This document shows positions 1-64,000 of a stretch of 64,000 nt of DNA, piece by piece. The stretch spans positions 167,657 to 231,656 of the forward strand of contig CAWAGH010000007.1 in assembly GCA_963781465.1 (NCBI GenBank), written 5' to 3'. Within the stretch, counting starts at the first letter, position 1. The number at the start of each line of letters is the position of its first letter. The position numbers and the translations under genes were made by a program. This DNA comes from an uncultured Actinomycetota bacterium. Its GTDB lineage: Bacteria; Actinomycetota; Actinomycetes; Actinomycetales; Dermatophilaceae. The notes under the pieces are model-generated. The model did no database searches. It was given only the letters and a program-made list of their open reading frames with translations, and had not been told where the DNA came from.

Positions 1-142
1 CGGCTGGAGCGGGAGCGGCAACAACGCCCCCGCACCGCAGCCCGCCGGTAACCAGGGCGGTAACCAGGGCGGTAACCAGGGCGGTGGCCAGCAGGGTGGC
101 TGGGGCAACAACGCTCCCGGCTACGACGAGCCCCCGTTCTGA
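1..142 (+). CDS. ssb: single-stranded DNA-binding protein, 3' end only (5' part lies left of the window)
   Basis: Frame 2 reads ...AGNQGGNQGGNQGGGQQGGWGNNAPGYDEPPF*. This is a Gly/Asn/Gln-rich tail ending in the acidic DEPPF tip typical of bacterial SSB. Stop TGA at 140-142. Sits directly upstream of rpsR-rplI, as in the conserved rpsF-ssb-rpsR-rplI cluster. Confidence 0.8.
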   Translation, partial: GWSGSGNNAPAPQPAGNQGGNQGGNQGGGQQGGWGNNAPGYDEPPF

Positions 143-214
143 TCCACATTCACCAGTAGCACCCCATCCCGGGGTCACTCCCCGGGCTCTCACCAGAAGA
201 AGGAGAGCACCACG

Positions 215-451
215 ATGGCCAAGCCCGTTGTGCGCAAACCGAAGAAGAAGGCGAATCCCCTCAAGATCGCCAAGGTCGAGAACATCGACTACAAGGACAC
301 CGCGCTGCTGCGCAAGTTCATCTCCGACCGCGGCAAGATCCGTGCGCGCCGGGTGACCGGAGTGTCCGTCCAGGAGCAGCGGCTCATCGCCACCGCGGTC
401 AAGAACGCCCGCGAGATGGCCCTGCTGCCGTACTCCAGCTCGGCTCGCTGA
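215..451 (+). CDS. rpsR: 30S ribosomal protein S18
   Basis: 78-aa [20 protein letters not shown]...[31 protein letters not shown], a classic S18 sequence. ATG at 215 is preceded by GAAGGAGAG. Confidence 0.95.
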
Positions 452-465
452 GGAGACACGCGGAT

Positions 466-912
466 ATGAAGGTCATTCTCATCAACGAGGTCACCGGCCT
501 CGGTACCGCCGGTGACGTCGTCGACGTCAAGGACGGCTACGCCCGAAACTTCCTGCTCCCCCGTCACCTGGCCACTCCGTGGACCAAGGGCGGCCAGAAG
601 CAGGTCGACGCGATCACCACGGCCCGCGCCAGCCGCGAGGTCCGCTCGCTCGAGGAGGCCAAGCAGCTCAAGGGCCGCCTCGAGGCCGCCTCGGTCACCG
701 TGCCGGCCAAGGCCGGCAACGCCGGCCGGCTGTTCGGCGCCGTCAGCACGGCCGACATCGCCGACGCGGTCAAGGCCGCCGGCGGTCCGGAGCTCGATCG
801 TCGCCGGATCGAGGTCCAGGGCCACATCAAGTCGACCGGCACCTACCAGGCGCTGGTCCGGCTGCACCCGGACGTGCAGGCGACGGTTCCCTTCGAGGTC
901 GTCGCTCGCTGA
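466..912 (+). CDS. rplI: 50S ribosomal protein L9
   Basis: 148-aa [39 protein letters not shown], a typical L9 N-terminal domain. GAGGAG lies 10 nt upstream of the ATG. Confidence 0.95.
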
Positions 913-1009
913 CCGCCCCACCCAGCTGACCCGTTCGGGGTCGGAACGCGCCATCACGGCGAGTTCCGACCCCGAACCGCTGTCCAGAGGCCTTCCCGCA
1001 TACTGCGGT

Positions 1010-2533
1010 ATGCCTGCCGGCGAGCCCTCCGCCCAGCCGACCACGACCAGCCCTCCGGACCCGTTGCCGGGCTGGCTGGCGTACGCCCTGGTGTTCGGGA
1101 CGTCAGCGGCCGTGCTGGTCCTCGAGATCACCTCGCTGCGGCTCATCGCGCCCTACGTCGGGATCACCCTCGAGACCAACACGTCGGTCATCGGCCTCGC
1201 CCTGACCGCGATCGCGTTCGGCGCGTGGTCCGGAGGCGCCGCCGCCGACCGGTTGCCGCCGCGGTCGATGATCGGGCCGTTGCTGCTCATCGGCGGCGCG
1301 TTCGTGCTCCTGGTGACACCGGCGATCCGGCTGGCCACGTCGGCCGCCGGTCCGGGGGCCGCCGCGCCCATCGCGCTGCTCGTCGTGACGGTCACCGTGT
1401 TCGTCCCGGCCGCGGTGCTGTCCGCCGTACCGCCGATGGTGGTCAAGCTCGTCCTGTCGACGCTCACCGAGACCGGGTCCGTGGTCGGCCGGCTGTCAGG
1501 GGTCAGCACGCTCGGCGCGATCCTCGCGACCTTCCTCACCGGGTTCGTCCTCGTGGCGTACGTGCCGACCAGCGTGATCCTCTTCGGTACCGGTGGCCTC
1601 CTCGTCGTCGGTGGCCTCGCGTTCGTCGTGGCCAACCGGAGGCGGGGAGTCGCGCCGCACATCGGGGTGACCGCGCCGCTCGCGCTCGCGCTGGTGGCCG
1701 GGCTGGGCGCGCTGCTCGTCCCGTCGCCGTGCCAGGTCGAGACGCGCTACCACTGCGCGTCGGTCGTCGCCGATCCGAGCCGCCCGGAGGGCCGGACGCT
1801 GGTGCTCGACACGCTGCGGCACAGCTACGTCGATCCGAGCGACCCGACCTACCTCGAGTTCGCGTACATGAAGGCCTTCGCCGCCGCCGTCGACACCCGG
1901 CCGACCGGCCCGCTGTCGGTGCTGCACGTCGGCGGCGGGGGGATGACCCTGCCGCGCTACCTCCTGGCCACCCGTCCGGAGAGCACAAACAAGGTCGTGG
2001 AGATCGACGCCGGCGTGGTCGCGGTGGACCGGACCCGGCTCGCCCTGCCCGACGACCCTCGGCTCGAGGTGGAGGTGTCCGACGGGCGGACCGCTGTCCA
2101 TCGGCTCGGCCCCGACAGCTACGACGTCTACGTCGGGGACGCGTTCGGCGGCATCGCGGTGCCGTGGCACCTGACCACGCGCGAGACGTTTCGCGACATC
2201 GACCGGGTCCTGCGCCCGGATGGTCTCGTCGTCCTCAACGTCATCGACTACGCCCCGCTGAACTTCGCGCGGGCCGAGTTGGCCACCGTCGCCGCGGTGT
2301 TCGAGCACGTGGCGCTGGTGACCTCGGGCGGTGGGCTCGCCGGCGGCAACCTCGTCATCCTCGCGTCGCACGCCCCGATCGACCGGGACGCCGTGGCGGC
2401 CGAGCTGCGGACGAAGGGCGGTGGCATGGCCCTGCTCTCGGAGCCGGCCACGCGCTCGTTCCTGGGCGCGGACCCGCTCGTTTTGACCGACGACCACGCG
2501 CCGGTGGACCAGCTCCTCAGCACGGCTCGGTAG
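1010..2533 (+). CDS. fused polytopic membrane / spermidine-synthase-like (class I SAM-fold) protein
   Basis: Same frame as ORF 512..2533; first ATG after the rplI stop is at 1010. The N-terminal half has several hydrophobic helices (LAYALVFGTSAAVLVLEI, VIGLALTAIAFGAW, LLVVTVTVFVPAAVL). The C-terminal half has spermidine/spermine-synthase-like motifs (VLHVGGGGMTLPRYL, VVEIDAGV, DVYVGDAF). The exact start is uncertain. Confidence 0.7.
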   Translation: MPAGEPSAQPTTTSPPDPLPGWLAYALVFGTSAAVLVLEITSLRLIAPYVGITLETNTSVIGLALTAIAFGAWSGGAAADRLPPRSMIGPLLLIGGAFVLLVTPAIRLATSAAGPGAAAPIALLVVTVTVFVPAAVLSAVPPMVVKLVLSTLTETGSVVGRLSGVSTLGAILATFLTGFVLVAYVPTSVILFGTGGLLVVGGLAFVVANRRRGVAPHIGVTAPLALALVAGLGALLVPSPCQVETRYHCASVVADPSRPEGRTLVLDTLRHSYVDPSDPTYLEFAYMKAFAAAVDTRPTGPLSVLHVGGGGMTLPRYLLATRPESTNKVVEIDAGVVAVDRTRLALPDDPRLEVEVSDGRTAVHRLGPDSYDVYVGDAFGGIAVPWHLTTRETFRDIDRVLRPDGLVVLNVIDYAPLNFARAELATVAAVFEHVALVTSGGGLAGGNLVILASHAPIDRDAVAAELRTKGGGMALLSEPATRSFLGADPLVLTDDHAPVDQLLSTAR

Positions 2534-2880
2534 TTCGGCCCCTTCGCCGTCCGGTTCGCCCGCCGGACAGGCAGTGGTTGGTGAGCCGATGCGACACGCC
2601 GCTGGGGTGGTCGGACACGCCGACACCCGACAGGTCAATGCCTGTGCGACAGGCGCCGGCCCCCAGCACCCGGGTCAGGCGACGTAGGCCGCGAGGTGGT
2701 CGCCAGTCAGCGTCCCGTGGCTGGTGCCGGAAGTCGACGACCGGTTCCCGCGGCTCACGGCGGCGGACGCGGAGGGGGCGTTCGACGTCGAGCACGGGCC
2801 GGAGGAGTACCTCGAGCTGGCGGCTCGCACCGGGTTCGAGTTCGGGCTGGAGCGACTGCTCGACGGGATCGAGGCGTACC

Positions 2881-3360
2881 TCAGCCGGCCGTGACGGGGG
2901 TCAGCTCGAACACCGGATGATGGTGCGCCTCGTGGACGAACGCCTCCACCGGAGCACCCTTCGGCACGTCGAAGTACGAGCGGACCGCGGAGGCGGTCTG
3001 CCAGTAGTCCTTGAGCACCGATCCGGCCTCCAGCGGCGTCACCTCACGGACCGTGTACGCGGCGTCGGACTTCTCGCCGTCGACCTTGCCGCTGATCCGG
3101 ACGGTGCCGGCTGCCCGGGCGTTGTGGACCCAGCCGACCGGTCCGTACGGCGCGACGAGGAAGACGTGCCCGCTGCGGTAGATCAGGGTGACCGGCGTGC
3201 GGCGCTCCTCGCCGGTCCTGCGGCCGACGGTGGTGAGCATGACGGTCCGCGGGACGAGGTTCCACGAGACCAGGCGGTCCATGACCACGTTGCCGATCCG
3301 CCGGCCCCTCGTCAGCTCGAGACGCTTGGCCGGCCAGGGGGACGTGCTCCGCTCGCCCAC
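2881..3360 (-). CDS. deazaflavin (F420)-dependent nitroreductase family protein (DUF385-like)
   Basis: 159-aa ORF with TVMLTTVGRRTGEERRTPVTLIY...FLVAPYGPVGWVHNARAAG, a pattern typical of this actinobacterial family. GTG start at 3360 overlaps the upstream GH2 gene by 49 nt; an alternative ATG at 3282 removes the overlap. Confidence 0.7.
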   Translation of the reverse strand: MGERSTSPWPAKRLELTRGRRIGNVVMDRLVSWNLVPRTVMLTTVGRRTGEERRTPVTLIYRSGHVFLVAPYGPVGWVHNARAAGTVRISGKVDGEKSDAAYTVREVTPLEAGSVLKDYWQTASAVRSYFDVPKGAPVEAFVHEAHHHPVFELTPVTAG

Positions 3361-5195
3361 GTGCGCAGCGTATCCGCTCGACTGGCGTCGACCTCCTCCG
3401 ACGGCACCGCCCGCGCCGGACGCCCGACGATCGCGCGGATCCGGTCCGGCTCCAGCTTCGGGGTGCGGTCGGCGGCCAGCAGGCCGTTGCGTTCCTGCTC
3501 GGTGTCGGTGAGCTGGGTGTAGCAGAACCCGGCGATCTCCGGGTTGTCCAGCAGGGCGTCGACCAGCCCGGCGAACCGCTCGAGGTACTCGTCAGCGGAC
3601 TGGACCGTTCCGTACCCGAACCACTCCTCGCCCGCCTCGGGCGCCAGGCTCAGGCCGCCGAACTCGCTGAGGACGACCGGCTGGCCGCGGTCACGCTCGC
3701 CCTCGAGCAGCACCCGCCGTCCCCCCGGGCTCTGGTCTCCGACGGTGCGGTCGATGGCCTCGGCGTCCCGGTACCGCTCGGCCAACCGCTCGCCCCACGC
3801 GGCGTAGTCGTGGACGCCGAGGATGTCGCTGCGGGTGTGCTCCCAGCCGTCGTTGGAGATGACCGGCCGCGTGGGGTCGAGGGCCTTGGTCAGGTGGTAG
3901 AGCGCGGTGGCGTAGTTGCGCTGGGTGGCGTCCTGGGCGATCGTCGGTACGCCCCAGCTCTCGTTGAGTGGTACCCACGCCACGATGCACGGGTGGCTGC
4001 GGTCGCGGCGGACCGCCTCGGTCCACTCCTGGACGACGCGCTGCACGGCGGTGGGGCCGAAGGCGTACGCGCTCGGCATCTCCTCCCAGACGAGGAGGCC
4101 GAGCCGGTCGCACCAGGCGAGGAAGCGTGGGTCCTCGATCTTCTGGTGGATGCGGATCCCGTTGAACCCCAACGACTTCACCGCCTCCACCTCGGCGCGG
4201 AGCGCGTCGTCGTCGGGCGCGGCGAGGTGCGACTGCGGCCAGTATCCCTGCTCGAGGACGAGTCGCAGGTAGTAGGGCAGGCCGTTCAGGAGGAACCGGC
4301 CGTCGCCGACGCCCACGCTGCGGTACCCGAGGTACGACGTGGCCTCGTCGAGCACCGTCCCGTCCGGGGCCACGAGCGCGACTCGGGCGTCGAGGAGGTT
4401 CGGCCGCTCCGGGGTCCAGAGCAGGTCGCCCAGCTCCTGGCCGTGGTGCGCTTCCGCGAGGTCGAGGACGACCACCGAGTGAGTGGCGCCCACGCGCACC
4501 GCAGCCTCGGCCACGACCCGGTCGGGCCGGGTGAGGCGGACCTCGAGCCGGGTGCCCTCCACCGGCATACCGCTCAGCTCGGCCTCGAGCGTCACCCGGC
4601 CGCGGACCAGGTCGGGGGTCCAGTCGACGCGGGTCAGGTGCCGGTCGCCGACCACCTCCCACCACACCGGCTGCCAGATGCCGGTCGTGCGGTGGTACCA
4701 GATGTCGTGCGGCGCGGGTCGCCAGTCCTGCTTGCCGCGCGGCTGGGCGGGGTCGTCGACCGGGTCCTCGGCGCGCACCACGACGACCTGGTCGCCGCCG
4801 TGGTCAAGAACATCGGTGATGTCCGCGTGGAACGGCGTATGCCCGCCCTCGTGACGGGCGACCAGCTGCCCGTTGACCCACACCTCGGCCCGGTAGTCGA
4901 CCGCCCCGAGATGCAGCAGCACCCGCCGGTCCGCGCCGACCGGGTCGATGCGGACGACGCGGCGGTACCAGACGACCGGGTGCACGGCCGGGTCGCGGAT
5001 CCCGGACAGCCCCGACTCCGGCGGGTACGGCACCTGGATCGTCGCGTCGTAGCGTCGGTCGCCCCGCGGCCAGCCGTCGCGACGGCCGAGGTCCTCGTCG
5101 TCGTGAGCGAAGTCCCATGGCCCGCAGAGGTCTTGCCAGTGCGGTCGTTGCAGCTGCGGTCGCGGGTACGCCTGGTGCGACGTGAGGTCGGGCAC
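3312..5195 (-). CDS. glycoside hydrolase family 2 protein (beta-glucuronidase/mannosidase/galactosidase-like)
   Basis: Frame of ORF 3312..5522. Carries GH2 hallmarks: YPRPQLQRPHWQDLCGPWDF, AVDYRAEVWVNG, HEGGHTPF, acid/base region WVPLNESWG, nucleophile region VVLSEFGG. The upstream part of the ORF would overlap divergent trpS, so I placed the start at the in-frame GTG at 5195. The start is not well supported. Confidence 0.75.
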   Translation of the reverse strand: MPDLTSHQAYPRPQLQRPHWQDLCGPWDFAHDDEDLGRRDGWPRGDRRYDATIQVPYPPESGLSGIRDPAVHPVVWYRRVVRIDPVGADRRVLLHLGAVDYRAEVWVNGQLVARHEGGHTPFHADITDVLDHGGDQVVVVRAEDPVDDPAQPRGKQDWRPAPHDIWYHRTTGIWQPVWWEVVGDRHLTRVDWTPDLVRGRVTLEAELSGMPVEGTRLEVRLTRPDRVVAEAAVRVGATHSVVVLDLAEAHHGQELGDLLWTPERPNLLDARVALVAPDGTVLDEATSYLGYRSVGVGDGRFLLNGLPYYLRLVLEQGYWPQSHLAAPDDDALRAEVEAVKSLGFNGIRIHQKIEDPRFLAWCDRLGLLVWEEMPSAYAFGPTAVQRVVQEWTEAVRRDRSHPCIVAWVPLNESWGVPTIAQDATQRNYATALYHLTKALDPTRPVISNDGWEHTRSDILGVHDYAAWGERLAERYRDAEAIDRTVGDQSPGGRRVLLEGERDRGQPVVLSEFGGLSLAPEAGEEWFGYGTVQSADEYLERFAGLVDALLDNPEIAGFCYTQLTDTEQERNGLLAADRTPKLEPDRIRAIVGRPARAVPSEEVDASRADTLRTWASGARPPGRPSVSS

Positions 5196-5424
5196 CGGTC
5201 GACTGTAAAGGCGGAGCAGGGCGACGAGCCGACCCGATAGAGTAGGTCCATGAAAACCGCCGGCTCGACCGTGACGCCCGTATGCGCGCCGCGCGCGAGC
5301 TGGTGGCTGCCCTGACCGGGGCGGAACCCAGCACGACCACACCACAGCCGCCCCTCGACGGGCGGCTTTCGTGTGCACGGTGCACTGCCCGGCCGAGGGA
5401 CGCAGGACGACAAGGAGCACGGAG

Positions 5425-6528
<1,104 letters not shown>

Positions 6529-6578
6529 CCCGGTTCGTGCTCTGAACCGCGCGGAATTCCGGCTCCGCACACCACGAC

Positions 6579-7241
6579 TCAATCGCCGTCGGCCGGCTCC
6601 GAGGCATATTCGCGTTCCTCCCGGCGGTCCTTGCGGACCTCGTAGACCTTCCACGCGATGGCGGCGACGATGACGACGCCGACCACCCCGAACGCCAGGC
6701 CGCGGCCCACCTTCTCCTCGACGACCTTGTACGAGGTGCCGGCCACGTGCCCGATGGTGACGAACAGGGTGCCCCAGATGATGCCGCCGAGGGCGTTCCA
6801 GAGCAGGAAGGTGCGGTAGGGCATCCCGGCGGCGCCGGCCAGCGCCGGCATCATCGCGCGGAAGAACGCCGTGAACCGGCCGAGGAACACCGCGCTCCCA
6901 CCACGGCGCTGGAGGAAGTCCTCGGCGCGGGCCAGCTTGTGGCGGTGCTTGCCGAGCAGCCGGCCGTCGAGGATCCGCGGCCCGAAGACGTGCCTGCCGA
7001 CCTCGTACCCGACCGTGTCACCGAGGATGGCGGCCGCGACCACGAGCACGATGGACAGGGCGAAGCTCGTGGTCCCCAGGCTCGATGCCACCCCGGCGAG
7101 CACCGCCGCGGTCTCGCCCGGGATGACGAAGCCGATGAAGATCGCGTCCTCGGCGAAGACCAGGGCGAAGACCACGAGATAGACCAGCGCGGGCGACAGC
7201 CCGAGCAGCGTGGTGAAGAACCCGTCGAGAAACCCGCTCAC
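6579..7241 (-). CDS. DedA family membrane protein
   Basis: 220-aa ORF with VFAEDAIFIGFVIPGETAAVLAG and FLGRFTAFFRAMMPALAGAAGMPYRTFLLWNALGGIIWG, typical DedA/SNARE-associated motifs. GTG start at 7241. Confidence 0.85.
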   Translation of the reverse strand: MSGFLDGFFTTLLGLSPALVYLVVFALVFAEDAIFIGFVIPGETAAVLAGVASSLGTTSFALSIVLVVAAAILGDTVGYEVGRHVFGPRILDGRLLGKHRHKLARAEDFLQRRGGSAVFLGRFTAFFRAMMPALAGAAGMPYRTFLLWNALGGIIWGTLFVTIGHVAGTSYKVVEEKVGRGLAFGVVGVVIVAAIAWKVYEVRKDRREEREYASEPADGD

Positions 7242-7262
7242 ACCGACGAGTCAGACGCTGGT

Positions 7263-7526
7263 TCAGGCATGGTCGGGGTCGCCTGGCGGCGGGCTGTCGT
7301 CCTCGACGACCGTCGACTCGATCGCAGCCTCGTCCACGTCGTCGGACCGCTCCGACTCGTCGATCTGTTCGACGTCGCCCTCGGTGGGGCCGCTCATGCC
7401 CTGGTAGGCGTCGTCGTCGGGCTGGATCGCGTTCGGCATGGTGTGCAAGAGCTGGTCCTCGGCGTCGTGCGCCGCGTGGATCTTCTCCTCGACATCGTGC
7501 AGGTCGGGTACCTCGTGCTCCGCCAT
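7263..7526 (-). CDS. small, very acidic hypothetical protein (87 aa)
   Basis: ATG-initiated ORF with strong G/C third-position bias and Asp/Glu-rich composition. No recognisable domain. Confidence 0.5.
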   Translation of the reverse strand: MAEHEVPDLHDVEEKIHAAHDAEDQLLHTMPNAIQPDDDAYQGMSGPTEGDVEQIDESERSDDVDEAAIESTVVEDDSPPPGDPDHA

Positions 7527-7668
7527 GGCCGCCTCCGTCGTCGTCTACCAGTGCCGCGTATGCCCGTTCGGCCCCTACTCTGCCGCGCCCATGGGCCTTC
7601 GGCCAGCGCATCTCGGGAGGGCCGCGCTAGCGTTGCCGCCCAGACTGCCCGCAGAGAGGAATCGTGCC

Positions 7669-8274
7669 ATGGCTGGTTGGGTCTGGGGCGCCGCCGCCGT
7701 CCTGCTCGGGGTGGTGATCTTCCTGCTGCTCCGCACCCGCGGCCGCGGTCGGCACCGGGCGCCGGCCGTGGAGTACGTGCCGCCCCCCGAGGAGCAGCCA
7801 TCCGACGTCGAACCCGACGAGCCGGACGAGCCCGACGAGCACCTCGAGCCGGACGAGGACCTCGAGGTGGGGGAGGACGTCGAGGAGGTGGACTCCGCGC
7901 CCGAGTGGGCCCACGGCGCGGCCGGGGAGGAGCTGACGCCCGCCCAGGAGGAGCAGGCGGAGCTCGAAGAGGACGCCGAGCTGCGCCACGACGAGGGCTA
8001 CGTGGAGACGTTCGGCAACGATCGGACCGACGCGCCTGACGAACCGTTCCCCGCCGGCGAGGTCGAGGAGTCCGGGTACGGCTCGGGCTCGTCCGTCTCG
8101 CGGCGCGGTGTGTCCGGACCGGAGGGCTGGACGGTCAAGGGCAACGCGGACTCGTTGCTCTTCTACACCGAGGATGCGCCCGGCTACGCCCGCGCGGCGG
8201 CCGACGTGTGGTTCGAGACGGAGGAGGCCGCGACGACGGCCGGCTTCACCCGGTGGGACGCCCATCACCGCTGA
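7669..8274 (+). CDS. membrane-anchored acidic protein with a small conserved C-terminal module
   Basis: ATG at 7669 preceded by AGAGAGGA. N-terminal TM helix (WVWGAAAVLLGVVIFLLL), then a long D/E/P-rich spacer. The C-terminus GWTVKGNADSLLFYTEDAPGYARAAADVWFETEEAATTAGFTRW resembles a short module common at the C-terminus of actinobacterial proteins (recalled from memory, unverified). Confidence 0.6.
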   Translation: MAGWVWGAAAVLLGVVIFLLLRTRGRGRHRAPAVEYVPPPEEQPSDVEPDEPDEPDEHLEPDEDLEVGEDVEEVDSAPEWAHGAAGEELTPAQEEQAELEEDAELRHDEGYVETFGNDRTDAPDEPFPAGEVEESGYGSGSSVSRRGVSGPEGWTVKGNADSLLFYTEDAPGYARAAADVWFETEEAATTAGFTRWDAHHR

Positions 8275-9451
8275 ACCCGCTCCGCTCACGCCGCGGTCCG
8301 GCGCTCGGACCGTCGAGCTGGACGTCCGCAACAACTCCCTCAACCTGATCCGACTCGGTCTTGCGCTGCTCGTCCTCGTCGCCCACGGCTACTACCTGTC
8401 CGGGGCCGGGACGGGGCCGTCGATCCAGGGCGAGAACCTCGGCGGCTGGGCGGTGTTCGGATTCTTCACGCTCAGTGGGTACCTCATCACCGCGAGCCGG
8501 TTCGCCAACCCCCTCGGCCGGTACCTCGTCCTCCGGGTCGCCCGCATCTACCCCGCGTTCGTCGTATGCCTGGTGGTCACGGCCGGCGTCTTCGCACCGG
8601 TCGCCTGGTCCGCGGAGGGGCGCGACTGGAGCGGGTTCCTCACGACGCCGACCAGCCCACCCGCATACGTCCTGGAGAACCTGGCCCTGCGGATCAACGC
8701 CTACGACGTGGCGGGCACGCCGTCCGCCGTGCCGTACCCGGGCGCCTGGAACGGGTCGCTGTGGACGCTCTACTTCGAGTTCCTCTGCTACCTGATCGTC
8801 GGGCTGCTGGTCTGCCTACCGGTGGTGCGGCGTCATCGCTGGCTGATCGTGGTGGCCTTCACGGCGTCCGTGGTCGCGTGGGCGACGGTCGGCGCCTGGG
8901 GACCCGGCGCATACTCCGACCTCGTCCTGCTGGCGAGGTTGCTGCCGGCGTTCCTCGGTGGCGCGGTGGTCTGGGTGGTGAACGGGCGGGTTCCGCTGCG
9001 GACGCCGTTCGCGCTCGTCGCCGTGGTCGTCGCCGTCGTGCTCGTCCTGACGGTCGAGCACTGGGGCGCGCAGGCGGCGTCCCCGCTCATCGCGTACGTG
9101 CTGCTCTGGCTGTCCACGGTGCTCCCGTCGCCCGCGGTGGCGCGGCGGCACGACATCTCGTACGGCGTCTACATCTACGCGTTCCCGATGCAGCAGCTGC
9201 TCGTGTATGCGGGTGCGCACCGCCTGGGGCTGGTTGCCTACGACGTCCTCGCGGCGCTCGCGACGGCGACCGTCGCGGTGGTCAGCTGGAGGCTGGTCGA
9301 GCGGCCGGCGCTGCGGTGGGCGCGGCACCGGTTCCGTTCGCGGGCAATGGTTTCAGCCCCGGGCGACCGCGTGCCGAATCAGTCGGCCGGCGGCGCTCCA
9401 CTGCCGTCCCGCGACGACGCCGGGGAGCAGGCTGACGGCGTGCGCCCGTGA
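8174..9451 (+). CDS. acyltransferase family 3 (OafA/YrhL-like) membrane protein
   Basis: Conserved N-terminal NNSLNLIRLGLALLVLVAHG, FFTLSGYLIT, RIYPAFVV, and about 10 hydrophobic segments. Start unresolved: there is no ATG or GTG between the upstream stop (8274) and the conserved motif. The options are ATG 8174 (101-nt overlap), GTG 8108, or a non-canonical CTG at 8318. Confidence 0.75.
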   Translation: MRPATPARRPTCGSRRRRPRRRPASPGGTPITAEPAPLTPRSGARTVELDVRNNSLNLIRLGLALLVLVAHGYYLSGAGTGPSIQGENLGGWAVFGFFTLSGYLITASRFANPLGRYLVLRVARIYPAFVVCLVVTAGVFAPVAWSAEGRDWSGFLTTPTSPPAYVLENLALRINAYDVAGTPSAVPYPGAWNGSLWTLYFEFLCYLIVGLLVCLPVVRRHRWLIVVAFTASVVAWATVGAWGPGAYSDLVLLARLLPAFLGGAVVWVVNGRVPLRTPFALVAVVVAVVLVLTVEHWGAQAASPLIAYVLLWLSTVLPSPAVARRHDISYGVYIYAFPMQQLLVYAGAHRLGLVAYDVLAALATATVAVVSWRLVERPALRWARHRFRSRAMVSAPGDRVPNQSAGGAPLPSRDDAGEQADGVRP

Positions 9452-10243
9452 GGTGAGCCGCGCTCGCGCGCCGCGCTCCGCCGTGGTCCAGCCGAGGGCC
9501 CGCATCTGCTCGACGGCCATGGCGTAGTAGGCCCGCTCGTCGGCGAAGCGCGACCCGTCGACCAGCGTCGTCGACGAGGCGCTCCCGGCGTGCCGGCGGT
9601 AGAGGAAGCACACGGTGGGGTCGACGACGAGCGAGCCGCCGTGGGCGACGAGGTCGAGCTCGAGAGCGAAGTCCTGGATGATCGGCAGCTCAACCCGGAA
9701 GCCGATCTCCTCGACGGCGTTGCGCCGGAACGCGATCGAGGGCCAGTAGAGCCAGTTGCCGCGGAGCAACGAGGTCGCCAGCGGCTCGCCGGAGAGGACG
9801 GTGCGCCCGTCGCCCCGGGGCCGGAGCAGCCGTTGCTTGACGGTGTCGGCCAGCCCGGCCGAGGGCGTCCCCGTCTCGTCGACGACGCGAACTCCGGGCT
9901 GGACCATCGCCGCCTCGGGTACCGCTGCGAAGGCGTCGAGCACGACGCCGACGTAGTCCGGGAGCAGCACGTCGTCACAGCCGAGGAAGACGACGTGCTC
10001 CTGCGTCGCGCGCGCCAGGCCCTCGCGGTAGTTCGCCGTGATGCCGACGTTGGCGTCGTGCCGGACCACCGTGACGCGCGGGTCGTCGAGTCCGGCCAGC
10101 CACTCGGAGATCTGCGGGTCCGGGTAGGCGTCGTCGACGACCAGGAGGTGCCAGTCGTCCCGCTCCTGTGCGAACACGCTCTCGACGGTCTCGCGCATGA
10201 AGCCGGGATCGCCCCAGTACGGCACGAGGATGTCGAGCGCCAC
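9353..10243 (-). CDS. glycosyltransferase family 2 protein
   Basis: 296-aa ORF LDILVPYWGDPGFMRETVESVFAQ...LLVVDDAYPD...FLGCDDVLLPDY, a GT-A fold with DxD-type motifs. GTG start at 10243. The 3' end overlaps the convergent acyltransferase ORF by 99 nt. Confidence 0.85.
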   Translation of the reverse strand: MALDILVPYWGDPGFMRETVESVFAQERDDWHLLVVDDAYPDPQISEWLAGLDDPRVTVVRHDANVGITANYREGLARATQEHVVFLGCDDVLLPDYVGVVLDAFAAVPEAAMVQPGVRVVDETGTPSAGLADTVKQRLLRPRGDGRTVLSGEPLATSLLRGNWLYWPSIAFRRNAVEEIGFRVELPIIQDFALELDLVAHGGSLVVDPTVCFLYRRHAGSASSTTLVDGSRFADERAYYAMAVEQMRALGWTTAERGARARLTSRAHAVSLLPGVVAGRQWSAAGRLIRHAVARG

Positions 10244-10379
10244 GGCCGACAGGCTATGCGAGCCAGGCCTAGCGGGCGGGTTCGGGTATCTGCGTCACAT
10301 CGCGCGCAGGTTCGCACGTGCCCGCCGCGTCCCGAACCTGCCCGAACCGCGCTCGACCACGCGAACGAGCGGCACCGGG

Positions 10380-11717
10380 TCAGCGGGTGGCGCCGGTGAC
10401 GAGCCAGCCGTCGGCCCGGAACCGCCACCAGAGGCCGATCCCGCGCAGCGCCATGAACCCGCCGCCGAACCAGACCCACAGCCCGGCGAGCGCCTGCCCG
10501 AAGCCGCCCGGTAGGAGCGCGCCGCCCGCACTGGCCCACAGCGTCAGCGGCACCCAGACCACTCCCGCGCCCACCATCGCCACGGCCAGCCAGACGGTGT
10601 CGCCGGCCCCCATGAGGACCCCGTCCACGACGAACACGAACCCGGCCAGCCATTGAACCAGCGCCACCACGAGGAACGCCCACCCGGCCGCCGAGACGAC
10701 CGCCGGGTCCGGGCTGAACAGCCGCCCGATGAACGGGGCGAGGGGGATGAGGACCAGGCCGGTCACGACCCCCGCGCCGACGCCCCACCGCGCCATGGTC
10801 CGCGCGGCGGCGCGCGCCTGCTCGACGTCGCCGGCGCCGAGGGCCTTGCCGGTGATCGCCTGGGCCGCGATGGCCAGCGCGTCCAACGCGAACGCCAGCC
10901 CGTTCCACACGGTCGCCACGATCTGGTGGGCGGCGAGCACCGTATCGCCGTACCGCGCCGCCACCACGGTCGTCGCGACGATGACGCCGCGCAGCGCGAG
11001 GGTCCGAACCAACAGCGGGACGCCACCCCGCGCGGCGTGGAGGATCCCCGCGGTATGCGGCGACAGCGGCGCCCCGAGCCGGATCGCCTTGCGGAGCACG
11101 GTGACCACCAGCGCCACGGCCATCCCGGTCTGCGCGAGGACGGTGCCGATGGCCGACCCGGCGATGCCCAGGTTCAGGCCGTAGACCAGCGCGAGGTTGA
11201 GGACGATGTTGGCGCCGAACCCGGCCACCGCCACGACGAGCGGCGTCCGGGTGTCCTGGAGCCCACGCAGCAAGCCGGTCGCGCCGAGGACCACGAGCAT
11301 GCCCGGTATGCCGATGGCCGAGATCCGCAGGTAGATGGTGGCCTGCTCCTGGACGGCGGGAGAGCCGCCGATCGCCGCGCACAGCCAGGGCGCCGCGATG
11401 CCCATCCCCACGGCGGTGAGGGCGCCGAGCCCTACCGACAGCCAGAGACCGTCGACGCCGGCCGCGATCGCCCCGGTCTCGTCACCGGCACCGAGCCGTC
11501 GGGCGACCACGCTCGTCGTGCCGTACGCGAGGAAGACGAACACGCCGGCCGCCGTCAGCAGGATCGTGGACGCGACCCCGAGACCGGCGAGCGGCTCCGT
11601 TCCGAGGTGGCCGACGATCGCCGAGTCGGCGAGCAGGAACAGCGGCTCGGCGACCAGGGCGAGAAACGCGGGGATCGCGAGCCGCAGGATCTCCCGCCTC
11701 ATCGCCGCGCCACTCAC
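10380..11717 (-). CDS. MATE family efflux transporter (DinF-like)
   Basis: 445-aa polytopic ORF. N-terminus ILRLAIPAFLALVAEPLFLLADSAIVGHLG is typical of MATE proteins. About 12 hydrophobic segments. Confidence 0.85.
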   Translation of the reverse strand: MSGAAMRREILRLAIPAFLALVAEPLFLLADSAIVGHLGTEPLAGLGVASTILLTAAGVFVFLAYGTTSVVARRLGAGDETGAIAAGVDGLWLSVGLGALTAVGMGIAAPWLCAAIGGSPAVQEQATIYLRISAIGIPGMLVVLGATGLLRGLQDTRTPLVVAVAGFGANIVLNLALVYGLNLGIAGSAIGTVLAQTGMAVALVVTVLRKAIRLGAPLSPHTAGILHAARGGVPLLVRTLALRGVIVATTVVAARYGDTVLAAHQIVATVWNGLAFALDALAIAAQAITGKALGAGDVEQARAAARTMARWGVGAGVVTGLVLIPLAPFIGRLFSPDPAVVSAAGWAFLVVALVQWLAGFVFVVDGVLMGAGDTVWLAVAMVGAGVVWVPLTLWASAGGALLPGGFGQALAGLWVWFGGGFMALRGIGLWWRFRADGWLVTGATR

Positions 11718-11755
11718 AGGAGCCTAGCCACGCACCCCGACCGCCTTGGGACTGC

Positions 11756-13841
11756 TCAGGATCCGAGCGTGAGCAGTCCCCAGTACCGCCGGTAGCCGCC
11801 ATCGCTCGCGGTGTGGTCGGCGACGTACCGTTGTTGCTGACCCGCGAGCGGATCCCGGTCTGGCTGCCGGCCGCGGGGTCCACGTCGCTGACGATGAGGT
11901 TCGCGCCGAACTGGGCACCGGCATACATCGTGGTCAGCCCACCGGCTTCGGGGAGCCGGATGACCGACCACGGCACGGCGGCCTCGACGGTGTACCCGTT
12001 CGACGATGTCACCGCCGCCGCCTTGACCGCGGGCGCGCTCCGACCCGCGTCGACGTCGAACGTCCGCCCGGAACCCACGGTGACGGCGGCCACGGCGCCC
12101 CCACCGCTGGGCCCGACGGAGAGCGAGACGTCGCCGGGGCTGAGGTTGCTGCCGTCGGCGTTGGCCCCTGAGGAGCCGAACTGGAGGGTCACCGCGTCGC
12201 CCTGGAACAGCCTGGCCGGGTTCGCCGCGTTGGTCGTCGTCAGCTCGGGGTCGAGGACCTGGGCCAGCAGGTCGAGGCTCTCGTCGTCCCAGCCGAGCGA
12301 CCAGAGGCCCTTGAGGGTGACACTGCCAGTGCCGACCGAGTCGTCGCCGCGACCATCGACTGCTCGGGGCGGTACTCAGCCGCCGCGGGGAGAATTGGGG
12401 GCCCTCCACCGGGCGGTAGGTCACGGTGGCCGTCGCCACCACGGGCGGTGCGACGCCGCCCGGTGAGGTGGTGGGCGGCGAGGAGGTCGCTGCGGGCGTA
12501 GAAGCGGCGGCCGGCCCCGCCTCGGGCGACCCGCTCGAACCGGCGCGGGTCACCGCGAACACGACGACCGCGACGAGCACGGCGGCGACAGCCGCGGCGA
12601 TCCCGATGAGGCGTCCGCGACCCGGCCGACCGGCCGGTGTTGGCGACGGGGTGGCAGGAGGGGCGGGCGGCGTAGACGGAGCCGGTGCGGGCCTAACCGG
12701 AGCCGGTATGCCGGTCGCCGCCGGGGTCCGCGGAGCCACCCCTCGAACACCTGGCCGTCGGGCGCGTTGAGGTAGAGCACCGGCGTGGCCCACTCGCTGG
12801 CGTACCCGGCCAGCAGGCCCTTGCGTGCGCTCGTGACGGCCTGGTCGACCGGCATACCGTCGGCGAGCGCCGCGTAGAACTCACCGGTGAACGCGGTGGC
12901 GGCGCCGTCGCTGATAGGGAACTGCATCGCGACGACCGCCGTGCAGTCCTGCTGGACGAGACGCTGGGCCATGCCGCTGAACGGGTCTGCGGCTCCGACG
13001 CCGGCCGGACTGGCACGCGGTGAGGAACACCAGCCGCAGCGGGTCGTGGTCGTGGAGGTACGGGCCGAGGACCGCGGGTGGGACGGCGACGCTGCGGCCG
13101 TCCTGGTCGCAGAAGTAGAGGACGCTCTCCTGCTGGCCCTCGTCGAAGTCGCCGTGCCCGATGACGTGCAGGACGTGCACCTCGTGCGAGCGCAGCCACG
13201 CCGCGAGGTCGGTCGTCGTGGGTGACGGCAGCCGGTCCAGCTGGACCGCGCCGGACGACACGCGGGTGGCGAGCATGTCCTGCATCCGCCGCCACTCGGC
13301 CTCGACGTCGAGCTCCGGCAGGTCGGTCGGTGACGAGAGGACGACGAGGATCCGCAGCGGCCCCTCGACGGTCAGCGGGCGCGGCGGGTGCGGTACCTCG
13401 AGGTAGCGGACGAGCGGAGTGCGTTCGGACTGCGCCGGGTACGAGTTCGTACGCCGGTCGACGAGCAGCTCCCACGGCAGTCCGGCGATCTCCGGAGCGT
13501 CGGTGAGCTGCAGCCGCAGCCGCAGCCCTTCACCTGTTTCACGCGTGGCGTCCTGGCTGCGGGTCCAGGCGAGGAGGACCTCCTCGCCGAACACCGCCTC
13601 GAACAGCGCGCCACCGAGCTCGGTCGACGCCTTGAACGCGGATCGGCGGTCGCGCGGCGCATCTGGGAGCGGCCCGGGTCGAGCTTCAGGAGCAGGTCTC
13701 CAGCTCGGTCGCGTCGAACGGCATCGCGAACGTCGCGGTCGCGCCGGCACCGACCGGGCTCGCCGCGACGCGGGAGCGGAAGGTGCCGTCGCCCGCGGAC
13801 TCGACCAGCAGGTCGAAGTTCTCGTATGCGCGCGCGCTCAT
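11756..13841 (-). pseudogene. decayed paralog A of the CHAT - TM - CBM9-like membrane protein family
   Basis: ATG 13841 (GAGGA upstream) opens MSARAYENFDLLVESAGDGTF..., which stops after 51 codons. Homology to the intact neighbour then continues through frames mod3 = 2,0,1,0,1,2,0,1. It passes LLLKLDPGRS, LPWELL, HVLHVIGHGDF, LVFLTACQSG, MAQRLVQQDCTAVVAMQFPISD, the TM helix IGIAAAVAAVLVAVVVFAV, WSLGWDDESL, YTVEAAVPWSV and the ending WGLLTLGS*. This implies at least seven frameshifts. Confidence 0.85.
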
Positions 13842-13867
13842 CCTGGGTCCTCACCGCTCGCGATCGG

Positions 13868-15880
13868 TCACGGCACCAGGGTCAGCGTGCTCCAGTGGTC
13901 CCGCCAGGAGCCAAGGCTGCCTGACAACGTGGCCGCTGGGTTGTTGGACACGACATCCAGTAGGCCGGCGCCGGCCTTGTCGCCAGCTTGTCGTGCGTAG
14001 AGGTTCATGCCCATCTGGGTGTAGTCGGCCGCGGCTGAACGGGACAGGGCAGACCAGGGAATGCGACCCTCGATGGTGTAACCAGACCCCGTCCCGGTAC
14101 CGAAAACGTTGACGCCGACGATGGATAGCGCCGTCCCGAACGCCGATCCGGCCGGGTTGGCTCCGAGGATCTGGGTCACCGACTGGTTCGTCTTCTGGAG
14201 CGGGGTCGCGATGAGCATGACGTCCTCCGGCTCCAGACTGAGGTTGTCGTGCGAAGGCGTGGCGGTACCGAGGTCGAAGCTCACTCCCGTGTTCGCGAGA
14301 ATGCGGTTGGCGTCGGCCTGGTCCGGCCCCAGCTGGGACCCCGAGACCGTGACGAAGAAGTACAGCGCGTTGTCGTCCCATCCGAGCTCCCAGGTGGAGG
14401 ACGTCGTCGCGGCCGCTCCCAGGACCAGCTTGTCGGTGGTCACGGTGGGTATGCGCGGCCAGTCGTCGTCGCGGCCGTCGATGGTCGGCGGTGTCGAAAG
14501 ATGGGCCGCGGTGATGGCCGGTCCCTTGAGCGTCGTGCCCGACCCCGGCGGAGGATCGGGGGTGAACGACTTCCAGATCGCGAAGACGAACCACCCGACG
14601 GACGCCGCGATCATGAGACCGATGAGGGCCCACGTGAGTTTGCCCCTCTGTCGAGGCGGCGATGGTGTACGCGCTGGGGGCCGGGTAGGTCCGGGCTGGG
14701 ACAGTCCGGGCTGGGGTGGTCGGGGCTGGGGCGGTCGGCCTGGGTCGGGCGGTGCCGTCCGGGGTCCATCCAGCACCGGCAGCTCGAACAGGACACCGTC
14801 GTCGGATCGCAGGTAGAGCACCGGGGTGGCCCACTCGCGGGGAAAGTCCATGAGCAGGCTCTTACGCGCCCCGGCCATGGCCTGGTCGACGGGGTACCCC
14901 CTGGCGATGGCCCGGTAGAGCGCGCGGCTGAACGTGCTGGCGGCGCGGTCGCTGACCGGGAACTGCATCGCCGCGACCGCACTGACGCTGTTCCGCACCA
15001 GGCCCTGGGCCATGCCACCGAAGACGTCGTGCGCGTCGCCTCGTGCCGAGTGACAGGCGTTGAGGACCACCAGCTTCAGGTCATGGACGTCCTGCAGGAC
15101 GGACCCGAGCCGGTCGGCACCGATGGGGTTCTTGGTGGAGTAGTTCGTGCAGAAGTAGACGACCCCCTCCTGGGTCGACTCGGCGAAGTCGCCGTGTCCG
15201 ACGAAGTGGACGATGTGGACTGGTGAGTCACTGAGCCGCTCGAGGAGCCGACCCGGGGTAGCGGGCTGTGGGAGTCGCTCGAGCCGGACGAGGCCGCGCG
15301 CGACGAGCGGGGCGAGCTCCTCGTTGACGGCGCGCCACTCGTTCTCGAGATCGAGCTCCGGGAGGTCGGTGGGCGAGGCGAGCACGAAGAGAATGGTGAG
15401 CGGACCGTCGACCCGGAGCGCGCCCGAACCCCGATCGCCGAGGAAGCGGATGACCGGCGTCGCCTCTGACTGCGCGGGGTACTGGTTGAGTCGCGCGTTG
15501 TACAGCAGTTCCCAGGGCAGTCCGGCCAAGACTGGGGCATCCGTCAGCTTCAGCCGAAGGCGAAGACCGTGCTCCCGAGCCCGGACGTGTTCCTGGGAAC
15601 GGATCCAGGCCTCGTGGACGTCCCCGCTGAACGCCGCCGAGTAGAGCGCCGCACCGAGCTCACGAGAGGCCGTCTCTCGTGGATCGCCGGAGCCCCCGCG
15701 CATGTCGCTTCGTCCCGGGTCGAGCTTGAGGAGCAGGTTCTCCAGCCTGGTCTCGTCCAGAGGGAAGGTGAAGCGGGCCGCGGGGGTCTCGTTGGAGGGA
15801 CAGGCCGTGACGCGGGCCTGGTAGCCGCCGTGCTCCTCCTCGATGAGGAGGTCGAAGTTCTCGTACTGTCGAGAGGCCAC
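13868..15880 (-). CDS. CHAT-domain (caspase-like) protease fused to one TM helix and an extracytoplasmic CBM9/DOMON-like domain (paralog B, intact)
   Basis: GTG 15880 lies 11 nt after the upstream stop. N-terminus VASRQYENFDLLIE...LENLLLKLDPGRS. CHAT core with LAGLPWELL, catalytic His HIVHFVGHGDF and Cys LVVLNACHSA. A Pro-rich linker, RQRGK + WALIGLMIAASVGWFVFAIW (positive-inside rule puts CHAT in the cytoplasm). The C-terminal domain PTIDGRDDDWP...WELGWDDNALYFFV...GVSFDLG...GYTIEGRIPWSAL...GMNLY matches the carbohydrate-binding family 9-like pattern. Confidence 0.85.
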   Translation of the reverse strand: MASRQYENFDLLIEEEHGGYQARVTACPSNETPAARFTFPLDETRLENLLLKLDPGRSDMRGGSGDPRETASRELGAALYSAAFSGDVHEAWIRSQEHVRAREHGLRLRLKLTDAPVLAGLPWELLYNARLNQYPAQSEATPVIRFLGDRGSGALRVDGPLTILFVLASPTDLPELDLENEWRAVNEELAPLVARGLVRLERLPQPATPGRLLERLSDSPVHIVHFVGHGDFAESTQEGVVYFCTNYSTKNPIGADRLGSVLQDVHDLKLVVLNACHSARGDAHDVFGGMAQGLVRNSVSAVAAMQFPVSDRAASTFSRALYRAIARGYPVDQAMAGARKSLLMDFPREWATPVLYLRSDDGVLFELPVLDGPRTAPPDPGRPPQPRPPQPGLSQPGPTRPPARTPSPPRQRGKLTWALIGLMIAASVGWFVFAIWKSFTPDPPPGSGTTLKGPAITAAHLSTPPTIDGRDDDWPRIPTVTTDKLVLGAAATTSSTWELGWDDNALYFFVTVSGSQLGPDQADANRILANTGVSFDLGTATPSHDNLSLEPEDVMLIATPLQKTNQSVTQILGANPAGSAFGTALSIVGVNVFGTGTGSGYTIEGRIPWSALSRSAAADYTQMGMNLYARQAGDKAGAGLLDVVSNNPAATLSGSLGSWRDHWSTLTLVP

Positions 15881-15891
15881 GGTGCCTCGCC

Positions 15892-16779
15892 TCAGCCCTC
15901 GAGATGGAGCGTGCCCCAGATGCTGCGGAACGGGGCGTCGTTGCCCTTCCGTGCGGGGTTGTTGCTCACGAACGAGCTGAGCTCGCCCGCCTTGGAACCG
16001 GTCGCGACGGAGTCGCTGACGTTGAGGTTCATGCCGTACTCGTTGCCGCCGGAGATGTTCTCGGCGCCGAGGGTCGACCACGGGATGGCCGCCTCGAGGA
16101 GGTAGCCGTCGTCGGTCTTCGCGGTCGCCGCGCGCAAGCCCTGGATGGTGTTCGGGCCGCGGGTGAAGACCGAGCCGTTCGGCACGTTGATCGCGCTGAT
16201 CACCTTGTCGTCGTTGAAGTTCGCCGGTCCGAGCAGGACGTGCTTGTCGCCGGTCTCGAGCGAGGCGTTCGCGTTCTTCGGCAGCGCGGTCCCGAACTCG
16301 AAGCTCACCCCGTCGCCCTTGAACAGCTGGGACGTGTCCGCAGCGTGAGTCTGCAGTTCGGTCCGGTCGAGGACGTGCACGATGGCGTACAGGTTCGAGT
16401 CGTCCCAGGCCAGCGCCCAACGGCCGAGCAGACCGGTGTCGCTTCCCGCGATGAGCACGTTGCTGTCGAAGGTCGGGATGTCGCTCGGCCAGTCGGACGC
16501 GTCCCCGTTGATGGTCAGGCCGGTCGACAGGTGGACCGCTGAGATCTTCGGTCCGGTCAGGGTGCTCGCCTCTCCGCCGTTGTTGCGCGTCGGGTCGACC
16601 TTCTCCGGCAGCTGCGTGCCGTACCAGTAGAGGCCGCCGAACACGACGGCCACGACCGCCAGGACGATGGTGATGATGAGGCCCCACCGAGGCTTCTTCG
16701 GGTTCGGCGGGTTCACGTACCGCAGCGGCGCCTGGCCGGGACCACTCTGCCGCGGAGGCTGCTGCTGCTGGGTCGGCAC
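15892..16779 (-). CDS. TM + CBM9/DOMON-like domain protein; C-terminal half of paralog C/D, detached by a frameshift
   Basis: GTG-initiated ORF (V)PTQQQQPPRQ...KKPRWGLIITIVLAVVAVVFGGLYWY, then TINGDASDWP...WALAWDDSNLYAIV...GVSFEFG...GYLLEAAIPWSTL...GMNLNV...IWGTLHLEG*. Collinear with the C-terminal half of paralog B. Its frame stays open upstream into the P/Q repeat of the preceding ORF. Confidence 0.7.
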   Translation of the reverse strand: MPTQQQQPPRQSGPGQAPLRYVNPPNPKKPRWGLIITIVLAVVAVVFGGLYWYGTQLPEKVDPTRNNGGEASTLTGPKISAVHLSTGLTINGDASDWPSDIPTFDSNVLIAGSDTGLLGRWALAWDDSNLYAIVHVLDRTELQTHAADTSQLFKGDGVSFEFGTALPKNANASLETGDKHVLLGPANFNDDKVISAINVPNGSVFTRGPNTIQGLRAATAKTDDGYLLEAAIPWSTLGAENISGGNEYGMNLNVSDSVATGSKAGELSSFVSNNPARKGNDAPFRSIWGTLHLEG

Positions 16780-18458
16780 CGGTTGCGTCGGCTGCTGCGG
16801 CTGGTACGTGGGCTGCTGTGCTGGTAGGTGGGCTGCTGCGGCTGCTGGTAGGTGGGCTGCTGTTGCTGGTAGCTCGGCTGCGGCTGGTAGGTCGGCTGCG
16901 GCTGCGGCTGCTGATAGGAGGTCGGCTGCGGCCGCGGCTGCTGATAGGTCGGCTGGTATGCGGGGGCGCTGGTCGGAGGGGGCGTCGCCGTCGTCGTCGG
17001 CATGGCCTGGGTCACCGGCGGGGCGGTCGTGGCGCTCGTCGCCGCCACGCCGGCTGTGGTCGCGGCGGCCGCCGCAGCGGCCCCGCGGAGCGGGACGGGT
17101 TCCGGGGTGGGCTCTTCCGCTCTCGCAGCGGCCGGCTCAGGCTCGGGTGTGGGAACGACGGGCTTGAGCTCCTCGGGCTGCACGCCGACTGGCTTCAGGG
17201 CCGGCGGCTCGAGCAGGGCCTCCTCCGCGGACTTGCGTTTCGTCTCCGTCGTCTCCGCGTCGGTGGCCAGCGCCTCCTGGGCGCGCTCCTCGTCCTCGGC
17301 TTCGACCTCGGGCGCCGGCGTGGGAACGGCGGTCACCGCGGGCTGGGCCACGATGTGGTCGAACACGCGGCCGTCCGGAGCGCGAAGGAACAGCACCGGG
17401 GTGGCCCACTCCGCTGCATACTCCGCGATGAGCGCCTTGCGTGCGCTGGTGGCCGCCTGGTCGACAGGGAAGCCGTCGGCGAGCGCACCGTAGAACTCAC
17501 CGGTGAACGCGGTCGCCGCGCCGTCGGAGATGGGGAACTGCATGGCGACGACCGCGGTGCAGTCCTGCTGGACGAGGCCCTGTGCCATCCCGCTGAACGG
17601 GTCGGTGCTGTCGACGCGCGCCGACTGGCAGGCGTTGAGCAGGACCAGCCGCAGCGGGTCGTGGTCGCGGAGGTAGGGACCGAGGACCGTCGGGCTGACC
17701 TTGGTACTACGTCCGTAGCGGTCTTGGAAGTAGACGACGCCGTCCTGGATCCGGTCGTCGTAGTCGCCGTGTCCGATGAAGTGCAGGATGTGAACGTCGT
17801 TCTGCCGCAACCACGCCGACAGCGCCTGGATCGTCGGTGCCGGCAGCCGGTCGATCTTCACCGTGCCCTGGGCGACCTTCGCGGCGAGCGCATCCTCTAC
17901 GCGTCGCCACTCGGCCTCGACGTCCAGCTCCGGCAGGTCGGTGGGCGAGGAGATGACGACGAGGATGCGCAGCGCACCGTCGACCATCAGCGGCCGCGGC
18001 GGCTGGGGCACCTCGAGGTAGCGGACCACCGGAGTGCGTTCGGACTGCGCGATGAAGCTGTTGCCGCGCCGGTCGTAGAGCAGCTCCCACGGCAGGCCGG
18101 CGATCGACGGCGCGTCGGTGAGTCGCAGCCGCAGTCGCAGGCCGTCGCCGTGGTCGCGGGCGTAGTCCTGGGACCGCTGCCAGGTCAGCATGATGTCCTC
18201 GGAGAAGACGCTCTCGAAGAGCGGACCGCCGAGGTCCATCGACGCCTGGCTCTGTGGGTCGGAACCGGCCCGCCGGGTGCCACTGCGCCCCGGGTCGAGC
18301 TTGAGCAGCAGGTTCTCCAGCTGGGTGGCGTCGAACGGCAGCGTGAACTTGCCGCTAGGGCACTCTCCGAGTGGGCTCGTCGTCACCCGAGCGCGAAACG
18401 AATCGCCCTCCGCCGCTTCGAGAAGGAGGTCGAAGTTCTGATAGGTCCTGGAGGCCAT
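16713..18458 (-). CDS. CHAT-domain protease; N-terminal part of paralog C/D, truncated by a frameshift in its P/Q-rich linker
   Basis: ATG 18458 (AAAGGG upstream). MASRTYQNFDLLLEAAEG...LENLLLKLDPGRS, IAGLPWELL, His HILHFIGHGDY, Cys LVLLNACQSA, GMAQGLVQQDCTAVVAMQFPISD. An E/P/A-rich then PTYQQ-repeat linker runs out of frame near 16819-16820 into an Arg/Ser-rich tail, with a stop at 16713. Confidence 0.75.
   Translation of the reverse strand: MASRTYQNFDLLLEAAEGDSFRARVTTSPLGECPSGKFTLPFDATQLENLLLKLDPGRSGTRRAGSDPQSQASMDLGGPLFESVFSEDIMLTWQRSQDYARDHGDGLRLRLRLTDAPSIAGLPWELLYDRRGNSFIAQSERTPVVRYLEVPQPPRPLMVDGALRILVVISSPTDLPELDVEAEWRRVEDALAAKVAQGTVKIDRLPAPTIQALSAWLRQNDVHILHFIGHGDYDDRIQDGVVYFQDRYGRSTKVSPTVLGPYLRDHDPLRLVLLNACQSARVDSTDPFSGMAQGLVQQDCTAVVAMQFPISDGAATAFTGEFYGALADGFPVDQAATSARKALIAEYAAEWATPVLFLRAPDGRVFDHIVAQPAVTAVPTPAPEVEAEDEERAQEALATDAETTETKRKSAEEALLEPPALKPVGVQPEELKPVVPTPEPEPAAARAEEPTPEPVPLRGAAAAAAATTAGVAATSATTAPPVTQAMPTTTATPPPTSAPAYQPTYQQPRPQPTSYQQPQPQPTYQPQPSYQQQQPTYQQPQQPTYQHSSPRTSRSSRRNRCRPSSSSLRGRVVPARRRCGT
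16760..16960 (-). repeat. degenerate tandem P/T/Y/Q-coding repeat (CAGCAGCCSACSTACCAG-like units)
   Basis: The minus strand encodes AYQPTYQQPRPQPTSYQQPQPQPTYQPQPSYQQQQPTYQQPQQPTYQ, then after a 1-nt loss QQPTYQPQQPTQPVPTQQQQPP. The plus strand shows the repeated GGCTGCTG / CTGGTAGGT pattern. Confidence 0.8.
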
Positions 18459-18635
18459 CGCCGGCCCTTTCGCACGGTTCCGTCTACCTGAAATGGTGGA
18501 GCCGCGAGCTGACGCGATGATACCGCTGTAACCGCATCGGTATGTGGGCATTCGTTCCGTGGTCCGCCGCCCAGAACCCTTCCGCCGCGTCCGTCGCATA
18601 CCGGACGATGACTACATCGAGGATGCCCGGACGAC

Positions 18636-21155
18636 ATGCGGGGTATCTGCCCCTCGCTCGACGACTCCGTGAGGATCGTGGGACCCATGCCAGGAGTGGA
18701 CGCGTGGTGCGCGTTGGCCGACCAGGTCGTCGCCGCCAACGACCCCGCGATCGCGGACCGCGCGAAGACCGTGCTGGTCAGCCTCGGCGTGACCGACGAC
18801 GAGCGCGCCGAGCTCGCGGCGACGATCCGCGGGCGGGAGGACCCGGCCGGCCTGCTGCTCGCGCACGTGGTGGGGAACGCGCATGCCGACCTGTCCGACG
18901 ACGCACCGGTGACCAGCTCCGCGACGCCGGACCAGATGGACGCCGCCCTGGCGCTCTCGGGTCAGCTGCTCGCGGGTCCGGCCGCCACCATGGCGGCTCG
19001 CCTGGGTGCCGCCGCCCGAGACGTCCTGGCCCACCTGCCGGCCGATGCCGCCGGCTCGCTCGTCTCCGGCCTCGTCACCGCCTCGCTGTCGATGACCGAC
19101 CCGGCGATGCGGACCGCAGCCCTGACCACGGTCGTCGACGCCACCAGCGACGTGACGATGGGCCGGCTCCCGGTGGCGACCGTGGTGACCGAAGTGGTGC
19201 GTGCGGCCCCGCCCGACGCGGACCGCGAGCTGGTGGCGAAGCTGCTGGCCCGCACGTCGTCGTCGCGGCTGCTCTCGGGCGTGCTCGACTCCCTGCGTGA
19301 CGGCACCGAACCCCGGGCGGTCCTGGAGCTCCTCGAGCGGGTGGCCCTGCTGCGCGACACACAGGCACCACCGCCACCGACGGCGGCCGCCGACCGCGAG
19401 ATCGACCTCGGCGCAACGCCGGAGCCGTCCGACGTCACCTTCCGCGGCCCGGGCGGCGGCCACGCGGAGATCGCGCCCAGGCCGCCGCCGAAGCCCGCCG
19501 AACCCGCGCAGGAGCAAGCGCCCGGCGGAGTCCTGCGGTCCGCATACCCGCGCATCGACGTCGACGCCCATCGCGAGGTCCGCCCTGAGGTCGTCGTCCT
19601 CGACGAACCGTTCGACGTGGTCGTGGGGCTGGCCAAGTTCCAGGACGCGACGATCACCCAGACCGGTGCCATGCGGTTCATGGCCGGCGCAACGACCGAG
19701 CTCGAGCTGGTCCTCGTCTACGACCCGAACTCCCTGAAGGCGCAAGGCGATACGCGGCTGACCGTCAACGTCAGCGACGCCGACCCGTACCCCACGGCCA
19801 CGGTTTCGTTCGTCGCGACGTACCGGCCCGACCTGCCCAGCGAGCGGCGGATCGGCGTTCACTACATCGTCGGCGGCCAGGTGGTGGGCATCGCCTGGCG
19901 CAGCCTGATCGCCGTCCCCTACGCCAAGGACGTCGCGAACGCCCCCACGCCCCAAGCCGGTCCGGACGCACTGATGGAGCTCGAACCCCTGCTGGGCGTG
20001 GACCAACCCGAGCTCATCCTGTCGATCTGCGCCTCGGACGGTGCCGCCACGGGAGAGTTCATCTGGACGGCGTATGCGGCGGCCTCCGACGTGACGGTGC
20101 CGGACGCCCCGCGGTCCTCGAGGCTCGACTCCGACCTCCAGGGCTTCGTCACCGACATGCGGCAGACCGTCTCCCGCGCGCAGGGTCCGTACGAGGAGTA
20201 CCTGTCGCTGGCCGGAGCGGCCATCCGCATGGGGCGGGCGGTTCCGGACGGGATCCAAGGCGTGCTGCGGAAGGTCGTGGAGGACCCGGCGCGCACCACG
20301 GCGCCGACGATCCTGCTCCTGACCGAGGAGGTGACGCTGCCCTGGGAGCTCGCCGTCTTCGACCCACCGCTCGACAGCGCGTGGGGCGGGATCTCGCCCT
20401 TCCTCGGCTCCCACGCGGCGATCGCGCGATGGCCGCTCAGCGAGAAGCGTCCACGGCCGACACCGAGGTCGGCGGTCGCCGTGAAGCGGGCGGCGGTCCT
20501 CACGGCCGACTACACGGGCGTCATGGGGTGGGGTGAGCTGAAGGAGGCCCAGGAGGAGGCCGACTACGTCACCACGTTGTTCACCTCGACGTTCCCGGTG
20601 ATCCCCTCGATCGACGACGTCATCGACCTGCTCAGCGGGAACCCGTCCGCGGACGTCCTGCACGTTGCCCTGCACGGGCAGTTCGACGCACGAGGGGACG
20701 AGGGCGGCCTGGTCCTGCTCGCCAAGGACGCGGCCGGGAACCTCACGACGACCGCCCAGTTCCTCAAGCCGGACCAGGTCCTCAACGGGCGCCTCGACAA
20801 CGGTCCGTTCGTCTTCCTCAACGCCTGCCAGGTGGGTTCCGACAAGCGGGTGCTCGCCGACAACGGCGGGTTCGCCTCGACGTTGCTGCAGATCGGGGCC
20901 ACCGGGGTCGTGGCTCCACTGTGGAACGTCAACGACGTGACCGCCGCCGAGTGCGCCCGCGCCTTCTACGCCGCGACGTGGAGCGCGACCGGCGAGGGCG
21001 ACGCGTCGACCCGGGTGTCGGCGGCGGAGGCGGTTCGGTCGCTGCGGGCGAAGTACACCCAGTCGGCCGCACAGACCGCGACTCCCGGGATCGACGCGAC
21101 GCTGATCGCCTTCCAGGTGTTCGGCCACCCTCGGCTGCGCCTCGACCGAGGCTGA
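18636..21155 (+). CDS. large soluble CHAT-domain protein with uncharacterised N-terminal regions
   Basis: 839-aa ORF; ATG 18636, with an alternative ATG at 18687. About 240 aa of Ala/Leu-rich helical region, a Pro-rich linker, a beta-rich segment (PFDVVVGLAKF...ELELVLVYDP...TATVSFVATYRP). C-terminal CHAT domain with TLPWELAVF, His VLHVALHGQF and Cys FVFLNACQVG. No TM segment, TPR repeat or NTPase motif noticed. Confidence 0.8.
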   Translation: MRGICPSLDDSVRIVGPMPGVDAWCALADQVVAANDPAIADRAKTVLVSLGVTDDERAELAATIRGREDPAGLLLAHVVGNAHADLSDDAPVTSSATPDQMDAALALSGQLLAGPAATMAARLGAAARDVLAHLPADAAGSLVSGLVTASLSMTDPAMRTAALTTVVDATSDVTMGRLPVATVVTEVVRAAPPDADRELVAKLLARTSSSRLLSGVLDSLRDGTEPRAVLELLERVALLRDTQAPPPPTAAADREIDLGATPEPSDVTFRGPGGGHAEIAPRPPPKPAEPAQEQAPGGVLRSAYPRIDVDAHREVRPEVVVLDEPFDVVVGLAKFQDATITQTGAMRFMAGATTELELVLVYDPNSLKAQGDTRLTVNVSDADPYPTATVSFVATYRPDLPSERRIGVHYIVGGQVVGIAWRSLIAVPYAKDVANAPTPQAGPDALMELEPLLGVDQPELILSICASDGAATGEFIWTAYAAASDVTVPDAPRSSRLDSDLQGFVTDMRQTVSRAQGPYEEYLSLAGAAIRMGRAVPDGIQGVLRKVVEDPARTTAPTILLLTEEVTLPWELAVFDPPLDSAWGGISPFLGSHAAIARWPLSEKRPRPTPRSAVAVKRAAVLTADYTGVMGWGELKEAQEEADYVTTLFTSTFPVIPSIDDVIDLLSGNPSADVLHVALHGQFDARGDEGGLVLLAKDAAGNLTTTAQFLKPDQVLNGRLDNGPFVFLNACQVGSDKRVLADNGGFASTLLQIGATGVVAPLWNVNDVTAAECARAFYAATWSATGEGDASTRVSAAEAVRSLRAKYTQSAAQTATPGIDATLIAFQVFGHPRLRLDRG

Positions 21156-21176
21156 CCACACTCACGAAGGAGCGCG

Positions 21177-22664
21177 ATGGCTGAGAACCTGCGGCCCGAA
21201 GGAATCCCCGTCACCGTCGGGACCGTTCGGATCTCCACGCCCGGGCTGACCGGTCGCGTCGAGGTGTACCAACCGGGGACCGCCGGGATGCGCGGCGCGG
21301 AGAGCTCGACCGAAGCGTTCCGCCGGGCCCTCGACCAGGGCGGCGTGGTGGAACAGCTCACCGTCGAGATCACCGGCCAGCGCGAGCTGGACAACGCCGG
21401 TGGGAGCCGCGGCGGTGGGGGCGGTAGCGAGATCGTGGTCGAGGTCCCGCCCCCGGGCACCGGCAACGGCCAGCTGCTCCTGTATGCGGCCGAGGACGGT
21501 TCGCTCTCGTGGCACCTTCCGGACGACGTGCCACCGGAGCAGGTGGTCAGCCGCGGCGGAGACCGGCGCACGTACCGGCTGCCGCGGGAGGTGGTCCTGG
21601 CTGACCCGGCCTCAGCCGGTGGGCAGCGCGGCATCCTCGGGGCGGTCGGGTCGAAGCTGTTCAAGATCCTCGTGTTCCCGCTCATCGACCCGATCCTCGG
21701 CAAGGTCGGCGACTACTTCGCCGCTCGGTGGGAGCAGAAGAACCGGCGCAACCTCGTGCGGTGGTTCGACCCGGGCGACTACCAGCGCTCCGACGTCGTA
21801 GCCTTCGCGGCGCCGGACTGGACGCGGGTGAGCGGCGGCACGGCGCTCCTGTTCATCCACGGCACGACCGCGCAGTCCAACACGGCGTTCGACCAGCTCC
21901 CGGCCGAGACCCTGACCGAGCTTGGACGTCGTTACGGCGGAAGGGTGTTCGCGCTCGACCACTTCACCATCTCGGTGACGCCGCACGACAACGTGACGTG
22001 GCTGGCCGAGCAGCTCGCGGCGCTCGGAGGCGGTTCTCCGCTCACGCTCGACCTCGTCAGCCACTCGCGCGGCGGCCTCGTCGGTCGCGTCCTCGCCGAA
22101 CGAGCCGCCGACGTCGGGCTGGCCGGCAAGGTCACGGTGCGCAACTTCGTCATGGTCGCCTCGCCCAACGCCGGAACGGCGCTCGCCGACAAGGCGCACC
22201 TGTCGCAGCTGATGGACCGCGTCACCGACCTCGCCCAGTTCATCCCCGACGCCGGCGTGACCGACGTCGTCGGGCTGGTGCTGTCGATCCTCAAGCAGCT
22301 CACCGTCGGCGCGTACGGCGGCCTCGAGGGCGTCATGGCGATGGACCCGCAGGGCGAGTACCTCAAGGCGTTCAACAGCACACCGGGCTCGACGGCGACC
22401 TACCGGGCGATCGGGTCGAACTACCAGCCGGCGCGCGGCGCGTCACTGGCCCGCATCGCCCGGAACGCCGGCACCGACTTCGTGTTCCAGAAGGCGGACA
22501 ACGACCTCGTCGTCCCCACCAACGGGGCATACGAGGTCGACGGTGTGGTGGGGTTCCCGATCGCCGACCCCCTGGTCTTCCCCGCCGAGGCGGGCGTCGA
22601 CCACGCGTCGTACTTCACCCGTCCTGAGGTCTCGGCGAAGCTCCTGGAGTGGCTCCCGGGGTGA
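21177..22664 (+). CDS. alpha/beta-hydrolase fold protein (lipase/esterase-like) with a ~190-aa N-terminal extension of unknown function
   Basis: ATG 21177 preceded by GAAGGAG, 21 nt after the CHAT gene stop. Hydrolase core: LLFIHGT (oxyanion region), nucleophile elbow LVSHSRGGLV, candidate Asp in KADNDLVVP, candidate His in GVDHASYF. The N-terminal part (VTVGTVRISTPGLTGRVEVY...GGGGG...LLLYAAEDGSLSW) matches nothing I recognise. Confidence 0.75.
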   Translation: MAENLRPEGIPVTVGTVRISTPGLTGRVEVYQPGTAGMRGAESSTEAFRRALDQGGVVEQLTVEITGQRELDNAGGSRGGGGGSEIVVEVPPPGTGNGQLLLYAAEDGSLSWHLPDDVPPEQVVSRGGDRRTYRLPREVVLADPASAGGQRGILGAVGSKLFKILVFPLIDPILGKVGDYFAARWEQKNRRNLVRWFDPGDYQRSDVVAFAAPDWTRVSGGTALLFIHGTTAQSNTAFDQLPAETLTELGRRYGGRVFALDHFTISVTPHDNVTWLAEQLAALGGGSPLTLDLVSHSRGGLVGRVLAERAADVGLAGKVTVRNFVMVASPNAGTALADKAHLSQLMDRVTDLAQFIPDAGVTDVVGLVLSILKQLTVGAYGGLEGVMAMDPQGEYLKAFNSTPGSTATYRAIGSNYQPARGASLARIARNAGTDFVFQKADNDLVVPTNGAYEVDGVVGFPIADPLVFPAEAGVDHASYFTRPEVSAKLLEWLPG

Positions 22665-23352
22665 GATGCCGCGTCGCCTCGCGTCTCGACAGGCCGGACA
22701 GCTCTCCGGCGTGGGTGTCGACGAAGGCGCGCACCCAGTCCGGCGCCACGCGGGCGTGATCGCGCAGTGCCCACCCGATCGCCTTGCGGATGAAGAAGTC
22801 CCGGTCGGCGAGGTTCGGCTCGATGGCGTCGGTGAGCAGGTCCTGGTCCAGCCGCTCCTTGCGCCCGACCTGGCCGATGATGGCGGTCCGGCGCAGCCAG
22901 AGGTGCTCGTCGACGGCCCACTCGCGCAGCCGCAGCCCCTCGACGTCAGGTGCGCCCTCGAGCACCTCGCGGACCAGGTGCGTCGCGACCTCGTCGACGA
23001 CGTCCCACCACGCGCCGGTCACGACGAGATGCCGCCAGAGCGGCATGGACTCGCTGTCGAGCCACGAGCGGTAGGCGCGGTACCGCGCGAGGGCGATCGC
23101 CGCATACCACTCCTCGCGGTATGCGACCTCGTCCCACAGGGCGCGGATGGTCGCCTCCCACTCCTCCCGGCCGGCTATCCGGAAGCCGGGGTCGGCGAGG
23201 ATCGGGCGCAGGACCGCGGTGAGCTGTGGCGAGGTGAGCCCGCGGTAGGGGAGCGCGGACTTCATATAGCGCTGCTGGCCCGAGGCCCTCTCAGGGTCGG
23301 CGTGCCGGGCCAGCTCGGCACGGATCGTCTCGACGAGGTCGTGGTGGACCAC
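22615..23352 (-). CDS. DNA alkylation repair enzyme family protein (AlkD-like HEAT-repeat protein)
   Basis: GTG 23352 lies 1 nt after the upstream stop. QQRYMKSALPYRGLTSPQL, WWDVVDEVATHLV, FFIRKAIGWALRDHAR are typical of this family. The 3' end overlaps the convergent hydrolase gene by 50 nt. Confidence 0.75.
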   Translation of the reverse strand: MVHHDLVETIRAELARHADPERASGQQRYMKSALPYRGLTSPQLTAVLRPILADPGFRIAGREEWEATIRALWDEVAYREEWYAAIALARYRAYRSWLDSESMPLWRHLVVTGAWWDVVDEVATHLVREVLEGAPDVEGLRLREWAVDEHLWLRRTAIIGQVGRKERLDQDLLTDAIEPNLADRDFFIRKAIGWALRDHARVAPDWVRAFVDTHAGELSGLSRREATRHLTPGATPGASPRPQDG

Positions 23353-23353
23353 G

Positions 23354-23620
23354 TCAGGCGTAGCGCACCGCTGCCCGAGCGCGGGCCTTCTCGGCCTCGA
23401 TCTCGCGGTTCTTGGGCGGGGCGGTGGTCGACAGGTGGTCGAGCAGGTGCTGCGTGGCGTGCGCGACCTCCTCGACGGCCTCGTCGAACGCGGCCTGGTT
23501 GGCCAACGACGGCTTGGTCGACCCGGAGACCTTGCGGACGTACTGGAGGGCGGCCGAGCGCACCTCGTCGGTCGTCGCCGGGGGCTCGAAGTTGTACAGC
23601 TGACGGATGTTCCGGCACAT
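23354..23620 (-). CDS. DUF2277-family small protein
   Basis: 88-aa ORF MCRNIRQLYNFEPPATTDEVRSAALQYVRKVSGSTKPS, the highly conserved N-terminus of this actinobacterial family. Confidence 0.8.
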   Translation of the reverse strand: MCRNIRQLYNFEPPATTDEVRSAALQYVRKVSGSTKPSLANQAAFDEAVEEVAHATQHLLDHLSTTAPPKNREIEAEKARARAAVRYA

Positions 23621-23641
23621 GCCTCGACTCTAGGCACCGCC

Positions 23642-23935
23642 GGTGGACACGCCGAAACTGGTTCGTGACTTTCTGTTGTCCACAGGTGGTGGACGACGAT
23701 CCGGGCACGTCGCCCCGCACGAGCGGCGCCGAACCTGGGAGAACCATGCACCGGTCCTCCCCAGGTTGTCCCCAGGCTGTTCCGGCGTGGTGCACACCGT
23801 TGTCCACACCTGGTCCACAGGATGGGTTTGTACCTCGACCCCGGCACCCCTAGCGTGACAGCGCGCCAGCGTCGCCCAGCCCGAACCACCCTGATCCGGT
23901 GGCTGTCGGCGGTCGATGGTGCCATGAGTGGACAC
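23642..23935. promoter_or_regulatory. cluster of DnaA-box-like 9-mers in the dnaB upstream region
   Basis: Perfect TTGTCCACA at 23676-23684 and 23800-23808. One-mismatch boxes TTGTCCCCA (23766-23774) and TGGTCCACA (23811-23819). Two-mismatch boxes on the opposite strand around GTGGAC at 23642-23650, 23688-23696 and 23927-23935. Confidence 0.6.
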
Positions 23936-23996
23936 CAGTTCGAACGGCCAGCTCGGAAAGGAACGCGAGGCGCGGTGGCGACCAGGTGACCCTCAC

Positions 23997-26444
23997 ATGA
24001 CGATCCAGGAGCTCTTCCCACAACGGACAGACGGGCCGACGGACGACCGGCTCCCGCCCCAGGACCTGCACGCGGAGCAGTCAGTCCTCGGCGGCATGCT
24101 GTTGTCCAAGGACGCCATCGCCGACTGTGTCGAGGTACTCCGGTCGGCCGACTTCTACCGCCCGCAGCACGAGGCGATCTTCGATGCGGTCCTCAGCCTC
24201 TACGGCCGGGGTGAGCCGGCCGACGCGATCACCGTGTCCGACGAGCTCGGCAAGCGCGGTGACCTCGGTCGGGTCGGCGGCCAGGCCTACCTCCACCAGC
24301 TGATCTCCTCGGTGCCGACCGCGGCCAACGCCGGCTACTACGCGCAGATCGTCGCCGAGCGCGCGGTGCTGCGGCGGCTGGTCGAGGCGGGCACCAAGAT
24401 CGTCCAGCTCGGCTACGCCCAGGGTGGGGGCGACGTCGAGGACATCGTCAACGCGGCCCAGGCCGAGGTCTACGCCGTCGTCGACAAGCGGGGCGGCGAG
24501 GACTACCACCGGCTCGGCGACATCCTCGAGATGACCGTCGACGAGATCGAGGTCGCGTCCGGCAAGTCCGGCGAGATGACGGGTGTGCCGACCGGATTCA
24601 CCGACCTCGACTCGCTCACCAACGGGCTGCACCCGGGCCAGATGATCGTCGTCGCGGCAAGGCCCGCTATCGGGAAGTCGACTCTCGGACTCGACATCGT
24701 CCGGTCGGCGTCGATCCGGCACAACCTCGCCTCGGTCATCTTCTCGCTCGAGATGAGCAAGACCGAGATCACCATGCGGCTACTCTCCGCCGAGGCCGGG
24801 ATCCAGCTGCAGCACATGCGCAAGGGCACCATGCGTGAGGAGGACTGGACCCGCCTGGCGTCGACGATGGGCCGGGTGTCCGAGGCGCCGCTGTTCATCG
24901 ACGACTCACCGAACATGAACCTCATGGAGATCCGGGCCAAGTGCCGACGGCTCAAGCAGCGCGACAACCTCAAGCTGGTCGTCATCGACTACCTCCAGCT
25001 GATGTCCTCCGGCAAGCGAGTCGAGTCGCGGCAGCAGGAGGTCTCGGAGTTCTCGCGAGCGCTCAAGCTGCTCGCCAAGGAGCTCGAGGTCCCGGTCGTC
25101 GCGATCTCCCAGCTCAACCGTGGTCCGGAGCAGCGCACCGACAAGAAGCCGCAGATGTCCGACCTTCGCGAGTCGGGGTGCCTGACTGCGGAGACGCGGA
25201 TTTTGCGGGCGGATACCGGCGCCGAGATGTCGATGGGCGAGCTGCTGGCCAGTGGGGAGACCGACGTCCCCGTCTGGTCGCTCGACGAGTCGCTGCGCTA
25301 CGTCCGCCGGCACCTGACCCACGTCTTCTCGACCGGTACGCGTCCGGTATTCCGACTGACGCTCGCCTCGGGGAAGCAGGTCCGGGCAACCGAGAACCAC
25401 CCCTTCCTCACGTATGCGGGCTGGCGCGCACTGGGTGACCTGCGCACCGGCGACCGGCTGGCGGTGCCTCGTCACGTGCCCGCCCCGGATCGGTTCGAGC
25501 ACCCGCTCAGCGACGAAGAGGTCCGGATGGGCGCCGTCCTGATGTCGTCTCGGACGACGGCCCGGGCATCCGCGCGGACGCAGGTCCTCGGCTGCCGCCT
25601 CGGCTTCGACGTCATGCCGGCGGCGTCGCGGCGGCTGCCGCCGGATATCGCATCGTTCCCCAAGCGACAGATCGCGCTGTTCCTCCAGAGTCTCTGGGCC
25701 GTCGATGGCCGGACCACCGTCAACACCGAAGGGACGGACGGACGCATCGTCTTGCGTGCGAAGTCACGCCAGCTCCTCGACGACGTCGTGATGTTGCTCT
25801 TGCGGTTCGGCATCTCGGGGGAGGTGTTGGCGCGTCGACAGGGCTGGGAGCTGCACATCCCCGGTGTCGACGACCAGCGTCGGTTCCTTCAGGAGGTAGC
25901 CGTCCATGGGGCGTTGTCGGAAGATGCCCATCAGCTGCTCGCCATCGTCCGGGCCAGGCGTGAGCGAGCGTCGGCAGTCGTCCGCGGCGCGGGCGGAGAC
26001 GACGTTGTCGACCGTGAGGGCGCGGCGGGATGGCCACTCAGCAGCGACGACATCGCCGACGAGCTGGTCGAGGAGGGCGCCTTTGACCTCGAGCGAGCAG
26101 CCGAGCTCCTGGCGAGCCTGGATCTCGACCTCGAGGCCTCCAACGACGTGCTGTGGGACGAGGTCGTCGCCGTCGAGCCGGACGGTGTCGAGGAGGTCTT
26201 CGACGCCACCGTTGCGGGCGGCCACAACTTCGTGGCCAACGGGATCGCCGTGCACAACTCGATCGAGCAGGACGCTGACATGGTGATCCTGTTGCACCGC
26301 GAGGAGGCCTACGAGCGGGAGAGCCCACGCGCCGGTGAAGCCGACCTCATCGTGGCCAAGCACCGCAACGGGCCCACCGACACGATCGTGCTGGCGTTCC
26401 AGGGCCACTACAGCCGGTTCACCAACATGGCGCCCAGCTTCTGA
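23997..26444 (+). CDS. dnaB: replicative DNA helicase DnaB (intein-containing precursor)
   Basis: ATG 23997 with AGGTGA 8 nt upstream. PPQDLHAEQSVLGGMLL, Walker A AARPAIGKST, VVIDYLQLM, VVAISQLNRGPEQR. The host sequence resumes after the intein with SIEQDADMVILLHREEAY...HRNGPT. The mature extein product would be about 455 aa. Confidence 0.95.
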   Translation: MTIQELFPQRTDGPTDDRLPPQDLHAEQSVLGGMLLSKDAIADCVEVLRSADFYRPQHEAIFDAVLSLYGRGEPADAITVSDELGKRGDLGRVGGQAYLHQLISSVPTAANAGYYAQIVAERAVLRRLVEAGTKIVQLGYAQGGGDVEDIVNAAQAEVYAVVDKRGGEDYHRLGDILEMTVDEIEVASGKSGEMTGVPTGFTDLDSLTNGLHPGQMIVVAARPAIGKSTLGLDIVRSASIRHNLASVIFSLEMSKTEITMRLLSAEAGIQLQHMRKGTMREEDWTRLASTMGRVSEAPLFIDDSPNMNLMEIRAKCRRLKQRDNLKLVVIDYLQLMSSGKRVESRQQEVSEFSRALKLLAKELEVPVVAISQLNRGPEQRTDKKPQMSDLRESGCLTAETRILRADTGAEMSMGELLASGETDVPVWSLDESLRYVRRHLTHVFSTGTRPVFRLTLASGKQVRATENHPFLTYAGWRALGDLRTGDRLAVPRHVPAPDRFEHPLSDEEVRMGAVLMSSRTTARASARTQVLGCRLGFDVMPAASRRLPPDIASFPKRQIALFLQSLWAVDGRTTVNTEGTDGRIVLRAKSRQLLDDVVMLLLRFGISGEVLARRQGWELHIPGVDDQRRFLQEVAVHGALSEDAHQLLAIVRARRERASAVVRGAGGDDVVDREGAAGWPLSSDDIADELVEEGAFDLERAAELLASLDLDLEASNDVLWDEVVAVEPDGVEEVFDATVAGGHNFVANGIAVHNSIEQDADMVILLHREEAYERESPRAGEADLIVAKHRNGPTDTIVLAFQGHYSRFTNMAPSF
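25179..26258 (+). mobile_element. DnaB intein (360 aa) with a probable degenerate LAGLIDADG homing-endonuclease insert
   Basis: Starts RESG|CLTAETRIL and ends FVANGIAVHN|SIEQD. Block B ATENHPFLTYAGWRALGDL and the C-terminal WDEVVAVEPDGVEEVFDATVAGGHNFVANGIAVHN closely resemble the Synechocystis DnaB mini-intein. The central ~200 aa keeps one LAGLIDADG-like motif (ALFLQSLWAVDGR; LLLRFGISG), while the expected first motif looks degenerate. Confidence 0.9.
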
Positions 26445-26455
26445 CGGCCTCCCTC

Positions 26456-26474
26456 GCGGACCCCGGAAGTCCGC
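26456..26474 (+). terminator. small hairpin 12 nt downstream of the dnaB stop
   Basis: GCGGAC-CCCGGAA-GTCCGC (6-bp stem, 7-nt loop) followed by TCCTCT. Weak, with no clear U tract. Confidence 0.3.
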
Positions 26475-26611
26475 TCCTCTGACGTGGCCGCCGACGTCCG
26501 GCACCGTGAGCGGGATCAGTTCCCGGCTCATCGGCATCGCCGTCGAGCCCTTCTCGTTCGGTTCTGCTCCATCGGGTCGTTCGCGGCGGCCGTGGCCCAG
26601 CCTCAGCCACT

Positions 26612-27372
26612 GTGGGAATCCTGGACGACAAGGTCGCGGTGGTGACGGGTGCGGCGCGCGGGATCGGACGGGCGACCCTCGAGGTGTTCCTCGAGGAGGG
26701 CGCCCGCGTCGTGGCGACCGACATCGACGGCGACGCGTTGAGCCGGACGGTCGCGGCGACGGGGCGCGGTACTGAGCGGCTCGTCATGGTCGTCGGAGAT
26801 GTCTCGGTGGAGGCCGACGCCGAGGCGATGATCGCGGCGGCCACGCGGACCTGGGGCCGCCTGGACTGCCTGGTGGCGAACGCCGGGGTGATCCCGCTCA
26901 GCACCATCGACCAGACCTCGGTCGACGACTGGGAGCACGTCATGGCGGTGGACGGCCGCGGCATGTTCCTCACCTGCCGCGCCGCCATCCGGGTGATGGC
27001 CGAACGGGGCAGCGGAAGCATCGTGAACCTGTCGTCGATCAGCGGGCTGCCGGCCAGGCGGGCCAGGCCGCATACGGACCGGCGAAGTTCGTGGCCACGG
27101 GACTCACCAAGCACCTGGCCGTCGAAGGGGCCGGCCGTGGCATCCGGGTGAACGCCGTCGCGCCGGGCACGATCCGGACCGACGCGATCGACGAGATCCT
27201 CCGCAGTGCGTCTGGTCGTCAGTACGTGACCCAGATGGAGGCGCAGCATCCGATGGGTCGCCTCGGCGATCCTCGTGAGGTGGGTCAGGCCATCGCGTTC
27301 CTTGCTTCGGACCGAGCCAGCTTCATCACCGGCGAGGTGCTCGCCGTCGACGGCGGCTACCTGGCTCAGTGA
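26612..27372 (+). pseudogene. short-chain dehydrogenase/reductase (SDR) with a single frameshift
   Basis: ORF 26612..27151 gives VAVVTGAARGIGRA...NAG...IVNLSSISGL, then out-of-frame Arg-rich text. ORF 27091..27372 in another frame supplies the rest (AAYGPAKFVATGLTKHLAVEGAGRGIRVNAVAPGTIRT...FITGEVLAVDGGY). The catalytic YxxxK straddles the break. A 1-nt indel lies near 27046-27052. Confidence 0.8.
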
Positions 27373-27458
27373 GCCACGGCCGCGAGCCGGCGTCACGCGC
27401 GTACCTGTTTCGTCAGGATCGCCGCGACCCGGGCGGAGCGCGAGGACCATCGACCGGT

Positions 27459-27617
27459 ATGGACCTCAAGCGGTGGTGGTGCGCGCTGACCACGCACACG
27501 TGGCGTCGCGAGCGCCGAGAGGGGATCGATCTGCTGGTGTGTCGCCGCTGCGGCTACACCACGGACGTCGCGAGTGAGGCTGAGGCTCGCCGGCGCGACA
27601 GCGCGTCCGGCGTGTGA
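27459..27617 (+). CDS. small hypothetical protein (52 aa), possible Cys-pair zinc-ribbon-like
   Basis: ATG 27459 inside ORF 27369..27617. MDLKRWWCALTTHTWRRERREGIDLLVCRRCGYTTD. Weak support only. Confidence 0.3.
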   Translation: MDLKRWWCALTTHTWRRERREGIDLLVCRRCGYTTDVASEAEARRRDSASGV

Positions 27618-27710
27618 CCTGCGCCGAGTCAGAGCAAGGCAACCCGGTGGTAACCGCGGACGTCGGCGTCACCCACCTCCGCTACCCCGTGCGCCGGGCA
27701 TCCTGAGGTC

Positions 27711-28226
27711 GTGATCCTTCCGACGATCCGCGATCCGCGCCTGGTGACCGTTCGCCGCGGCGGGACACTCACGGACGAGGACCATCGGATGCTCGCCCTG
27801 TGGGCGGCCACGTGCGCCGAGCACGTTCTCGACCTCTTCGAATCGGCCGAGCCGGACGACCCGCGACCGCGCGAGGCGATCGACCACGCCCGCGCCTGGG
27901 CGCGCGGAGAGGTCGGGATGATGCAGGCCCGCGCAGCCGGCGGACACGCGATGGGAGCGGCCCGCGACCTCCGCGGGCCCGCCCGGTGGGCCGCATACGC
28001 CGCTGGTCAGGCCGCGTGCGTCGCGCACGTCGCCGAGCACGATCTCGGTGCGGCTGCCTACGCGATCAAGGCCGTTCGCGCTGCAGCCCCCGACGGCGAG
28101 AGCGAGGCGGCCGGGCGACGCGAGTGCCAGTGGCAGCGGGACCAGCTGCCGGAGGCGGTTGGCGAGCTGGTCCTCGACGACCAACGGCGCCGGAACGACA
28201 TCTGCTGGTCGGTGTTCGAGGTCTGA
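27711..28226 (+). CDS. helical hypothetical protein resembling the 'Imm5-like putative immunity protein' family (often mis-annotated as SbcC)
   Basis: 171-aa ORF with GTG start. The pattern LALWAATCAEHVLDLFESAEPDDPRPREAIDHARAWARGE...AARDL...AAYAAGQAA...AAYAIKA matches my memory of that family. Not verified. Confidence 0.5.
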   Translation: MILPTIRDPRLVTVRRGGTLTDEDHRMLALWAATCAEHVLDLFESAEPDDPRPREAIDHARAWARGEVGMMQARAAGGHAMGAARDLRGPARWAAYAAGQAACVAHVAEHDLGAAAYAIKAVRAAAPDGESEAAGRRECQWQRDQLPEAVGELVLDDQRRRNDICWSVFEV

Positions 28227-28247
28227 ACGGTTCAGGCCTGCGTGCGG

Positions 28248-29171
28248 TCAGTCACGCGCTCGCAGGGAGTCCCTCATCGCGCGGGTCACGGCCCAGGCGT
28301 CCGCCACGGGACCCAGGTGCCCGAGCTTGTCCGGGTTGGCCACCGAGCGGATGGTCTGGATCCGGCCGCCGAGGACCTCCAGCGACATCGTGCCGACGAC
28401 CCGGTCGCCCCGGTCCCGCATGATCGCGCCCGGATCGCCGTTCAGGTCGTGCCGCTCGACCGTCGCCTCGATGGCGGCGAGCCCCGGGAACAGCGTCGCG
28501 AGCACGCGCGCGACGTTGTCGGCACCGACCACCGCTCGCGCGAACGCCGGCGCCTTGCCTCCGCCGTCCCCGACCATCTGGACGTCGGCCGCCAGCAGCT
28601 CACGCAGGGCGTCGACGTCGCCGTCCCGGAGCGCGTCGAAGAACCGGGCGGCCAGCTCCTCGCGTTCGCGCCGGTCCGCGTCGAACCGGGGTCGCCCGAG
28701 GTCGACGTGGCGGCGCGCTCGGGCCGCGAGCTGGCGGCACGCCGCCTCCGACCGCCCGACCGCGGCCGCGACCTCGGGGTAGGGGAAGGCGAACACCTCG
28801 CGCAGGACGAAGACCGCGCGCTCGAGCGGGGTCAGCCGCTCGAGGAGCAGCAGCGCCGCCATCGACACCGAGTCGGCCAGCTCCGCGGACCGTTGCGGGT
28901 CCTCGTAGGGGTCGTCGAGCAACGGCTCCGGGAACCACTCCCCGACGTAGGTCTCCCGTCGCACGCGCGCCGAGCGGAGAACGTCGATCGAGATCCGGGT
29001 GACGACGGCGGAGAGGTATGCCTTGGGCGAGGTGGGCTGGGTCGGCGAGGCCTCGTACCGCAGCCAGGACTCCTGGACCGCGTCCTCCGCCTCGGTCACG
29101 CTGCCGAGGATCCGGTAGGCGATCGCGAACAGCATCGACCGCAGTTCCTCGAACTCGTCGCTCTTGCTCAT
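28248..29171 (-). CDS. ECF41-type (SigJ-like) RNA polymerase sigma factor with SnoaL-like C-terminal extension
   Basis: ATG 29171. Region 2 LFAIAYRILGSVTEAEDAVQESWLRY; region 4 LTPLERAVFVLREVFAFPYPEVAAAVGRSEAACRQLAARARRHV; about 130-aa C-terminal extension. 4-nt ATGA overlap with the upstream gene. Confidence 0.85.
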   Translation of the reverse strand: MSKSDEFEELRSMLFAIAYRILGSVTEAEDAVQESWLRYEASPTQPTSPKAYLSAVVTRISIDVLRSARVRRETYVGEWFPEPLLDDPYEDPQRSAELADSVSMAALLLLERLTPLERAVFVLREVFAFPYPEVAAAVGRSEAACRQLAARARRHVDLGRPRFDADRREREELAARFFDALRDGDVDALRELLAADVQMVGDGGGKAPAFARAVVGADNVARVLATLFPGLAAIEATVERHDLNGDPGAIMRDRGDRVVGTMSLEVLGGRIQTIRSVANPDKLGHLGPVADAWAVTRAMRDSLRARD

Positions 29172-30082
29172 GTCAGCTCTTCCGCGAATCCTTGTCGCCA
29201 CGACGGGTACCGGAGCTGCCAGCCGAGCTCCCGCTTGGCCTTGGCGTTGGCGAAGCCGCGTCCCTCGGTCATCATGCCCAAGGCCATCTCGCCGGCCACC
29301 AGCCGGGCCAGCCACCGCGGGACCCGGCGCGGCGGCTTCGCCCCGGCGCACTCGGCGAGGTACGGCAGCCACTCGCTGACCGGAGCCGGCTCGTCGTCCA
29401 CGATGTTGAACACGCCCGTCACCTTCTGCTCCACCGCGAGGACAGTGGCGCTCGCCGCGTCCTCGACGTGGACCCAGGAGAAGTATCCGGTGCCCTCGCC
29501 GACGAGCGGGAACAGCCGTCGCCGCACCATCCGGACCTGGTCGTCGTTGGCGCCCGGACCGTAGAACCCGCCGTAGCGCAGCACCGCGCCGCCAGCTGCC
29601 ACCACGGTCTCCTCCAGGCGGTTGATCGCCTTCGTTCCCTCGATCACCTCCAGCGGGTCCTCCTCGGTCTTCACCCACCCGCCGGTCCGGAGTCCGTTCA
29701 TGCTGGCGTGGCCCTGCATGACGACATGGGACACGCCGGTCGCCTCGGCGGCGGCCAGCAGGTGGTCGACGCCCTCGCTGCGCAGACGGTTGGTGATGGC
29801 GAAGAAGCGGTCGGCTCTCCTCAGGTCGGGCTTGCCGGAATGCGCCTCGGACAGCGCCGTCATCTGGTTCACGATGGTGTCCGGCTGGGCCGCCGCGACC
29901 GCCTCACCGACCGCCGCGGCATCCAGCCCGTCCATGACGATGCCGTCGGCGCCCAGCTCCGCCAACAGCCCGAGCTTGTCGGCACTCGTCGTCGTCGCGG
30001 TCACCTCGTGGCCGTGGGCCACCAGCTGTGGCACCAGGCACCGACCGATGACCCCGCTCCCGCCGGCCACGAACACGCGCAT
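29168..30082 (-). CDS. NAD(P)-dependent epimerase/dehydratase-like (NAD(P)H-binding) protein
   Basis: MRVFVAGGSGVIGRCLV Rossmann motif. 304 aa. Translationally coupled to the ECF41 sigma gene, a pairing commonly seen for ECF41. Confidence 0.8.
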   Translation of the reverse strand: MRVFVAGGSGVIGRCLVPQLVAHGHEVTATTTSADKLGLLAELGADGIVMDGLDAAAVGEAVAAAQPDTIVNQMTALSEAHSGKPDLRRADRFFAITNRLRSEGVDHLLAAAEATGVSHVVMQGHASMNGLRTGGWVKTEEDPLEVIEGTKAINRLEETVVAAGGAVLRYGGFYGPGANDDQVRMVRRRLFPLVGEGTGYFSWVHVEDAASATVLAVEQKVTGVFNIVDDEPAPVSEWLPYLAECAGAKPPRRVPRWLARLVAGEMALGMMTEGRGFANAKAKRELGWQLRYPSWRQGFAEELT

Positions 30083-30154
30083 CGCGTCACCCTTCTCGCT
30101 GTGGTTTAACCTTCCGTCCCCGAGACGAGACAGCCCGGTTGGCTGTGACAGCCG

Positions 30155-31579
30155 CTACCGGACCACCCGGAGGGTCGCGAGAGAGGGGTCCGTCGCATAC
30201 GCGATCCGTACCCCGGCCGCCCGGGCCTGCGACAACGCGTCGAGCGCGGCCGCGGTGACCTCCTCGCCGGGCGCGAGGATCGGGATGCCGGGCGGGTAGG
30301 GCGCGACCAGCTCGACGGTGACGCGGCCGACCGCTTGCCCCATCGGGACGGTCTCGCTGGGCGCGAAGAAGGCGGCCCGCGGCGACATGACGGTCACCGG
30401 CTCGACGGAGTATGCGGCGCCGGCCACCACCGCACGTGGCCGGCCGCGGTGTCGCGTCAGCGAGGTCACGAGGGCGTTGGTGAGCCGGTCCAGCGTTACC
30501 CGGTCGTCGGCCATCGACACCTGCGCCACGATGGTGTCGCGTTCTGCCGCCTCGACCGGCAGCCCGGCGGCCAGCAGGTCGTCCTCGACGGCGATCCCGT
30601 CTGCGCCGGTACCGCCGAGGACGAGGGTCAGCTTCAGCGGGTCCACGCCCGGCCCGTCGAGCACGACGAGCCCCTCGACCTCGCGCAGCCGGTCCCGCGC
30701 GGCGGCCACGGCGGCGATCGCCTCGCCGAGCAGGGCCTCGCCGTCGCGCTCCAGCAACGCCCGCGCCGCGTCGATGCTGGCGAGGATGGCACCGGCGGGA
30801 CTGGTCGTCTGCGTGGCCTCGACCCCGGCGTCCAGGCGGGCCGGGTCGATGCGGTCCGTCCGGGCCAGGACCAGCGCCGCCTGGCTCCACGACGGCAGCG
30901 TCTTGTGGGCGCTCACCACCATCGCGTCGGCGCCGAGCTGCAGGGCATGGCGCGGGAGAGACGGATGGAACCCGAAGTGCGCCGCCCACGCCGCGTCGAC
31001 GACGAGCGGGACGCCGTGCGCGTGAGCCACCTCGGCCAGGCCTTCGACGTCACCGACGGTCCCCACGTAGGACGGGTCGGCCACGAGGACCGCGCGCGCG
31101 TCCGGAGCCGACGCCAGCGCATCGGCCACGGCCGAGGGCGGGACGCCGGTCGGCAGTCCGGTCGCGGGGTCGACGTCGGGGCGGAACCACACCGGCGTCA
31201 GACCGGCGAGGACCAGCCCGAGCAGCATCGAGCGGTGCAGCGTCCGGCCGACGACGACCCGACCACCGTCGCCACCGTCAGCCAGCGCCAGCGCGAGCGC
31301 CTGGTTCGCGTGAGTCGCGCCGCCGACCGAGAACCGGCAGGCGTCAGCGCCCCACAACCGGGCGGCGCGAGCCTCCGCGTCGGCCAGTACCCGGCGCGAC
31401 AGCTTCATCGTGTCCAGCCCCGCGTAGAGCGGCACGTCGCCGGCCACGATGTCGCCGACGAGATCGCGGCGGTGCTTGTGGCCGGGGATGGTGAACGGCG
31501 TCGGCGCCTCTTCCTGGAACCTCAGCCACGCATCGAGTAGCGGCGCGTCTTCCCGCAGCCCGCGCGGGTCAGTGGGCAC
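30155..31579 (-). CDS. Orn/Lys/Arg decarboxylase family PLP enzyme
   Basis: 474-aa ORF. FTIPGHKHR, GGATHANQ, PLP-lysine context VVSAHKTLPS, and a C-terminal domain with APYPPGIPILAPGE. Confidence 0.8.
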   Translation of the reverse strand: MPTDPRGLREDAPLLDAWLRFQEEAPTPFTIPGHKHRRDLVGDIVAGDVPLYAGLDTMKLSRRVLADAEARAARLWGADACRFSVGGATHANQALALALADGGDGGRVVVGRTLHRSMLLGLVLAGLTPVWFRPDVDPATGLPTGVPPSAVADALASAPDARAVLVADPSYVGTVGDVEGLAEVAHAHGVPLVVDAAWAAHFGFHPSLPRHALQLGADAMVVSAHKTLPSWSQAALVLARTDRIDPARLDAGVEATQTTSPAGAILASIDAARALLERDGEALLGEAIAAVAAARDRLREVEGLVVLDGPGVDPLKLTLVLGGTGADGIAVEDDLLAAGLPVEAAERDTIVAQVSMADDRVTLDRLTNALVTSLTRHRGRPRAVVAGAAYSVEPVTVMSPRAAFFAPSETVPMGQAVGRVTVELVAPYPPGIPILAPGEEVTAAALDALSQARAAGVRIAYATDPSLATLRVVR

Positions 31580-32702
31580 GCTGGGCGTCCGCCCATGCGC
31601 GCAGGACCCCGGGCAGCGCCTCGGCGAAGGCGCGCACCTGGCCCAGGTCGACCCACTCGTCGGCCGCGTGGAGACCGCCGCCCGATGGTCCGCATACCAG
31701 CGTCGGGCACACCGCCTGCCAGAGCGGTGCCTCCATCCAGTACGGGGCGGCGAACGTCGGACTCGTGCCCAGCGCCTCGGCCATCTGGGTCGCCAGGTGA
31801 GCCGCAGGGCCCTCGGCGTCGAGCTCCCAGGCCTCCCGGTATGCGTGGAGCTCGACGGTGGCGTCAGCCCCGGGGGGCAGGAGCTCGCCTACCTCGGCCA
31901 ACGCCGACTCCGCGGACTCGCCGGGTACGGTTCGCCGCTCGACCAGGCACTCGGCCCACTCGGGAACCACGAAGGGCGAGTCGCCGCCGCGAGCGACCGT
32001 GACCATGAGCTCGCCGCCCCGGGCCCGGACCGCCAGAGCGCGCGCGTCGACCGACATGACGAAGCGCCCGAGGTGGGTGACCGCGTTGACGCCCAACTGG
32101 GGCTGCGAGCTGTGGGCTGCCCGACCCTGGAACCGCACTCGCACGACGGCGAACCCGCGCAGCGACCGGGCCGGCCCGAGATCGGTGGGCTCGGCGATGA
32201 GGCAGACGTTCGGACGGATGCCCAGGGACGGCAACGCGGCGATGACCGCCTCGCTGCCCTTGCTGGCGTCCTCCTCGTCGGCGACCAGTGCCAGGACGAC
32301 GCGGACCGGCGCCGCCGATGCGGCGAGCGTCTCGGTGGCCACGACCATTGCCGCCACGCCGCCCTTCATGTCGGCCGCGCCGCGCCCGCTCAAGCGTTCG
32401 CCGTCCAGAGCCGGCGTGAACGGCGCCGGCATCCCCGTCACGCCGACGGTGTCGAGATGGCCGTTCAGGACGACGGTCGGATCAGCGGACGATCCCGGCC
32501 CGACGGCCACGAGGCTCGGCCGCCCGCCCGCTCCCTCGGCCTCGACGACGTGCGTGGTGAAGCCCGCCGCGTCCAGGCGGGCCCGCAGGTACGCCACGAT
32601 CTCGTTCTCGCCGGAGGCGCCGGGCACCAGCCCGGGGTTGACGCTGTCGATGGCCACCAGCTCGGCGGTCAGGGCCACGGCAGCCTCGGCGACGTCGCTC
32701 AT
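31569..32702 (-). CDS. M20 family metallopeptidase (ArgE/DapE-like deacylase)
   Basis: LVAIDSVNP, NGHLDTVG, GRGAADMKGG, LVADEEDAS, GGLHAADEWV. Overlaps the downstream decarboxylase start by 11 nt. Confidence 0.8.
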   Translation of the reverse strand: MSDVAEAAVALTAELVAIDSVNPGLVPGASGENEIVAYLRARLDAAGFTTHVVEAEGAGGRPSLVAVGPGSSADPTVVLNGHLDTVGVTGMPAPFTPALDGERLSGRGAADMKGGVAAMVVATETLAASAAPVRVVLALVADEEDASKGSEAVIAALPSLGIRPNVCLIAEPTDLGPARSLRGFAVVRVRFQGRAAHSSQPQLGVNAVTHLGRFVMSVDARALAVRARGGELMVTVARGGDSPFVVPEWAECLVERRTVPGESAESALAEVGELLPPGADATVELHAYREAWELDAEGPAAHLATQMAEALGTSPTFAAPYWMEAPLWQAVCPTLVCGPSGGGLHAADEWVDLGQVRAFAEALPGVLRAWADAQRAH

Positions 32703-32786
32703 GAGACGTCAACCTACGCAGCCGGTGCCCGTGCGCCCCGTGACCGTCGGACTGGAGACGGACGGGCGTTCGGCCAAGATGGCGTC

Positions 32787-33044
32787 GTGGAGCACTTCGA
32801 CACCGCGGCCCTCGCAGACAGCGGCGCCGACTTCCGACGCGTCCTGTTGACGGGAACGCATACTCAGCTGGTCGTCATGACCATCCCCGTCGGCGAGGAG
32901 ATCGGAGCCGAGGTGCACGAGGCCAACGACCAGATCATGTCGTTCTTCAGCGGAGTCGGGGCCGCGGTCGTCGCCGACGAGACCCGCCCGGGGACCGTTC
33001 ACCACACCAAGGCCGAGGCGGATGCGGCGGAGCAGCACGGGTAA
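32787..33044 (+). pseudogene. cupin-like small protein, apparently missing its central beta-strands
   Basis: GTG 32787. VEHFDTAALADSGADFRRVLLTGTHTQLVVMTIPVGEEIGAEVHEANDQIMSFFSGVGAAVVADETRPGTVHHTKAEADAAEQHG*. Both ends look like the common ~120-aa actinobacterial cupin, but the usual ...V.PGD.V.VPAGT.HN...L...Y.PP.H segment between ETRP and GTVHHTK is absent. This suggests an in-frame internal deletion; the judgement is from memory. Confidence 0.4.
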
Positions 33045-33052
33045 CTGGGGGC

Positions 33053-34246
33053 TCAGTCGAACAGGTCGCGCTCCATCGCGTCGACCACCCAGCTCCAGGC
33101 CAGCCGCTCCTGCTCCAGCCTGAGCGACGGCGCATACACGTCCTCGACGAGGTCCGTGTACAACGCCTGTTCGGCCGCCTGGAGGTGGTCGAGCCGAGCC
33201 CGGGTGGGCGACGACTCGGAACCCCACCGGTCTCGGTGCGCCAACAGGGTCGGGCGGTCCATCAGGAAGGAGCGGGTCTGGCGGACGCCCGCCCGCAGGG
33301 TGTTGAGGATCGCGAAGCCGTGGGTGTCGAGGTCGCCGGAGTAACTCACCCTGGGAGCCTCCCGGACCCACGGCACACGGGCGAGGCGGCCGGCGTAGTA
33401 GCCGGCGCCCCAGATCACCACGCCCTCGCGTGGAACCTCAACCGACAGGTACGTGACCTCGTTCTCGACCACCACCACGTGCTGGACCGCCACGTGGACC
33501 CGTGCCATCTCGTCGAGGCGAAGGGCGACCTCGCCGATCGGACCCGGCAGCCCGGTGAACCCCTGGTCGAAGCGCATCCGCACCAGCCGCGGCGGCTCCT
33601 CGAACCCGTAGCGCCGGGCGAAGCCGTCGCCCCGTGAGGCGTCCTCGGCCACCCGGTCCGCCGGCACCGTCAGGTCGAGGAGCGCCGCGATGACCCCACG
33701 ATGTCGCGCCACGAACTTCGTGTCCACCCCGGGGGCCTCGATCTGCCTTACGTACAGCCCACGGCCGCCGTGCCCCGCCAGCCACCACACGGCGTCGAGG
33801 ACGCCAGGCCACTCGGACGCCAGCTCGATGGCCCGGGCGGCGTGCTCGGCCACCCACGGCATCAGGTCCGGGTCGGTCCCCTCGGTGAGGGCGACAACCT
33901 GGTCCAACCGGCCCACCTCCGGCAGGACCCCGAGCACCCGCCAGGCCTGTTCGAACGTCGACACGGCGGCCCTCGCCGGAAGCTCGTTACGTCCGACTGC
34001 CCGCCCGCCGACGGCACGCATCGTCAGGGTGTAGGCCCCACCGGCCCGGCTGCCCTTGACCAGCGCGCGGTTCCACGCCTGCACCCGGCCCAGATCCGCG
34101 GTGATCTCTCCCGCCGAGGGGCCGCGGATCGGCACCTCGACGACCGGGCAGGGACGACCGGCTACGTACGCGCTGAGCAGGCTGCCGTCCACCCACCGCC
34201 GCCGCACACGGGCGGTGATGTCCTCAGGCGTCGTCCACGACGTCAC
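33053..34246 (-). CDS. jetD: Wadjet JetD / MksG-like nuclease subunit (DUF3322 + DUF2220 Toprim-like)
   Basis: 397 aa. GTG 34246 overlaps the jetC stop (GTGA). Toprim-like acidic motifs VVVENEVTYLS and SYSGDLDTHGFAIL. Last gene of the four-gene operon. Confidence 0.85.
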   Translation of the reverse strand: MTSWTTPEDITARVRRRWVDGSLLSAYVAGRPCPVVEVPIRGPSAGEITADLGRVQAWNRALVKGSRAGGAYTLTMRAVGGRAVGRNELPARAAVSTFEQAWRVLGVLPEVGRLDQVVALTEGTDPDLMPWVAEHAARAIELASEWPGVLDAVWWLAGHGGRGLYVRQIEAPGVDTKFVARHRGVIAALLDLTVPADRVAEDASRGDGFARRYGFEEPPRLVRMRFDQGFTGLPGPIGEVALRLDEMARVHVAVQHVVVVENEVTYLSVEVPREGVVIWGAGYYAGRLARVPWVREAPRVSYSGDLDTHGFAILNTLRAGVRQTRSFLMDRPTLLAHRDRWGSESSPTRARLDHLQAAEQALYTDLVEDVYAPSLRLEQERLAWSWVVDAMERDLFD

Positions 34247-37200
34247 TCGACGCCCTCGTCGCCGCCCCGCGCTGCTGCCGTGGTCGCGGCGTGCCTCTCC
34301 CGCCGCCGCCGGAAGTCCTCGATGGTCAACGTCTGCAACCGGGATCGCTCTCCGGAACGGTTCTCGACGAACCCGACCGTATGGACGTACGGCTCAATGA
34401 CATGCACCTTCTGCAGCGGCGTGACGATGAGCAGCTGCAGGCCCAGCTTGGAGAACAGCTCGAGGGCGTAGCGCGTCGAGAGGTCCGACCCGCGGCCGAA
34501 GGCCTCGTCGATCACGGCGAACCGGAAGTCCTTGGAGCGGGCCACGCCCCACTCGAGCCGGAACTGGTACGCCAGCGACGCGGCCAGGATGGTGTAGGCG
34601 AGTTTCTCCTTCTGGCCGCCGGACTTCCCGTCGGAGTCGGTGTAGTGCTCGTACTCCTGGCCCGTCTCCCGCCACCGCTCCGAGGCCGCGAAGACGAACC
34701 AGTTGCGGACGTCGGTGACCAGATGGGTCCACCGCCGGTCCGCGTCGGTCTGCCCCTCGCGCCCCCGGAAGCGCTCGATGATGCGTTTCACCCGGAGGAA
34801 CCGCTCCTCGGAGTACTGGTCGTCGTCCACCAGCGCATCGTCGGTGCAGGCGCGCAGCTCGTCGCGAAACGACCTGATCTCCTGGTGCGTCGTCGGCTGC
34901 ACAAGCAGCGTGATGAGCCGTCCCGGGTTGTACTCGATCGCCCGCAGCGAGTCGTTGATCGTGTCGATCCGCTCCCGGATCTGCGTGGCGGTCCGGTCGA
35001 GCCAGGCGTGGAACCCGGCGATGTCGTTGATGACGTTAGTGTTCAGCTGCTTCTTGAACTCAGCCTCGAACCGGGGCAGGTCGTCGGTGGCGATCCGCTC
35101 CCGCAGCGCCCGGTATTCGGCGGCGGCGACGAGGTCGGCGTCCATCTCACCCGTCTCCGCCGGCCAGTCCTGGCGGAACTGCTGCATAGCGCGGACCACC
35201 CGCTCGCCGACCGACTTACGGCGATCGGCCAGCTTCTCGATCTGCTCGGTGAGCGCCGACACCTGGTCACGCTCGCGTCGGTCGCACTCGTCCAGCGCTG
35301 GCATCGGCCCGAGAGCGAGGTCCACGGCGGAGTATGCCGCCCGCAGCCGCTGGAGATCGGGCTCGCCGACGCTGTCGATGACCAGGGTCGTCGCGGCACG
35401 GGCGCGCGCGTTCTCGGTCAGCTGGCGACGGAGCTCGCCACCGCGTTCGGTGTGCCCGCGAGCCGCCTCCACCACCGCGGCGAGCTCCTCGTCGACCCGC
35501 TGGATCTGCACACTCAGCGCGGTCAGCCGCTGGTTGCCGTGCTCCAGCCGACGCTTCTCCTCCTCGAGCCGGGTGACGGCGCTGGCGCTGCTGTGCCAAT
35601 CGAGGTCGGGCCATGACGCGTAGACGGACAGCTTGTCGAGCGCCCTGATGGTGTCGCGCAGCTCACTGTCCCGGCCTCGCACCGCCTCGATCTCCGTGTC
35701 CAGCCCGGTAAGCCGGCGTTGGATATCGGCGGCCTGTGCCATCAGCGCGTCGACCTTGTCTTCATTGGACCAGCCGAGCACCCATCGAGTGCGGTCATCA
35801 ATGCGGAAGCGGTCGTCCTTCTCGTGCCGTCCGTCGGACTTGACGAGACCGAAGACGGTCACCGCCCGGCGGTGCTCGCGTAGCTCGTCGAGGCTGGCCG
35901 CGCAAACATGGTCCGCCCGACGGCCGAGCTCCCGCTGGACCCACTCAGCGAGTGGTCCCGGCTTGACCTCGAGCAGGTCGGCGAGTATCTGATGCGGGTT
36001 GAGCGGCGGCACCTCGCGGGTGATGCGTGGGCTCACCCGGTAGTAAACAAGCCGCCCACCGAGGTGATGTGAGTCGATCCACGCCGAGGCGGCGTCGTAG
36101 TGCTCGGCCGACACCAGGACGGACAGCGCGAACCCGCGTAACACGCGCTCTGCCGCACCCTGCCAAGCAGCGTGTTCGGGACGCACCTGGACCAGCTCAC
36201 CGACGAACGGCAGCCCGGTCTCCGGGATCCCGACCGCCTCGGCGAGCCGCTCGCGGATCTCGAGGCTTCGCTGGTCGATGTTGGACTGGCGGCCGCGCAG
36301 GCTCCGGAGGTAGCCGCCCACCTCGGTGCTCTCCGCCCGCACCCGGTTCTGCTCGACGGCGAGTTCGGTATGCCGGTTGACCACTCCGTCGACGTCCTGC
36401 TCGGCTTCTCGACGGCGCTCGGCCGCCAGCGACGTGCCGCGGGCGAAGGAGGCCGCATCGGTGACAGCCGGCAGGGTGGCCTCGGTGACCAGGCGGGAGA
36501 ACCCGTCGAAACGGTGGCGGCGCTCGTCGCGTCGGCCGGCCTCGTCGAGCAGGAGCCGCTCGAGCTCGGCGACCCGGGCGCCGCCGGCGCCGTCGCGCGC
36601 GAGCACGAGTCGTTCCCGCTCGGCGCGAAGCGCGGCGGCTCGCTCACCGGCCCGCGCCTCGTCGTCCACGGCGGCAGCGACGTCCGCCTCGACCCGCCTC
36701 TGCTCAAGGTCGAGCATGGTGAGCTTGTGCTCGGCCATCCGGTAGGGCAGCGCCTCTCGGACCAGGCGGCCGGACTCCATCTCGGCCTGGAGTGCGTCGT
36801 GGACGTCGCACATGCTGATGAGCGGCTCGAGCTGGGCCAGCTGGTCGCGGGCCCGCCGAACCGCATCGTGGGCCTGGGTGAGGTCGTCGAAGTGGCTCAC
36901 CAGCGTGTCGATCCGGGTGGCCGAGTCAGCGCCCTCCAGCATGTGTTGGCGGACGAAGTCGGTGAGGTTTCCCACGGACTTCATCGAGATGGTCTGGTGC
37001 AGCAGGTCGAGAGCCTGCTCGGAGCTGATCCCGAGGAGTCGCCGAAGTCGAAGGCCGTATTCGGGGAAATGGTCCGACACGGCGGCCCCGCCGGCACGGA
37101 GCCGCCGTTTCAGCGCGCCGATCTCGGTGCCGAAGTCGGCGAAGTCCGCGGCGACGGACATCGCGCGTTCGGCGGTGACGAAGAACCGGTGAGGTTGACC

Positions 37201-37647
37201 CTGGCTGGTGTCTCGCATCCAGAACACCTGGGCGAGGGTCACCGCTGCGTCGTGGCCCTCGTTGGTGAAGACTCCGAGCACGACGCTGTAGTGGCGCTGG
37301 TCGCGAAGCCCGACGGGGCGCGAGGCGCCGGAGGACTCCACCCGCTCGGACTTGTAGTGCCCGAGGACGTAGGAGCGCAGGGACCGCTCGCGGGTGTCGG
37401 CCCCGGCCGCCTTGTTGTAGTTGATCTTGTTGGCCGGCAGCAGCAGCGTGGTTACCGCATCGACGAGGGTCGACTTTCCGGAGCCGATGTCGCCGGTCAG
37501 CAGGGTGTTGTCCCCACCCAGCTCGAGGCGGAAAACCCGGCCGTCGAAGGTCCCCCAGTTGTAGACCTCGAGGGCGTCCAGGCGGTAGCCCGGCCGCACG
37601 GCGCCGAACGGCTCGAGATCCACGGTCGGGAAGAGAGTGTCACTCAC
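34243..37647 (-). CDS. jetC: Wadjet JetC / MksB-like SMC-family ATPase
   Basis: GTG 37647 overlaps the jetB stop (GTGA), with GGAGGG upstream. LEVYNWGTFDG, Walker A LTGDIGSGKST, a long coiled-coil-type middle, signature DGKSGGQKEKLAYTILAASLAY, Walker B FRFAVIDEAFGRGSD. 1134 aa. Confidence 0.9.
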   Translation of the reverse strand: MSDTLFPTVDLEPFGAVRPGYRLDALEVYNWGTFDGRVFRLELGGDNTLLTGDIGSGKSTLVDAVTTLLLPANKINYNKAAGADTRERSLRSYVLGHYKSERVESSGASRPVGLRDQRHYSVVLGVFTNEGHDAAVTLAQVFWMRDTSQGQPHRFFVTAERAMSVAADFADFGTEIGALKRRLRAGGAAVSDHFPEYGLRLRRLLGISSEQALDLLHQTISMKSVGNLTDFVRQHMLEGADSATRIDTLVSHFDDLTQAHDAVRRARDQLAQLEPLISMCDVHDALQAEMESGRLVREALPYRMAEHKLTMLDLEQRRVEADVAAAVDDEARAGERAAALRAERERLVLARDGAGGARVAELERLLLDEAGRRDERRHRFDGFSRLVTEATLPAVTDAASFARGTSLAAERRREAEQDVDGVVNRHTELAVEQNRVRAESTEVGGYLRSLRGRQSNIDQRSLEIRERLAEAVGIPETGLPFVGELVQVRPEHAAWQGAAERVLRGFALSVLVSAEHYDAASAWIDSHHLGGRLVYYRVSPRITREVPPLNPHQILADLLEVKPGPLAEWVQRELGRRADHVCAASLDELREHRRAVTVFGLVKSDGRHEKDDRFRIDDRTRWVLGWSNEDKVDALMAQAADIQRRLTGLDTEIEAVRGRDSELRDTIRALDKLSVYASWPDLDWHSSASAVTRLEEEKRRLEHGNQRLTALSVQIQRVDEELAAVVEAARGHTERGGELRRQLTENARARAATTLVIDSVGEPDLQRLRAAYSAVDLALGPMPALDECDRRERDQVSALTEQIEKLADRRKSVGERVVRAMQQFRQDWPAETGEMDADLVAAAEYRALRERIATDDLPRFEAEFKKQLNTNVINDIAGFHAWLDRTATQIRERIDTINDSLRAIEYNPGRLITLLVQPTTHQEIRSFRDELRACTDDALVDDDQYSEERFLRVKRIIERFRGREGQTDADRRWTHLVTDVRNWFVFAASERWRETGQEYEHYTDSDGKSGGQKEKLAYTILAASLAYQFRLEWGVARSKDFRFAVIDEAFGRGSDLSTRYALELFSKLGLQLLIVTPLQKVHVIEPYVHTVGFVENRSGERSRLQTLTIEDFRRRRERHAATTAAARGGDEGVE

Positions 37648-38264
37648 CGGTCGCCCTCCGGAGTCGCGCCGGTGGCCGCCGACGCGTACTCCGCCAGCCT
37701 TGCGTCCAGCTCGCCGAGCCACTGCGCGTCGACGAAGGCCTTGATGATGCGGCGCACCTCCCAGGCCGGCGGTGTGCCGGGGACCGGCCGGAGGAAGTCC
37801 AGCTCCACCGCCTTGGCGATCGCGCGGTCAATCTGGTCGACGACGCGCGCCTCGTTGGTGGAGCTGGCGAGGAAGGTCCGCAGGTCGTCGACGAGCCGGT
37901 CGCGGGTCACCACGAGGCGGCCCTCCCCGCTCGTCGCGTCGAACTCGGCCACCGCCTTGCGCAGCAGGGCGAGCAGGAGGCTCGTGTGGAACGACAGGCG
38001 GTGGCGGGGGACGAGGCGGGGGATCGGCAGGTCGGGGTCCTCGGGCTTCGAGCGCAGGTATGCGTAGCCCTCCGCCTCGTCGATGACGACGACCAGCCCC
38101 ACCACGTCCATATGGTCTCGAAGCTGGTTCCGCAGCCGCAGGACCTGTCGCCAGACGGCGTCTTGCCCTTCGCGGTAAACCACACCCTTCATCAGCGCCA
38201 CTGCCGCCATCGACAGCGAGGGGGCTTCCGGGGTCGCGCCGGGCGTCGTTGGGCTCGGGGTCAT
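37644..38264 (-). CDS. jetB: Wadjet JetB / MksE-like subunit (DUF4194)
   Basis: ATG 38264 overlaps the jetA stop (ATGA). 206 aa. ALMKGVVYREGQDAVWRQVLRLRNQLRDHMDVVGLVVVIDEAEGYAYLR is typical of DUF4194. Confidence 0.85.
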   Translation of the reverse strand: MTPSPTTPGATPEAPSLSMAAVALMKGVVYREGQDAVWRQVLRLRNQLRDHMDVVGLVVVIDEAEGYAYLRSKPEDPDLPIPRLVPRHRLSFHTSLLLALLRKAVAEFDATSGEGRLVVTRDRLVDDLRTFLASSTNEARVVDQIDRAIAKAVELDFLRPVPGTPPAWEVRRIIKAFVDAQWLGELDARLAEYASAATGATPEGDR

Positions 38265-39733
38265 GGCCGGCCGCCGACGTCGACAAGGGCGCGTTGGCGA
38301 ACCATGGTGACCACCGGCATGCGGACCACCCGGTCGGCGCCGGACGCGTCGAGGTAGGAGACGTGGACGTGGCGGGTCTCGTCGGTGACGACGTCGACGT
38401 CCTCCTCGGCGATGCTGAGGTACCCGACGATCTCGGCCAGACCGAGGCTCGGTGGGTGGTCGCGCAGGATCTCCTCCAGAGCGACCTGCTCGCGCCCGCG
38501 GAGCATGGTGCGGACCGTGCCCACGAGTCTGGCCATGTCGACGTGGACCTGGTCGAACAGCTCGGAGGTGTCGATGTCGTCGTCGTCCTTGGTGACATCG
38601 AGGCGCTCGAGCCCCTCGGAGCCCGCGGGCCAGTACAACGGGCGCTCCATGGGCAGCCCCACTCGGGGGCGGAGGGCATCGAGCGGCATGTGGAGGGCGG
38701 GTGCTGGCTGGTCGCGCAGCGCGAGCGCCGATCGCTCCACGGAGCGCAACAGGTCCATCACCCGGCGGTTCTCCAGCCACACCTTGTCGTCGAGAAACCG
38801 CCGCAGCTGTTCGGACAGCAGCCGCACTGTCTGCTGCGTGCGTTCGGCAGCGTCGAGCCAGTCGTGGTGGGCGTGTCTCAGCCGGCGGTCGACCTCGATC
38901 TGGTCCAGTGCGACCAGGCGCTCCAGCAGGTCGCTGAGCTCGTCCTGCCGGCGGCGGGACAACAGGAAGTCGTGGAAGGCCTGGAAGCTGCGGCCCTGGT
39001 CGGACGCGGCGATCGCGTGCCGGTCGCCGACGAGCTGGTCGAGCAGCTCGCCCTTGGCGCCGTCCCAGGCGGCGATCTTCTCGCGGGCTGCCCGGTCGAG
39101 AGCGCGGAAGTTCTCCTCGACCTCCCGGAAGTCGCTGAGCAGCTCCCGCGCGGTGCTGGCGAAGTGCTGGTAGCGGTCGAGGAGGGCGGCAGGGTCGAGC
39201 GGCGCAGACTGGCCCGCCCCGGCCAGCGCCAGCTCGGCATCGACCTCGGCCCGCCGGGCGTGGAGCTGGGTGATCCGGCTAGCGGGGTCGGTGTCGGCTC
39301 CCAGCACGATCTGGCGGAGGAGGTCGACCAGGGTGTGCAGCCGCGATTCCGTGCCCACGAACGCGCGAGCCTCGAGACCGGCGACCCACGCGTAGGCCTT
39401 CTCCAGGTCGGAGGTCGCATCGTAGTGCGCGTCCGTGGTGCCGTCCGGGTAGAACTTTCTGAGCCAACCCTGCTCGGGCTCGGCCCAGGACGCGACGTAA
39501 TCCCGGGCGCTGCGCGGGTATGCCGGCCGCCCGGAGGTGTCGCCGAAGGCGGCGTTGACGGCGTGCAGGTCGTCGTCCACGCGGGAGACGAGGTCGTCCT
39601 CCGCGATCGACCGGACGTTGTCGGTGACGAAGATCGTCCCGAGCACGGCCAGCACCAGGGGTGCGCTGTCTGCTCGGAGCAGTCGCCATGCCGCCGAGTT
39701 GGCGCGTAGGTAGGCAACTCGTGCGTACTCCAC
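38261..39733 (-). CDS. jetA: Wadjet JetA / MksF-like kleisin-type subunit (DUF3375)
   Basis: GTG 39733 with GGAGG 8 nt upstream, inside ORF 38261..39808. AAWRLLRADSAPLVLAVLGTIF, GWLRKFYPDG, and ARELLSDFREVEENFRALDR match the DUF3375 pattern. 490 aa. Confidence 0.85.
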   Translation of the reverse strand: MEYARVAYLRANSAAWRLLRADSAPLVLAVLGTIFVTDNVRSIAEDDLVSRVDDDLHAVNAAFGDTSGRPAYPRSARDYVASWAEPEQGWLRKFYPDGTTDAHYDATSDLEKAYAWVAGLEARAFVGTESRLHTLVDLLRQIVLGADTDPASRITQLHARRAEVDAELALAGAGQSAPLDPAALLDRYQHFASTARELLSDFREVEENFRALDRAAREKIAAWDGAKGELLDQLVGDRHAIAASDQGRSFQAFHDFLLSRRRQDELSDLLERLVALDQIEVDRRLRHAHHDWLDAAERTQQTVRLLSEQLRRFLDDKVWLENRRVMDLLRSVERSALALRDQPAPALHMPLDALRPRVGLPMERPLYWPAGSEGLERLDVTKDDDDIDTSELFDQVHVDMARLVGTVRTMLRGREQVALEEILRDHPPSLGLAEIVGYLSIAEEDVDVVTDETRHVHVSYLDASGADRVVRMPVVTMVRQRALVDVGGRP

Positions 39734-39945
39734 CGTCGGCCTCCGGGCACCCACGCCGTCGACAGGCGTCCCGGGTGCTGCGGCCACCTTACGATCCCAC
39801 CCCGACACCGAGGCGAAGGCTCCCTCCGGAGGGTTCAGCGGGGGTCAGAACACTTTCAGTCGCTGGGCATGGCGCGCGCCGTCCCGGACAGACGTGAGGA
39901 CCTCGAGCCGTGAGAACGCCGGCCGCGACGGCTGACGACGACCAG

Positions 39946-40475
39946 ATGCGTCGGCGCACCACGGACGCCATCCAGCGATATGGCTGCCTCGTCACTCATA
40001 TTTCCGAGGACGGGCCGTGCGACGAGTCCGCGCCCTCGGCTCCAACCGGGCGCAACGTCGAGCCGACGCGCGGGCCGCTCGGCGCCGACACGGTGTCTCG
40101 ACCCCAACGGCGTTCGCGTACACGGCCGGGCTACACGGGGTTGGCCACCCTGAGCTTCTGGTCTTCGGGCTGCCGATGGAACGGTTGCGTCGGCTGCTCA
40201 CCGACCTCACCCATGGCGTACTGCACGGACGCGACCTCACGCCCGGCGAGCTCGTTGCCTCCGTGGGCCCGGGGCTGACCGACGTCCTCGTCGAGACGCT
40301 GCCGAACCCTGGGGAGATCCTCTTCGCCGCCAACGAGTTCTACGGTCGGCCATCGTTCGCCTCCGTCGACGCCCTCCAGCTGTCCTGGCCCGACGCCCTC
40401 GGCCGCTACCCGGGTGATCCGGGCTGCGTCGGCCCGGCGGCTCGCCAGCCTCGACCGGGGAGGTTTCGAGCCTGA
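39946..40475 (+). pseudogene. DUF4262-family protein with one frameshift
   Basis: ATG 39946 opens MRRRTTDAIQRYGCLVTHISEDGP...GPLGADTVS in frame 1. The conserved core TPTAFAYTAGLHGVGHPELLVFGLP...FYGRPSFASVDALQLSWPDALGRYP continues in frame 0 (ORF 40017..40475). Break near 40095-40106. Confidence 0.65.
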
Positions 40476-40484
40476 GTGAGCAAA

Positions 40485-40497
40485 TCAGATAATCTGA
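40485..40497. promoter_or_regulatory. AT-rich palindrome upstream of vapB, candidate autoregulatory operator
   Basis: TCAGAT-A-ATCTGA (6-bp arms) lies in the only AT-rich patch of the intergenic region, 14 nt before the vapB ATG. Confidence 0.4.
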
Positions 40498-40510
40498 TGA
40501 CGTGCGAACG

Positions 40511-40750
40511 ATGACGGCCACCGAGGCGAGTCGAGCCTTCTCCGCGCTGCTCGACGCGGTGGAGGCGGGTGAGAGCGTCACGATCGAGCGCGCCGGCCGC
40601 CGGGTGGCGGTGGTCGGGCCGGTCTCGAGCCCGAACGGGCGTCAGGTCAGGTCGCTGCTGGAGACGCGGGTCGACCGAGCATTCGCCTCCGACCTGAGTG
40701 CCGCGCGCCGCGCGGTGGAGACGGATCCGTGGCCGTGGCCCGACGCCTGA
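40511..40750 (+). CDS. vapB: type II antitoxin (Phd/YefM- or VapB-type)
   Basis: MTATEASRAFSALLDAVEAGESVTIERAGRRVAVVGP is a typical antitoxin N-terminus. Overlaps the downstream PIN gene. Alternative GTG at 40502. Confidence 0.75.
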   Translation: MTATEASRAFSALLDAVEAGESVTIERAGRRVAVVGPVSSPNGRQVRSLLETRVDRAFASDLSAARRAVETDPWPWPDA

Positions 40751-41139
40751 TCGTCGACACCGGCGTGATGGTCGCGGTCGAGAGGTCCACCTCGTCACTT
40801 TCCGGTGCCCTGCGCGACGACGACGATGTCGCGATGGCGGCGGTGAGCGTGGCGGAGCTCTGGGCGGGGGTCGAGCTGGCGGACGCCAAGCATCGTGCGG
40901 CGCGCGAGCGATTCGTCCAGAGCGTCCTGCAGGTCGTGCCCGTCATCCCGTACGACGAGGGCGTCGCGCGACGACACGCCGTGCTCCTCGCTCACGTCCA
41001 TCGCACCGGGCGACGCCGCGGGGTTCATGACCTGCTCGTCGCCGCAACGGCCGCGCGGACCGGACGCGCGGTGCTTACAGCCGACGCCGCGGCCCGGTTC
41101 GCGGACCTCCCGGACGTTGCGGTCATCAGCGGACCCTGA
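40735..41139 (+). CDS. vapC: PIN-domain toxin VapC
   Basis: RLIVDTGVMVAVER (first acidic residue), AAVSVAELWAG, VHDLLVAATA, AVLTADAAARF. About 134 aa. GTG 40735 or 40729, overlapping the vapB 3' end. Confidence 0.75.
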   Translation: MARRLIVDTGVMVAVERSTSSLSGALRDDDDVAMAAVSVAELWAGVELADAKHRAARERFVQSVLQVVPVIPYDEGVARRHAVLLAHVHRTGRRRGVHDLLVAATAARTGRAVLTADAAARFADLPDVAVISGP

Positions 41140-41142
41140 CGG

Positions 41143-41517
41143 TCATGAACCGAGGAGGCGCGCCATCCATTCGTCGCGGGCGGCGGTCATGTCCTTCGAG
41201 AGGCGCGCATGGGGAGCGAGCTGGTCGCACGCGTGGAACCCACCCGGCCACACGTGCAGCTCGGCCTGGCTGCCAGCGGCCCAGAACCCGGAGGCATACG
41301 CGAGGTCCTCGTCCCGGAACACCTCGGCACTCCCGCACTCGATGAACGCCGTTGGCAGTCCGGCGAGATCGGTGGCCCGGGACGGCGCGGCGTAGATCGA
41401 CACGGCGTCGGTACCGCGGCGCTCCCCAAGCAGGGCGTTCCAGCCGGTGTCGTTGCTGCCGCGGTCCCCACACGCCGACGCCCCCGCCGTCGAGGCCGAT
41501 GTCCAGGCGGCGGTGCG
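41143..41517 (-). pseudogene. C-terminal remnant of an HSL-type esterase/lipase (alpha/beta hydrolase)
   Basis: Only the last ~110 codons are present: NDTGWNALLGERRGTDAVSIYAAPSRATDLAGLPTAFIECGSAEVFRDEDLAYASGFWAAGSQAELHVWPGGFHAC. The nucleophile and oxyanion regions are missing. The frame is closed by TAG at 41518-41520. Confidence 0.6.
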
Positions 41518-42736
41518 CTACGCGGCCCAGCACGGGCTCGGCGTCGGCGTGGTGTCGACCGGCCACGGCGTCACCACCCGGTGCGACGGGGGCGTCCTCG
41601 TCAACACCTCCCGGATGCGCGGCGTTCGCGTCAACCCGCGGACCCGCCGGGCGACGGTCCAGGCCGGTGCCCGATGGACCGACCTCATCCCGGCGGCCGA
41701 CGCCTTCGGTCTGGCCGGGCTCCCGGGATCCAGTCCGCACGTGGGCGTCATCGGGTACACCCTCGGTGGTGGGTTCGGTTGGCTGGGGCGGGCGTTCGGC
41801 CTTTCCGCTCACCACGTCACCCGGGCCCGGATCGTGACGGCCGACGGCGAGATCGTCGTCGCGAGCCGGTCCGAGAACGCCGACCTGTTCTGTGGCCTGC
41901 GTGGCGGGACCGGGAACTTCGGGATCGTCACCCAGCTGGAGCTCGGCCTCGTCGCCATCGACGAGGTGTACGCCGGGAACCTGTTCTACCCGCTAGAACG
42001 GGCCACTGAGGTCCTCGCGGCCTTCGCCCGCTGGGCGCCCACGACGCCGAACGAGCTGACCGCCGCCGTGACGTTCCGGGCATTCCCGCCGCTGCCGGCG
42101 GTACCCGAACCGTTGCGCGGCAAGCGGTTCGCCCTCGTTCGCGGTGCGTATGCGGGATCGCCGGCCACCGGCGCCCGGCTCGTCGACGAGGTGCGGACCG
42201 CGCTCGGACCGGCCCTGATGGACACGTTCGGGCCGATGCGGCCGGCCCACCTGGGGTCGGTCAGCATGGACCCGGTCGACCCGCTCGCCGCCGAGGGTCA
42301 CACGGATCTCCTGCGCGACATCACCCCCGAGCTGGCCGACTCGCCGGTCGCCCTCGAGGGACCGGCCTCACCGCTCGTCATGCTCGAGCTGCGGCAGGTC
42401 GGCGGCGCGCTCGCCGGTCCGCCCGGTGCCCTAAGCCCGATGGCCCACACCTCCGCGGCATACAGCCTCAACGCGATCGGGCTCAGCCCAGGCCGAGAAC
42501 AGCAGCGGGTGGTCCGCGACCACCTCGCCCGAGTCGCCACCGCCGTCCGGCCGGAGGCGACCGGCGAGGCATACCTCAACTTCCTCGACGCCGGCCCCGG
42601 GACCCCAGGCCGGGTCGACGCGGCGTACTCGCCGACCGACCGGCGGCGTCTCGCGCGGCTCAAGTGCCGGTACGACCCCCAGAACGTCTTCCGCTTCAAC
42701 CGCAACGTCACCCACACCGAAGGACACCCGTCATGA
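41447..42736 (+). CDS. FAD-binding oxidoreductase (FAD_binding_4 / BBE-like), possibly 5'-truncated
   Basis: AVEADVQAAVRYAAQHGLGVGVVSTGHG, PHVGVIGYTLGGGFGWLGRAFG, DLFCGLRGGTGNFGIVT, C-terminal YLNFLD...RLARLKCRYDPQNVFRFNRNV. The usual ~30-40 N-terminal residues before the ...DV.AAVRYA segment are absent. Begins with GTG 41447 inside the esterase remnant. Confidence 0.7.
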   Translation: MSLLPRSPHADAPAVEADVQAAVRYAAQHGLGVGVVSTGHGVTTRCDGGVLVNTSRMRGVRVNPRTRRATVQAGARWTDLIPAADAFGLAGLPGSSPHVGVIGYTLGGGFGWLGRAFGLSAHHVTRARIVTADGEIVVASRSENADLFCGLRGGTGNFGIVTQLELGLVAIDEVYAGNLFYPLERATEVLAAFARWAPTTPNELTAAVTFRAFPPLPAVPEPLRGKRFALVRGAYAGSPATGARLVDEVRTALGPALMDTFGPMRPAHLGSVSMDPVDPLAAEGHTDLLRDITPELADSPVALEGPASPLVMLELRQVGGALAGPPGALSPMAHTSAAYSLNAIGLSPGREQQRVVRDHLARVATAVRPEATGEAYLNFLDAGPGTPGRVDAAYSPTDRRRLARLKCRYDPQNVFRFNRNVTHTEGHPS

Positions 42737-43625
42737 CCCGCATTCTCGTCATCGGCGCGACCGGCAACGTCGGCCGTACCGTCACCTCGCTGCTCGCCAA
42801 CCATCAGGCCGTCCAGGTGCGCGCCCTCGCCCGCGACGCCGACGCCGCCGCGCGCTCGCTCCCGCGTTCAGCCGAGATCGCCGTCGGCGACTTCACCGAC
42901 CGGGCTTCTCTCGACGCCGCGCTCGACGGTGTCGACGCGGTCTACCTCGCCTGCGGGAACGTCGCCGGTCAGGTCGACCACGAGTGCGCGGTCATCGACC
43001 GGGCCGCTGCGGCCGGAGTCCGCCGGCTGGTCAAGCTGTCGGCCCGCGGCGCGGAGATCGGGTCGCCGGTCGCGTTCTGGCACTGGCACGCCGTGATCGA
43101 GGCGCACTTGGTCGCGTCGGGCATCCGGTCCGTCGTCCTGCAGCCGAGCTTCCTCATGACCAACCTCTTCGCCGTGGCCGACGCGGTCCGCGACCACGGA
43201 TTGGTGATCGCACCCGCGGCTCACGCCCGGATCTCGATGGTGGACCCGCGCGACGTGGCCGCCGCCGTCGCCGCCGCCTAGTCGGCACGGGCCGCGAGGG
43301 TCGCGCCCACGTCGTCACCGGCCCGTCGGCCATCTCCTACGACGTCGTGGCCGCATCACTCGCCGACGCACTCGGCCGGGACGTCGCCTACCTCGACATC
43401 TCCCCGGACGAGGCCCGCCGGTCGCTGCTCGGCCAGGGCCTGCCACCGTTCGCCGTGGACCAGCTGGGTGCCGTGTTCACAGCGCTGCGCCGGGGCGACC
43501 AGCAGACGACGACGGACGTCGTGGAAGCGGTGACCGGCCGGCTGCCGCGGTCGTTCCGTGAGTTCGCGGGCGATCACGTGGCCGCCTTCTCCGCCAAGGA
43601 GCTCGGCGTGCTCGCTACCGGGTAG
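42733..43625 (+). pseudogene. NmrA-like / NAD(P)H-binding family protein with one frameshift
   Basis: ATG 42733 (ATGA overlap with the upstream stop). MTRILVIGATGNVGRTV...LQPSFLMTNL...DPRDVAAAVAAA*, then the remainder continues in the frame of ORF 42984..43625 (LVGTGREGRAHVVTGPSAISYDVVAASLADALGRDVAYLDISPDEAR). The break lies in the GCC-rich run 43255-43280. Confidence 0.75.
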
Positions 43626-43629
43626 CCGT

Positions 43630-44682
43630 TCAGGCTCCCCGGCGCCGACCACGCCGGGAGGCCGCCGGCTTGGCGACGGAGTCGCGCGCCCGGAACGGCA
43701 TGGGCAGCAGCTCTATCCGGTTGCCCGACGCGTCGTCGAGGAGGATCTCGACGGCGCGTCGGCCCATCTCGTAATGGGGGATGGCCAGGCTGGACAGGCC
43801 GGGGTCCAGCCACCGCGCCAGGTCGGAGTCGTCGAACGACACCACCGACAGATCCCCGGGGATCGAGAGCCCGAGCTGCTGCGCCGCCTGGTAGACGCCC
43901 ATGGCGACGCGGTCGTTCATCGCGATCACCGCGGTCGGCCGGTCCGCGGTCGGGTGGCCGAGCCGGCGCAGCATGGCCGCGCGGGCGTCGGTCGGCCACC
44001 AGCGACAGGCCAGGTGGCCGAGCAGGGAGGTGCCCTCCTCCTCGAGGGCCATCTGGATGCCCTCGAGCCGTTGCCGGGCGGGATAGGTAGTGGTCGGTAC
44101 CTCACCGACGAGCAGGATCCGGTCACGGTGTCCGGCCCCCAGGAGCTCGGCGACCGCGACGCTGCCCGCCGTCATGTCGTCCGGGGCGATCGACGGAACG
44201 GTGCGCCGCCGGTCGATGCAGTTGAGCATGACCGTCGGCTTGCCGCGCAGGTTCGGGGGGAGGGTGGTCAGCCGCATGGCCATCGACGCGTAGAGGAACC
44301 GGGTCACCCCCCGGTCGACGAGTTCGCGACTTTCCGACACCTCCAGCCCGCGCAGGCCCTCGGTCTCGGTCATCAGCAGCGCGTGCCCGCGTTCGGTCGC
44401 GGCGGTGACGCAGCCCCGGATCAGCTCGCCGGCGAACGGTTCGGTGCCGACGGTGTCGGAGATCAGCCCGATCGACGGGGCCCGCACCGGCAGGGACGAC
44501 CCGGCCGGGTGGCGCGGGACGTAGCTGAGCTCGCGCGCGGACTGGTGCACGCGTTCCTGGGTGGCCTCGGAGATGCGCATGTCGCGGCGTCCGGACAGGA
44601 CGAAGGACGCGGTCGTCACCGACACGCCCGCCCGCGACGCCACGTCGGACAGCGTGACCTTGGCACTGCCCTTCCGCACCAC
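43630..44682 (-). CDS. LacI family transcriptional regulator
   Basis: N-terminal HTH VTLSDVASRAGVSVTTASFVLSG, followed by a periplasmic-binding-protein-like sugar-binding fold (IGLISD, AVIAMNDRVAMGV, VVSFDD). Confidence 0.85.
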   Translation of the reverse strand: MVRKGSAKVTLSDVASRAGVSVTTASFVLSGRRDMRISEATQERVHQSARELSYVPRHPAGSSLPVRAPSIGLISDTVGTEPFAGELIRGCVTAATERGHALLMTETEGLRGLEVSESRELVDRGVTRFLYASMAMRLTTLPPNLRGKPTVMLNCIDRRRTVPSIAPDDMTAGSVAVAELLGAGHRDRILLVGEVPTTTYPARQRLEGIQMALEEEGTSLLGHLACRWWPTDARAAMLRRLGHPTADRPTAVIAMNDRVAMGVYQAAQQLGLSIPGDLSVVSFDDSDLARWLDPGLSSLAIPHYEMGRRAVEILLDDASGNRIELLPMPFRARDSVAKPAASRRGRRRGA

Positions 44683-44751
44683 GGCCGATCGGTCTCCTGA
44701 ACACTCGCCGCTCGGCCACCGCCGTCGGGTCTCCCGAGGATACCGATGCGG

Positions 44752-46011
44752 CTAAACCCTCGTCGCCCCTTCTTCGCGCAACCGCGCCAACCGCCGGGCG
44801 AGGTACCGCTGCTCGGGCTTGCTCCGGGTGAGCTCGGCGGCCCGCGCGTACGCAGCCTGCGCGGCCTCCGCGTCGCCGGACAGCTCCAGCAGGTGAGCCC
44901 GGACGGCGTGCAGCCGGTGGTACCGCTCCATCGCCGCGTCGTCTAGGAGGGGCTGCAGCGCCTCGAGTCCCGCGCCCGGACCGGTCGACATCCCGATCGC
45001 CACCGCCCGGTTGAGGGTGACCGCCGGACTCGGTGCGACATCCTCGAGCATCGCGTAGAGCACGACGATCTGGGCCCAGTCGGTGTCCTCGGAGCGCAGG
45101 GCCTCGGCATGGACGGCGGCGATCGCCGCCTGCAGCTGGTATGCGCCGACGGGCCCTCTGGGGAGCACCACCTCGAGGATCGCCAGGCCCTCGTCGATGA
45201 GGCCGCGATCCCAGCGGCTGCGGTCCTGCTCGGCCAGCGGCACGAGGTCCCCGCGGGCATCGACCCGCGCTGCCCGGCGGGCGTCGGTGAGCAGCATGAG
45301 GGCGAGGGCGCCGGCGATCTCGTCGTGCCCGGGTAGGTATGCGTGCAGCTGGCGAGTGAGGCGGATCGCCTCTTCGGCCAGCGAGGTCTCGACGAGAGTG
45401 TTGCCGGAGCTCCGCGCATACCCCTCGTTGAAGACGAGGTAGAGCACGTCGAGGACCGCGGCGACGCGAGTCGGCAGCTCTTCCAAGGCCGGCGCCTCGA
45501 ACCGGGCTCCATTGGCGCGCAACGTGGTCCGCGCGCGGCTGAGCCGTTGCGCCATCGTCGCCTCGGGGACCAAGAACGCCGTGGCGATGGCGGCGTTGGG
45601 CAGACCCGAGACGGCCCGCAGGGTCAGCGCCACCTGCGACGGCCGGCTCAGCGTGGGGTGGCAGCAGAGCAGCAGGAGCAGGAGCGCGTCGTCGCCGGGT
45701 TCGGTGTCCTCGTCGGCCGGCGGCGCGACGAAGGCGTCGGCGGCTTGGGTGGTGCCCACGGCCTCCTCGCGCGCCGCGCGGGCTCGGTCCGAGCGGACTA
45801 GGTCGATGAGCCGGCGGGACGCGACGCGGACGAGCCAGCCCCGGGGGTTGTCCGGCATCCCCTCCGTCGGCCACTGCTCGGCCGCGGCGGTCAGGGCCTC
45901 CTGGGCGGCGTCCTCACAGTCGGCGTAGTCGCCGTGCCGGCGGAGCAGCGCGGTGAGGACGTGCGGCGACTCTCGCCGCCACACGTCCTCGAGCTCGGTG
46001 CTCGTCACCAC
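44752..46011 (-). CDS. ECF-type sigma-70 family sigma factor with long C-terminal extension (DUF6596-type)
   Basis: 419 aa. Region 2 DCEDAAQEALTAAAEQWP...NPRGWLVRVASRRLID; region 4 LTLRAVSGLPNAAIATAFLVPEATMAQRLSRAR; TPR-like tail. Classic pairing with a YCII gene immediately upstream. Confidence 0.8.
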   Translation of the reverse strand: MVTSTELEDVWRRESPHVLTALLRRHGDYADCEDAAQEALTAAAEQWPTEGMPDNPRGWLVRVASRRLIDLVRSDRARAAREEAVGTTQAADAFVAPPADEDTEPGDDALLLLLLCCHPTLSRPSQVALTLRAVSGLPNAAIATAFLVPEATMAQRLSRARTTLRANGARFEAPALEELPTRVAAVLDVLYLVFNEGYARSSGNTLVETSLAEEAIRLTRQLHAYLPGHDEIAGALALMLLTDARRAARVDARGDLVPLAEQDRSRWDRGLIDEGLAILEVVLPRGPVGAYQLQAAIAAVHAEALRSEDTDWAQIVVLYAMLEDVAPSPAVTLNRAVAIGMSTGPGAGLEALQPLLDDAAMERYHRLHAVRAHLLELSGDAEAAQAAYARAAELTRSKPEQRYLARRLARLREEGATRV

Positions 46012-46018
46012 CCGGTGA

Positions 46019-46414
46019 TCACTGGTCTTCGCCGCCGTCGGCCATCGACATCCGCAGCTCGACGGTCTCCCCTGGTCCGGACAGCCGCGCGGCGATGGCC
46101 TCGGCGCGCTCCTGCGTCTCGACGTCGACGAGGAAGAAGCCGGCGAAGTGCTCCTTCGCCTCCGAGTAGGGGCCGTCGGTGACGACCGGGCGTCCCGCTG
46201 CGTCCCAGCGGTAGAGCCTGGCGGTGCTCGGAGAGGCCAGCGCCTCGCCGCCGACCAGCTCGCCGCTCTGCGAGAGCTCAGTGAGCAGCGCCTCGAAGCC
46301 GGCGACCTCGGCGTCGCGCTGCTCCTTGGGTAGGGCCTGGTGCTCGGGAAGGAAGTCGCTGGTCGGGTGGCCCCAGGGCTGCGGGTTCGAATGGATGAGG
46401 ATGACGTACTTCAC
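46019..46414 (-). CDS. YCII-related (DGPF) domain protein
   Basis: GTG 46414 with AGGAG 7 nt upstream. (V)KYVILIHSNPQPW...GELVGGEALASPSTA...TDGPYSEAKEHFAGFFLVDVE. 131 aa. Confidence 0.8.
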   Translation of the reverse strand: MKYVILIHSNPQPWGHPTSDFLPEHQALPKEQRDAEVAGFEALLTELSQSGELVGGEALASPSTARLYRWDAAGRPVVTDGPYSEAKEHFAGFFLVDVETQERAEAIAARLSGPGETVELRMSMADGGEDQ

Positions 46415-46583
46415 GGTGTGCTCCTGTCGTGTGCGTCGGGCCCGGCCGGCCCGCTCACCAGAGACGTCGGAACCGGGAGCCCGTTCTCGACATCCTGGCC
46501 GACTGTGTCCTGTCGGGTGGGTGTGGTTCGTGGAGATGATGAGCGGTACCCGTCCGGGGTGCCCCGACCCGAGAGGACATCCC

Positions 46584-47147
46584 ATGCGTAGCGTCATCGT
46601 CACCGAGTTCGTCTCCCTGGACGGCGTCATGGAGGCGCCCGGCGGGGAAGAGGGCTACCGCCACACGGGCTGGACCTTCGACATCGAGACCGACGACACG
46701 ATGTATGACTACAAGTTCGACGAGGCCAACGAGGCGGGCGCGCTCCTGCTCGGCCGCCGGACCTACGACGGCTTCGCGGCCGCGTGGCCGGGACGGGACG
46801 GCGCCTTCGCCGACCGCTTCAACGAGATGCCGAAGTACGTCGTCTCCAGCACGCTCACCGAGCCGGAGTGGAACAACACGACCGTGGTTCCCGACGTGGA
46901 CGCCGTGGCGACGCTGCGCGAGGGCGACGGTGGACCGCTGGTGGTCCAGGGCAGTGCCCAACTGGTCCACGAGCTGCACCGGCGCGGGCTGGTCGACGAG
47001 TGGCGGCTCATGGTGTGGCCGGTCATCCTCGGCAGCGGGAAGCGGGTCTTCCCGGACGACGCCGAGGACAAGGCCAAGCTCGAGCTGGTCAGCTCGACCA
47101 CCTACGCGAACGGCGTCCAGCTGCAGATCTTCCGCCGGGCGGCCTGA
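46584..47147 (+). CDS. dihydrofolate reductase-like (RibD C-terminal domain) family protein
   Basis: ATG 46584 with GAGAGGA upstream. MRSVIVTEFVSLDGVMEAPGG, LLLGRRTYDGFAAAWP, MPKYVVSSTL, RLMVWPVILGSGKRVF. Confidence 0.8.
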   Translation: MRSVIVTEFVSLDGVMEAPGGEEGYRHTGWTFDIETDDTMYDYKFDEANEAGALLLGRRTYDGFAAAWPGRDGAFADRFNEMPKYVVSSTLTEPEWNNTTVVPDVDAVATLREGDGGPLVVQGSAQLVHELHRRGLVDEWRLMVWPVILGSGKRVFPDDAEDKAKLELVSSTTYANGVQLQIFRRAA

Positions 47148-47158
47148 GACATCGGCCG

Positions 47159-48232
47159 CTACCCGAGGGCCGCAGCGGCCTCGAGGGTCATCCATGCCTG
47201 CAGCTGGGTGGAGAGCTCGAGCCGCCCGTCCGCCGCCGCGGCCTCGTTCGCGTCGGCGGAGAACCGCGACGCGCCGGCCGGCCCGGCACGCCCGGACCAG
47301 AACCCCTCGGCGGTCGCGGCGACCAGCCGACGGGCCGTCGCGGCCGTGTCTGCGTCGACCGCCGGGTCGGCCGCCGTGAGCGTGAGGTACCGGACGAGGA
47401 TCCCGGTGAAGAGGCCGCCGTCGTGGCCGCCGTGGGTGATGAGCACCCGGCGGTCACCGGTCGTGAGCCCTCGGTCAACCGCCTCGACGAGCGCGGCCGC
47501 CCGGAGGCGGCTCCCCTCGTCGGCGAGGGAGGTCAGGACGCCGAGCACGGTCCCCTGGTTGTAGGTGTAGACGTCGCGGACGACGACCTCCCGACCGTCG
47601 ACCACGCGTACGCCGTCGAGGAAGAGACCCGACTCGGGGTCGAACAGCCGCGCATACATCCACTCGACGAGCGACCGCGCGGCGTCGAGGTCCCCGATCC
47701 GGGCCAGGTGCAGGGCGACCGGTCCACTGGCGGGGACGTTCTTGAAGTCGCGGTGCGTGTTCCAGAAGACGCCGCCGCCGAGGTCGTCGGTCACGGCCGA
47801 CCGCAGCTGCGCCGTGAGGACCCGCTCGGACACCCGGAGCCGTCGCCCTGGTCGGGCCCGCCCGAGCGACGCGTGGAGGACCGCCAGCCGGCCGGCGGCG
47901 AGGACCAGCCAGGCCATGTCGTCGTAGAAGGCGTTGGGGAAGCGGCCGACGTTACGCAGCCGGATCGTGGCGAGCAGCCGGTCGCCGCGCCGGGCCCGCA
48001 CCTCGGCGCCCTCGACATCGCCGAGCCGGAGCGCGCGCAGGCCGGCGTCGACGACGCAGTCGAGGTAGTGCGCCTGCCACCAGTAGTTCCAGTGGACGTC
48101 GGCGCGGCCGCGCGTGGGGTGCTCGACCCGCGCCAGGTGGGTACCGGGCAGACCGAGCAGGCGCCCGCCGAACCACGCCGTGACCGACCGTTCGGCCTCC
48201 GCGGCGCGCGCGTCGAGGTCGGAGTCGCCCAT
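47159..48232 (-). CDS. glycoside hydrolase family 76-like (alpha-1,6-mannanase-like) protein
   Basis: 357-aa ORF. HWNYWWQAHYLDCVVDA, FYDDMAWLVLA, GGVFWN, YTYNQGTVLG. No signal peptide noticed. Confidence 0.7.
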   Translation of the reverse strand: MGDSDLDARAAEAERSVTAWFGGRLLGLPGTHLARVEHPTRGRADVHWNYWWQAHYLDCVVDAGLRALRLGDVEGAEVRARRGDRLLATIRLRNVGRFPNAFYDDMAWLVLAAGRLAVLHASLGRARPGRRLRVSERVLTAQLRSAVTDDLGGGVFWNTHRDFKNVPASGPVALHLARIGDLDAARSLVEWMYARLFDPESGLFLDGVRVVDGREVVVRDVYTYNQGTVLGVLTSLADEGSRLRAAALVEAVDRGLTTGDRRVLITHGGHDGGLFTGILVRYLTLTAADPAVDADTAATARRLVAATAEGFWSGRAGPAGASRFSADANEAAAADGRLELSTQLQAWMTLEAAAALG

Positions 48233-48241
48233 CGGGTCAGG

Positions 48242-49075
48242 TTACGGGTGGCCGGCTCCGGGCACGTCGACCTCCACCGCCACCACGGTGCTGTTGTGCT
48301 CGCCGACCGGTCCCTGCGGACCCCACTCGTTGGTGACGGCGTAGAGCGTGCGCCGCTCGGATCCGCCCAGCACGCAGGCGAACCCGCCGCGTCCGAGGTC
48401 CACGGTCTGGAGGATCTCGGCGCCCTCGGCGACCCGCACGCAGTGGGCGTGTGGCACATCCGCGTACCAGGCGGCACCCTCCGCGTCGAGGCAGATGCCG
48501 TCGGGGTTGTCCTCGCCGAGGTCCGCCCACACCCGGCGTCCGGACAGGCTCCCGTCCTCGTCGATGTCGTATGCGGTCAGGCAGTTTCCGTAGGACTCGG
48601 CCACGACCAGCGTGCGCCCGTCGGCGCTGACCGCCATGCCGTTGGGGAACATGAGGCCGTCCGCGACGCGACGCGCCTGACCGTCGGGGGGCACGAGCAC
48701 CACCCATCCGGGCTGCATCTCACCCTCACCGAAGTCGAAGCCGATGTTGTTGACGTAGGCGTTTCCGCGGTCGTCCACGACGATGTCGTTGAACGGCGTC
48801 GTCCCGAACGCGCCGAGGTCGGCGTGGGGGACGAGCGTGCCGTCCGGCTCCTGCCGCAGCAGCGTCGGCCCGGCGACGAGCAGCATTCGCCCGTCGGGCA
48901 GGAAGTCGAAGCACAGCGGAAACGCCTCGGCCTGGGCCGCCACCTCGGCCGACCCGTCGTCGCCGACCGCCAGGACCTGGCCCGCACTCCAGTCGGAGAC
49001 GTACAGCCTCCCGTCGTGCCACCGAGGCGACTCTCCGAAGGCGAGCCCGGTCAGGACGGTACGCAGCGCAGTCAT
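48242..49075 (-). CDS. SMP-30/gluconolactonase/LRE family beta-propeller protein
   Basis: ATG 49075. LAFGESPRWHDGRLYVSDW, NDIVVDDRGNAYV, FPNGMAVSADGRTLVVAES, PDGICLDAEGAAW. Confidence 0.8.
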   Translation of the reverse strand: MTALRTVLTGLAFGESPRWHDGRLYVSDWSAGQVLAVGDDGSAEVAAQAEAFPLCFDFLPDGRMLLVAGPTLLRQEPDGTLVPHADLGAFGTTPFNDIVVDDRGNAYVNNIGFDFGEGEMQPGWVVLVPPDGQARRVADGLMFPNGMAVSADGRTLVVAESYGNCLTAYDIDEDGSLSGRRVWADLGEDNPDGICLDAEGAAWYADVPHAHCVRVAEGAEILQTVDLGRGGFACVLGGSERRTLYAVTNEWGPQGPVGEHNSTVVAVEVDVPGAGHP

Positions 49076-49095
49076 AGAAGTGAGACTCGCACCGC

Positions 49096-49392
49096 ATGCC
49101 GCACTCATCGGGCCTCTATCGTGAAGCGGTGCCGAGCTCTCGCTGGTCCATCGCGTCACGGGACTCGCTGCTGTCCATCGGGTCGGCCGGGTCGGTGCTG
49201 TCGATCGGCAGCGTGGGCTCGTGCCTGTCGATCGGCTGCAGCGGGTCGTTCCTCTCGATCGGCTGCGCGGGCTCGTCGGTCAGCCTCTTGTCGCTGCTCT
49301 CGTTCCGGTCGGTGGGCAGCATCCTGTCCAGCGGCGCGCGGTTCTCGGTGCTGTCGTCGAACGCGACCCGAGGATTCCGAGTGCGGGGCTGA
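49096..49392 (+). CDS. Ser/Gly/Leu/Cys-rich small repeat protein (9-residue LSIGSxGSx periodicity)
   Basis: 98-aa ATG ORF ...WSIASRDSL LSIGSAGSV LSIGSVGSC LSIGCSGSF LSIGCAGSS VSLLSLLSF RSVGSILSS.... All third positions are G/C, but the antisense ORF 49116..49472 shares the same third positions, so the coding strand is not settled. Confidence 0.4.
   Translation: MPHSSGLYREAVPSSRWSIASRDSLLSIGSAGSVLSIGSVGSCLSIGCSGSFLSIGCAGSSVSLLSLLSFRSVGSILSSGARFSVLSSNATRGFRVRG
49144..49332. repeat. seven tandem 27-bp units (four well conserved: 49171-49278)
   Basis: Units are CTGTCCATCGGGTCGGCCGGGTCGGTG, CTGTCGATCGGCAGCGTGGGCTCGTGC, CTGTCGATCGGCTGCAGCGGGTCGTTC and CTCTCGATCGGCTGCGCGGGCTCGTCG, flanked by degenerate units. 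They are contiguous with no spacers. Confidence 0.8.
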
Positions 49393-49550
49393 CGACAAAC
49401 ACGTCGACCGACGCGGGTCGGGATGACGACCGCGTCTGCCCCCACCACAGTGGCGACACGGAAGCTCTCCATCGACCCGCGCCGGTCGGCGCGGTGTACT
49501 GCTCCCTGCCGCTCGAGGGCCCTCGAGAAGCGGGGGGTTGCTGTGCCCCT

Positions 49551-49988
49551 TCAGGATCCCTCGCGGCGTCCTCCAGGACGGTCCGCCGGCCGGTGGACGC
49601 AGGGGATGAACGCCGTGTCCACCGATCGGGGGACCCGGACACTCACGCGCTCACCGATGCGAGGAGCGTCGTCGGGCGGGCCGCCCGCGGCCGCGACGAC
49701 GATCTGCCGGCCGCGATGCCGCGACGACGACAGCAGGCCGACCTGGACCGCTCGGGTGGGCCGATGGGCGCCGCGACGGACCCCCTTCGGCGGGTTGCCG
49801 GGACGGCCGTCGTCGAGGTCCGCGTCCCCGACGTCGACGCCGAGGGACCGGCCGACCGGATCGCGGGTGGGGCCCTCCACCAGCTCGGGCGCGATGCCGG
49901 CGAGCGCTGCGCCACCGACGAGCACGGCGACGACACCCGTGGCCCAGGGGGCACGGGTTCGACGACGAGGTCGGCGTCGGAGGGTCAC
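49551..49988 (-). CDS. hypothetical membrane-anchored protein
   Basis: 145-aa GTG ORF with an N-terminal Arg-rich segment plus one hydrophobic helix (WATGVVAVLVGGAALAGIA). The remainder is Arg/Gly/Pro-rich with no convincing domain. Could be a decayed gene. Confidence 0.3.
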   Translation of the reverse strand: MTLRRRPRRRTRAPWATGVVAVLVGGAALAGIAPELVEGPTRDPVGRSLGVDVGDADLDDGRPGNPPKGVRRGAHRPTRAVQVGLLSSSRHRGRQIVVAAAGGPPDDAPRIGERVSVRVPRSVDTAFIPCVHRPADRPGGRREGS

Positions 49989-50135
49989 GGTCAGGGCTCC
50001 TGCGGGAACGGTGGGGCATGTCCGTCCAGCGTGATGTCACGGCCGGCCGCGCCCGGTCCACCGGGTGACCGACACTGCGGCGGACGGCGAACGGCCCGGG
50101 GAGTGGACCGACGGGTGGGGTCAGCCCCACCCGCC

Positions 50136-50220
50136 TTCCCGCTTCCAACCCGGAGTTGTATGCAGTTCTCCGGCTCGTCGAGCCCCGAAACTGAGCACAA
50201 CTCCGGGTTGGAAGCGGGAA
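50136..50220. repeat. palindromic intergenic element, copy 1 (24-bp perfect stem, 37-nt loop)
   Basis: TTCCCGCTTCCAACCCGGAGTTGT (50136-50159) pairs perfectly with ACAACTCCGGGTTGGAAGCGGGAA (50197-50220). It starts 6 nt beyond the stop (50226) of the LuxR-type gene. Homologous to 61599-61704. Confidence 0.8.
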
Positions 50221-50225
50221 AGCGC

Positions 50226-52470
50226 TCAGACGCCGAGGCGGTGGGCCACCCGAGCGGCCTCCTGGCGCCCGCCGACGTCGAGCTTGCGCAGGATGTTCGA
50301 GACGTGCACGCTCGCCGTCTTCACGCTGATGAACAGCTCGTCGGCGATCTCCAGGTTGGTCCGGCCCGCCGACAACCCGGCGAGCACCTCGACCTCGCGC
50401 GGCGTCAGCCCGTACCTGTCCAACGCGTGCGGCTCGGCCTCGACCGGCTCCGCGACGAGGTCGATGCGGTGCCAGCCGGCGAGCCGTTCGCACTCCTGCC
50501 CAGGCGGGCGGCGCCCAACCCCAACGCCGCGGTATGCGCGTCCCGCAGGGCGTCGATGGCCGCCGCGTCGACCCCGGAGTCGAGGCGCGCCTCCGCCTCC
50601 CGCCAGCGCGCGTAGGCCTGGGGGAACGGCCGGCCCAGCGCGCGCCGCGCCGCACCGGTCTCGGCCCAGACGGCCGGGTCGCGGGCCAGGTCCAGCCGGG
50701 TCGTCTCGGCCCGCGCCCACGCGCGGACCGCCGCGTCCTCCGGCTGGTTGGCCGCGGGCCAGGTACGGGCGTCGTCGAGCGGCCGCTGCATACCGGAGAG
50801 GCGTTTGCGGGACTCGCGGTCGCGGTGCGCCTCGGCCTCCGTCGCGAGCGCCCGCAGCCCCAGGGCGACCAGGGTGCCCGCATACGCCGCATCGTCGGTG
50901 CCCCGGACGACGTCGAGGCCTTCGACGACGAGGTCGTAGGCGGCGACCGGCCGGCCGGCCCACAGCTCGACCTCCGCCTCGGTCTCGACGAGGTTGCGAC
51001 GGTAGGAGTCGGGGGCGTTCTCCGCCTCGACGATGACGCGGGCCTGCTCCAGCCATTCCCAGGCCTCGTCGAGGTCTCCCCGCATCATCGCGACCCGGCC
51101 GGCTTGCCACAGGACCGGCACCGCCATGACCCCGCGGGGATGCTGCGACACCGCCTCGGCGATCACCCGGCCGGCCTCCGCGATCCGCCCCGCGTGGCCG
51201 AGGGCCTCGGCGAGGTTGGCCTTGAGGAAGCTGACCCGCTGGCGGGCGAGGCCCGTGCGGGTGAGGACGTCGGCGCCCTCGCGGGCGACCACCACGATCT
51301 CGTCGACCCGGCCGCCCAGGCCGAGGATGTGGGTGAGGTTGACGTAGGCCGTCGCCAGGTCGTCGGGATTGCCGACCTCGACCGCGATGGCCAGGGCTTG
51401 GCGCAGCAGTCTCGCGCCGGACTCGATGTCGCCGTGGGCCGACTCGACGAGCCCGGAGGCGTTGACCAGCAGCCCCTCCTCACGCCGGGCCCCCATCTTG
51501 CGAGCGACCGCGAGACCGCGCCGACACGACTCCTCCGCGACGTCGAGACGCGACCACGCCGCCCCGAACAGGGCCAGCCCGGCGTGGATCCGGGCCACGA
51601 GCACGCTCTCCTGCTCCGGGGGTAGCAGGGTCAGCGCTTCCCGGAGGCAGTTCTCGGCGAGGGACCCGCGGCCGGCGCGGTAGTGGATGAGACCCAGCCG
51701 GGTGAGCAGCGCGGCCCGGGAGGGCGGGTCCGTCGAGAGCGCCAGTGCCGACTCGACGAGCCGGACGGCCTCCGGGCTGTCCCCGACCAGGCTGGCGGCC
51801 TGGCCTGCGTGCTTGAGCAGCCGGACCCGGTCGTGGTCGGTCCCGGTGATCTGGTCCATCAGGCCGATGGCGCGGCTGAAGTTGGTGTACGCGTCGGCGA
51901 AGGCCTACATGCGCTCCGCCGCCCAGCCGGCCGCCACGGCCGCGTCCAGCGCGCGCTCCGAGTCTCCGGCGCCCAGCCAGTGCCGGGCCAGCTCACCGGA
52001 GACGGCGTCCTCCGCGACCGAGCTGCGCTGGCCGGTGCCGGACCTTCGGCGGGCTCGAGCGCCTCGGCGGCCGCCCCGTGAAGCCCTGCCGTTCGGCCGG
52101 CATCAGCTCCGCGTAGACGACCTCGCCGAACGCCGGGTGCCGGAACGCGATGGTGTCGTCGCGGCGGATCTCGACCACGTGCTGGTCGATGGCCGGCCGC
52201 AGAAAGGTCTCGGTCTGCTCGACGAGGGTTCCGGTCGTGGCGGCGAGCAGCGGCACTAGGGCGGGCCGGCCGATCACGGCGGCCGCGCGCAGCACCGACT
52301 GGGTGTCGTCGGGGAGCGCGTGCACCCGGGCGTGGAGCAAGCTCGTGCAGGGTGGCGGGGAGCAGGGCCGGGTGGCCCGGGTGCTGCGTGGCCTGCATGA
52401 CGAGCTGCTCCGCGAACAACGGGTTGCCCGCCGACCAGTCGGCGGGTCACCGGCCTGGTCGTGTCCAGCG
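50226..52470 (-). pseudogene. LAL-type (large ATP-binding LuxR family) regulator, heavily decayed and lacking its N-terminal ATPase domain
   Basis: The C-terminal LuxR HTH (LTPREVEVLAGLSAGRTNLEIADELFISVKTASVHVSNILRKL) is out of frame with the 484-aa TPR-like middle (ORF 50405..51859); break near 50495-50515. An in-frame TAG sits at 51905-51907 (..WAAERM*AFADAYTNF..). Further frame changes lie near 52020, 52078, 52335 and 52435, linking [63 protein letters not shown]. No Walker A segment is left. The upstream boundary is approximate. Confidence 0.8.
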
Positions 52471-52975
52471 TGGACCGGCCCGGCAGCCCGCGGCGGCTGG
52501 AGGCGGACCTCGTCCGCTGCGACATCAGCTACGCGACCCGCCGGTTCCGCCGGCGTCCGGGCGACGCGGGGACGGCGCTGGCGATCCTCCAGCCGGCCAG
52601 CGCGGCCGTGCCCCGGTCGGGTGTCCTCATCGCCCAGGAGAACGACGAGTGGATCGCCGGGGCTCACGGGGTACCACGGCGTCCGGCCGCCCACCGAGCT
52701 GCCCGAGTTCCTCGCGTATGCGCGGACCCTCGAAGCGCCGGCCATCGCCGAGGTCCTCGAGCGGCTCGAACCCCTCGACGACGGGTGCATGTACCGGTTC
52801 CAGGCCAGCGTGCGGCGCCGGTACGAGCGGCTGCTCGACGTCCCGGAGGGGATCCTCGTCATCGGCGACGCGCTGTGCTCGTTCGACCCCGCCTTCGGCC
52901 AAGGGATGAGCACGGCCGCGCTCGAGGCCGTCGCGCTGCGGCGGCGCTCGCCGAGGGCCGGGAGGACCTCGGCCG
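52470..52975 (+). pseudogene. fragment of an FAD-dependent monooxygenase/oxidoreductase (C-terminal two thirds, frameshifted)
   Basis: [20 protein letters not shown]...[18 protein letters not shown], then a frame change near 52665, then [89 protein letters not shown], then another frame change near 52940. The N-terminal dinucleotide-binding part is absent. Boundaries are approximate. Confidence 0.6.
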
Positions 52976-53032
52976 TCGCTTCCGTACGCGTCCGCTCGCG
53001 TCACCGTCAAGCACGACGGTCCCGTCGAGCGG

Positions 53033-53455
53033 ATGACCGTCGACGCGTGGGGGCTGCCGGCCAACACCGAGTTCGACACGTTCGTCATCCAGGTGCCCAA
53101 TGCCCCGTTCGGCGTGTCGTGGTACCAGGGCCACCTGGAGACCAACCGGTGGGGCTTCGCACACCAGGAGTACGTCGGCCGGTTCAACCAGGAGACGTTC
53201 GCCATCGCGCTGAACACGGCGCCGGCGCCCTCGGTGCACTCCTCGCCGACGCCGGACGCGACGAGCAACCCCGCCTTCGGGCCGATCCGCACGTTCCACG
53301 TCGGCATCTGGTTCAACTCGCCGGCCGACGCCACCAAGGCCGGGTGCCCGGGCGCGACGACTCCGTTCAACGGGGAGCACAACGCCGGAGTCCTGGTCTT
53401 CAACACCGCCCAGTTCCCGGCCACCGCCGGCCCGCTGGGCAACCCCAAGCCCTGA
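53033..53455 (+). CDS. hypothetical protein, probably the C-terminal part of a longer (secreted?) protein
   Basis: 140-aa ATG ORF ...[25 protein letters not shown]...GRFNQETF...[31 protein letters not shown].... The frame stays open and looks protein-like upstream to about 52985 ([11 protein letters not shown]), where it abuts the monooxygenase fragment. Confidence 0.4.
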
Positions 53456-53497
53456 CCAACCCTTCCCGCGCAAGGTCAGGAACGGCGGCGGGACCAT

Positions 53498-54505
53498 TCA
53501 GGGGTGGGTGGTTCCGTCGCCAACTCGGTTCGCCACGGCCCGGATCTCGTCCGCGCTCGCGTTGCCGCCGGTCACGATGACGGCGCAGCGCTGCGGACGG
53601 TCCGAGGCGGCGAGCAGGCCGGCCAAGGCGGCCGCGCCGGCGGACTCGGCGAGGGTATGCGCGTGGCTGGCCAGCAGGCCGGCCGCGGCGTCGAGGTCGT
53701 CGTCCGACACGAGGACGAAGTCGTCGAGGCGCCCGGCCATGACGCGCTGAGGTAGTGCGTAGCTGGTGCCCGTCGCCAGACCGCTCGACCGGGTCCGGCA
53801 CGGAGCCTGAGCGGGTCGCCCGTCCTGCCAGGCGGTGTGGGCGGCTGGCGCCGCGGAGGACTGCACGGCGATGACACGGCAGCTCGGGGCCAGGACCTCC
53901 CGGACGACGCAGGCCCCGGACGCGCCGGTCCCGCTGCCGACCGGCACGTAGATGGCCTCGAGCTCCGGATGCCGTTGCAGCAGCTCGAGGTAGACCGTCG
54001 CGTGGCCGTGCACGATGGCCGGCTCGTTACCCGGGTCGACGTACCGCAGCCCTCTTTCGCCGGCGAGCCGCTTGGCCTCCTCGACCGCCTCGTCCATGGT
54101 CGGCCCGTGCACGACGACCTCGCCGCCGAGGGCCCGCACCGCGGCGACCTTGCTGGGCGGCGCCGACTCCGGGACGACGATGACCGCGGTCGCCCCGACC
54201 AGCCGGGCGCCGTAGCAGACCGACTGGGCGTGGTTGCCGGTCGAGGCGGTTACCAGCCCGGCCTCCCGCTCGTCGGCGCTCAGTGCGAGCGCGAGGTTGA
54301 TCCCGCCGCGGACCTTGAACGCTCCTGTCGGCTGGACGTTCTCGTGCTTCACGACGACCGTCACTCCCGCGGCCTGGTCGAGCAGCGGGTACGACCACGC
54401 GGGTGTCGGCGGCAGGTGGGGGGCGATGGCCTCGGCCGCGGCCAGCACGCCCTCGTAGGTGACCTCGGCCGCGGTCGGGGCCGCCGGGCGCTGCGCAGAG
54501 CTCAT
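53498..54505 (-). CDS. threonine/serine dehydratase family PLP enzyme (fold type II)
   Basis: ATG 54505. [15 protein letters not shown] (PLP lysine), [19 protein letters not shown]. 335 aa. Confidence 0.8.
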
Positions 54506-54523
54506 GCGACCCACACTAAGCAG

Positions 54524-54892
54524 GTGACGTTGCACGACGGCCTCGAGGTGCTGGCCTTCGACGACCGTGCGACGCTCCGCGCGTGGCTGGCGTCGAACCA
54601 TGCGACCCATCCAGGGCTGTGGGTACGCGTGGCCCGGTCGGGGTCCGGTCGGTGGTCAGTGACGTTCGGGGAGCTCCTCGAGGAGGGACTCTGCTTCGGG
54701 TGGAGCGAGAGCACCCGCCACGCCGGCGACGACGACGGCTACCTCCAACGCTTCACCCCACGTCGAGGCCGGAGCACCGCGTCGGAGCGCAACCGGCGCC
54801 TGGTGGAACGGCTCGGCGTCGAGGGGCAGATGACTGCGGCGGGCTACCGGGCCCTGGGGCTGCCGGTACCTCCGGAGCTGGAGACGGCCTAG
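54524..54892 (+). CDS. YdeI/OmpD-associated family protein
   Basis: GTG 54524. FDDRATLRAWLASNHATHPGLWVRV...LEEGLCFGWSES...YLQRFTPRRGRS...NRRLVERL matches this family's signature. Confidence 0.7.
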   Translation: MTLHDGLEVLAFDDRATLRAWLASNHATHPGLWVRVARSGSGRWSVTFGELLEEGLCFGWSESTRHAGDDDGYLQRFTPRRGRSTASERNRRLVERLGVEGQMTAAGYRALGLPVPPELETA

Positions 54893-55329
54893 GACCGGCC
54901 CGCGCTCATTTTCTCGACGGCGGCGGCGATGCGGCGCTCGCGGGTGGCCGCCGCCTTGGCCTCCTCGATCGCGGTGACGTGCGCCTTGCGGTGGCTCGGT
55001 GCCAGGGCGTCGAAGGCCGCCCGCAGCCCGGCCGTGTCCAGGGCGGCGGCGAGGTCGGCGGGGACCTCGACCGTCCGAGGCGCGGAGTCCAGCTCGACGT
55101 CGACGACGATGGCGTCGCCTCCACCGATCCCGGTCTCCTTGCGCTTGTCGGAGCTGAACGGGATGAGGAACCGGCCGCCCATCGACGCGAGGGTGGACTG
55201 GTACGCATACCCGTTGACCGTGACCGACACGGCGGCGCGCTTGCCGCCGCCGAGCGCCGTCACGACCTCCTCGGACACCGGGATCCCCGTGTTGTTGCCG
55301 CTTTGCGCCATGGTCGTCTCGAACCGCAT
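54889..55329 (-). CDS. DUF1905 domain protein with YdeI-like C-terminal tail
   Basis: ATG 55329. NNTGIPVSEEVVTALGGGKRAAVSVTVNGYAYQSTLASMGGRFLIPFS, then VPADLAAALD...FDALAPSHRKAHVTAIEEAK. Confidence 0.7.
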   Translation of the reverse strand: MRFETTMAQSGNNTGIPVSEEVVTALGGGKRAAVSVTVNGYAYQSTLASMGGRFLIPFSSDKRKETGIGGGDAIVVDVELDSAPRTVEVPADLAAALDTAGLRAAFDALAPSHRKAHVTAIEEAKAAATRERRIAAAVEKMSAGRS

Positions 55330-55346
55330 GGCGGCAGTATCGCGCG

Positions 55347-55859
55347 ATGATGGGCCTCGTGGCGCAGGAGACCGGTGTCGCGCAGGCGGTCCTCGTCTGC
55401 GCAGGGCTCGCCGACGCCGGCGTCCGGTTCTGGTTGGCCGGAGGCTGGGGCGTCGACGCGCTGGCGGGCCGGCAGACCCGTCCACACCGCGACCTCGACC
55501 TGCTCGTCGACGCGGCCGACGAAGCCATGACCCTCGAGGTGCTGGGCGACCTCGGCTACGTCGTCGAGACCGACTGGCGGCCGCTCCGCGTGGAGCTGGC
55601 CCGCCGTGTGGGCGATGGAGAGGGCTGGGTCGACCTCCACCCGGTGGTGTTCGACGCCGAGGGGAACGGCGTCCAGGCCGGACTCGACGACACCGAGTTC
55701 CACTACCCCGCGGCGATCTTCACGACCGGACGGCTCGGCGGGATCGTCGTGGGCTGCGTCGCCGCCGCCGCCCAACGGACCGCGCACGAGGGGTATGCGC
55801 CGCGTCCCCAGGACGAGCACGACCTCGCGGTCCTCGATGCCCTGGATCCGGCCGACTGA
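55347..55859 (+). CDS. nucleotidyltransferase (aminoglycoside/lincosamide nucleotidyltransferase-like fold)
   Basis: FWLAGGWGVDALAGRQTRPHRDLDLLV, WVDLHPVVFD, HEGYAPRPQDEHDLAVL. 170 aa. Confidence 0.65.
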   Translation: MMGLVAQETGVAQAVLVCAGLADAGVRFWLAGGWGVDALAGRQTRPHRDLDLLVDAADEAMTLEVLGDLGYVVETDWRPLRVELARRVGDGEGWVDLHPVVFDAEGNGVQAGLDDTEFHYPAAIFTTGRLGGIVVGCVAAAAQRTAHEGYAPRPQDEHDLAVLDALDPAD

Positions 55860-56060
55860 GAAGCCCGCCCCGACTGGATTGGGGACGACGCTGCGACCAG
55901 ATCACCGACCTCGGCACGCAATCACCGTGGGAAGCGACCCACTCACCGCTTTGCCCCCCGTCAGGATGGCGTGGTGAGCAGGGCGCAGGCGCTCGAGTCG
56001 GGCCTCAGCCCGCGTCAGGTCGAGTGGCGCGTGTTCTCCGGGCGCTGGGTGCGGTTCAGC

Positions 56061-56302
56061 CCCACCACTCGGTCACGTCGCGGGTCATGTCGCGGCTGGT
56101 GTCGTGAATAACGACATCAGACGCGACATGTCGTGCGACTTGACATCGGCCGGCGCGCGTCATCGGGTCAAAGTGCGCGGCAAAGTGCATCCGGTGCTGC
56201 CATGACGACACCAACCGCACTCTGACCTGCACTCCGACCCGCCCTGAGGAACCCGCGAGCGCCCGAGCCCATCACTCGGTCACGTCTCGGGTCACGTCGC
56301 GG
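56061..56302. repeat. pair of 35-bp direct repeats (32/35 identical) in a non-coding stretch
   Basis: CCCACCACTCGGTCACGTCGCGGGTCATGTCGCGG (56061-56095) and CCCATCACTCGGTCACGTCTCGGGTCACGTCGCGG (56268-56302). Each contains an internal tandem GTCAYGTCGCGG duplication. The spacer is rich in GACAT/ATGTC motifs. Confidence 0.75.
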
Positions 56303-56407
56303 ATGTCTGACAGTCGGAGGGATCGGTGCGGTGTGGGGGCAACGCGGCTGGACGGGCCAGGTTCGAACCTGCCGCCGTCGTGATTGCGCGGCGGGAGTCG
56401 CGCCGTC

Positions 56408-57631
56408 CTAGAGGCCGGCGCCGGGTTCGATCGGCCGGGCCTGACGCACACGGCCCAGCAACGCGATCGAGACCGCCGGCAGGATGACGACCGACAGCAT
56501 CCCGGCGGCGACCATGGCCGCCGCGTCGGCGGAGCTGAGGTAGCCGTTCTCCGTGGCGATGGTCGTGATGACGACGATGAGCGGGAGCCCGGTCGCCGAC
56601 ATGACGGCGAGGGCACGGCGCTGCCCGCGGTCGAGACCGTTGCGGTAGACGAGGAAGGTCGGGATCGCGCGGACGACGATCATGAGCAGGAGGAACCCAG
56701 GGACGACCAGCGCCGAGGACGGCTGGCTGAACAGGGCCCTGAGGTCGAGCCGGGTGCCACTGACGACGAAGAAGATCGGGACGAGCATGCCGAAGCCGAT
56801 GCCTTCCAGCTTGTAGCCGAAGATCGACGACGCGTCGGCGTCGTCCTCCTCGTCGTCGTGCTTCGCCGCCGGGATCCGGACGATCACACCGGCAGCGAAC
56901 GCGCCGAGCAGGATGTCGATCCCGAACTCGGTGGCGATGGCGATGAGGCCCAGCATGAAGAGCAGCGTCATCCGCACGGGCAGCTGTGAGCTGGCCTGGA
57001 GCCCCTTGGCGATGAAGGAGACCACCCGCTCCCCCCATGGCCGGCTCGCCAGGAAGGCGGAGCCCAGGATGAGGAGGGCGAACGCGACCAGCACGAGGAT
57101 CGACTGCACCGGGTCCGTTCCCGCGAGGAGGAGTCCCACGAGCACGATGGGCCCGAACTCCCCCACGCTGCCCAGCGCCATGGCATACCGGCCGAGCGGT
57201 GTGCCGAGTACCCCGGCGTCACGCAGGACCGGCAGCAGCGTCCCGAGCGCGGTGGTGGTCAGGGCAAGGGGGATGACGATCTCGCCACTGTGCCCACCGG
57301 ACACGTGGACGCCGAGACCGACCACGGCGGCCAGCAGGACCGACAGGCCCCAGCTGATACCGGCCAGCCTCAGTGGGCGCCCACGGATGGTGTCGAGCTT
57401 CAGCTCGTAGCCCGCCAGGAACATCAGCATGGACAGGCCGAGGACCGACAGGCCATCGACGAGACCGGTCGGCTCGACGAGTCCGAGCACCTGCGGGCCG
57501 AGGATGATTCCGAAGACGATCTCGAGGACGACGGAGGGGACGGCGAACCGCCGGACCGTGGCCACGAGAAGCGGTGCGAGGACCGCGGCGGCGGCCACCA
57601 GCGCGAGCTGGTAGACGTCTTCGGGGGTCAT
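56408..57631 (-). CDS. cation:proton antiporter (CPA2/Kef-like Na+/H+ exchanger family)
   Basis: 407-aa polytopic ORF. PSVVLEIVFGIILGP, LMFLAGYELK, GSVGEFGPIV, GFGMLVPIFFVVSG. Confidence 0.85.
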   Translation of the reverse strand: MTPEDVYQLALVAAAAVLAPLLVATVRRFAVPSVVLEIVFGIILGPQVLGLVEPTGLVDGLSVLGLSMLMFLAGYELKLDTIRGRPLRLAGISWGLSVLLAAVVGLGVHVSGGHSGEIVIPLALTTTALGTLLPVLRDAGVLGTPLGRYAMALGSVGEFGPIVLVGLLLAGTDPVQSILVLVAFALLILGSAFLASRPWGERVVSFIAKGLQASSQLPVRMTLLFMLGLIAIATEFGIDILLGAFAAGVIVRIPAAKHDDEEDDADASSIFGYKLEGIGFGMLVPIFFVVSGTRLDLRALFSQPSSALVVPGFLLLMIVVRAIPTFLVYRNGLDRGQRRALAVMSATGLPLIVVITTIATENGYLSSADAAAMVAAGMLSVVILPAVSIALLGRVRQARPIEPGAGL

Positions 57632-57640
57632 GGCGCGACG

Positions 57641-58144
57641 CTACCGGCCGGGTGTGCTCAGCGTGTCGTAGAACGCGGCTTCGGCGTCCAGCGCGGCGAC
57701 GATCCGCGGCGCTACCCCCCGCTCGACCGCGCCGCCGAACAGCGGCACGTCCACCTGGATGGTCAGGTCGGCGTCCATCCGGCTGCCGGTGCTGGTCGGG
57801 GACAGCACCGCGTTGCCCCGGCACGTGACGGGCAGGCCGGCGAACTCGAAGATCAGCGGGGTCCGCAGCCCGTCCTGGTACCGCATCCACTCCTCCATCC
57901 GCTCCACGGTCGGGCTGCCCCCGAGCCGGGAGGTGATCGCCGACGGGAGCCAGTCGAGCGGGATGTCCGTGGAGACGACGATCCGCACCGCGTCGTCGGA
58001 CACCTCGTGCCTGACGATGCGCGTACCCAGCCCGTCGGCGTCCGAACGCCGCTGCACCACCTCGGGCTGGGCGAGCCCGGCGAGCAGCTCGTACGGGGAG
58101 ACCGGCAGCTCGTACGACCGCTGGATCCGCTCCGCCATCCCCAC
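57641..58144 (-). CDS. DUF2505-like (SRPBCC-fold) hypothetical protein
   Basis: 167-aa ATG ORF with good codon bias. The family call is from memory only. Confidence 0.55.
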   Translation of the reverse strand: MGMAERIQRSYELPVSPYELLAGLAQPEVVQRRSDADGLGTRIVRHEVSDDAVRIVVSTDIPLDWLPSAITSRLGGSPTVERMEEWMRYQDGLRTPLIFEFAGLPVTCRGNAVLSPTSTGSRMDADLTIQVDVPLFGGAVERGVAPRIVAALDAEAAFYDTLSTPGR

Positions 58145-58186
58145 CTGCCCTCGTTCGATGTGGTGGCCTCAGCGTACGTTGGGGCG

Positions 58187-59692
58187 GTGAGCAGCCGGGT
58201 CGTCGTGGTCGGTGCCGGCCTGGCCGGCCTGAGTGCCGCCTGCCATCTGGTCGGAGCGGGCTACGAGGTGACCGTCGTCGAGCGCGAGACGATCCCCGGC
58301 GGCCGCGCGGGGCGGATCGTCCGCGACGGGTACACGTTCGACACCGGCCCCACGGTGATGACCATGCCAGGACTGTTGGCGGACGTGGTCGGCGCGGCCG
58401 GGTCGCGGCTCGACGACCTGCTGCCGATGGTCCGGCTGGATCCCGCCTACCGCGCGTCGTTCGCGGACGGCAGCGAGATCCTCGTCCGCGCCGGGCACGA
58501 GGCGATGCACGACGAGATCGCCGCCACCTGCGGGCCGGCCGACGCCGCGGCCTTCGACGACTTCGTGGTCTGGCTGCGCGAGCTCTACGAGCTGGAGATG
58601 CCGCACTTCATCGACCGCAACTTCAACTCGCCGCTCGACCTCTTGTCCTCGCCGATGGTGGCGGCCCGGTTGGTGCGGATGGGTGGTTTCCGACGCCTCG
58701 GGCCGGTCGTCGCCGAGCGGTTCCGGGACGAGCGACTGCGCCGGCTGTTCAGCTTCCAGGCGATGTATGCGGGTCTGCCGCCGAGCCGCGCGCTCGCCAT
58801 CTACGCGGTGATCACCTACATGGACTCGGTGGCCGGCGTCTACTTCCCCGAGGGCGGGATGGGGGCGATCCCCGTCGCCATGGCCCGCGCCGCCGAGCTC
58901 GGCGGAGTCGAGTTCCGTTGGGGGACAACGGTTCAGGAGATCCAGCGTGGACCGAACGGTCGGGTGGCCGCCGTGGACCTCGGTGGTGGCGAGCGGCTCC
59001 GGGCCGACGCGGTCGTCTGCACCCTCGACACTCCGGTCGCCTACGAGAGGCTGCTGCCGGGACTCCGCGGGCCGAGGGCGGTCCGGTCCGGCCGGTACTC
59101 GCCCTCCGCGGTGGTCTGGCACGTGGGTGCGCGGGGTGGACCGCCGGCCGACGCGGCGCACCACAACATCCACTTCGCGCAGGAGTGGGACTCGGCGTTC
59201 GACTCGCTCATCGGCGACCTCGAGCTGATGCCGGACCCGTCCCGGCTCGTCACGGTCCCGTCGCTGACCGATCCCTCGCTCGCCGCTCCGGGCGGTTCGA
59301 CCCTCTACGTGCTGGAGCCGGTCCCTCATCTGGGTGGCTCGGTCGACTGGAACCGGGAGCGCGGCCCGATGCGCGAGCGGCTGCTGGGTTTCCTTGCGGC
59401 GCACGGCTATCCGACCGACATCGTCACGGAGGAGCTGGTCACACCGCTGGAGTGGAAGGCCATGGGGATGGCGTCCGGGACGCCGTTCGCGCTGGCGCAC
59501 ACCTTCCTCCAGACCGGCCCGTTCCGGCCGCCGAACGTCGAGCGCCGGATGCCGGGACTGGTCTTCGCTGGTTCGGGGACAGTACCGGGGGTCGGCGTGC
59601 CGATGGTGCTCATCAGCGGTCGCCTCGCGGCCGAGCGGGTCCGGGAGTACCTGCCGTCGCCGGATCGCGCGCCCACGGTGGTGGGGTCGTGA
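58187..59692 (+). CDS. crtI: phytoene desaturase
   Basis: GTG 58187. VVVVGAGLAGLSAACHL dinucleotide-binding motif, GGRAG...DGYTFDTGPTV, FSFQAMYAGLPP, C-terminal GLVFAGSGTVPGVGVPMVLISG. GTGA overlap with crtB. Confidence 0.85.
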   Translation: MSSRVVVVGAGLAGLSAACHLVGAGYEVTVVERETIPGGRAGRIVRDGYTFDTGPTVMTMPGLLADVVGAAGSRLDDLLPMVRLDPAYRASFADGSEILVRAGHEAMHDEIAATCGPADAAAFDDFVVWLRELYELEMPHFIDRNFNSPLDLLSSPMVAARLVRMGGFRRLGPVVAERFRDERLRRLFSFQAMYAGLPPSRALAIYAVITYMDSVAGVYFPEGGMGAIPVAMARAAELGGVEFRWGTTVQEIQRGPNGRVAAVDLGGGERLRADAVVCTLDTPVAYERLLPGLRGPRAVRSGRYSPSAVVWHVGARGGPPADAAHHNIHFAQEWDSAFDSLIGDLELMPDPSRLVTVPSLTDPSLAAPGGSTLYVLEPVPHLGGSVDWNRERGPMRERLLGFLAAHGYPTDIVTEELVTPLEWKAMGMASGTPFALAHTFLQTGPFRPPNVERRMPGLVFAGSGTVPGVGVPMVLISGRLAAERVREYLPSPDRAPTVVGS

Positions 59693-60597
59693 CGACCGCG
59701 GTCGCGGCGCCGGATCTCCTGTCCGAGGGATACCGCCGGGCGGCCAGGATCACCCGCGACAACGGGACGACGTACTACTGGGGCACCATGCTGCTTCCGC
59801 CCGAGCGGCGCCGGCACGTGTATGCGGTCTACGCCTTGTGCCGGATGGCCGACGACATCGTCGACGCGCCCGCGGCAACGCAAGGCGACAACGTCCCCGA
59901 GACGACGGGCGTGCTCACGGCGTTCCGTGACGAGGTGGGCGCGGTCCTCGACGGCGCCCCCACCGACGACCCGGTGCTGGCGGCGATCGGCGACTCGTTC
60001 GCCCGGTGTGCGATCCCGCGCGAGAACGTCGACCGGTTCTTCGGGGCGATGGCCCAGGACCTCATGACAACGACCTACGAGACGTGGGACGACCTCGTCG
60101 CCTACATGGAGGGCTCGGCCGCCGTCATCGGCGAGATGATGCTCCCGGTCCTGCGGCCCCGGTCACGAGCGGCGTTCGAGCCGGCCCGGGCGCTCGGGTT
60201 CGCCTTCCAGCTGACCAACTTCCTGCGTGACGTCGGCGAGGACCTCGACCGGGGGCGGGTCTACATCCCGCAGGAGGACCTGCGCCGGTTCGGTGCGGAT
60301 CCGTGGTCGCGAGAGGTGACGCCAGGGTGGCGGGAGCTGATGCGCTTTGAGATCGCCCGGAATCGGGAGCTCTACGCGCAGGCCGACGCCGGCATACCGA
60401 TGCTGCCGCCGTCCTCCGCTCGATGCGTAGCGACCGCCCGGGAGCTCTACGCCCGGATCCTCGAGCTGATCGAGTCCCGGGACTATGACGTGTTCACGGG
60501 GCGGGCGCGCGTTGCATCATGGAGCAAGGCGACGACGTCGGCCCGGATCCTCGCGGCCGGGCCTCCCCAGAAGGCAGGACGGAAGGGCACCTTGTGA
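59689..60597 (+). CDS. crtB: phytoene synthase
   Basis: YYWGTMLLPPERRRHVYAVYALCRMADDIVD and FQLTNFLRDVGEDLDRGRVYIP are the two Asp-rich squalene/phytoene synthase motifs. GTGA overlap with the next gene. Confidence 0.9.
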   Translation: MTTAVAAPDLLSEGYRRAARITRDNGTTYYWGTMLLPPERRRHVYAVYALCRMADDIVDAPAATQGDNVPETTGVLTAFRDEVGAVLDGAPTDDPVLAAIGDSFARCAIPRENVDRFFGAMAQDLMTTTYETWDDLVAYMEGSAAVIGEMMLPVLRPRSRAAFEPARALGFAFQLTNFLRDVGEDLDRGRVYIPQEDLRRFGADPWSREVTPGWRELMRFEIARNRELYAQADAGIPMLPPSSARCVATARELYARILELIESRDYDVFTGRARVASWSKATTSARILAAGPPQKAGRKGTL

Positions 60598-61601
60598 CCG
60601 CATCGAGCAGGATCCGAGCCGAGATCCGCAAGCGCGTCCCGATCCAGAACGTCCCGACCGTGCCCCACGAGCATCTACGCAGCACGTGGAAGCAGGCGCG
60701 GCCAGGTCGGATCCGGGCGTCGTTCGACGTGGCACAGTCGCAGGACCCGGGCGGCTGGTACGTCGTCGGCCGCAGCGAGGACGTCGGGACGAAGCGATCC
60801 GTCACCCGGACCATCGCCGGCCGCGAGATCGTGCTCTGGCGCGGCGAGTCGGGCACGCTGATGGCCGGGCCCGGCACGTGCCCCCACCTCGGCGCCCTGC
60901 TCGAGGACTGCGAGGTCATCCGCGGCGACGTCGTCTGCCGGTGGCACGGCATGGCCCTCGGCGCGGCCGGACAGGCGGGCTGGAAGCCGGTCGTCGCCCA
61001 CGACGACGGCGTTCTGGCGTGGGTCCGGCTGCCGACCCCCGGCGAGACGCCGACCGACCGGCCGACGCTCACGACGCGACCGCCGATCGATGCGTCGATC
61101 GCCGCCGTCATCGAGATCCCCGGGGTCTGCGAGCCAGAGGACATCATCGCCAACCGGCTCGACCCGTGGCACGGTGCGTGGTATCACCCGTATGCGTTCA
61201 GCCACCTCGTCGTCGACGACGATGCCAGCGACGACAAGGTCCTCGTCGTCGACGTGACGTTCCGGCTCACCCCGCGGCTCGGCGTCCCGGTGCGCGCGGA
61301 GTTCGCCTGCCCGGACGCCCGGACCATCGTCATGACCATCGTCGGAGGCGAGGGCGCCGGCAGCGTGGTCGAGACGCACGCGACACCGATCGCGCCGGAC
61401 CCGTTCGGCCGGCCGCGGACGATGATGACCGAGGCGACCATCGCCCATTCGCCCCGGACCGGGTTCGGGATCGCGCGCTCGGTCGCCGCGCTGGTGAAGC
61501 CGCCGATGAAGCGCACCGCCGCCCGCCTCTGGGTGGACGACATGGCCTACGCCGAGCGCCGCTACCTCCTCCGCGTGCGAGGCGAGGTCTACGGCACCTG
61601 A
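60594..61601 (+). CDS. Rieske [2Fe-2S] domain protein of the carotenoid-cluster-associated (DUF5914-like) type
   Basis: GTG 60594. Rieske ligands CPHLG...CRWHG. Translationally coupled to crtB. The C-terminal part is unassigned. Confidence 0.7.
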   Translation: MTASSRIRAEIRKRVPIQNVPTVPHEHLRSTWKQARPGRIRASFDVAQSQDPGGWYVVGRSEDVGTKRSVTRTIAGREIVLWRGESGTLMAGPGTCPHLGALLEDCEVIRGDVVCRWHGMALGAAGQAGWKPVVAHDDGVLAWVRLPTPGETPTDRPTLTTRPPIDASIAAVIEIPGVCEPEDIIANRLDPWHGAWYHPYAFSHLVVDDDASDDKVLVVDVTFRLTPRLGVPVRAEFACPDARTIVMTIVGGEGAGSVVETHATPIAPDPFGRPRTMMTEATIAHSPRTGFGIARSVAALVKPPMKRTAARLWVDDMAYAERRYLLRVRGEVYGT

Positions 61602-61704
61602 CCCGGCTTTGCCGCCTTCCAACCCGGAGAAGTATCAAGTTTTGGGCCCTCTACGCCCGGAAAGCTTCACACAACTCCGGGTTGGAAGCGGGTAGGCCGG
61701 GTCA
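61599..61704. repeat. palindromic intergenic element, copy 2, embedded between two convergent stop codons
   Basis: Outer 9-bp arms TGACCCGGC (61599-61607) and GCCGGGTCA (61696-61704) contain both stop codons. Inner 14-bp stem CTTCCAACCCGGAG (61616-61629) pairs with CTCCGGGTTGGAAG (61675-61688). The right arm CACAACTCCGGGTTGGAAGCGGG is identical over 23 nt to copy 1. Confidence 0.8.
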
Positions 61705-63273
61705 GGGGAGGCGGGCGAGGGCCTTGCGCAGCGCGGGGACCGCCTGGTGACGCCCGGTCATCGGGACCGTCCAGAGGTCGTGTCCCGGTAGACCGAACCG
61801 GGACAGGTGGTGGTTCGCGGCCATCCAGCCGGTGGTCGCGGCGCGCTCCATCAGGGCGACCGGGTAGTCGCAGCGGATCCCGTCGCCGGCCAGCGTGATC
61901 CGCGGGTCCGGCGTGCGGACCTCGGGCCGCTCCCGCCACGGCTCGGTCCCCACCAGCGGGCAGTCGGCCCGGACCAGCCACTCCTCGTGGACGACGTTCG
62001 CCCCGTCGAGCTCGGGATGCAGGTCGTGCAGCCGGTTGCGCAGCTCGACGCGCAGCGCGGCCTCGTCGGTGCCGTCGGGCAGGGCGTACGCGTGCACCTC
62101 GACGACGCTGCCCTTCCGCTCCCGCGCCCACCGCCCCGCGCCCGACTCGAACAGGTGCACCGCCGAGACGTTGTCCAAGGGACCGAACCCACTCGTCGCG
62201 AGGAACGGCGGCGTCCCGTCGCGCATCGGCCGGTCGAACCACAGTCGCCACACCGCGAACGCCGGCGCCGGCCGACGCGAGGCGAGCCGCATACGCCACG
62301 ACTCGCCACCGAACCACGGCGACGACTGGACCAGCCGCTGGAGCGGTCCCTGGTCCGTCGCCAGGACCACGGCGTCCGCCTCGACGGTCGTACCGTCCTC
62401 CAGCCGCACCGCCACCGAACCCTCGCGGTCCTCGAGCGAGGTGGCGGCGACGGGCATCACGACGCGGACGCCGAGACCCTCGAGGTACCGGCCCGACGGC
62501 GCCCACAGCGCCGTGTCGTAGTCGTCGTAGGGCACATCGAAGAGCAGCCCCTCGGCCGACCCGAGGAAGTACGTATGGAACATCGCGACCAGCTCGCCGC
62601 CGGAGAACTCCCGCGGGTCCGCGAAGAACGACCGCGCGAACACCTCGAGCGCGAGATGCCTTGCCCCATCAGGGAACCGGAGCTCGTCGAGGACCTCCGC
62701 CGCGCTGCGTCCCGCGTAGTCGTCGTAGGTCCGCGGGAACGCGACGTCGAGCAGCCCGAGGGCCGCGTCCACGTCCACGCGGGCGAGGTCGCGGAGGGTG
62801 AAGCTGGGGCTGCGCGCCACGAACGCCATGAGGTTGAGCGGCGGTCGGGTCGGCAGGCCGGCGAAGGAGTCGGTATGCCCGCCGGCCAGGACCAGGGGGT
62901 AGTCGGCCACCGGCCGCAGCCGGGCCATCGTCGGGTCGCTGCGTCGTAACAGCGAGCGCAGGTTGTAGTACTGCCGGAAGAACGCGTGGAACCCGCGGCT
63001 CATCGTCGTCGCTGTGCCGTCCGCCGCCACCGGCCACGCGCGCACCCGCCCGCCCAGAGTGGGCGCAGCCTCGACCAGCGTCACCGCCACCCCGCGCTCG
63101 GCCAGCCCAGTGGCGGCCGCGAGCCCGGCGATGCCACCGCCGACGACCACCGCGGTCGGTGCCCGGTCCAGCCGCACCTCGGGAACCGGAGCCGGGGCCG
63201 GCGGCGCGTGCCGGACCGCGTGCGGGTCGCGGCCCGGGACCCAGTGATCTCGCGAACGCCGCAGCGGCATCAT
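61702..63273 (-). CDS. FAD-dependent oxidoreductase of the carotenoid desaturase type (CrtU / isorenieratene-synthase-like)
   Basis: ATG 63273 (ATGA overlap with the methyltransferase stop). AVVVGGGIAGLAAATGL...GGRVRAW dinucleotide-binding motif. 523 aa. Located in the crt cluster. Specific function inferred from context only. Confidence 0.6.
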   Translation of the reverse strand: MMPLRRSRDHWVPGRDPHAVRHAPPAPAPVPEVRLDRAPTAVVVGGGIAGLAAATGLAERGVAVTLVEAAPTLGGRVRAWPVAADGTATTMSRGFHAFFRQYYNLRSLLRRSDPTMARLRPVADYPLVLAGGHTDSFAGLPTRPPLNLMAFVARSPSFTLRDLARVDVDAALGLLDVAFPRTYDDYAGRSAAEVLDELRFPDGARHLALEVFARSFFADPREFSGGELVAMFHTYFLGSAEGLLFDVPYDDYDTALWAPSGRYLEGLGVRVVMPVAATSLEDREGSVAVRLEDGTTVEADAVVLATDQGPLQRLVQSSPWFGGESWRMRLASRRPAPAFAVWRLWFDRPMRDGTPPFLATSGFGPLDNVSAVHLFESGAGRWARERKGSVVEVHAYALPDGTDEAALRVELRNRLHDLHPELDGANVVHEEWLVRADCPLVGTEPWRERPEVRTPDPRITLAGDGIRCDYPVALMERAATTGWMAANHHLSRFGLPGHDLWTVPMTGRHQAVPALRKALARLP

Positions 63274-63983
63274 GCGGGGCGGCGCCCGTGGAACGTGTGG
63301 ATGATCCCGTTCTGCCAGCCGCGTACCGACCGGGTCCGCACGTCCTCGAACCCCGCGTCGACCATCCGCTGCATGACCGTCTCGAGCGGGTCCATGTCCA
63401 TCACGCTGCGCCAGAGGTACTGGTAGAGCCGGGTGCGGCGCGACGTCAGCCAGCCGAGCGGCACGACCACGCCGCGGCAGACCGCCGTCCAGACGACCTC
63501 CGCGACCGGACGGCCCGCGACGGAGTACTCGTGCACGACCAGCGTCCCGCCGGGCCGCAGCAGGTCGTGCAGCGATCGCAGCAGCGCGTCGCGGTCGGGC
63601 ACGTTGCGCAGCAGGTATGCGGCGAACACCCCGTCCAGCGGCTGGAACTCGGCGTCGGCGCATACCTCCTCGAGGGCCTCGGCCCGACCCTGCTCGAACC
63701 GGACCCAGCTCGGCCACGACTTCCTGCCCGCCTGCGCGAGCATCCCGGCCGACCCGTCGACACCGAGCACCTCGGCGCGGACCCCGGCACGGTTCAGCTC
63801 GTCGACCAGGGCGCGGGTCGAAGCCCCGGAGCCGCAGCCGAGATCGACGACGCGCGAACCGAGACCGGGGACCAGGCCGGCCACCAGTGACCTCGCGCTG
63901 TGTCGCAGGTGGGCGTGGTAGCCGGGGTTGAGCGCGACCATGAGGTCGTAGCGGTCGGCCACCTCGTCGAACGCCTCGGGCAC
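63270..63983 (-). CDS. class I SAM-dependent methyltransferase (CrtT-like by context)
   Basis: VVDLGCGSGAST motif I, LRPGGTLVVHEY. 237 aa, GTG start. Coupled to the downstream CrtU-like gene. Confidence 0.75.
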   Translation of the reverse strand: MPEAFDEVADRYDLMVALNPGYHAHLRHSARSLVAGLVPGLGSRVVDLGCGSGASTRALVDELNRAGVRAEVLGVDGSAGMLAQAGRKSWPSWVRFEQGRAEALEEVCADAEFQPLDGVFAAYLLRNVPDRDALLRSLHDLLRPGGTLVVHEYSVAGRPVAEVVWTAVCRGVVVPLGWLTSRRTRLYQYLWRSVMDMDPLETVMQRMVDAGFEDVRTRSVRGWQNGIIHTFHGRRPA

Positions 63984-64000
63984 CTCGCCGGTCGTCGCTG

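Follow-up and report, generated by a model that had tools for sequence, protein, structure and literature searches.

What would four genes with the signatures of caspase-like CHAT proteases be doing side by side in the genome of a soil actinobacterium, and what is the role of the one predicted hydrolase encoded next to them? This question is raised by an island at positions 11756–22664 of the window (i.e. the whole stretch of DNA that was analysed, 64 kb), in which a tandem array of three CHAT-TM-CBM9 paralogs, read from the minus strand (C-B-A), diverges from two genes on the plus strand (D-E), with E as the sole non-CHAT gene of the island according to Pfam. Together, D and E make up the conserved core of the island, a protease-effector module that is real, widespread, uncharacterised and best seen as a further form of an already described type. 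As for the island as a whole, we think it somewhat likelier than otherwise that it is a protease-gated effector module, in which D activates a latent E and the B-type proteins serve as sensors.

Domain architecture of the island

Pfam searches identified the CHAT domain (PF12770, gathering cut-off 24 bits) in all four genes, with scores of 95.3 bits for B, 85.6 for C, 63.6 for D and 43.5 for a fragment of A, and the four pairs of catalytic motifs pointed out in an earlier reading of this DNA (made without database searches, henceforth the sequence-only reading) were all recovered in the translations. The matches to CBM9_1 (PF06452, cut-off 23.4 bits) and to the DUF7379 alpha/beta-hydrolase family (PF24096, cut-off 33 bits) also exceed their thresholds. 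By domain identity and catalytic residues, the CHAT proteins of the island are predicted to be proteases.

B (13868–15880, minus strand) is an intact 670-aa membrane protein, recorded in exactly this form as P0169 on a 441,921-nt contig. It comprises a CHAT domain (aa 75–354; motifs HIVHFVGHGDF, 15217–15185, and LNACHSA, 15064–15044), a single TM helix (WALIGLMIAASVGWFVFAIW, nt ~14561–14632) and a CBM9-like domain (aa ~467–668). Because the helix is preceded by RQRGK, in line with the positive-inside rule, the CHAT domain is predicted to be cytoplasmic and the CBM9 domain extracytoplasmic. Among 26 sequences compared, at least 85% retain the B-type motifs H..H..GHG and LNAC. C (15892–18458, minus strand) is a CHAT-linker-TM-CBM9 paralog with one net frameshift, as indicated by two Pfam-matching frames (the CHAT part in frame -3, 16713–18458, with HILHFIGHGDY at 17792–17760 and LNACQSA at 17639–17619; the CBM9 part in frame -2, 15892–16779) and by an indel map against its ortholog, an intact 825-aa protein (L019, 2186–4660). 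The frameshift lies near 16818, within a P/Q/Y-rich tandem repeat (16790–16955); given this position, and since related long-read MAGs carry split genes too, it may be an assembly artefact. A (~11756–13841, minus strand; motifs HVLHVIGHGDF, 13177–13145, and LTACQSG, 13024–13004) is a decayed paralog and, as read, a pseudogene: tblastn alignment with B and with an intact ortholog (L010:663-2798) needs three frames, and comparison with that ortholog reveals at least seven one-base indels, mostly outside homopolymers (at ~13697, 13637, 12999, 12742, 12360/12338 and 11830). The tandem set of three CHAT-TM-CBM9 paralogs described in the sequence-only reading is real, but A and C are frameshifted and only B reads through, which leaves B and D as the intact CHAT genes. 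The CBM9_1 profile matches B with 34.3 bits over only its first 56 positions and the C-terminal frame of C with 46.1 bits over positions 17–182; both ectodomains are CBM9-like and putatively carbohydrate-binding. A birth-and-death pattern had been proposed for the paralogs, and agrees with the data: close relatives have between 1 and 3 B-type copies, and divergence is faster in the ectodomains (33% identity between B and C) than in CHAT (53%).

D (18636–21155, plus strand) is a soluble CHAT protein of 839 aa, the true start of which is probably the ATG at 18687 (MPGVDAW) rather than 18636. Its CHAT domain (aa 558–838) carries the motifs VALHGQF (H680) and LNACQV (C731), with both catalytic residues invariant in 23 homologs, and is preceded by helical repeats (aa 19–241), a disordered Pro-rich linker (243–297), a beta-sandwich region (300–496) and further helices (501–548). 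Foldseek searches with the AlphaFold2 model of D (mean pLDDT 77.8) identified Csx29/TPR-CHAT, separase, DdvA and gingipain, with Csx29 chains as the best matches; motif conservation and these structural matches suggest that the His/Cys dyad of the caspase-haemoglobinase fold is present. The island had been said to have no TPR array, yet the N-terminus of D is made of helical repeats and the structures that D resembles most are those of TPR-CHAT proteins. No features of lipid binding or acylation were found in D. The N-terminal region varies by lineage, and distant homologs match the family profile only from about position 250. Within the otherwise hypervariable linker, a conserved aromatic-R-G island (F269-R270-G271; 19440–19448, plus strand) is a candidate processing site, with R in 21 and G in 20 of the 23 homologs. 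This motif appears to track the presence of B (it is present in 22/30 D proteins whose locus includes a membrane CHAT gene and in 3/16 whose locus does not, the three being encoded on contigs too short to reveal a partner), in a correlation confounded by phylogeny.

E (21177–22664, plus strand) starts 21 nt after the stop of D (21155), in agreement with the sequence-only reading, and the gap contains a GAAGGAG ribosome-binding site. The protein is a 495-aa lipase-like alpha/beta-hydrolase of the DUF7379 family (177.8 bits, profile positions 1–191 of 191), with the oxyanion HGT (228–230) kept in 53–54 of 54 loci and a triad composed of S297 (HSRGG, 53/54), D443 (54/54) and H476 (54/54). The structure model of E is of moderate quality (mean pLDDT 65) and predicts a lipase/thioesterase-like fold with low-confidence N-terminal loops; Foldseek matched it to bacterial lipases and thioesterases, and the closest solved sequence is 7x2p, a 'putative lipase'. 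No mention of DUF7379 was found in the literature searched.

The N-terminal region of E (aa 1–195) is conserved and beta-rich, and three candidate cleavage sites (all on the plus strand) fall in its low-confidence loops. The strongest is R151-G152 (21627–21632; residues 140–156 with pLDDT <50), both residues of which are present in 54/54 loci, caspase fusions among them, as well as in a hydrolase-CHAT fusion from Ruegeria (31% identity). At R78-G79 (21408–21413; residues 73–83 with pLDDT <50), R is found in 49/54 loci and the following residue is G, A or S in 50/54, and at R126-G127 (21552–21557; residues 124–127 with pLDDT <50), R is kept in 45/54 and G in 43/54. Judging from sequence and model, such an addition at the N-terminus, with an invariant R-G in flexible loops, is what one would expect of a pro-region. 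Or perhaps the conserved R-G dipeptides may be structural rather than cleavage sites, since R298-G299 of the nucleophile elbow shows the same invariance and a protein of 495 residues would carry about six RG, the number seen in E, by chance? This possibility and the moderate model of E both count against the protease-gated reading.

The two units are separated by 177 nt (18459–18635; with the later start of D, the region would reach 18686). No match to the sigma-70 consensus was found in 18459–18635, and the region would be a common control region for C-B-A and D-E. The sigma-70-family genes in the window are at least ~5.6 kb away from the island and appear unrelated.

Conservation of the D-E pair and of its membrane partner

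The genes had been proposed to form a conserved set, and for D and E this was borne out by a survey of 54 loci from other species in several phyla (53 evaluable, as L029 is cut by a contig end): in 52/53 evaluable loci the E homolog either follows a CHAT gene at a distance of no more than 233 nt or forms part of a fusion with caspase/CHAT. In 44/54 loci it follows a D-like CHAT gene by 17–233 nt, in 7/54 it is fused to Peptidase_C14, in one (L058) it shares an ORF with a CHAT match, and only in L035 does it have no caspase-fold partner. The top 150 representatives of the DUF7379 family include 28 long fusions, 16 of them with Peptidase_C14 and 5 with CHAT (21/28); a DUF7379-CHAT fusion occurs in Ruegeria and a giant caspase-DUF7379-nSTAND1 protein in Nostoc. 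Relatives of E in other phyla are neighbored by caspase-nSTAND1-WD40, CHAT-TPR and kinase-TPR proteins and by a Septu-like PtuA/PtuB pair. The earlier impression that partners typical of conflict systems are missing does not extend to the relatives of E.

The membrane CHAT partner is accessory and restricted to some lineages. The B-type gene is absent from 23/54 loci with D-E or a caspase-E fusion, so B is not essential to the pair; this absence, together with two of the three B-type copies being broken as read, also counts against the protease-gated reading. A gene of this type diverges from D-E in three chromosomal settings that have nothing in common (MatE/DnaB, ilvD/aldolase in the case of Knoellia, and relA/secDF), and the arrangement is kept across Intrasporangiaceae, Nocardioides and Ornithinimicrobium. 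Sampling from B's side, 3/4 homologs adjoin D-E. B-type proteins of several phyla retain the CHAT-TM architecture and differ in their ectodomains (CBM9, PD40 in Nocardioides, TPR), and CHAT-TM proteins flank caspase-E fusions in Rhodothermota, Gemmatimonadota and Acidobacteriota. Distant CHAT-TM proteins can also stand alone, e.g. the CHAT-thioredoxin protein P0272.

Genomic context

The island is placed among housekeeping genes, between MatE/glycosyltransferase genes and dnaB, and this position is syntenic in Lapillicoccus-like genomes; the flanks in Knoellia and in PD40-type loci are housekeeping genes as well. As the sequence-only reading had stated, no Cas, gasdermin, STAND or vWA genes were found in the island by Pfam, and the tandem repeats of the window include no CRISPR array. 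No mobile-element signature was found in the window. Neither D nor E is covered by a PADLOC model, tblastn with E found no match in a phage collection, and none of its matches in plasmids covers more than 74% of E. The housekeeping setting and syntenic position, the phage and plasmid results and the lack of a PADLOC model are all points against the protease-gated reading. The nearest defence system in the window is a Wadjet-like operon starting ~10 kb past the end of E. A defence role of the module is a hypothesis.

Proposed mechanism and alternative explanations

The protease-gated reading draws on the linkage of D and E, the fusions of DUF7379 to C14 and CHAT and the intact catalytic residues in all partners; on the invariance of R151-G152 and the conservation of R78 and R126, all in low-pLDDT loops; on the recurrence of B-D-E in three contexts, the B homologs that adjoin D-E, the CHAT-TM architecture that B-type proteins of several phyla combine with differing ectodomains, and the D linker motif tracking B; on the conflict-type neighbors of E relatives and the Wadjet-like operon; and on the precedent of LcCaspase/LcHydrolase and the pairing noted by Kaur et al. 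(see below). The domain identities, intact catalytic residues, linkages, fusions and motifs, like the predicted topology, are observations; which protein cuts which, the use of R|G sites, a lipid as the target and a role in defence, stress or programmed death are what we infer in the following scheme. The soluble CHAT cysteine protease D and the cytoplasmic DUF7379 hydrolase E would be co-transcribed, and the conserved N-terminal region of E would keep the hydrolase latent. D would cut E after arginine at one or more of the conserved R-G sites, R151-G152 in the first place, then R78 and R126, and the released E would attack an ester or lipid substrate, leading to growth arrest or cell death. 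More speculatively, the B-type membrane CHAT proteins could be outside-in sensors with an inner catalytic domain and a swappable outer ectodomain, and B may activate D by a cut in the linker at aromatic-R270-G271, which would free the N-terminal helical domain.

Could the island instead serve the envelope or development, with no part in death or defence? Membrane CHAT proteins would then, in the manner of HetF of Anabaena, process division or envelope proteins according to the state of wall polysaccharides (CBM9/PD40), and D-E would mature or remodel lipids or lipoproteins. The conserved MatE/glycosyltransferase-dnaB position, the housekeeping flanks elsewhere, the carbohydrate-binding and TolB-like types of ectodomains and the window free of mobile-element signatures agree with such a role, as does HetF being the best NCBIfam match of the B CHAT domain (80.5 bits), although this score is so far under 1200 that it reflects merely the common CHAT domain. 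Copy-number turnover, pseudogenes and ectodomain swaps fit it poorly, as do the fusions of DUF7379 with C14 and CHAT, which have arisen repeatedly and independently, the nSTAND1/WD40/TPR partners and the Septu-like neighbor, and we regard this explanation as rather unlikely. It is quite improbable that two separate systems are merely neighbors, D-E being self-contained with sensing by the N-terminus of D and the CHAT-TM-CBM9 proteins acting on other substrates: the 23/54 loci without a B-type gene, lone proteins such as P0272 and the lineage-variable N-terminus of D, as expected for a sensor domain, speak for it, but the B|D-E divergence is kept in three contexts and several lineages with a short intergenic region, CHAT-TM proteins also accompany the caspase-E fusions in three phyla, and most sampled B homologs adjoin D-E. 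Still more doubtful is a reversed or non-proteolytic coupling, with E upstream (producing a lipid-derived signal, or deacylating and thereby activating the proteases) and the CHAT proteins as effectors of broad protein degradation. Fusions tell that both activities act jointly, not in which order, and a caspase-like protease has been reported to provide defence in the absence of any dedicated effector (Evans et al., bioRxiv 10.1101/2025.11.14.688446); however, of the two proteins of the single caspase/alpha-beta-hydrolase pair characterised so far, the hydrolase is the one that is cleaved and acts as effector, E has the pro-region-like N-terminus with flexible loops and an invariant R-G, and D is devoid of detected lipid-binding or acylation features. 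That the locus is decaying and has lost its function in this genome, as the frameshifts in A and C could indicate, is scarcely credible, as the reading frames of B, D and E are of full length, show a high GC content at third codon positions (0.74–0.92) and encode intact catalytic residues, their orthologs in sister genomes are intact and 92–97% identical, and the frameshift in C may be artefactual.

Comparison with known systems

In the type III-E Craspase, Cas7-11/gRAMP is associated with the TPR-CHAT protein Csx29, which cleaves Csx30. D resembles Csx29 in having helical repeats N-terminal to CHAT (Foldseek E ~1e-9, ~400 aligned columns), and its sequence has no match among solved structures. 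The island was rejected as a Craspase: the window has no Cas7-11/gRAMP, Csx30/Csx31 or CRISPR array, every gene in the island and in its flanks is accounted for, and the partner gene of D encodes a hydrolase. In type III-B CRISPR systems, SAVED-CHAT and PCaspase form a proteolytic cascade, and the idea of one caspase-fold protease switching on another is shared with our scheme, where the cascade is hypothetical. PADLOC reported weak SAVED_CHAT matches for the CHAT domains of B and C (1e-14 to 1e-18); in contrast to SAVED-CHAT/PCaspase, the island has neither SAVED nor CRISPR-Cas, and the candidates for its first tier are membrane proteins that carry ectodomains.

HetF of Anabaena is a CHAT protease required for heterocyst differentiation and cell division, and we know of no CBM9 ectodomain or hydrolase partner for it. 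B was not accepted as a HetF (NCBIfam NF045509), as the match covers the CHAT region only and the equivalog cut-off is 1200 bits; unlike HetF, B has no cyanobacterial context. DdvA (PDB 8rot), a transmembrane anti-sigma factor and a structural match of D (Foldseek E = 5e-6), provides an example of CHAT in a single-pass membrane signalling protein, whereas the island contains no anti-sigma domain or adjoining ECF sigma factor. A bacterial gasdermin operon was dismissed, as the only other gene beside the proteases is that of the DUF7379 hydrolase and not of a gasdermin, and so was a vWA-MoxR/STAND conflict system (Kaur et al. 2020), as no MoxR AAA+, vWA or STAND NTPase was found in the island or the scanned flanks.

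The sequence-only reading had concluded that the island matches no described system. This has to be revised: that caspase-superfamily peptidases pair with alpha/beta-hydrolases had been predicted, and the pairing noted as obligatory, in 2020 (Kaur et al., PMC7159879), and biochemical data followed in 2025, when LcCaspase of Lysobacter capsici was reported to cut LcHydrolase at R73|G and R117|G and so to yield a death effector, in a type of module widespread in Actinobacteria (Evans et al., bioRxiv 10.1101/2025.11.14.688446). This caspase/alpha-beta-hydrolase zymogen pair is the closest precedent for D-E. In both cases the gene of a caspase-fold cysteine protease adjoins that of an alpha/beta-hydrolase with a lipase-like fold, and E, judging from sequence and model, shares with LcHydrolase conserved R-G dipeptides in flexible segments. 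E was rejected as a homolog of LcHydrolase (WP_060410396), since hhalign gave a probability of 21.8% over 38 columns around the nucleophile elbow and LcHydrolase has no PF24096 match, a further point against the protease-gated reading. LcHydrolase has 296 aa, whereas E, a DUF7379 protein, is 495 aa long, 195 of which make up the N-terminal region; LcCaspase is of the C14 type, fused to STAND or WD40, whereas D is a CHAT protein with a helical-repeat and beta-sandwich N-terminus; and to the two-component module the island adds a layer of membrane CHAT-ectodomain proteins.

Gene content of the island

The five genes of the island were called from third-position GC in the reading frames and by tblastn with the intact paralog, in a window of about 71% G+C whose closest protein matches are Lapillicoccus-like MAGs (Intrasporangiaceae, 92–97% identity). 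Three tandem CHAT-TM-CBM9 paralogs occupy the minus strand: A (~11756–13841), which is decayed, B (13868–15880, 670 aa), which is intact, and C (15892–18458), in which a linker separates the CHAT domain from the TM helix and which carries one frameshift. On the plus strand, D (18636–21155, 839 aa) is followed after 21 nt, with a GAAGGAG ribosome-binding site inside the spacer, by E (21177–22664, 495 aa), which belongs to DUF7379 (PF24096, 177.8 bits in Pfam). The longest ORF of D begins 51 nt upstream of an ATG (window 18636–18687) that matches the consensus N-terminus of its homologs (MPGVDAW); the ATG at 18687 is the likelier start. Scanning the island for promoters and terminators gave nothing informative. 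The sequence-only reading had described four CHAT genes in two divergent units; this description is confirmed, the Pfam CHAT domain being matched by A, B, C and D and CBM9_1 by B and C, and every CHAT motif string that it named is found in the translations. In B a single hydrophobic helix follows the sequence RQRGK, which places the CHAT domain in the cytoplasm and CBM9 outside. Neither a signal peptide nor a TM segment was detected in D or E, and thus the CHAT domain of B, D and E are all predicted to share the cytoplasm.

Decay and turnover of the membrane CHAT paralogs

Compared with an intact ortholog (L010:663–2798, in a related MAG), A exhibits at least seven one-base indels over 2.1 kb, while D and E, 4 kb together, have none; A is therefore very probably a true pseudogene. 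Most of these indels lie outside homopolymers, which makes sequencing error a less likely cause. C exhibits a single net frameshift near 16818, within a P/Q/Y-rich tandem-repeat tract (16790–16955), and its ortholog in the related locus L019 is an intact protein of 825 aa. The tract, with repeat periods of 18 to 44 nt, codes for the linker of C and holds its only frameshift, which could reflect either slipped-strand variation or an assembly error. Split genes are also seen in related long-read MAGs (the A ortholog in L001, the C ortholog in L010, D and a second B-type, i.e. membrane CHAT, gene in L062), so the frameshift of C may be an assembly artefact. Close relatives have between one and three membrane CHAT genes, and B and C are 53% identical in the CHAT part vs 33% in everything C-terminal to it, ectodomain included.

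Domain structure of D and E

The predicted model of D (mean pLDDT 77.8) comprises helical repeats (aa 19–241), a proline-rich disordered linker (aa 243–297), a β-sandwich region (aa 300–496), three helices (aa 501–548) and the CHAT domain (aa 558–838), with pLDDT below 50 for residues 1–17. Sequence searches of solved structures returned no match for D; the top structural matches of the model are Csx29 (TPR-CHAT), separase, the anti-sigma factor DdvA and gingipains. The catalytic residues H680 and C731 do not vary among homologs. Inside the hypervariable linker, an aromatic-R270-G271 motif is kept (R in 21/23 homologs, G in 20/23).

E was modeled with lower confidence (mean pLDDT 65) as a β-rich N-terminal region (aa 1–195) followed by a lipase-like α/β-hydrolase domain, and sequence searches of solved structures revealed only a generic lipase relationship. 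The HGT oxyanion motif, S297 (in HSRGG), D443 and H476 are conserved in 53–54 of 54 loci. Three arginines of the N-terminal region, all within segments with pLDDT below 50, are candidate cleavage sites: R151-G152, present in 54/54 loci and retained in a Ruegeria fusion protein at 31% identity; R78 (R in 49/54, with a small residue next in most); and R126-G127 (R in 45/54, G in 43/54).

Linkage and fusion of E with caspase-fold proteases

Relatives of E were sought in one genome per GTDB species, and the resulting 54 loci were annotated with profiles of B, D and E. A D-like CHAT gene terminates 17–233 nt upstream of E in 44 of them, found in Intrasporangiaceae, Nocardioides, Jiangellaceae, Nocardia, Kineosporia, Actinokineospora, Rhizocola, Microbacteriaceae, Streptomyces, a Gemmatimonadales MAG and a Thermodesulfobacteriota MAG. 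Seven other loci (Rhodothermota, Solirubrobacter, Gemmatimonadota, Acidobacteriota) encode E as the C-terminal half of a 1,128–1,238-aa ORF (stop to stop); Pfam, run on two of these (L037 and L039), identified an N-terminal Peptidase_C14 caspase domain, and the remaining five were assigned to caspase-E fusions by ORF length and clustering with these two. A Planctomycetia fragment (L058) has one ORF matching both CHAT and E, one locus (L029) is truncated at the contig end, and a single locus (L035) has no caspase-fold partner.

With clustering at 50% identity, an exhaustive profile search of DUF7379 gave 884 representatives when the E-value limit was 1e-30 and 2,881 when it was 1e-10; the family occurs in at least 7 phyla. 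Among the best 150 representatives there are 28 long fusions, with Peptidase_C14 in 16 and CHAT in 5, and no further enzymatic domain recurs among these 28. In the plasmid collection, the much-studied model bacterium Ruegeria pomeroyi DSS-3 carries on its megaplasmid (NC_006569.1, 129335–136139; L059) a 966-aa DUF7379-CHAT fusion, SPO_RS20450, with an IS5 transposase upstream and a SIR2-PtuA-like ATPase and a PtuB-like protein (Septu-type) downstream. In the same collection, the Nostoc conjugative plasmid pNLP1 (NZ_CP026693.1, 109107–118280; L060) encodes a single 3,057-aa protein with Peptidase_C14, DUF7379, nSTAND1 and periplasmic-binding domains. No homology links D to the N-terminal portion of the caspase-E fusions (hhalign probability 0.3%); CHAT and C14 were therefore recruited independently, and DUF7379 has become linked to caspase-fold proteases on more than one occasion. 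Such a nearly exceptionless tie, by adjacency or fusion, lends DUF7379 a role that can be tested, that of an effector licensed by a protease.

In search of a fourth conserved component, the ORFs of the neighbourhoods were filtered by third-position GC and clustered all against all; this revealed only lineage-specific synteny, apart from a Ser/Thr kinase-TPR protein (~900–1,000 aa) that recurs near the caspase-DUF7379 fusion in non-actinobacterial loci (L037, L045, L046, L047, L050, L054). In L046 a caspase-nSTAND1-WD40 protein lies immediately downstream.

Genomic surroundings

A dense defence island was considered and rejected: the other genes of the window are metabolic or housekeeping, with the exception of a Wadjet/JetABCD-like operon (33053–39844, minus strand) that starts ~10 kb past the end of E and comprises JetD (DUF3322 and JetD_C, 33053–34393), the SbcC-type ATPase JetC (34243–37827), a DUF4194/MksE-like protein (~37644–38170) and JetA (DUF3375, 38261–39844), all on the minus strand. 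The gene of the DnaB replicative helicase (23928–26444, plus strand) is apparently interrupted by an intein, with a Cys...His-Asn/Ser junction signature in the translation; its orthologs give Intein_splicing or LAGLIDADG matches in Pfam, and the DnaB of the related locus L003 is intein-free (540 aa). An antitoxin-like AbiEi_4 gene lies between the MatE and glycosyltransferase genes in the loci of two close relatives, L001 (2784–3755) and L062 (13078–14049), and is absent from the window. Carotenoid-like genes (phytoene/squalene synthase and a phytoene-desaturase-like amine oxidase) were found at 59674–63249, the remainder being metabolic or regulatory.

A putative protease-gated effector module

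On balance, we think that the island is probably a protease-gated effector module, in which the latent hydrolase E would be licensed by D through a cut after arginine, and the membrane CHAT paralogs would be sensors particular to certain lineages; they may operate upstream, perhaps through cleavage of the D linker. The analysis establishes the domain identities, the intactness of the catalytic residues, the linkage and fusions, the conservation of the motifs and the predicted topology, whereas which protein cleaves which, at what sites, the substrate of E and the biological role are inferred. The evidence concerning its biological role points in two directions. Housekeeping flanks, a position syntenic within the genus and the lack of E homologs in the phage collection argue against a classical mobile defence island; paralog turnover, ectodomain swapping, the partners found in other phyla and the nearby Wadjet-like operon argue for a role in conflict or programmed death. 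A function in the envelope or in development, which the sequence-only reading had held equally open, appears unlikely to us.

The B-type gene was found in 31 of the 54 loci and is divergent from D-E in Intrasporangiaceae, Nocardioides and Ornithinimicrobium, with an ectodomain that is CBM9 in Intrasporangiaceae and PD40 (a TolB-like propeller) in Nocardioides; in other phyla the caspase-E fusion is flanked by CHAT-TM proteins, some with TPR repeats. The divergent module occurs in three unrelated contexts (MatE/dnaB, ilvD/aldolase in Knoellia locipacati, whose cultured strain SLM-625 has the module in single copy, and relA/secDF), and when homologs of B were sampled from its own side, 3 of 4 adjoin D-E; a more distant CHAT-thioredoxin protein does not. 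That the two units are unrelated systems and merely neighbours is quite improbable.

The aromatic-R-G linker motif is present in 22/30 D proteins with a B partner in the locus vs 3/16 without, a correlation confounded by phylogeny, and the three motif-bearing D proteins without B lie on contigs too short to reveal a partner. A reversed coupling, with E acting upstream of the proteases, is highly improbable.

The protease-gated module could be extended to a bacterial caspase cascade of two tiers that runs outside-in and involves no NTPase, although this specific version is decidedly unlikely. Membrane "initiator" CHAT proteases would sense an extracytoplasmic cue (wall or capsule glycan damage, phage contact) via swappable CBM9 or PD40 domains and cleave the soluble "executioner" D at the aromatic-R|G linker motif; D in turn would cut R|G sites in the DUF7379 pro-lipase, and hydrolysis of membrane lipids would kill or arrest the cell. 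If true, receptor, caspase and effector would form a pathway comparable to extrinsic apoptosis, and DUF7379 would stand as a large new family of death effectors licensed by proteolysis. The bacterial immune sensors known today are mostly cytoplasmic; the combination of membrane CHAT with extracytoplasmic ligand-binding domains would be unusual, and sensing from the envelope side would be a new way to feed a caspase-like pathway. DUF7379 is large and unstudied, and its predicted cleavage sites and catalytic residues are open to direct experiment.

Comparison with known systems

Scanned with PADLOC, B and C gave only weak, generic CHAT-domain matches (SAVED_CHAT, BovA), while D and E gave none, so the island corresponds to no catalogued defence system. 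No Cas, gasdermin, vWA/MoxR or STAND genes were found in the island or the scanned flanks, no CRISPR array was found in the window, and no mention of DUF7379 was found in the literature searched. The sequence-only proposal of a candidate conflict system is plausible, but its claim that no described system matches is not supported, as there is precedent for the protease-effector kind. In the conflict systems studied by Kaur et al. (2020, PMC7159879), caspase-superfamily domains are reported to be invariably accompanied by a neighbouring α/β-hydrolase, and the caspase-like protease of Lysobacter capsici, LcCaspase, cleaves its zymogen partner LcHydrolase at R73|G and R117|G, yielding fragments lethal to E. 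coli (Evans et al. 2025 preprint, bioRxiv 10.1101/2025.11.14.688446). Comparison with the LcHydrolase sequence (Table S1 of Evans et al.) led us to reject it as a homolog of E, the similarity being confined to the nucleophile elbow (hhalign probability 21.8%); unlike E, LcHydrolase is not a DUF7379 protein. With the module, the protease-effector principle emerging in bacterial immunity and programmed death would reach a second α/β-hydrolase family, unrelated to the first. From the protease-effector systems known so far the island differs in having no NTPase, a new hydrolase family, a CHAT partner and putative membrane CHAT sensors.

Follow-up and report, generated by a model that had tools for sequence, protein, structure and literature searches.

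A membrane-tethered CHAT protease with a CBM9-fold outer domain and a divergently encoded CHAT2/DUF7379 pair in an actinobacterial clade

Paralog B, encoded in a 64,000-nucleotide stretch of an uncultured Actinomycetota genome (the window), is a single-pass membrane protein in which a cytoplasmic HetF-type CHAT module is connected, through a disordered tether and one transmembrane (TM) helix, to a CBM9 fold facing the cell wall. Membrane-tethered CHAT proteases whose outer domains are interchangeable make up a large family spread over many phyla, to which paralog B belongs and in which HetF is the only member studied. Newly recognised here is the constant pairing, within the clade of paralog B, of such a CHAT-TM gene with a divergent operon encoding CHAT2 and DUF7379. 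Caspase-like proteases are widespread in bacteria, and to our knowledge only a few cytoplasmic cases have an established mode of activation, for example Craspase, SAVED-CHAT, and the gasdermin proteases. In the case of HetF, we know of a substrate and of no role ascribed to the outer domain. The features of the region are listed in Table 1.

Table 1. Features of the paralog array, of paralog B, and of the adjoining operon (window positions).
Feature	Position	Strand	Basis or remark
Paralog C, decayed copy	11756..13841	-	residual CHAT and CBM9 segments spread over four or more frames
Paralog B (CHAT, tether, TM helix, CBM9-like ectodomain)	13868..15880	-	intact, 670 aa, stop codon 13868-13870
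Extracytoplasmic CBM9-fold beta-sandwich, residues 450-670	13871..14533	-	Pfam, Foldseek, profile against 1i82
Single TM helix, residues 415-437	14570..14638	-	hydropathy, AF2 helix
Pro-rich disordered tether, residues 367-414, ending RQRGK	14639..14782	-	pLDDT, sequence, charge
Cytoplasmic CHAT protease module, residues 1-366	14783..15880	-	Pfam, conservation, AF2/Foldseek, NCBIfam
Predicted catalytic Cys276 codon	15053-15055	-	conserved in homologues
Predicted catalytic His229 codon	15194-15196	-	invariant in homologues
Paralog A (CHAT, Gln/Pro-repeat linker, TM, CBM9)	15892..18458	-	-1 frame change near 16818
Divergent intergenic region, paralog A / CHAT2	18459..18686	.	probably shared control region
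CHAT2, soluble protease (helical repeats, beta-sandwich, CHAT domain)	18687..21155	+	His and Cys motifs
DUF7379 alpha/beta-hydrolase	21177..22664	+	FIHG and SHSRGG motifs

The frame of paralog B runs uninterrupted through 670 codons and a stop, starts with GTG at 15880 with GAGG ahead of it, and has a GC3 of 0.85, matching the neighbouring genes. The sequence-only reading of this DNA had called the gene intact, and rightly so: it has one open frame, with one frame change in paralog A and at least four in paralog C. The AF2 model, based on a 104-sequence alignment, reaches a mean pLDDT of 88.7 and is folded in the CHAT module (residues 1-366), the helix (415-437), and the beta-sandwich (450-670), with residues 370-415 disordered. 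Pfam, AF2, and Foldseek all agree with the proposed domain order of CHAT, TM helix, and CBM9, and structure prediction, which had been suggested as a check, supports both the CHAT head and the CBM9-type sandwich.

The CHAT family of Pfam (PF12770) covers residues 75-354 at a score of 95.3 bits (cut-off 24). The putative His-Cys dyad is present in the motifs HFVGH229G and LNAC276; among 104 homologues His229 is invariant and Cys276 is kept in at least 90%. Foldseek matches of the head include SAVED-CHAT (8tl0), DdvA (8rot), Csx29 (8eey), and separase (5fc3), all with E ≤3e-10. Judged by its profile, its predicted dyad, and its modelled caspase-like fold, paralog B is a member of the CHAT domain proteases (clan CD). 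In NCBIfam, NF045509 for HetF ranks first (residues 74-364, E 9e-23); its score, 80.5 bits, is far below the equivalog cut-off of 1200, and the homology is confined to the CHAT region. A PADLOC scan of paralogs B and A, CHAT2, and DUF7379 returned a generic SAVED_CHAT/BovA likeness to the CHAT core and assigned no system.

The sole hydrophobic segment of paralog B is WALIGLMIAASVGWFVFAI (residues 417-435, Kyte-Doolittle hydropathy 2.15), and the tether ahead of it has a pLDDT below 50 in the AF2 model over residues 394-415. Just as the sequence-only reading described, a Pro-rich linker and an RQRGK patch lie immediately before this single TM helix. The N-terminus is devoid of any hydrophobic stretch (maximum 12-mer hydropathy of -0.02 in the first 40 aa), which agrees with the postulated lack of a signal peptide. 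One TM-like segment was detected in 103 of 104 homologues; in these, the mean net charge is +3.07 in the 15 aa before it and -0.59 after it, the charge before exceeds that after in 96, and a hydrophobic N-terminus occurs in just one. Because of this charge bias and the missing signal peptide, CHAT is placed inside and CBM9 outside, as the sequence-only reading had it. A reverse or same-side topology, with CHAT exported or both domains cytoplasmic, is scarcely conceivable, even though the present assignment was judged from hydropathy and charge counts only. Against it stand the N-terminus of paralog B and the strength and consistency of the positive-inside bias over the 103 homologues. Moreover, related ectodomains sit behind a kinase and a TM helix; kinase heads need ATP and must be cytoplasmic, which fixes the CBM9-type ectodomain behind them outside the cell, and short relatives carry the ectodomain after signal- or lipoprotein-like N-termini.

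Beyond the membrane, the CBM9_1 family (PF06452) begins at residue 467 with 34.3 bits, above its cut-off of 23.4, so the HMM search supports a CBM9/DOMON-type fold. Every motif quoted earlier for the IDG..DDW pattern is there (TIDGRDDDW, WELGWDDNALYFF, GVSFDLG, GYTIEGRIPW, and GMNLY). The C-terminal part had been given as about 270 aa, of which the CBM9-type domain stands and the size does not, as some 235 aa lie beyond the membrane and some 220 of them are folded. The best PDB match by Foldseek is 1i82, CBM9-2 of Thermotoga Xyn10A (target TM-score 0.81, E 8e-12), and the ectodomain profile aligns with it full-length at E 1e-20. When the single sequence was searched against the PDB, the top hits were spurious, being short and repeated matches of 45 residues to Kelch-like SAKe designs; the profile search used instead recovered 1i82 cleanly. 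Compared with the xylanase domains (Thermotoga maritima Xyn10A CBM9-2, 1i82; Caldicellulosiruptor, 7nwn), paralog B reaches target TM-scores of 0.76-0.81 and shares the core motifs IDG..W, W..WD...LY, and GY..EA..PW, but its CBM9 fold is linked by a membrane helix to a protease, whereas theirs is linked to a glycoside hydrolase.

What this fold binds is a separate matter. The sugar-binding residues of TmCBM9-2 we take to be the aromatic clamp Trp71/Trp175 and the polar ligands Glu77, Gln96, and Gln151, which reportedly have the roles described by Notenboom et al. in 2001. In a profile alignment that is uncertain in the loops, these sites are occupied by Phe/Tyr, Gly, Ser/Gly, His, and Asn in the CHAT-linked ectodomains; paralog B shows Leu at position 71, Met at position 96, and Tyr at position 151. 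By the same alignment, the classical Trp/Trp clamp and the Glu/Gln ligands are mostly unconserved in the CHAT-linked group and least of all in paralog B, which also lacks the near-invariant GD motif of the family; the kinase-, Mrr-, and STAND-linked relatives retain aromatics, Glu/Asp, and Gln at the sugar sites. A carbohydrate ligand cannot be assumed because these residues are largely replaced, most so in paralog B, and its listing as a candidate signal is thus unsupported. Judging from these replacements, a glycan as the ligand of paralog B is uncertain, and its ectodomain may bind something else or nothing. The ectodomain evolves faster than CHAT in 99% of pairs.

The architecture had been described as unusual, which is too strong, given that CHAT and CBM9 occur together in about 95 of the best 120 clusters (90% identity) and that the HetF plan was already described. 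The same clusters, independent and from several sources, show that the fusion is no artefact of assembly or gene calling. The CHAT-TM-CBM9 architecture is found in at least 90 protein clusters, mostly of Intrasporangiaceae, and at least 447 relatives of the CHAT module are present in species-representative genomes. A hydrophobic segment follows CHAT in 61 of 89 CHAT-module ORFs, and the C-terminal Pfam families are TPR (19 of 83 relatives), CBM9_1 (13), FGE-sulfatase (9), PD40 (4), and 3keto-disac_hyd (4). In many phyla, the module is joined via a TM helix to TPR, FGE-sulfatase, PD40, or lectin-like domains; conversely, the CBM9-like ectodomain is also found behind Pkinase, Peptidase_C14, Mrr_cat, nSTAND1, and zinc-ribbon heads, again with a TM helix between. 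This two-way shuffling of heads and ectodomains lends support to a putative receptor role. Literature searches returned nothing on a CHAT domain combined with CBM9, nothing on transmembrane CHAT caspase-like proteins of Actinobacteria, and nothing on DUF7379.

Paralog B is flanked by two related genes on the same strand. The stop of paralog A is 11 nt ahead of the paralog B start, and its -1 frame change falls inside the repeat tract 16790-16955 and is either a genuine mutation or a sequencing error; an intact orthologue of paralog A is P0028. B-type orthologues exist elsewhere as P0002 and as a fragment with 88% identity (P0121), and locus L004 has an intact A-B array. Weak tblastn matches of the linker at about 4454, 33436, 36318, and 47236 are low-complexity Pro-rich stretches and not further paralogs.

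On the other side of paralog A lies the operon of CHAT2, the start of which is at 18636 in the mechanical ORF and at 18687 by homologue consensus, and of DUF7379, which begins 21 nt beyond the CHAT2 stop. The alpha/beta-hydrolase fold of the latter was assigned from its HG and SHSRGG motifs and from database names, the sources labelling it an esterase/lipase family protein; an aminoglycoside kinase, the sole result of a PDB sequence search, is a chance match. In scans of 11000-23500, sigma-70 promoter-like sites were not found and terminator-like sites were no commoner than in shuffles. The order DUF7379 <- CHAT2 <-> CHAT-TM-X is shared by the window and 12 related loci (L001-L006, L008-L010, L012, L013, and L085), which are all the close relatives with sufficient flanking sequence. 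Among them are loci of Knoellia and Nocardioides that have other genes around them, so that the cassette moves as a unit into other surroundings. The head-to-head gap in the own clade is roughly 55-230 bp. At L038 and L057, a CHAT-TM-X gene adjoins a single ORF that combines DUF7379, CHAT, and the ternary-complex-associated domain TCAD7. L032 and L081 have CHAT-TM-CBM9 genes and no CHAT2/DUF7379 pair, and L084 has the pair and no CHAT-TM-X gene; the link is therefore clade-specific and not obligatory. The locus itself lies in conserved core-genome synteny (DnaB, MatE, tRNA synthetase), stable across genera, and is not an obvious defence island.

These data bear on the proposal that paralog B is a one-component sensor. 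Input-like and output-like domains do share one chain, and the receptor-like logic gains from the domain shuffling; the term one-component is doubtful, as every such locus of the own clade has CHAT2 and DUF7379 in a head-to-head pairing with the gene, and this conserved partner operon argues against autonomy, while L032 and L081 have copies without partners.

The nearest studied protein is HetF of Anabaena/Nostoc PCC 7120, the founding CHAT protein, which consists of a cytoplasmic CHAT domain, a TM helix, and a periplasmic TPR domain (PMC9457339, PMC8406250). HetF cleaves PatU3 after Arg (PMC9457339), localizes to the septum, and interacts with FtsI (PMC8406250, PMC9457339), and a hetF mutant was restored by the soluble CHAT domain expressed from an inducible promoter (PMC9457339). 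Paralog B is alike in its N-terminal cytoplasmic CHAT with a His/Cys dyad, its one TM helix, and the position of its C-terminal domain outside the cytoplasm, but this domain is a CBM9 fold instead of TPR, and the CHAT module has 366 aa compared to about 555 aa in HetF. It also differs in its actinobacterial host, its tandem paralogs, and the linked CHAT2/alpha-beta-hydrolase operon. DdvA of Myxococcus xanthus (8rot), a transmembrane anti-sigma factor with a periplasmic TPR-CHAT part and a cytoplasmic zinc anti-sigma domain (PMC11506125), is likewise single-pass, has a long flexible linker between CHAT and the TM helix, matches in Foldseek, and is proposed to signal via proteolysis. Its topology, however, is inverted relative to paralog B, which has its CHAT domain at a cytoplasmic N-terminus and no anti-sigma domain. 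In cyanobacteria, orthocaspases (Peptidase_C14) that bear FGE-sulfatase, WD40, or other accessory domains together with a TM helix at the C-terminal side have been catalogued and not studied mechanistically (PMC8283722; bioRxiv 10.1101/2020.05.26.117283). They resemble paralog B in having a caspase-like head, often one C-terminal TM helix, and a variable ligand-binding domain, but the head is C14 and not CHAT, the phylum is another, and CBM9 is not among the listed partners. In NTP-dependent conflict systems, caspase-superfamily domains always come with a neighbouring alpha/beta-hydrolase (Kaur et al. 2020, eLife e52696; PMC7159879). Similarly, CHAT2, of the caspase superfamily, directly adjoins DUF7379 here, and L038 and L057 carry them as a fusion with TCAD7. 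The conflict systems have MoxR, vWA, and VMAP, and in their place there are one to three membrane-tethered CHAT-TM-ectodomain genes. Of the genes with Pfam annotation that lie within 8-10 kb in L001, L002, L003, and L085, none encodes MoxR, vWA, or VMAP/iSTAND, nor does any of the scanned window neighbours, a scan that covered neighbours other than the small ORFs at 22665-23927, which are syntenic to DUF2277 and DNA_alkylation genes.

We propose that paralog B is a membrane-tethered CHAT receptor clustered by its ligand, with proteolysis of CHAT2/DUF7379 following, and consider the chances for and against this evenly balanced. The ligand of the outer domain would come from the envelope or the exterior and would probably be a glycan, bound by a route other than the classical CBM9 clamp. 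As no conformational change could be relayed through a disordered tether, signalling would have to proceed by the clustering of receptors; this would bring CHAT heads together and so activate them, as proximity does for caspases and as in SAVED-CHAT filaments. Active CHAT would then cut cytoplasmic targets, the likeliest being CHAT2 and DUF7379 of the adjoining operon, and several receptors (A, B, and C) may feed one effector pair. A fuller scheme, decidedly unlikely as it stands, would be a bacterial counterpart of the extrinsic, receptor-initiated caspase cascade that leads from receptors through CHAT2 and DUF7379 to membrane damage. Here A, B, and C, with their differing ectodomains, would be clustered by an external or cell-wall ligand, for example a phage receptor-binding protein or wall damage, their CHAT heads would activate in trans and cleave CHAT2, and CHAT2 would free the lipase-like DUF7379 from its N-terminal domain; the ensuing membrane damage would abort infection or kill the cell.

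It is also possible, although somewhat unlikely, that paralog B is a localized housekeeping protease of the HetF type, in which the CBM9-like domain senses nothing and anchors the enzyme at particular places in the cell wall, for instance the septum or zones of growth, where a regulator of division or morphogenesis would be processed constitutively or at a set time of the cell cycle. HetF, of the same plan, septal, partnered with FtsI, and cutting PatU3, speaks for this, and for HetF localization is favoured over sensing because inducible expression of the soluble CHAT alone rescued the mutant (PMC9457339). The HetF model as best NCBIfam match, the stable core-genome synteny across genera, and a disordered tether that suits a passive anchor point the same way. 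However, tandem duplication, decay of copies, and fast ectodomain divergence are unexpected for such a protein, the linkage of a caspase to an alpha/beta-hydrolase and the presence of the ectodomain on Mrr, nSTAND1, and caspase heads are typical of conflict and signalling systems, and 80 bits are far short of the 1200 set for orthologues.

In another reading, paralog B belongs to a tandem array in birth-and-death evolution and could have lost ligand binding and become a decoy or regulator of A, or be functionless, and the frame change in A, the four or more breaks in C, and the deviations of B at family-conserved ectodomain sites (GD to NT, aromatic to Leu, His to Met, and NLNVSD to NLYARQ) would fit. 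We regard this as quite improbable, as the frame is full with a gene-like GC3 of 0.85, the dyad is preserved along with most of the near-invariant core residues, AF2 models the ectodomain with confidence, and B-type orthologues persist elsewhere (P0002, the P0121 fragment, and L004). Very improbable is a stand-alone suicide or stress protease that senses envelope damage or phage attachment and degrades many cytoplasmic proteins, CHAT2/DUF7379 being a separate system. Such a model was that of the sequence-only reading. The loci in which either part occurs alone (L032 and L081; L084) would suit it, but the head-to-head order is kept in every own-clade locus with enough flank, and the cassette travels as a unit between the differing surroundings of Knoellia and Nocardioides.

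Should the receptor reading prove true, a large unstudied family would provide a direct path from the cell surface to regulated proteolysis, and the caspase/alpha-beta-hydrolase pair of conflict systems would be drivable by membrane receptors and not by MoxR-vWA machinery. CHAT-TM-X, CHAT2, and DUF7379 form a concrete three-gene system, and the cassette is present in culturable actinobacteria, i.e., Knoellia locipacati, Nocardioides islandensis, N. donggukensis, and Oryzobacter sp. R7.

Paralog B lies in a window of about 71% GC whose proteins find their best matches in Intrasporangiaceae (Lapillicoccus, Knoellia, Oryzobacter, Ornithinibacter). As the sequence-only reading had stated, the gene is intact; it starts with GTG at 15880, just downstream of a GAGG, and its GC3 of 0.85 is similar to that of the neighbouring genes. 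Two Pfam families score above their cut-offs: CHAT with 95.3 bits (cut-off 24; residues 75–354) and CBM9_1 with 34.3 bits (cut-off 23.4; from residue 467). The motifs quoted in that reading all occur in the translation, and its observation is confirmed on all points but the length of the C-terminal part, which is corrected from ~270 to ~235 aa. The catalytic dyad is conserved: across an alignment of 104 CHAT+CBM9 homologues His229 is invariant, and no fewer than 90% of them have Cys276. The AlphaFold2 model (mean pLDDT 88.7, 104-sequence alignment as input) consists of a compact CHAT module (1–366), a disordered tether (370–415), a helix (415–437) and a beta-sandwich (450–670). Its top Foldseek match in the PDB, with a target TM-score of 0.81 and E 8e-12, is 1i82, a family 9 carbohydrate-binding module from Thermotoga maritima Xyn10A; a Caldicellulosiruptor CBM9 comes next, and the N-terminal half matches SAVED-CHAT, DdvA, Csx29 and separase. 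A profile of 16 ectodomains also matched 1i82 over its full length (E 1e-20). The loop LKLDPGRSxxRR (residues 51–62; window 15695–15730 (-)), between the N-terminal beta-strands and the CHAT core, is conserved (R61 invariant; P55, R57 and R62 in at least 90% of homologues) and model confidence drops there; it may be where an Arg-specific protease processes the protein.

Coordinates of the paralogs and of their putative partners (window positions unless a locus is named)
Feature	Position	Strand	Description
Paralog C	11756-13841	(-)	Decayed copy with CHAT and CBM9 remnants; at least 4 frame changes
Paralog B	13868-15880	(-)	Uninterrupted reading frame (670 codons); central copy of a tandem array of three
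Paralog A	15892-18458	(-)	11 nt separate its end from the B start
CHAT2	18687-21155	(+)	Soluble protease: helical repeats, disordered loop, beta-sandwich, CHAT with His and Cys motifs
DUF7379 protein	21177-22664	(+)	FIHG and SHSRGG motifs; starts 21 nt past the CHAT2 stop
Giant ORF, locus L038 (Verrucomicrobiae)	12037-15501	(-)	Hydrolase and protease partners fused with a ternary-complex-associated domain
Giant ORF, locus L057	3448-7563	(-)	Hydrolase and protease partners fused with a ternary-complex-associated domain

The topology was assessed from hydropathy and charge counts in the same alignment. B has one hydrophobic segment (417–435, Kyte-Doolittle hydropathy 2.15), preceded by RQRGK and followed by an almost uncharged run, and its N-terminus lacks a hydrophobic run. 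The inter-domain segment is present in 103 of the 104 homologues, only one of which has a hydrophobic N-terminus. The mean net charge over 15 residues is +3.07 before the segment and -0.59 after it, the former exceeding the latter in 96/103 homologues. In some proteins a relative of the ectodomain comes after a Ser/Thr kinase domain, which requires cytoplasmic ATP, and a TM helix; in short relatives the domain is preceded by a signal-anchor-like N-terminus. Taken together, these features make a cytoplasmic CHAT domain and an outer CBM9 a well-supported prediction, in agreement with the earlier argument from the basic patch and the missing signal peptide.

The architecture, previously called unusual, is neither rare nor unprecedented. 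Among 5.8 billion proteins searched there were 1048 matches at E ≤1e-5, and PF12770 and PF06452 occur together in ~95 of the 120 best clusters, some of them labelled by JGI 'CHAT domain/Carbohydrate family 9 binding domain-like'. HetF of Anabaena, the source of the CHAT name, follows the same plan, with CHAT, a single TM segment and TPRs in the periplasm (PMC8406250, PMC9457339), and surveys of cyanobacterial orthocaspases list C14 heads that are followed by TM helices and FGE-sulfatase domains (PMC8283722). The HetF model is the sole NCBIfam match of B (CHAT region, E 9e-23), although B, with a score of 80 bits where the cut-off is 1200, is a homologue and no orthologue. Our literature search found no paper joining 'CHAT domain' with CBM9, and none on DUF7379. 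The architecture is therefore a variant of a catalogued theme whose CBM9 version is undescribed, and B is a new, uncharacterised variant of HetF-type membrane-tethered CHAT proteases.

Both halves of B are shuffled. With one genome per species scanned, CHAT-module relatives numbered at least 447, spread over Actinomycetota, Chloroflexota, Acidobacteriota, Verrucomicrobiota, Gemmatimonadota and other phyla. Among 89 CHAT-module ORFs from fetched loci (80 of the species scan and three found earlier), a hydrophobic segment C-terminal to CHAT occurs in 61 and exactly one in 53. Of 83 such ORFs, the C-terminal parts match TPR (19), CBM9_1 (13), FGE-sulfatase (9), PD40 (4), 3-keto-disaccharide-hydrolase-like lectin folds (4), SIR2_2 (3), and TIR_2, TCAD2 and PAP2 (2 each); the B-type module is also joined to PD40/Tricorn_N propellers and thioredoxin. 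The ectodomain alone found only 163 matches at E ≤1e-3 among 1.84 billion cluster representatives, and 33 of the 150 matches listed carry the B-type CHAT module. Other heads before a TM helix and a CBM9-like domain are Pkinase, Peptidase_C14, Mrr_cat, nSTAND1 and zinc ribbons; such proteins with a CBM9_1-like ectodomain include P0136, P0170, P0187, P0190, P0196, P0198, P0215 and P0177. This ectodomain serves signalling or conflict proteins as a general outer module, apparently undescribed. Shuffling in both directions is typical of a receptor design, with the input module outside and the output module inside; no other result supports the receptor idea of the sequence-only reading as strongly.

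Across the family the ectodomain is more divergent than CHAT in 99% of 5356 pairs (mean identity 0.40 vs 0.62). Notenboom et al. in 2001 reportedly identified Trp71, Trp175, Glu77, Gln96 and Gln151 as the binding residues of TmCBM9-2 (chain index = published number plus one), and we transferred these onto the ectodomain alignment through the profile alignment with 1i82. Ectodomains behind kinase, Mrr and STAND heads retain both clamp aromatics (71 and 175) together with Glu/Asp at 77 and Gln at 96. CHAT-linked actinobacterial ectodomains keep only 71 (Phe/Tyr), with Gly at 175, Ser/Gly at 77 and His at 96. With such replacements, the predicted CBM9 fold is no ground for presuming that sugars are bound at the reducing end in the classical way. 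Since the loops align uncertainly, the comparison is a caution and no disproof.

The most interesting result is that the putative receptor genes are linked to an effector pair of caspase and alpha/beta-hydrolase type. A gap of 228 bp separates A from a divergent two-gene operon (18687-22664 (+)) encoding CHAT2, whose best Foldseek matches are Csx29 and separase, and a DUF7379 protein, whose homologues are named 'alpha/beta hydrolase' or 'esterase/lipase family protein'. The head-to-head cassette occurs in all close relatives with sufficient flank (L001-L006, L008-L010, L012, L013). Together with genes encoding a B-like CHAT module, a TM helix and any outer domain, the operon is conserved in Intrasporangiaceae and Nocardioides; the Nocardioides receptor carries an outer PD40/Tricorn_N. 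The surroundings of the cassette differ in Knoellia locipacati and Nocardioides donggukensis. Micropruina and a Gemmatimonadales MAG also have DUF7379 next to such receptor genes, and in L038 and L057 one lies beside a giant ORF combining DUF7362, DUF7379, TCAD7, DUF7363 and CHAT. The same pairing is known from MoxR-vWA conflict systems, in which caspase-superfamily domains always have an adjacent alpha/beta-hydrolase gene and were proposed to function jointly with it (Kaur et al. 2020; PMC7159879); no MoxR or vWA gene accompanies our pair among the annotated genes of the window and syntenic loci. The linkage is clade-specific. Its conservation argues against a strictly one-component system, and the earlier interpretation is thus partly supported.

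We propose that the outer domain binds a ligand of envelope or external origin, and that activation would proceed by clustering rather than by a conformational relay, because the tether is disordered. The cytoplasmic head would then cleave targets, of which CHAT2 and/or the hydrolase are the most plausible, and several receptor paralogs would serve one effector pair. We consider this proposal as a whole about evenly balanced between right and wrong, and a receptor-initiated protease cascade unlikely. The main rival, possible if somewhat doubtful, is a HetF-like localised protease whose outer domain is an anchor and no sensor. HetF localises to the septum, has FtsI as an interaction partner and cuts PatU3 after Arg117, and a hetF mutant is restored by a soluble CHAT domain from an inducible promoter (PMC8406250, PMC9457339); two-way shuffling speaks for the receptor. 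That B is a stand-alone protease without relation to its neighbours seems quite improbable beside the conserved cassette; CHAT-TM-CBM9 genes do occur without the pair (L032, L081), and a Jiangellaceae contig has the pair with no receptor gene inside 8 kb. A topology other than CHAT inside and CBM9 outside is known from DdvA of Myxococcus, a membrane CHAT protein oriented opposite to B (PMC11506125), and given the charge bias is hardly credible here.

A decaying or decoy copy is rather improbable. B has the most deviant ectodomain (13871-14533 (-)), which departs from its own family at several near-invariant positions: Leu for Phe/Tyr at 71, Met for His at 96, NT in place of the GD motif and NLYARQ in place of NLNVSD, besides Tyr at 151; its fold prediction is still confident, and frame and dyad are intact. 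The genes neighbouring the decayed C appear intact. A (52% identical to B in CHAT, 34% in the ectodomain) has a CHAT part 93% identical to that of an intact orthologue of 831 aa, P0028. Its single apparent -1 change near 16818 (CAGCA|CAGCAG; relatives CAGCAACAGCAG) falls inside an imperfect tandem repeat (16790-16955) encoding QQPTYQ units, the copy number of which varies among genomes. Comparable linker splits were seen in L001 (second paralog), L005 and L078.

The DnaB (replicative helicase) gene at window 23928-26444 (+) is split by an intein that carries a LAGLIDADG homing-endonuclease domain. Syntenic relatives have an AbiEi_4 gene inserted between MatE and GT2 (L001:16078-17049 (+), L002:1-290 (+)), with an HEPN_AbiV gene ~10 kb away, which hints that defence genes gather close to the locus.

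Follow-up and report, generated by a model that had tools for sequence, protein, structure and literature searches.

LcCaspase, a bacterial protease, cuts the alpha/beta-hydrolase LcHydrolase at a pair of conserved R|G sites, yielding toxic fragments (Evans et al. 2025, bioRxiv 10.1101/2025.11.14.688446). An obligate pairing of caspases with alpha/beta-hydrolases had been noted earlier (Kaur et al. 2020, eLife, PMC7159879). In the type III-E Craspase, gRAMP/Cas7-11 works with TPR-CHAT (Csx29), which cleaves Csx30, a sigma-factor regulator. In bacterial gasdermin systems, a pore-forming bGSDM, encoded with a protease that is often of the CHAT or caspase-like kind, is relieved of an inhibitory segment, a short C-terminal peptide. 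A further described protein is DdvA, a transmembrane CHAT-containing anti-sigma factor (PDB 8rw5/8rot). Here we compare with these systems a two-gene operon from the window, meaning the whole 64,000-nucleotide stretch of DNA that was analysed. We consider it somewhat better than an even chance that this operon produces a lipase-type effector gated by proteolysis: a CHAT protease, here called CHAT(+), would activate a latent hydrolase by cutting it.

The CHAT(+) gene occupies 18636..21155 on the forward strand (stop TGA 21153-21155) and encodes 839 aa, with a Pfam match to CHAT (PF12770) over aa 608-783 at 63.6 bits against a cut-off of 24. The hydrolase gene, on the same strand at 21177..22664, encodes 495 aa; its ATG at 21177 follows the CHAT(+) stop codon after a gap of 21 nt and is preceded at 4 nt by the Shine-Dalgarno sequence GAAGGAG (21166..21172). 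The GC3 of both reading frames is 0.91-0.92 in a window of about 71% GC, and they are therefore regarded as real genes. The reading frames, their ends, the GAAGGAG and the hydrolase motifs reported in the preliminary description are all present in the sequence.

The AF2 model of CHAT(+) (mean pLDDT 79.3), from which the domain limits are taken, begins with a helical-repeat N-domain (aa 19-243, nt 18690-19364) and a disordered Pro-rich linker (aa 244-297, nt 19365-19526) containing a conserved [F/W]-R270-G271 (nt 19443-19448). These are followed by a beta-sandwich (aa 300-496, nt 19533-20123), a helical bundle (aa 501-548) and the caspase-like CHAT domain (aa 558-839, nt 20307-21152). The top Foldseek matches of the model are Csx29/TPR-CHAT, separase, gingipain R and DdvA, the best being 8eex_B of Craspase (E = 2.6e-9), and the modelled fold is Craspase/separase-like. 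As in Craspase, a helical-repeat region stands ahead of the CHAT protease and a dedicated neighbouring protein is the putative substrate. Unlike Craspase, the neighbours include no Cas7-11, crRNA array or Csx30/31, so the activation signal must differ, and the putative substrate is a hydrolase. The catalytic dyad of His680-Gly681 (nt 20673-20678) and Cys731 in an NACQ motif (nt 20826-20828) is kept in at least 93% of the upstream CHAT proteins (n=61) and does not vary among the 35 sequences of alignment A3. Judged by this conservation, CHAT(+) looks active, and it would be a clan-CD cysteine protease of the Craspase/separase type.

The hydrolase combines a beta-rich N-terminal candidate pro-domain with a lipase-like core matching DUF7379 (PF24096; aa 224-400, 177.8 bits against a cut-off of 33). 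Its nucleophile elbow gives weak lipase-type Pfam matches to PGAP1, palmitoyl-thioesterase and DUF676; the model matches family I lipases and the phospholipase PlaB in Foldseek, and the sequence matches the putative lipase 7x2p in the PDB (1.3e-7). The Ser-Asp-His set proposed earlier corresponds to Ser297 (VSHSRGG, nt 22065-22067), Asp443 (NDLVVP, nt 22503-22505) and His476 (VDHASY, nt 22602-22604), which are invariant in alignment A1 and in every representative covering these positions. With this triad conserved, the hydrolase looks enzymatically active, and it would be a cytoplasmic lipase- or phospholipase-like enzyme made as a latent pro-enzyme.

A CHAT homologue lies directly upstream, on the same strand, at 74 of 79 related loci, or about 74 of the 77 informative loci that remain without contig-edge cases. 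The paired loci span Actinomycetota, Acidobacteriota, Nitrospirota and Chloroflexota, and only L075, L077 and L078 are without an adjacent CHAT gene. Co-occurrence had been proposed beforehand as a check, and the hydrolase homologues are indeed mostly paired. Across 68 loci, the CHAT stop and the hydrolase start lie a median of 20 nt apart (range -23 to +88, with 14 overlaps), and GGAG-type Shine-Dalgarno motifs precede the hydrolase start at these junctions. No third conserved gene was found at the related loci, and the genes that follow run convergently, which limits the operon to exactly two genes. The two families are also fused. In P0307 the order is N-domain, DUF7379 and CHAT, the C-terminal part matching aa 317-832 of the window CHAT (E = 1e-46); the order CHAT, N-domain and DUF7379 occurs as well. 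Fusions of Peptidase_C14 to the N-domain and DUF7379 number dozens in many phyla and are far commoner than the CHAT fusions. Given the co-occurrence, the spacing typical of translational coupling and these Rosetta-stone fusions, we read the genes as one conserved operon whose two members obligately function as a pair, which bears out the earlier view of a two-gene, probably co-transcribed unit. A coincidental adjacency of functionally unrelated genes has a negligible chance of being correct; it is effectively refuted by the near-complete pairing at informative loci, the overlapping or tightly spaced junctions, and the fusions, which occur with CHAT at either end and involve two protease families.

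The candidate pro-domain covers aa 1-151 (21177..21629, forward strand). In the models, aa ~1-170 of the hydrolase are beta-rich and the CHAT(+) N-terminus is helical, as had been supposed for both. Profile searches of the N-terminal extension returned no known enzymatic domain, the sole match being a sub-threshold one to the uncharacterised DUF7362. Such sub-threshold matches recurred in five of six isolated N-domains, suggesting a distant relative of DUF7362. The likeness once seen between the CHAT middle segment and this domain did not hold up, with no homology and an hhalign probability of 0.6%.

Four conserved Arg-[Gly/Ala/Ser] sites lie in the N-domain, namely R39 (nt 21291-21293), R78 (nt 21408-21410), R126 (nt 21552-21554) and R151 (nt 21627-21629), all on the forward strand. 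The 'Gly5' run, GGSRGGGGGSE at aa 75-85, had been taken for a loose hinge, and is instead a conserved G-[ST]-R78-x-x-G-G motif. Conserved Arg residues are followed by G/A/S in 4/4 cases in the N-domain versus 1/5 in the core (Fisher p = 0.048, on only nine residues). Among N-domain residues, conservation is highest at R151 (119/123 divergent representatives), G152 is kept in 104/123, and R151-G152 is the top-conserved residue pair of the domain, located at its boundary with the core. R78 and R151 fall in loops with pLDDT <50 in the AF2 model, which is of moderate quality (mean pLDDT 68.7, from a 16-sequence alignment), and the low confidence of such loops may reflect the thin alignment instead of real flexibility.

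The protease-gated reading is well motivated, because of the pairing, the Arg sites of the N-domain and the likeness of R151-G152 to the R|G cuts of LcHydrolase; CHAT(+) probably activates the hydrolase by a cut. The N-domain would keep the hydrolase inactive or away from its substrate until CHAT(+), once activated, cuts after a conserved Arg preceding Gly, Ala or Ser. The key cut would be R151|G152 at the boundary of pro-domain and core, and cuts at R39, R78 and R126 might dismantle the pro-domain. The proposed main site and the hydrophobic Gly-rich segment behind it, GILGAVGSKLFKILVFPLIDPILG (aa 152-175), lie at 21627..21701 on the forward strand, and the most hydrophobic 19-mer of the hydrolase begins at residue 152 (Kyte-Doolittle 1.74). 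Cleavage would thus give the freed core a new hydrophobic N-terminus, possibly for membrane targeting, and the core would then attack membrane lipids, leading to cell arrest or death. CHAT proteases are not uniformly Arg-specific, since Craspase cuts Csx30 at a non-Arg site, and this counts against an Arg cleavage. Separase and gingipain R, both among the structural neighbours of CHAT(+), are Arg-specific, which speaks for it.

The same evidence can be set in an obligate pair that has no protease-substrate relation. The two proteins would be co-effectors, or would form a complex with the N-domain docked on the CHAT beta-sandwich. CHAT would then have different protein targets, of the cell or of a phage, and the lipase-like enzyme would work alongside it without being activated by a cut. 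The conserved operon and the fusions prove that the two are linked but not which acts on which, and the N-domain was always joined to the hydrolase core and never found apart from it, as expected of an integral structural or docking domain. R151-G152 is also kept in the ~710-aa, membrane-anchored forms of L077 and L078, which have no adjacent protease, so that Arg151 could be structural, or the protease of those genomes could be encoded elsewhere. Moreover, caspase-like defence proteases without an effector, perhaps acting by broad proteolysis, have been described (Evans et al., 10.1101/2025.11.14.688446). Docking alone, however, poorly explains a [T/S]-R-[G/S/A] motif that recurs at four loop positions and is kept even in highly divergent fusions; the characterised protease-adjacent effector modules all act by effector cleavage, and a cytoplasmic lipase that was always active would poison the cell, so some form of latency is needed. 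We hold this alternative to be unlikely.

The trigger of a protease-gated effector would have to be sensed. The helical N-terminal 240 aa of CHAT(+), earlier named as the sensor, may still be one, yet this region is variable and is missing or replaced in most homologues, the conserved core being aa ~300-839; it is no defining part of the system. No domain recognisable as a sensor, such as STAND, SAVED or TIR, was found in the system. This lack of a canonical sensor could mean that the direction is reversed, the hydrolase serving as sensor or activator by means of its N-domain or of a ligand (lipid or ester) and the CHAT protease being the actual effector, and the hydrolase is also better conserved across genera than CHAT(+) (~60% versus 44% identity). 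The invariant triad and lipase fold are nevertheless typical of effectors, the conserved Arg-small motifs sit in the hydrolase, and all precedents run from protease to effector, leaving such a reversal quite improbable.

Better sensor candidates than the helical N-terminus are the divergent transmembrane paralogues, CHAT(-), which the preliminary description overlooked. A 177-bp intergenic region (18459..18635) separates the start of copy A (18458) from that of CHAT(+) (18636) and presumably holds promoters for both; it has no match to the sigma-70 consensus, which is uninformative for an actinomycete. All three copies are on the reverse strand. Paralogue A (15895..18458; Pfam CHAT and CBM9_1) has a cytoplasmic CHAT domain, a Q/P-rich linker, a TM helix (nt 16621-16686) and a CBM9-like ectodomain; tblastn against the intact 819-aa orthologue of L027 places it in two frames, with an apparent frameshift in the Q/P-rich repeat at ~16750-16940. 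Paralogue B (13868..15880) is intact, with 670 aa comprising CHAT with His229/Cys276, a Pro-rich linker, a TM helix (aa 415-436, nt 14573-14638) and a CBM9-like ectodomain. Paralogue C (11830..13841) is degraded: compared with the 773-aa orthologue of L014, which is intact, it changes frame at least five times, with single segments up to 95-98% identical. Either a pseudogene or a series of assembly errors could account for this. The CHAT-TM-ectodomain architecture is found in 23/23 full-length orthologues examined, and divergent TM CHAT proteases with ectodomains occur at 30/69 loci, a hint of a cascade. Like DdvA, these are single-pass membrane proteins with CHAT, but their CHAT is N-terminal and predicted to be cytoplasmic, they bear a CBM9-like or other ectodomain, and neither an anti-sigma domain nor an ECF sigma partner was seen next to them.

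Such partners also fit a non-immune and possibly non-lethal signalling role in envelope or lipid remodelling or in development. A TM CHAT(-) would sense an extracytoplasmic cue, e.g. cell-wall or carbohydrate status through the CBM9-like ectodomain, and CHAT(+) would mature a pro-lipase for the modification of membrane lipids or lipoproteins. Some CHAT proteins, HetF for one, do function in development. The flanking genes are housekeeping genes, with dnaB adjacent in the Lapillicoccus group, and the chromosomal position is syntenic within genera. PADLOC matched neither gene, no defence-island context was found, and defence genes near the loci are not enriched; an immune role is therefore unsupported by genomic context. 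Against signalling stands the patchy distribution across phyla (419 of ~185,000 species genomes), together with flanks that differ between families, from which the system looks like an accessory module spread via horizontal transfer. Related fusions are plentiful in lineages rich in conflict systems, and the closest characterised analogues are death effectors. We regard the signalling role as rather unlikely.

The protease-gated effector would, like bacterial gasdermin systems, use an adjacent protease to strip an inhibitory segment from a membrane-damaging effector. In place of a pore-former, the effector here is a lipase-fold enzyme that has a catalytic triad, and the candidate inhibitory part is a folded N-terminal domain. 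With LcCaspase-LcHydrolase the pair shares a clan-CD cysteine protease gene adjoining an alpha/beta-fold Ser-hydrolase with lipase-like affinities, conserved Arg-Gly dipeptides in the hydrolase, an occurrence in Actinobacteria and, as proposed here, a toxic enzyme kept latent until site-specific proteolysis licenses it. The hydrolase families nevertheless differ: LcHydrolase lacks a DUF7379 match, its hhalign alignment (20% probability) is confined to 38 columns at the nucleophile elbow, and homology goes no further than the superfamily. The cuts in LcHydrolase, a protein of 296 aa, fall within the hydrolase fold itself, whereas the candidate sites in the 495-aa protein lie in a separate 151-aa N-terminal domain. 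The protease of LcHydrolase is a Peptidase_C14 and not a CHAT (PF12770), although DUF7379 is elsewhere fused to C14 caspases too, and VMAP, STAND and WD40 sensor fusions are absent here. With a role that may be anti-phage defence or another regulated cell death, the CHAT(+)/DUF7379 pair would be, at the level of the family, a new version of the recently described bacterial "protease-activated toxin" design.

The focal operon consists of two plus-strand genes. The first encodes an 839-aa CHAT protease, here called CHAT(+) (18636-21155, ending in TGA), and the second a 495-aa hydrolase (21177-22664), whose ATG at 21177 lies 4 nt behind the plus-strand Shine-Dalgarno sequence GAAGGAG (21166-21172). 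These coordinates, and the motifs SHSRGG, NDLVVP, VDHASY, GGSRGGGGGSE and GAAGGAG quoted in a preliminary description of the locus, all agree with the sequence. The window has a GC content of about 71%, and the GC3 of 0.91-0.92 in both ORFs is the third-position bias typical of real actinomycete genes. The neighbours of the pair are CHAT paralogues, a MatE gene, a DNA-alkylation-repair gene, a DUF2277 gene and dnaB. The DNA-alkylation-repair gene (PF08713, about 22615-23350, minus strand) is convergent and sits directly downstream, and therefore the plus-strand operon comprises exactly two genes. Its 3' end overlaps that of the hydrolase gene by about 50 nt (22615-22664); no terminator-like hairpin was found between the two, and a scan for sigma-70 promoters and terminators was empty. 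The focal genes share one reading frame in the window, the TGA and seven codons apart, as a programmed read-through product would. The two are in frame at only 18 of 68 loci, and since the frame relation varies in this way, a read-through fusion is unlikely to be meaningful and the shared frame is taken as coincidence. Beyond the DNA-alkylation-repair gene follow the DUF2277 gene and dnaB (23928-26444, plus strand), the latter split by an intein with a LAGLIDADG homing-endonuclease domain; dnaB orthologues in related loci reach about 1400 aa, which suggests a variable intein content. A short-chain dehydrogenase ORF (26612-27151, plus strand) matches only positions 1-140 of the 195 in the adh_short profile, and may be truncated or frameshifted.

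The pairing of protease and hydrolase is maintained across genomes. In a survey of one genome per species, relatives were present in 419 genomes, and 79 loci were fetched for comparison. Full-length hydrolase homologues, including the N-terminal extension, share 53-96% identity at 100% coverage, and in 74 of the 79 loci tblastn with the window CHAT protein detects a CHAT homologue immediately upstream and in the same orientation. The possibility that such hydrolases, extension included, occur mostly without an adjacent CHAT gene is thereby contradicted. Two of the loci outside the 74 are contig-edge cases, which brings the proportion to about 74 of 77 once they are set aside, and an adjacent CHAT gene is absent only in the loci L075, L077 and L078. 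The co-transcription proposed for the window is supported well beyond it: among 68 loci, the median distance from CHAT stop to hydrolase start is 20 nt, 14 of the junctions overlap (-4/-8 type), and the Shine-Dalgarno sequences are of the GGAG type. At one locus (L073), a 1211-aa CHAT gene overlaps the hydrolase start. When all neighbouring ORFs were clustered, only the CHAT family and the hydrolase were conserved; the flanking genes are syntenic within higher taxa and different between them, and no third conserved neighbourhood gene emerged apart from the CHAT paralogues. We consider it very likely that the CHAT(+) and hydrolase genes are functionally coupled. Loci L077 (6849-9458) and L078, both from Acidimicrobiia, encode DUF7379 proteins of about 710 aa (P0364-type) with no adjacent CHAT gene. 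Their extra N-terminal region resembles a transmembrane segment plus a beta-region, and a hidden protease was sought there, with no caspase-type motif found. Pfam returned nothing besides DUF7379 for the homologues P0221 and P0236.

Gene fusions extend this association. When the first 200 aa of the hydrolase alone were searched exhaustively, 353 representatives were returned, and the long matches among them are natural fusions. These join the N-domain (aa 1-151 of the hydrolase, a candidate pro-domain) and DUF7379 to a Peptidase_C14 caspase at the N-terminal side, to CHAT at either end, or to an N-terminal DUF4384. The C-terminal part of P0307, a protein of the N-domain, DUF7379 and CHAT order, aligns to aa 317-832 of the window CHAT protein (E = 1e-46). 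A search with P0307 itself yielded 371 proteins, including dozens of C14 fusions and about 15 CHAT fusions; the C14 fusions occur in Gemmatimonadota, Planctomycetota, Rubrivirga, Solirubrobacter, Variovorax, Verrucomicrobiota and Vicinamibacterales. Giant proteins of about 1900 aa (1840-1940 aa) carry the N-domain, a DUF7379/PGAP1-like hydrolase, CHAT and PF20308 in a single chain; examples from Ilumatobacteraceae and other Acidimicrobiia are P0387, P0390, P0394, P0397, P0417 and P0418. By adjacency, or by fusion in either order, the DUF7379 hydrolase is thus linked to two separate families of clan-CD proteases. N-domain and core are found together in 224 of 260 proteins, 35 of the remaining 36 are truncated fragments, and the core never stands alone. 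The idea that the N-domain is a mobile adaptor which other types of effector also use was considered and set aside, the domain being always attached to a DUF7379 core in these 260 proteins.

CHAT(+) has the features of an active caspase-like protease. Pfam CHAT (PF12770) matches aa 608-783 with 63.6 bits (gathering score 24), and His680-Gly681 and Cys731 (NACQ) stand in caspase order, are retained by 93% or more of 61 orthologues and are invariant in the CHAT alignment. A PDB search by sequence only found no match for CHAT(+). The AF2 model (mean pLDDT 79.3) opens with a helical-repeat domain (aa 19-243). A disordered Pro-rich linker (aa 244-297) connects it to a beta-sandwich modelled with confidence (aa 300-496), and a helical bundle then leads into the caspase-like domain (aa 558-839). 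With a probability of 1.00, Foldseek relates the protein to Csx29/TPR-CHAT, the separase protease domain and gingipain R; it also matches the CHAT anti-sigma factor DdvA, and the beta-domain resembles the MG domains of complement C3. The preliminary description had likened the middle beta-segment to the hydrolase N-domain, a resemblance that does not survive profile comparison, as there is no homology (hhalign probability 0.6%). Family-wide conservation is limited to aa ~300-839. The helical N-terminal domain occurs mostly in Intrasporangiaceae and in some Nocardioides; elsewhere other elements take its place, such as the HEAT repeats of L066 and L067. Of the 39 sequences with the linker, 32 carry a conserved [F/W]-R270-[G/S] there (window 19443-19448, plus strand, aa 270-271).

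The partner enzyme belongs to DUF7379 (PF24096), whose profile is fully covered (1-191) by aa 224-400 (177.8 bits, cut-off 33); the nucleophile elbow also draws weak matches to PGAP1, palmitoyl-thioesterase and DUF676. In the AF2 model (mean pLDDT 68.7), a beta-rich N-terminal region precedes an alpha/beta-hydrolase core that begins near aa 190 and bears a helical lid. The triad Ser297, Asp443 and His476 is invariant, with an x-H-S-x-G nucleophile elbow. The core matches the putative lipase 7x2p by sequence, and its fold matches that of family I lipases and of phospholipase PlaB; judged by the predicted fold, the substrate class would be lipase- or phospholipase-like. A literature search returned no characterised DUF7379 member, and nothing on DUF7379, DUF7362 or PDB 7x2p. 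Pfam matched no known enzymatic domain in the N-terminal extension. DUF7362 (PF24062) is the only or top Pfam match in five of six isolated N-domains, collinear and in every case below threshold (17.6-26.1 against 27.6 bits), as in the window N-domain itself (18.3 bits, below the cut-off of 27.6).

The conservation pattern of the N-terminal region bears on how the hydrolase might be activated. Across 123 divergent representatives, conservation of 85% or more is retained at just nine positions of the N-region; R151 leads (119 of 123) and G152 comes next (104 G, 14 S). What had been read as a Gly5 hinge corresponds to the conserved pattern G-[ST]-R78-x-x-G-G. The N-domain has four conserved arginines, R39, R78, R126 and R151; all of them precede G, A or S and often follow T or S, and a short [T/S]-R-[G/S/A] motif is readable at these positions in the most divergent fusions. 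An arginine followed by G, A or S is seen at four of four N-domain positions vs one of five in the core (the buried HSRGG elbow), a difference based on small numbers (Fisher p = 0.048). R78 and R151 lie in the lowest-confidence AF2 loops, aa 73-82 and 140-156, and the most hydrophobic 19-mer of the hydrolase begins at residue 152 (GILGAVGSKLFKILVFPLI, Kyte-Doolittle 1.74). The R151-G152 pair is also kept in the ~710-aa forms of L077 and L078, which have no adjacent protease, and this is a caveat for reading it as a cleavage site. From these residue patterns, a plausible and specific mechanism, to which we give slightly better than even chances, is that CHAT-mediated cleavage at Arg-small sites, chiefly R151-G152, would activate the hydrolase. 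The linker arginine R270 of CHAT(+) has the same Arg-small signature and could be an autoprocessing or cascade site.

Comparison with known systems gives this mechanism a close parallel. Caspase-superfamily domains of VMAP ternary systems are always accompanied by a neighbouring alpha/beta-hydrolase (Kaur et al. 2020, PMC7159879). In the module of Evans et al. 2025 (10.1101/2025.11.14.688446), LcCaspase, a Peptidase_C14 protease, cleaves LcHydrolase at R73-G and R117-G, giving toxic fragments; LcHydrolase has lipase-like HHpred affinities, and DUF7379 is absent from the ten effector families surveyed there. The window hydrolase and its relatives likewise have a caspase-superfamily protease as neighbour or fusion partner (CHAT at about 74 of 77 loci, and CHAT or Peptidase_C14 in fusions), and the conserved R39, R78, R126 and R151, each before G, A or S, may be sites of the same kind. 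The two systems differ in the hydrolase family and, at this locus, in the protease family, which is CHAT. The zymogen architecture also differs, with a discrete N-terminal domain in the window hydrolase and internal linkers in LcHydrolase. Homology was assessed with the LcHydrolase sequence from the supplement of that study: it has no DUF7379 match, and hhalign aligned only 38 columns at the nucleophile elbow (probability 20%). As hydrolase homology is absent, the window operon, as far as sequence can tell, works like the LcCaspase-LcHydrolase module without being a member of it. Unlike Type III-E Craspase, it has no Cas7-11/gRAMP or Csx30 neighbour, and clustering found no cas gene in the 79 loci. 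Unlike bacterial gasdermin systems, the protein beside CHAT(+) is a DUF7379 hydrolase, with no gasdermin match in Pfam or PADLOC.

Upstream of the operon, and divergent from it, are three tandem CHAT paralogues, here called CHAT(-) (11830-18458, minus strand). Copy B (13868-15880, minus strand) is intact. Copy A (15895-18458, minus strand) has an apparent frameshift at ~16750-16940 within a Q/P-rich linker repeat (YQQPQPQPTYQ...), attributable to a sequencing slip or else to a true indel in low-complexity sequence; its L027 orthologue is an intact 819-aa protein. Copy C (11830-13841, minus strand) shows at least five frame changes against the intact 773-aa L014 orthologue, with up to 95-98% identity per segment and clean neighbouring genes, and is likely a pseudogene or a local cluster of assembly errors. 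CHAT(-) is a predicted single-pass membrane protein with an N-terminal CHAT domain (intact dyad), a Pro/Gln-rich linker, a strong transmembrane helix and an ectodomain of 245-350 aa, CBM9-like in Intrasporangiaceae and of another type in Nocardioides. All 23 full-length orthologues examined have the CHAT, transmembrane and ectodomain layout. The divergent gene occurs in 30 of 69 loci, is kept across two orders despite changing flanks, and is better conserved than CHAT(+) (about 64% vs 44% identity); this persistence and conservation suggest, and do not prove, a functional link to the operon.

The biological role must be weighed against the genomic context. PADLOC (PADLOC-DB v2) gave no match for CHAT(+) or the hydrolase, and NCBIfam scans of both proteins gave nothing useful. 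No defence-island context was found: the 125 neighbour families produce sparse, generic defence-model matches and are mostly metabolic or housekeeping. An anti-phage role specifically has no support from genomic context. An immune or cell-death role is uncertain, and the pair may serve non-immune signalling or remodelling. We favour a regulated-toxicity module, because the distribution is patchy across phyla and fusions abound in lineages rich in conflict systems. A bolder and improbable reading is that the locus forms a three-tier, apoptosis-like protease cascade outside a defence island. The CHAT(-) ectodomain would sense an extracytoplasmic cue (such as cell-wall damage, phage adsorption or a kin/non-kin signal), and CHAT(-) would activate soluble CHAT(+), for instance by cutting its linker at [F/W]-R270-G. 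CHAT(+) would then take off the pro-domain of the DUF7379 lipase at R151-G152, and the exposed hydrophobic N-terminus would drive the lipase into the membrane, executing cell death. Such a cascade, if true, would parallel in bacteria the succession of receptor, initiator caspase, executioner caspase and membrane effector, in a housekeeping chromosomal context.

In prokaryotic immunity and regulated cell death, a dominant design is beginning to emerge, that of death effectors licensed by a protease. DUF7379, with its obligate N-domain, is tied to caspase-like proteases in operons of at least 419 species-level genomes, and in hundreds of fusion proteins across many phyla. These ties make DUF7379 a strong candidate for one more effector family of wide distribution, with a lipase fold. 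The testable predictions are cleavage at R151-G152, S297-dependent toxicity of fragment 152-495, and C731-dependent processing. The transmembrane CHAT partner could connect extracytoplasmic sensing with intracellular proteolysis. If confirmed, the system would give a function to two Pfam DUFs and widen the range of enzymatic effectors under the control of bacterial caspase relatives.
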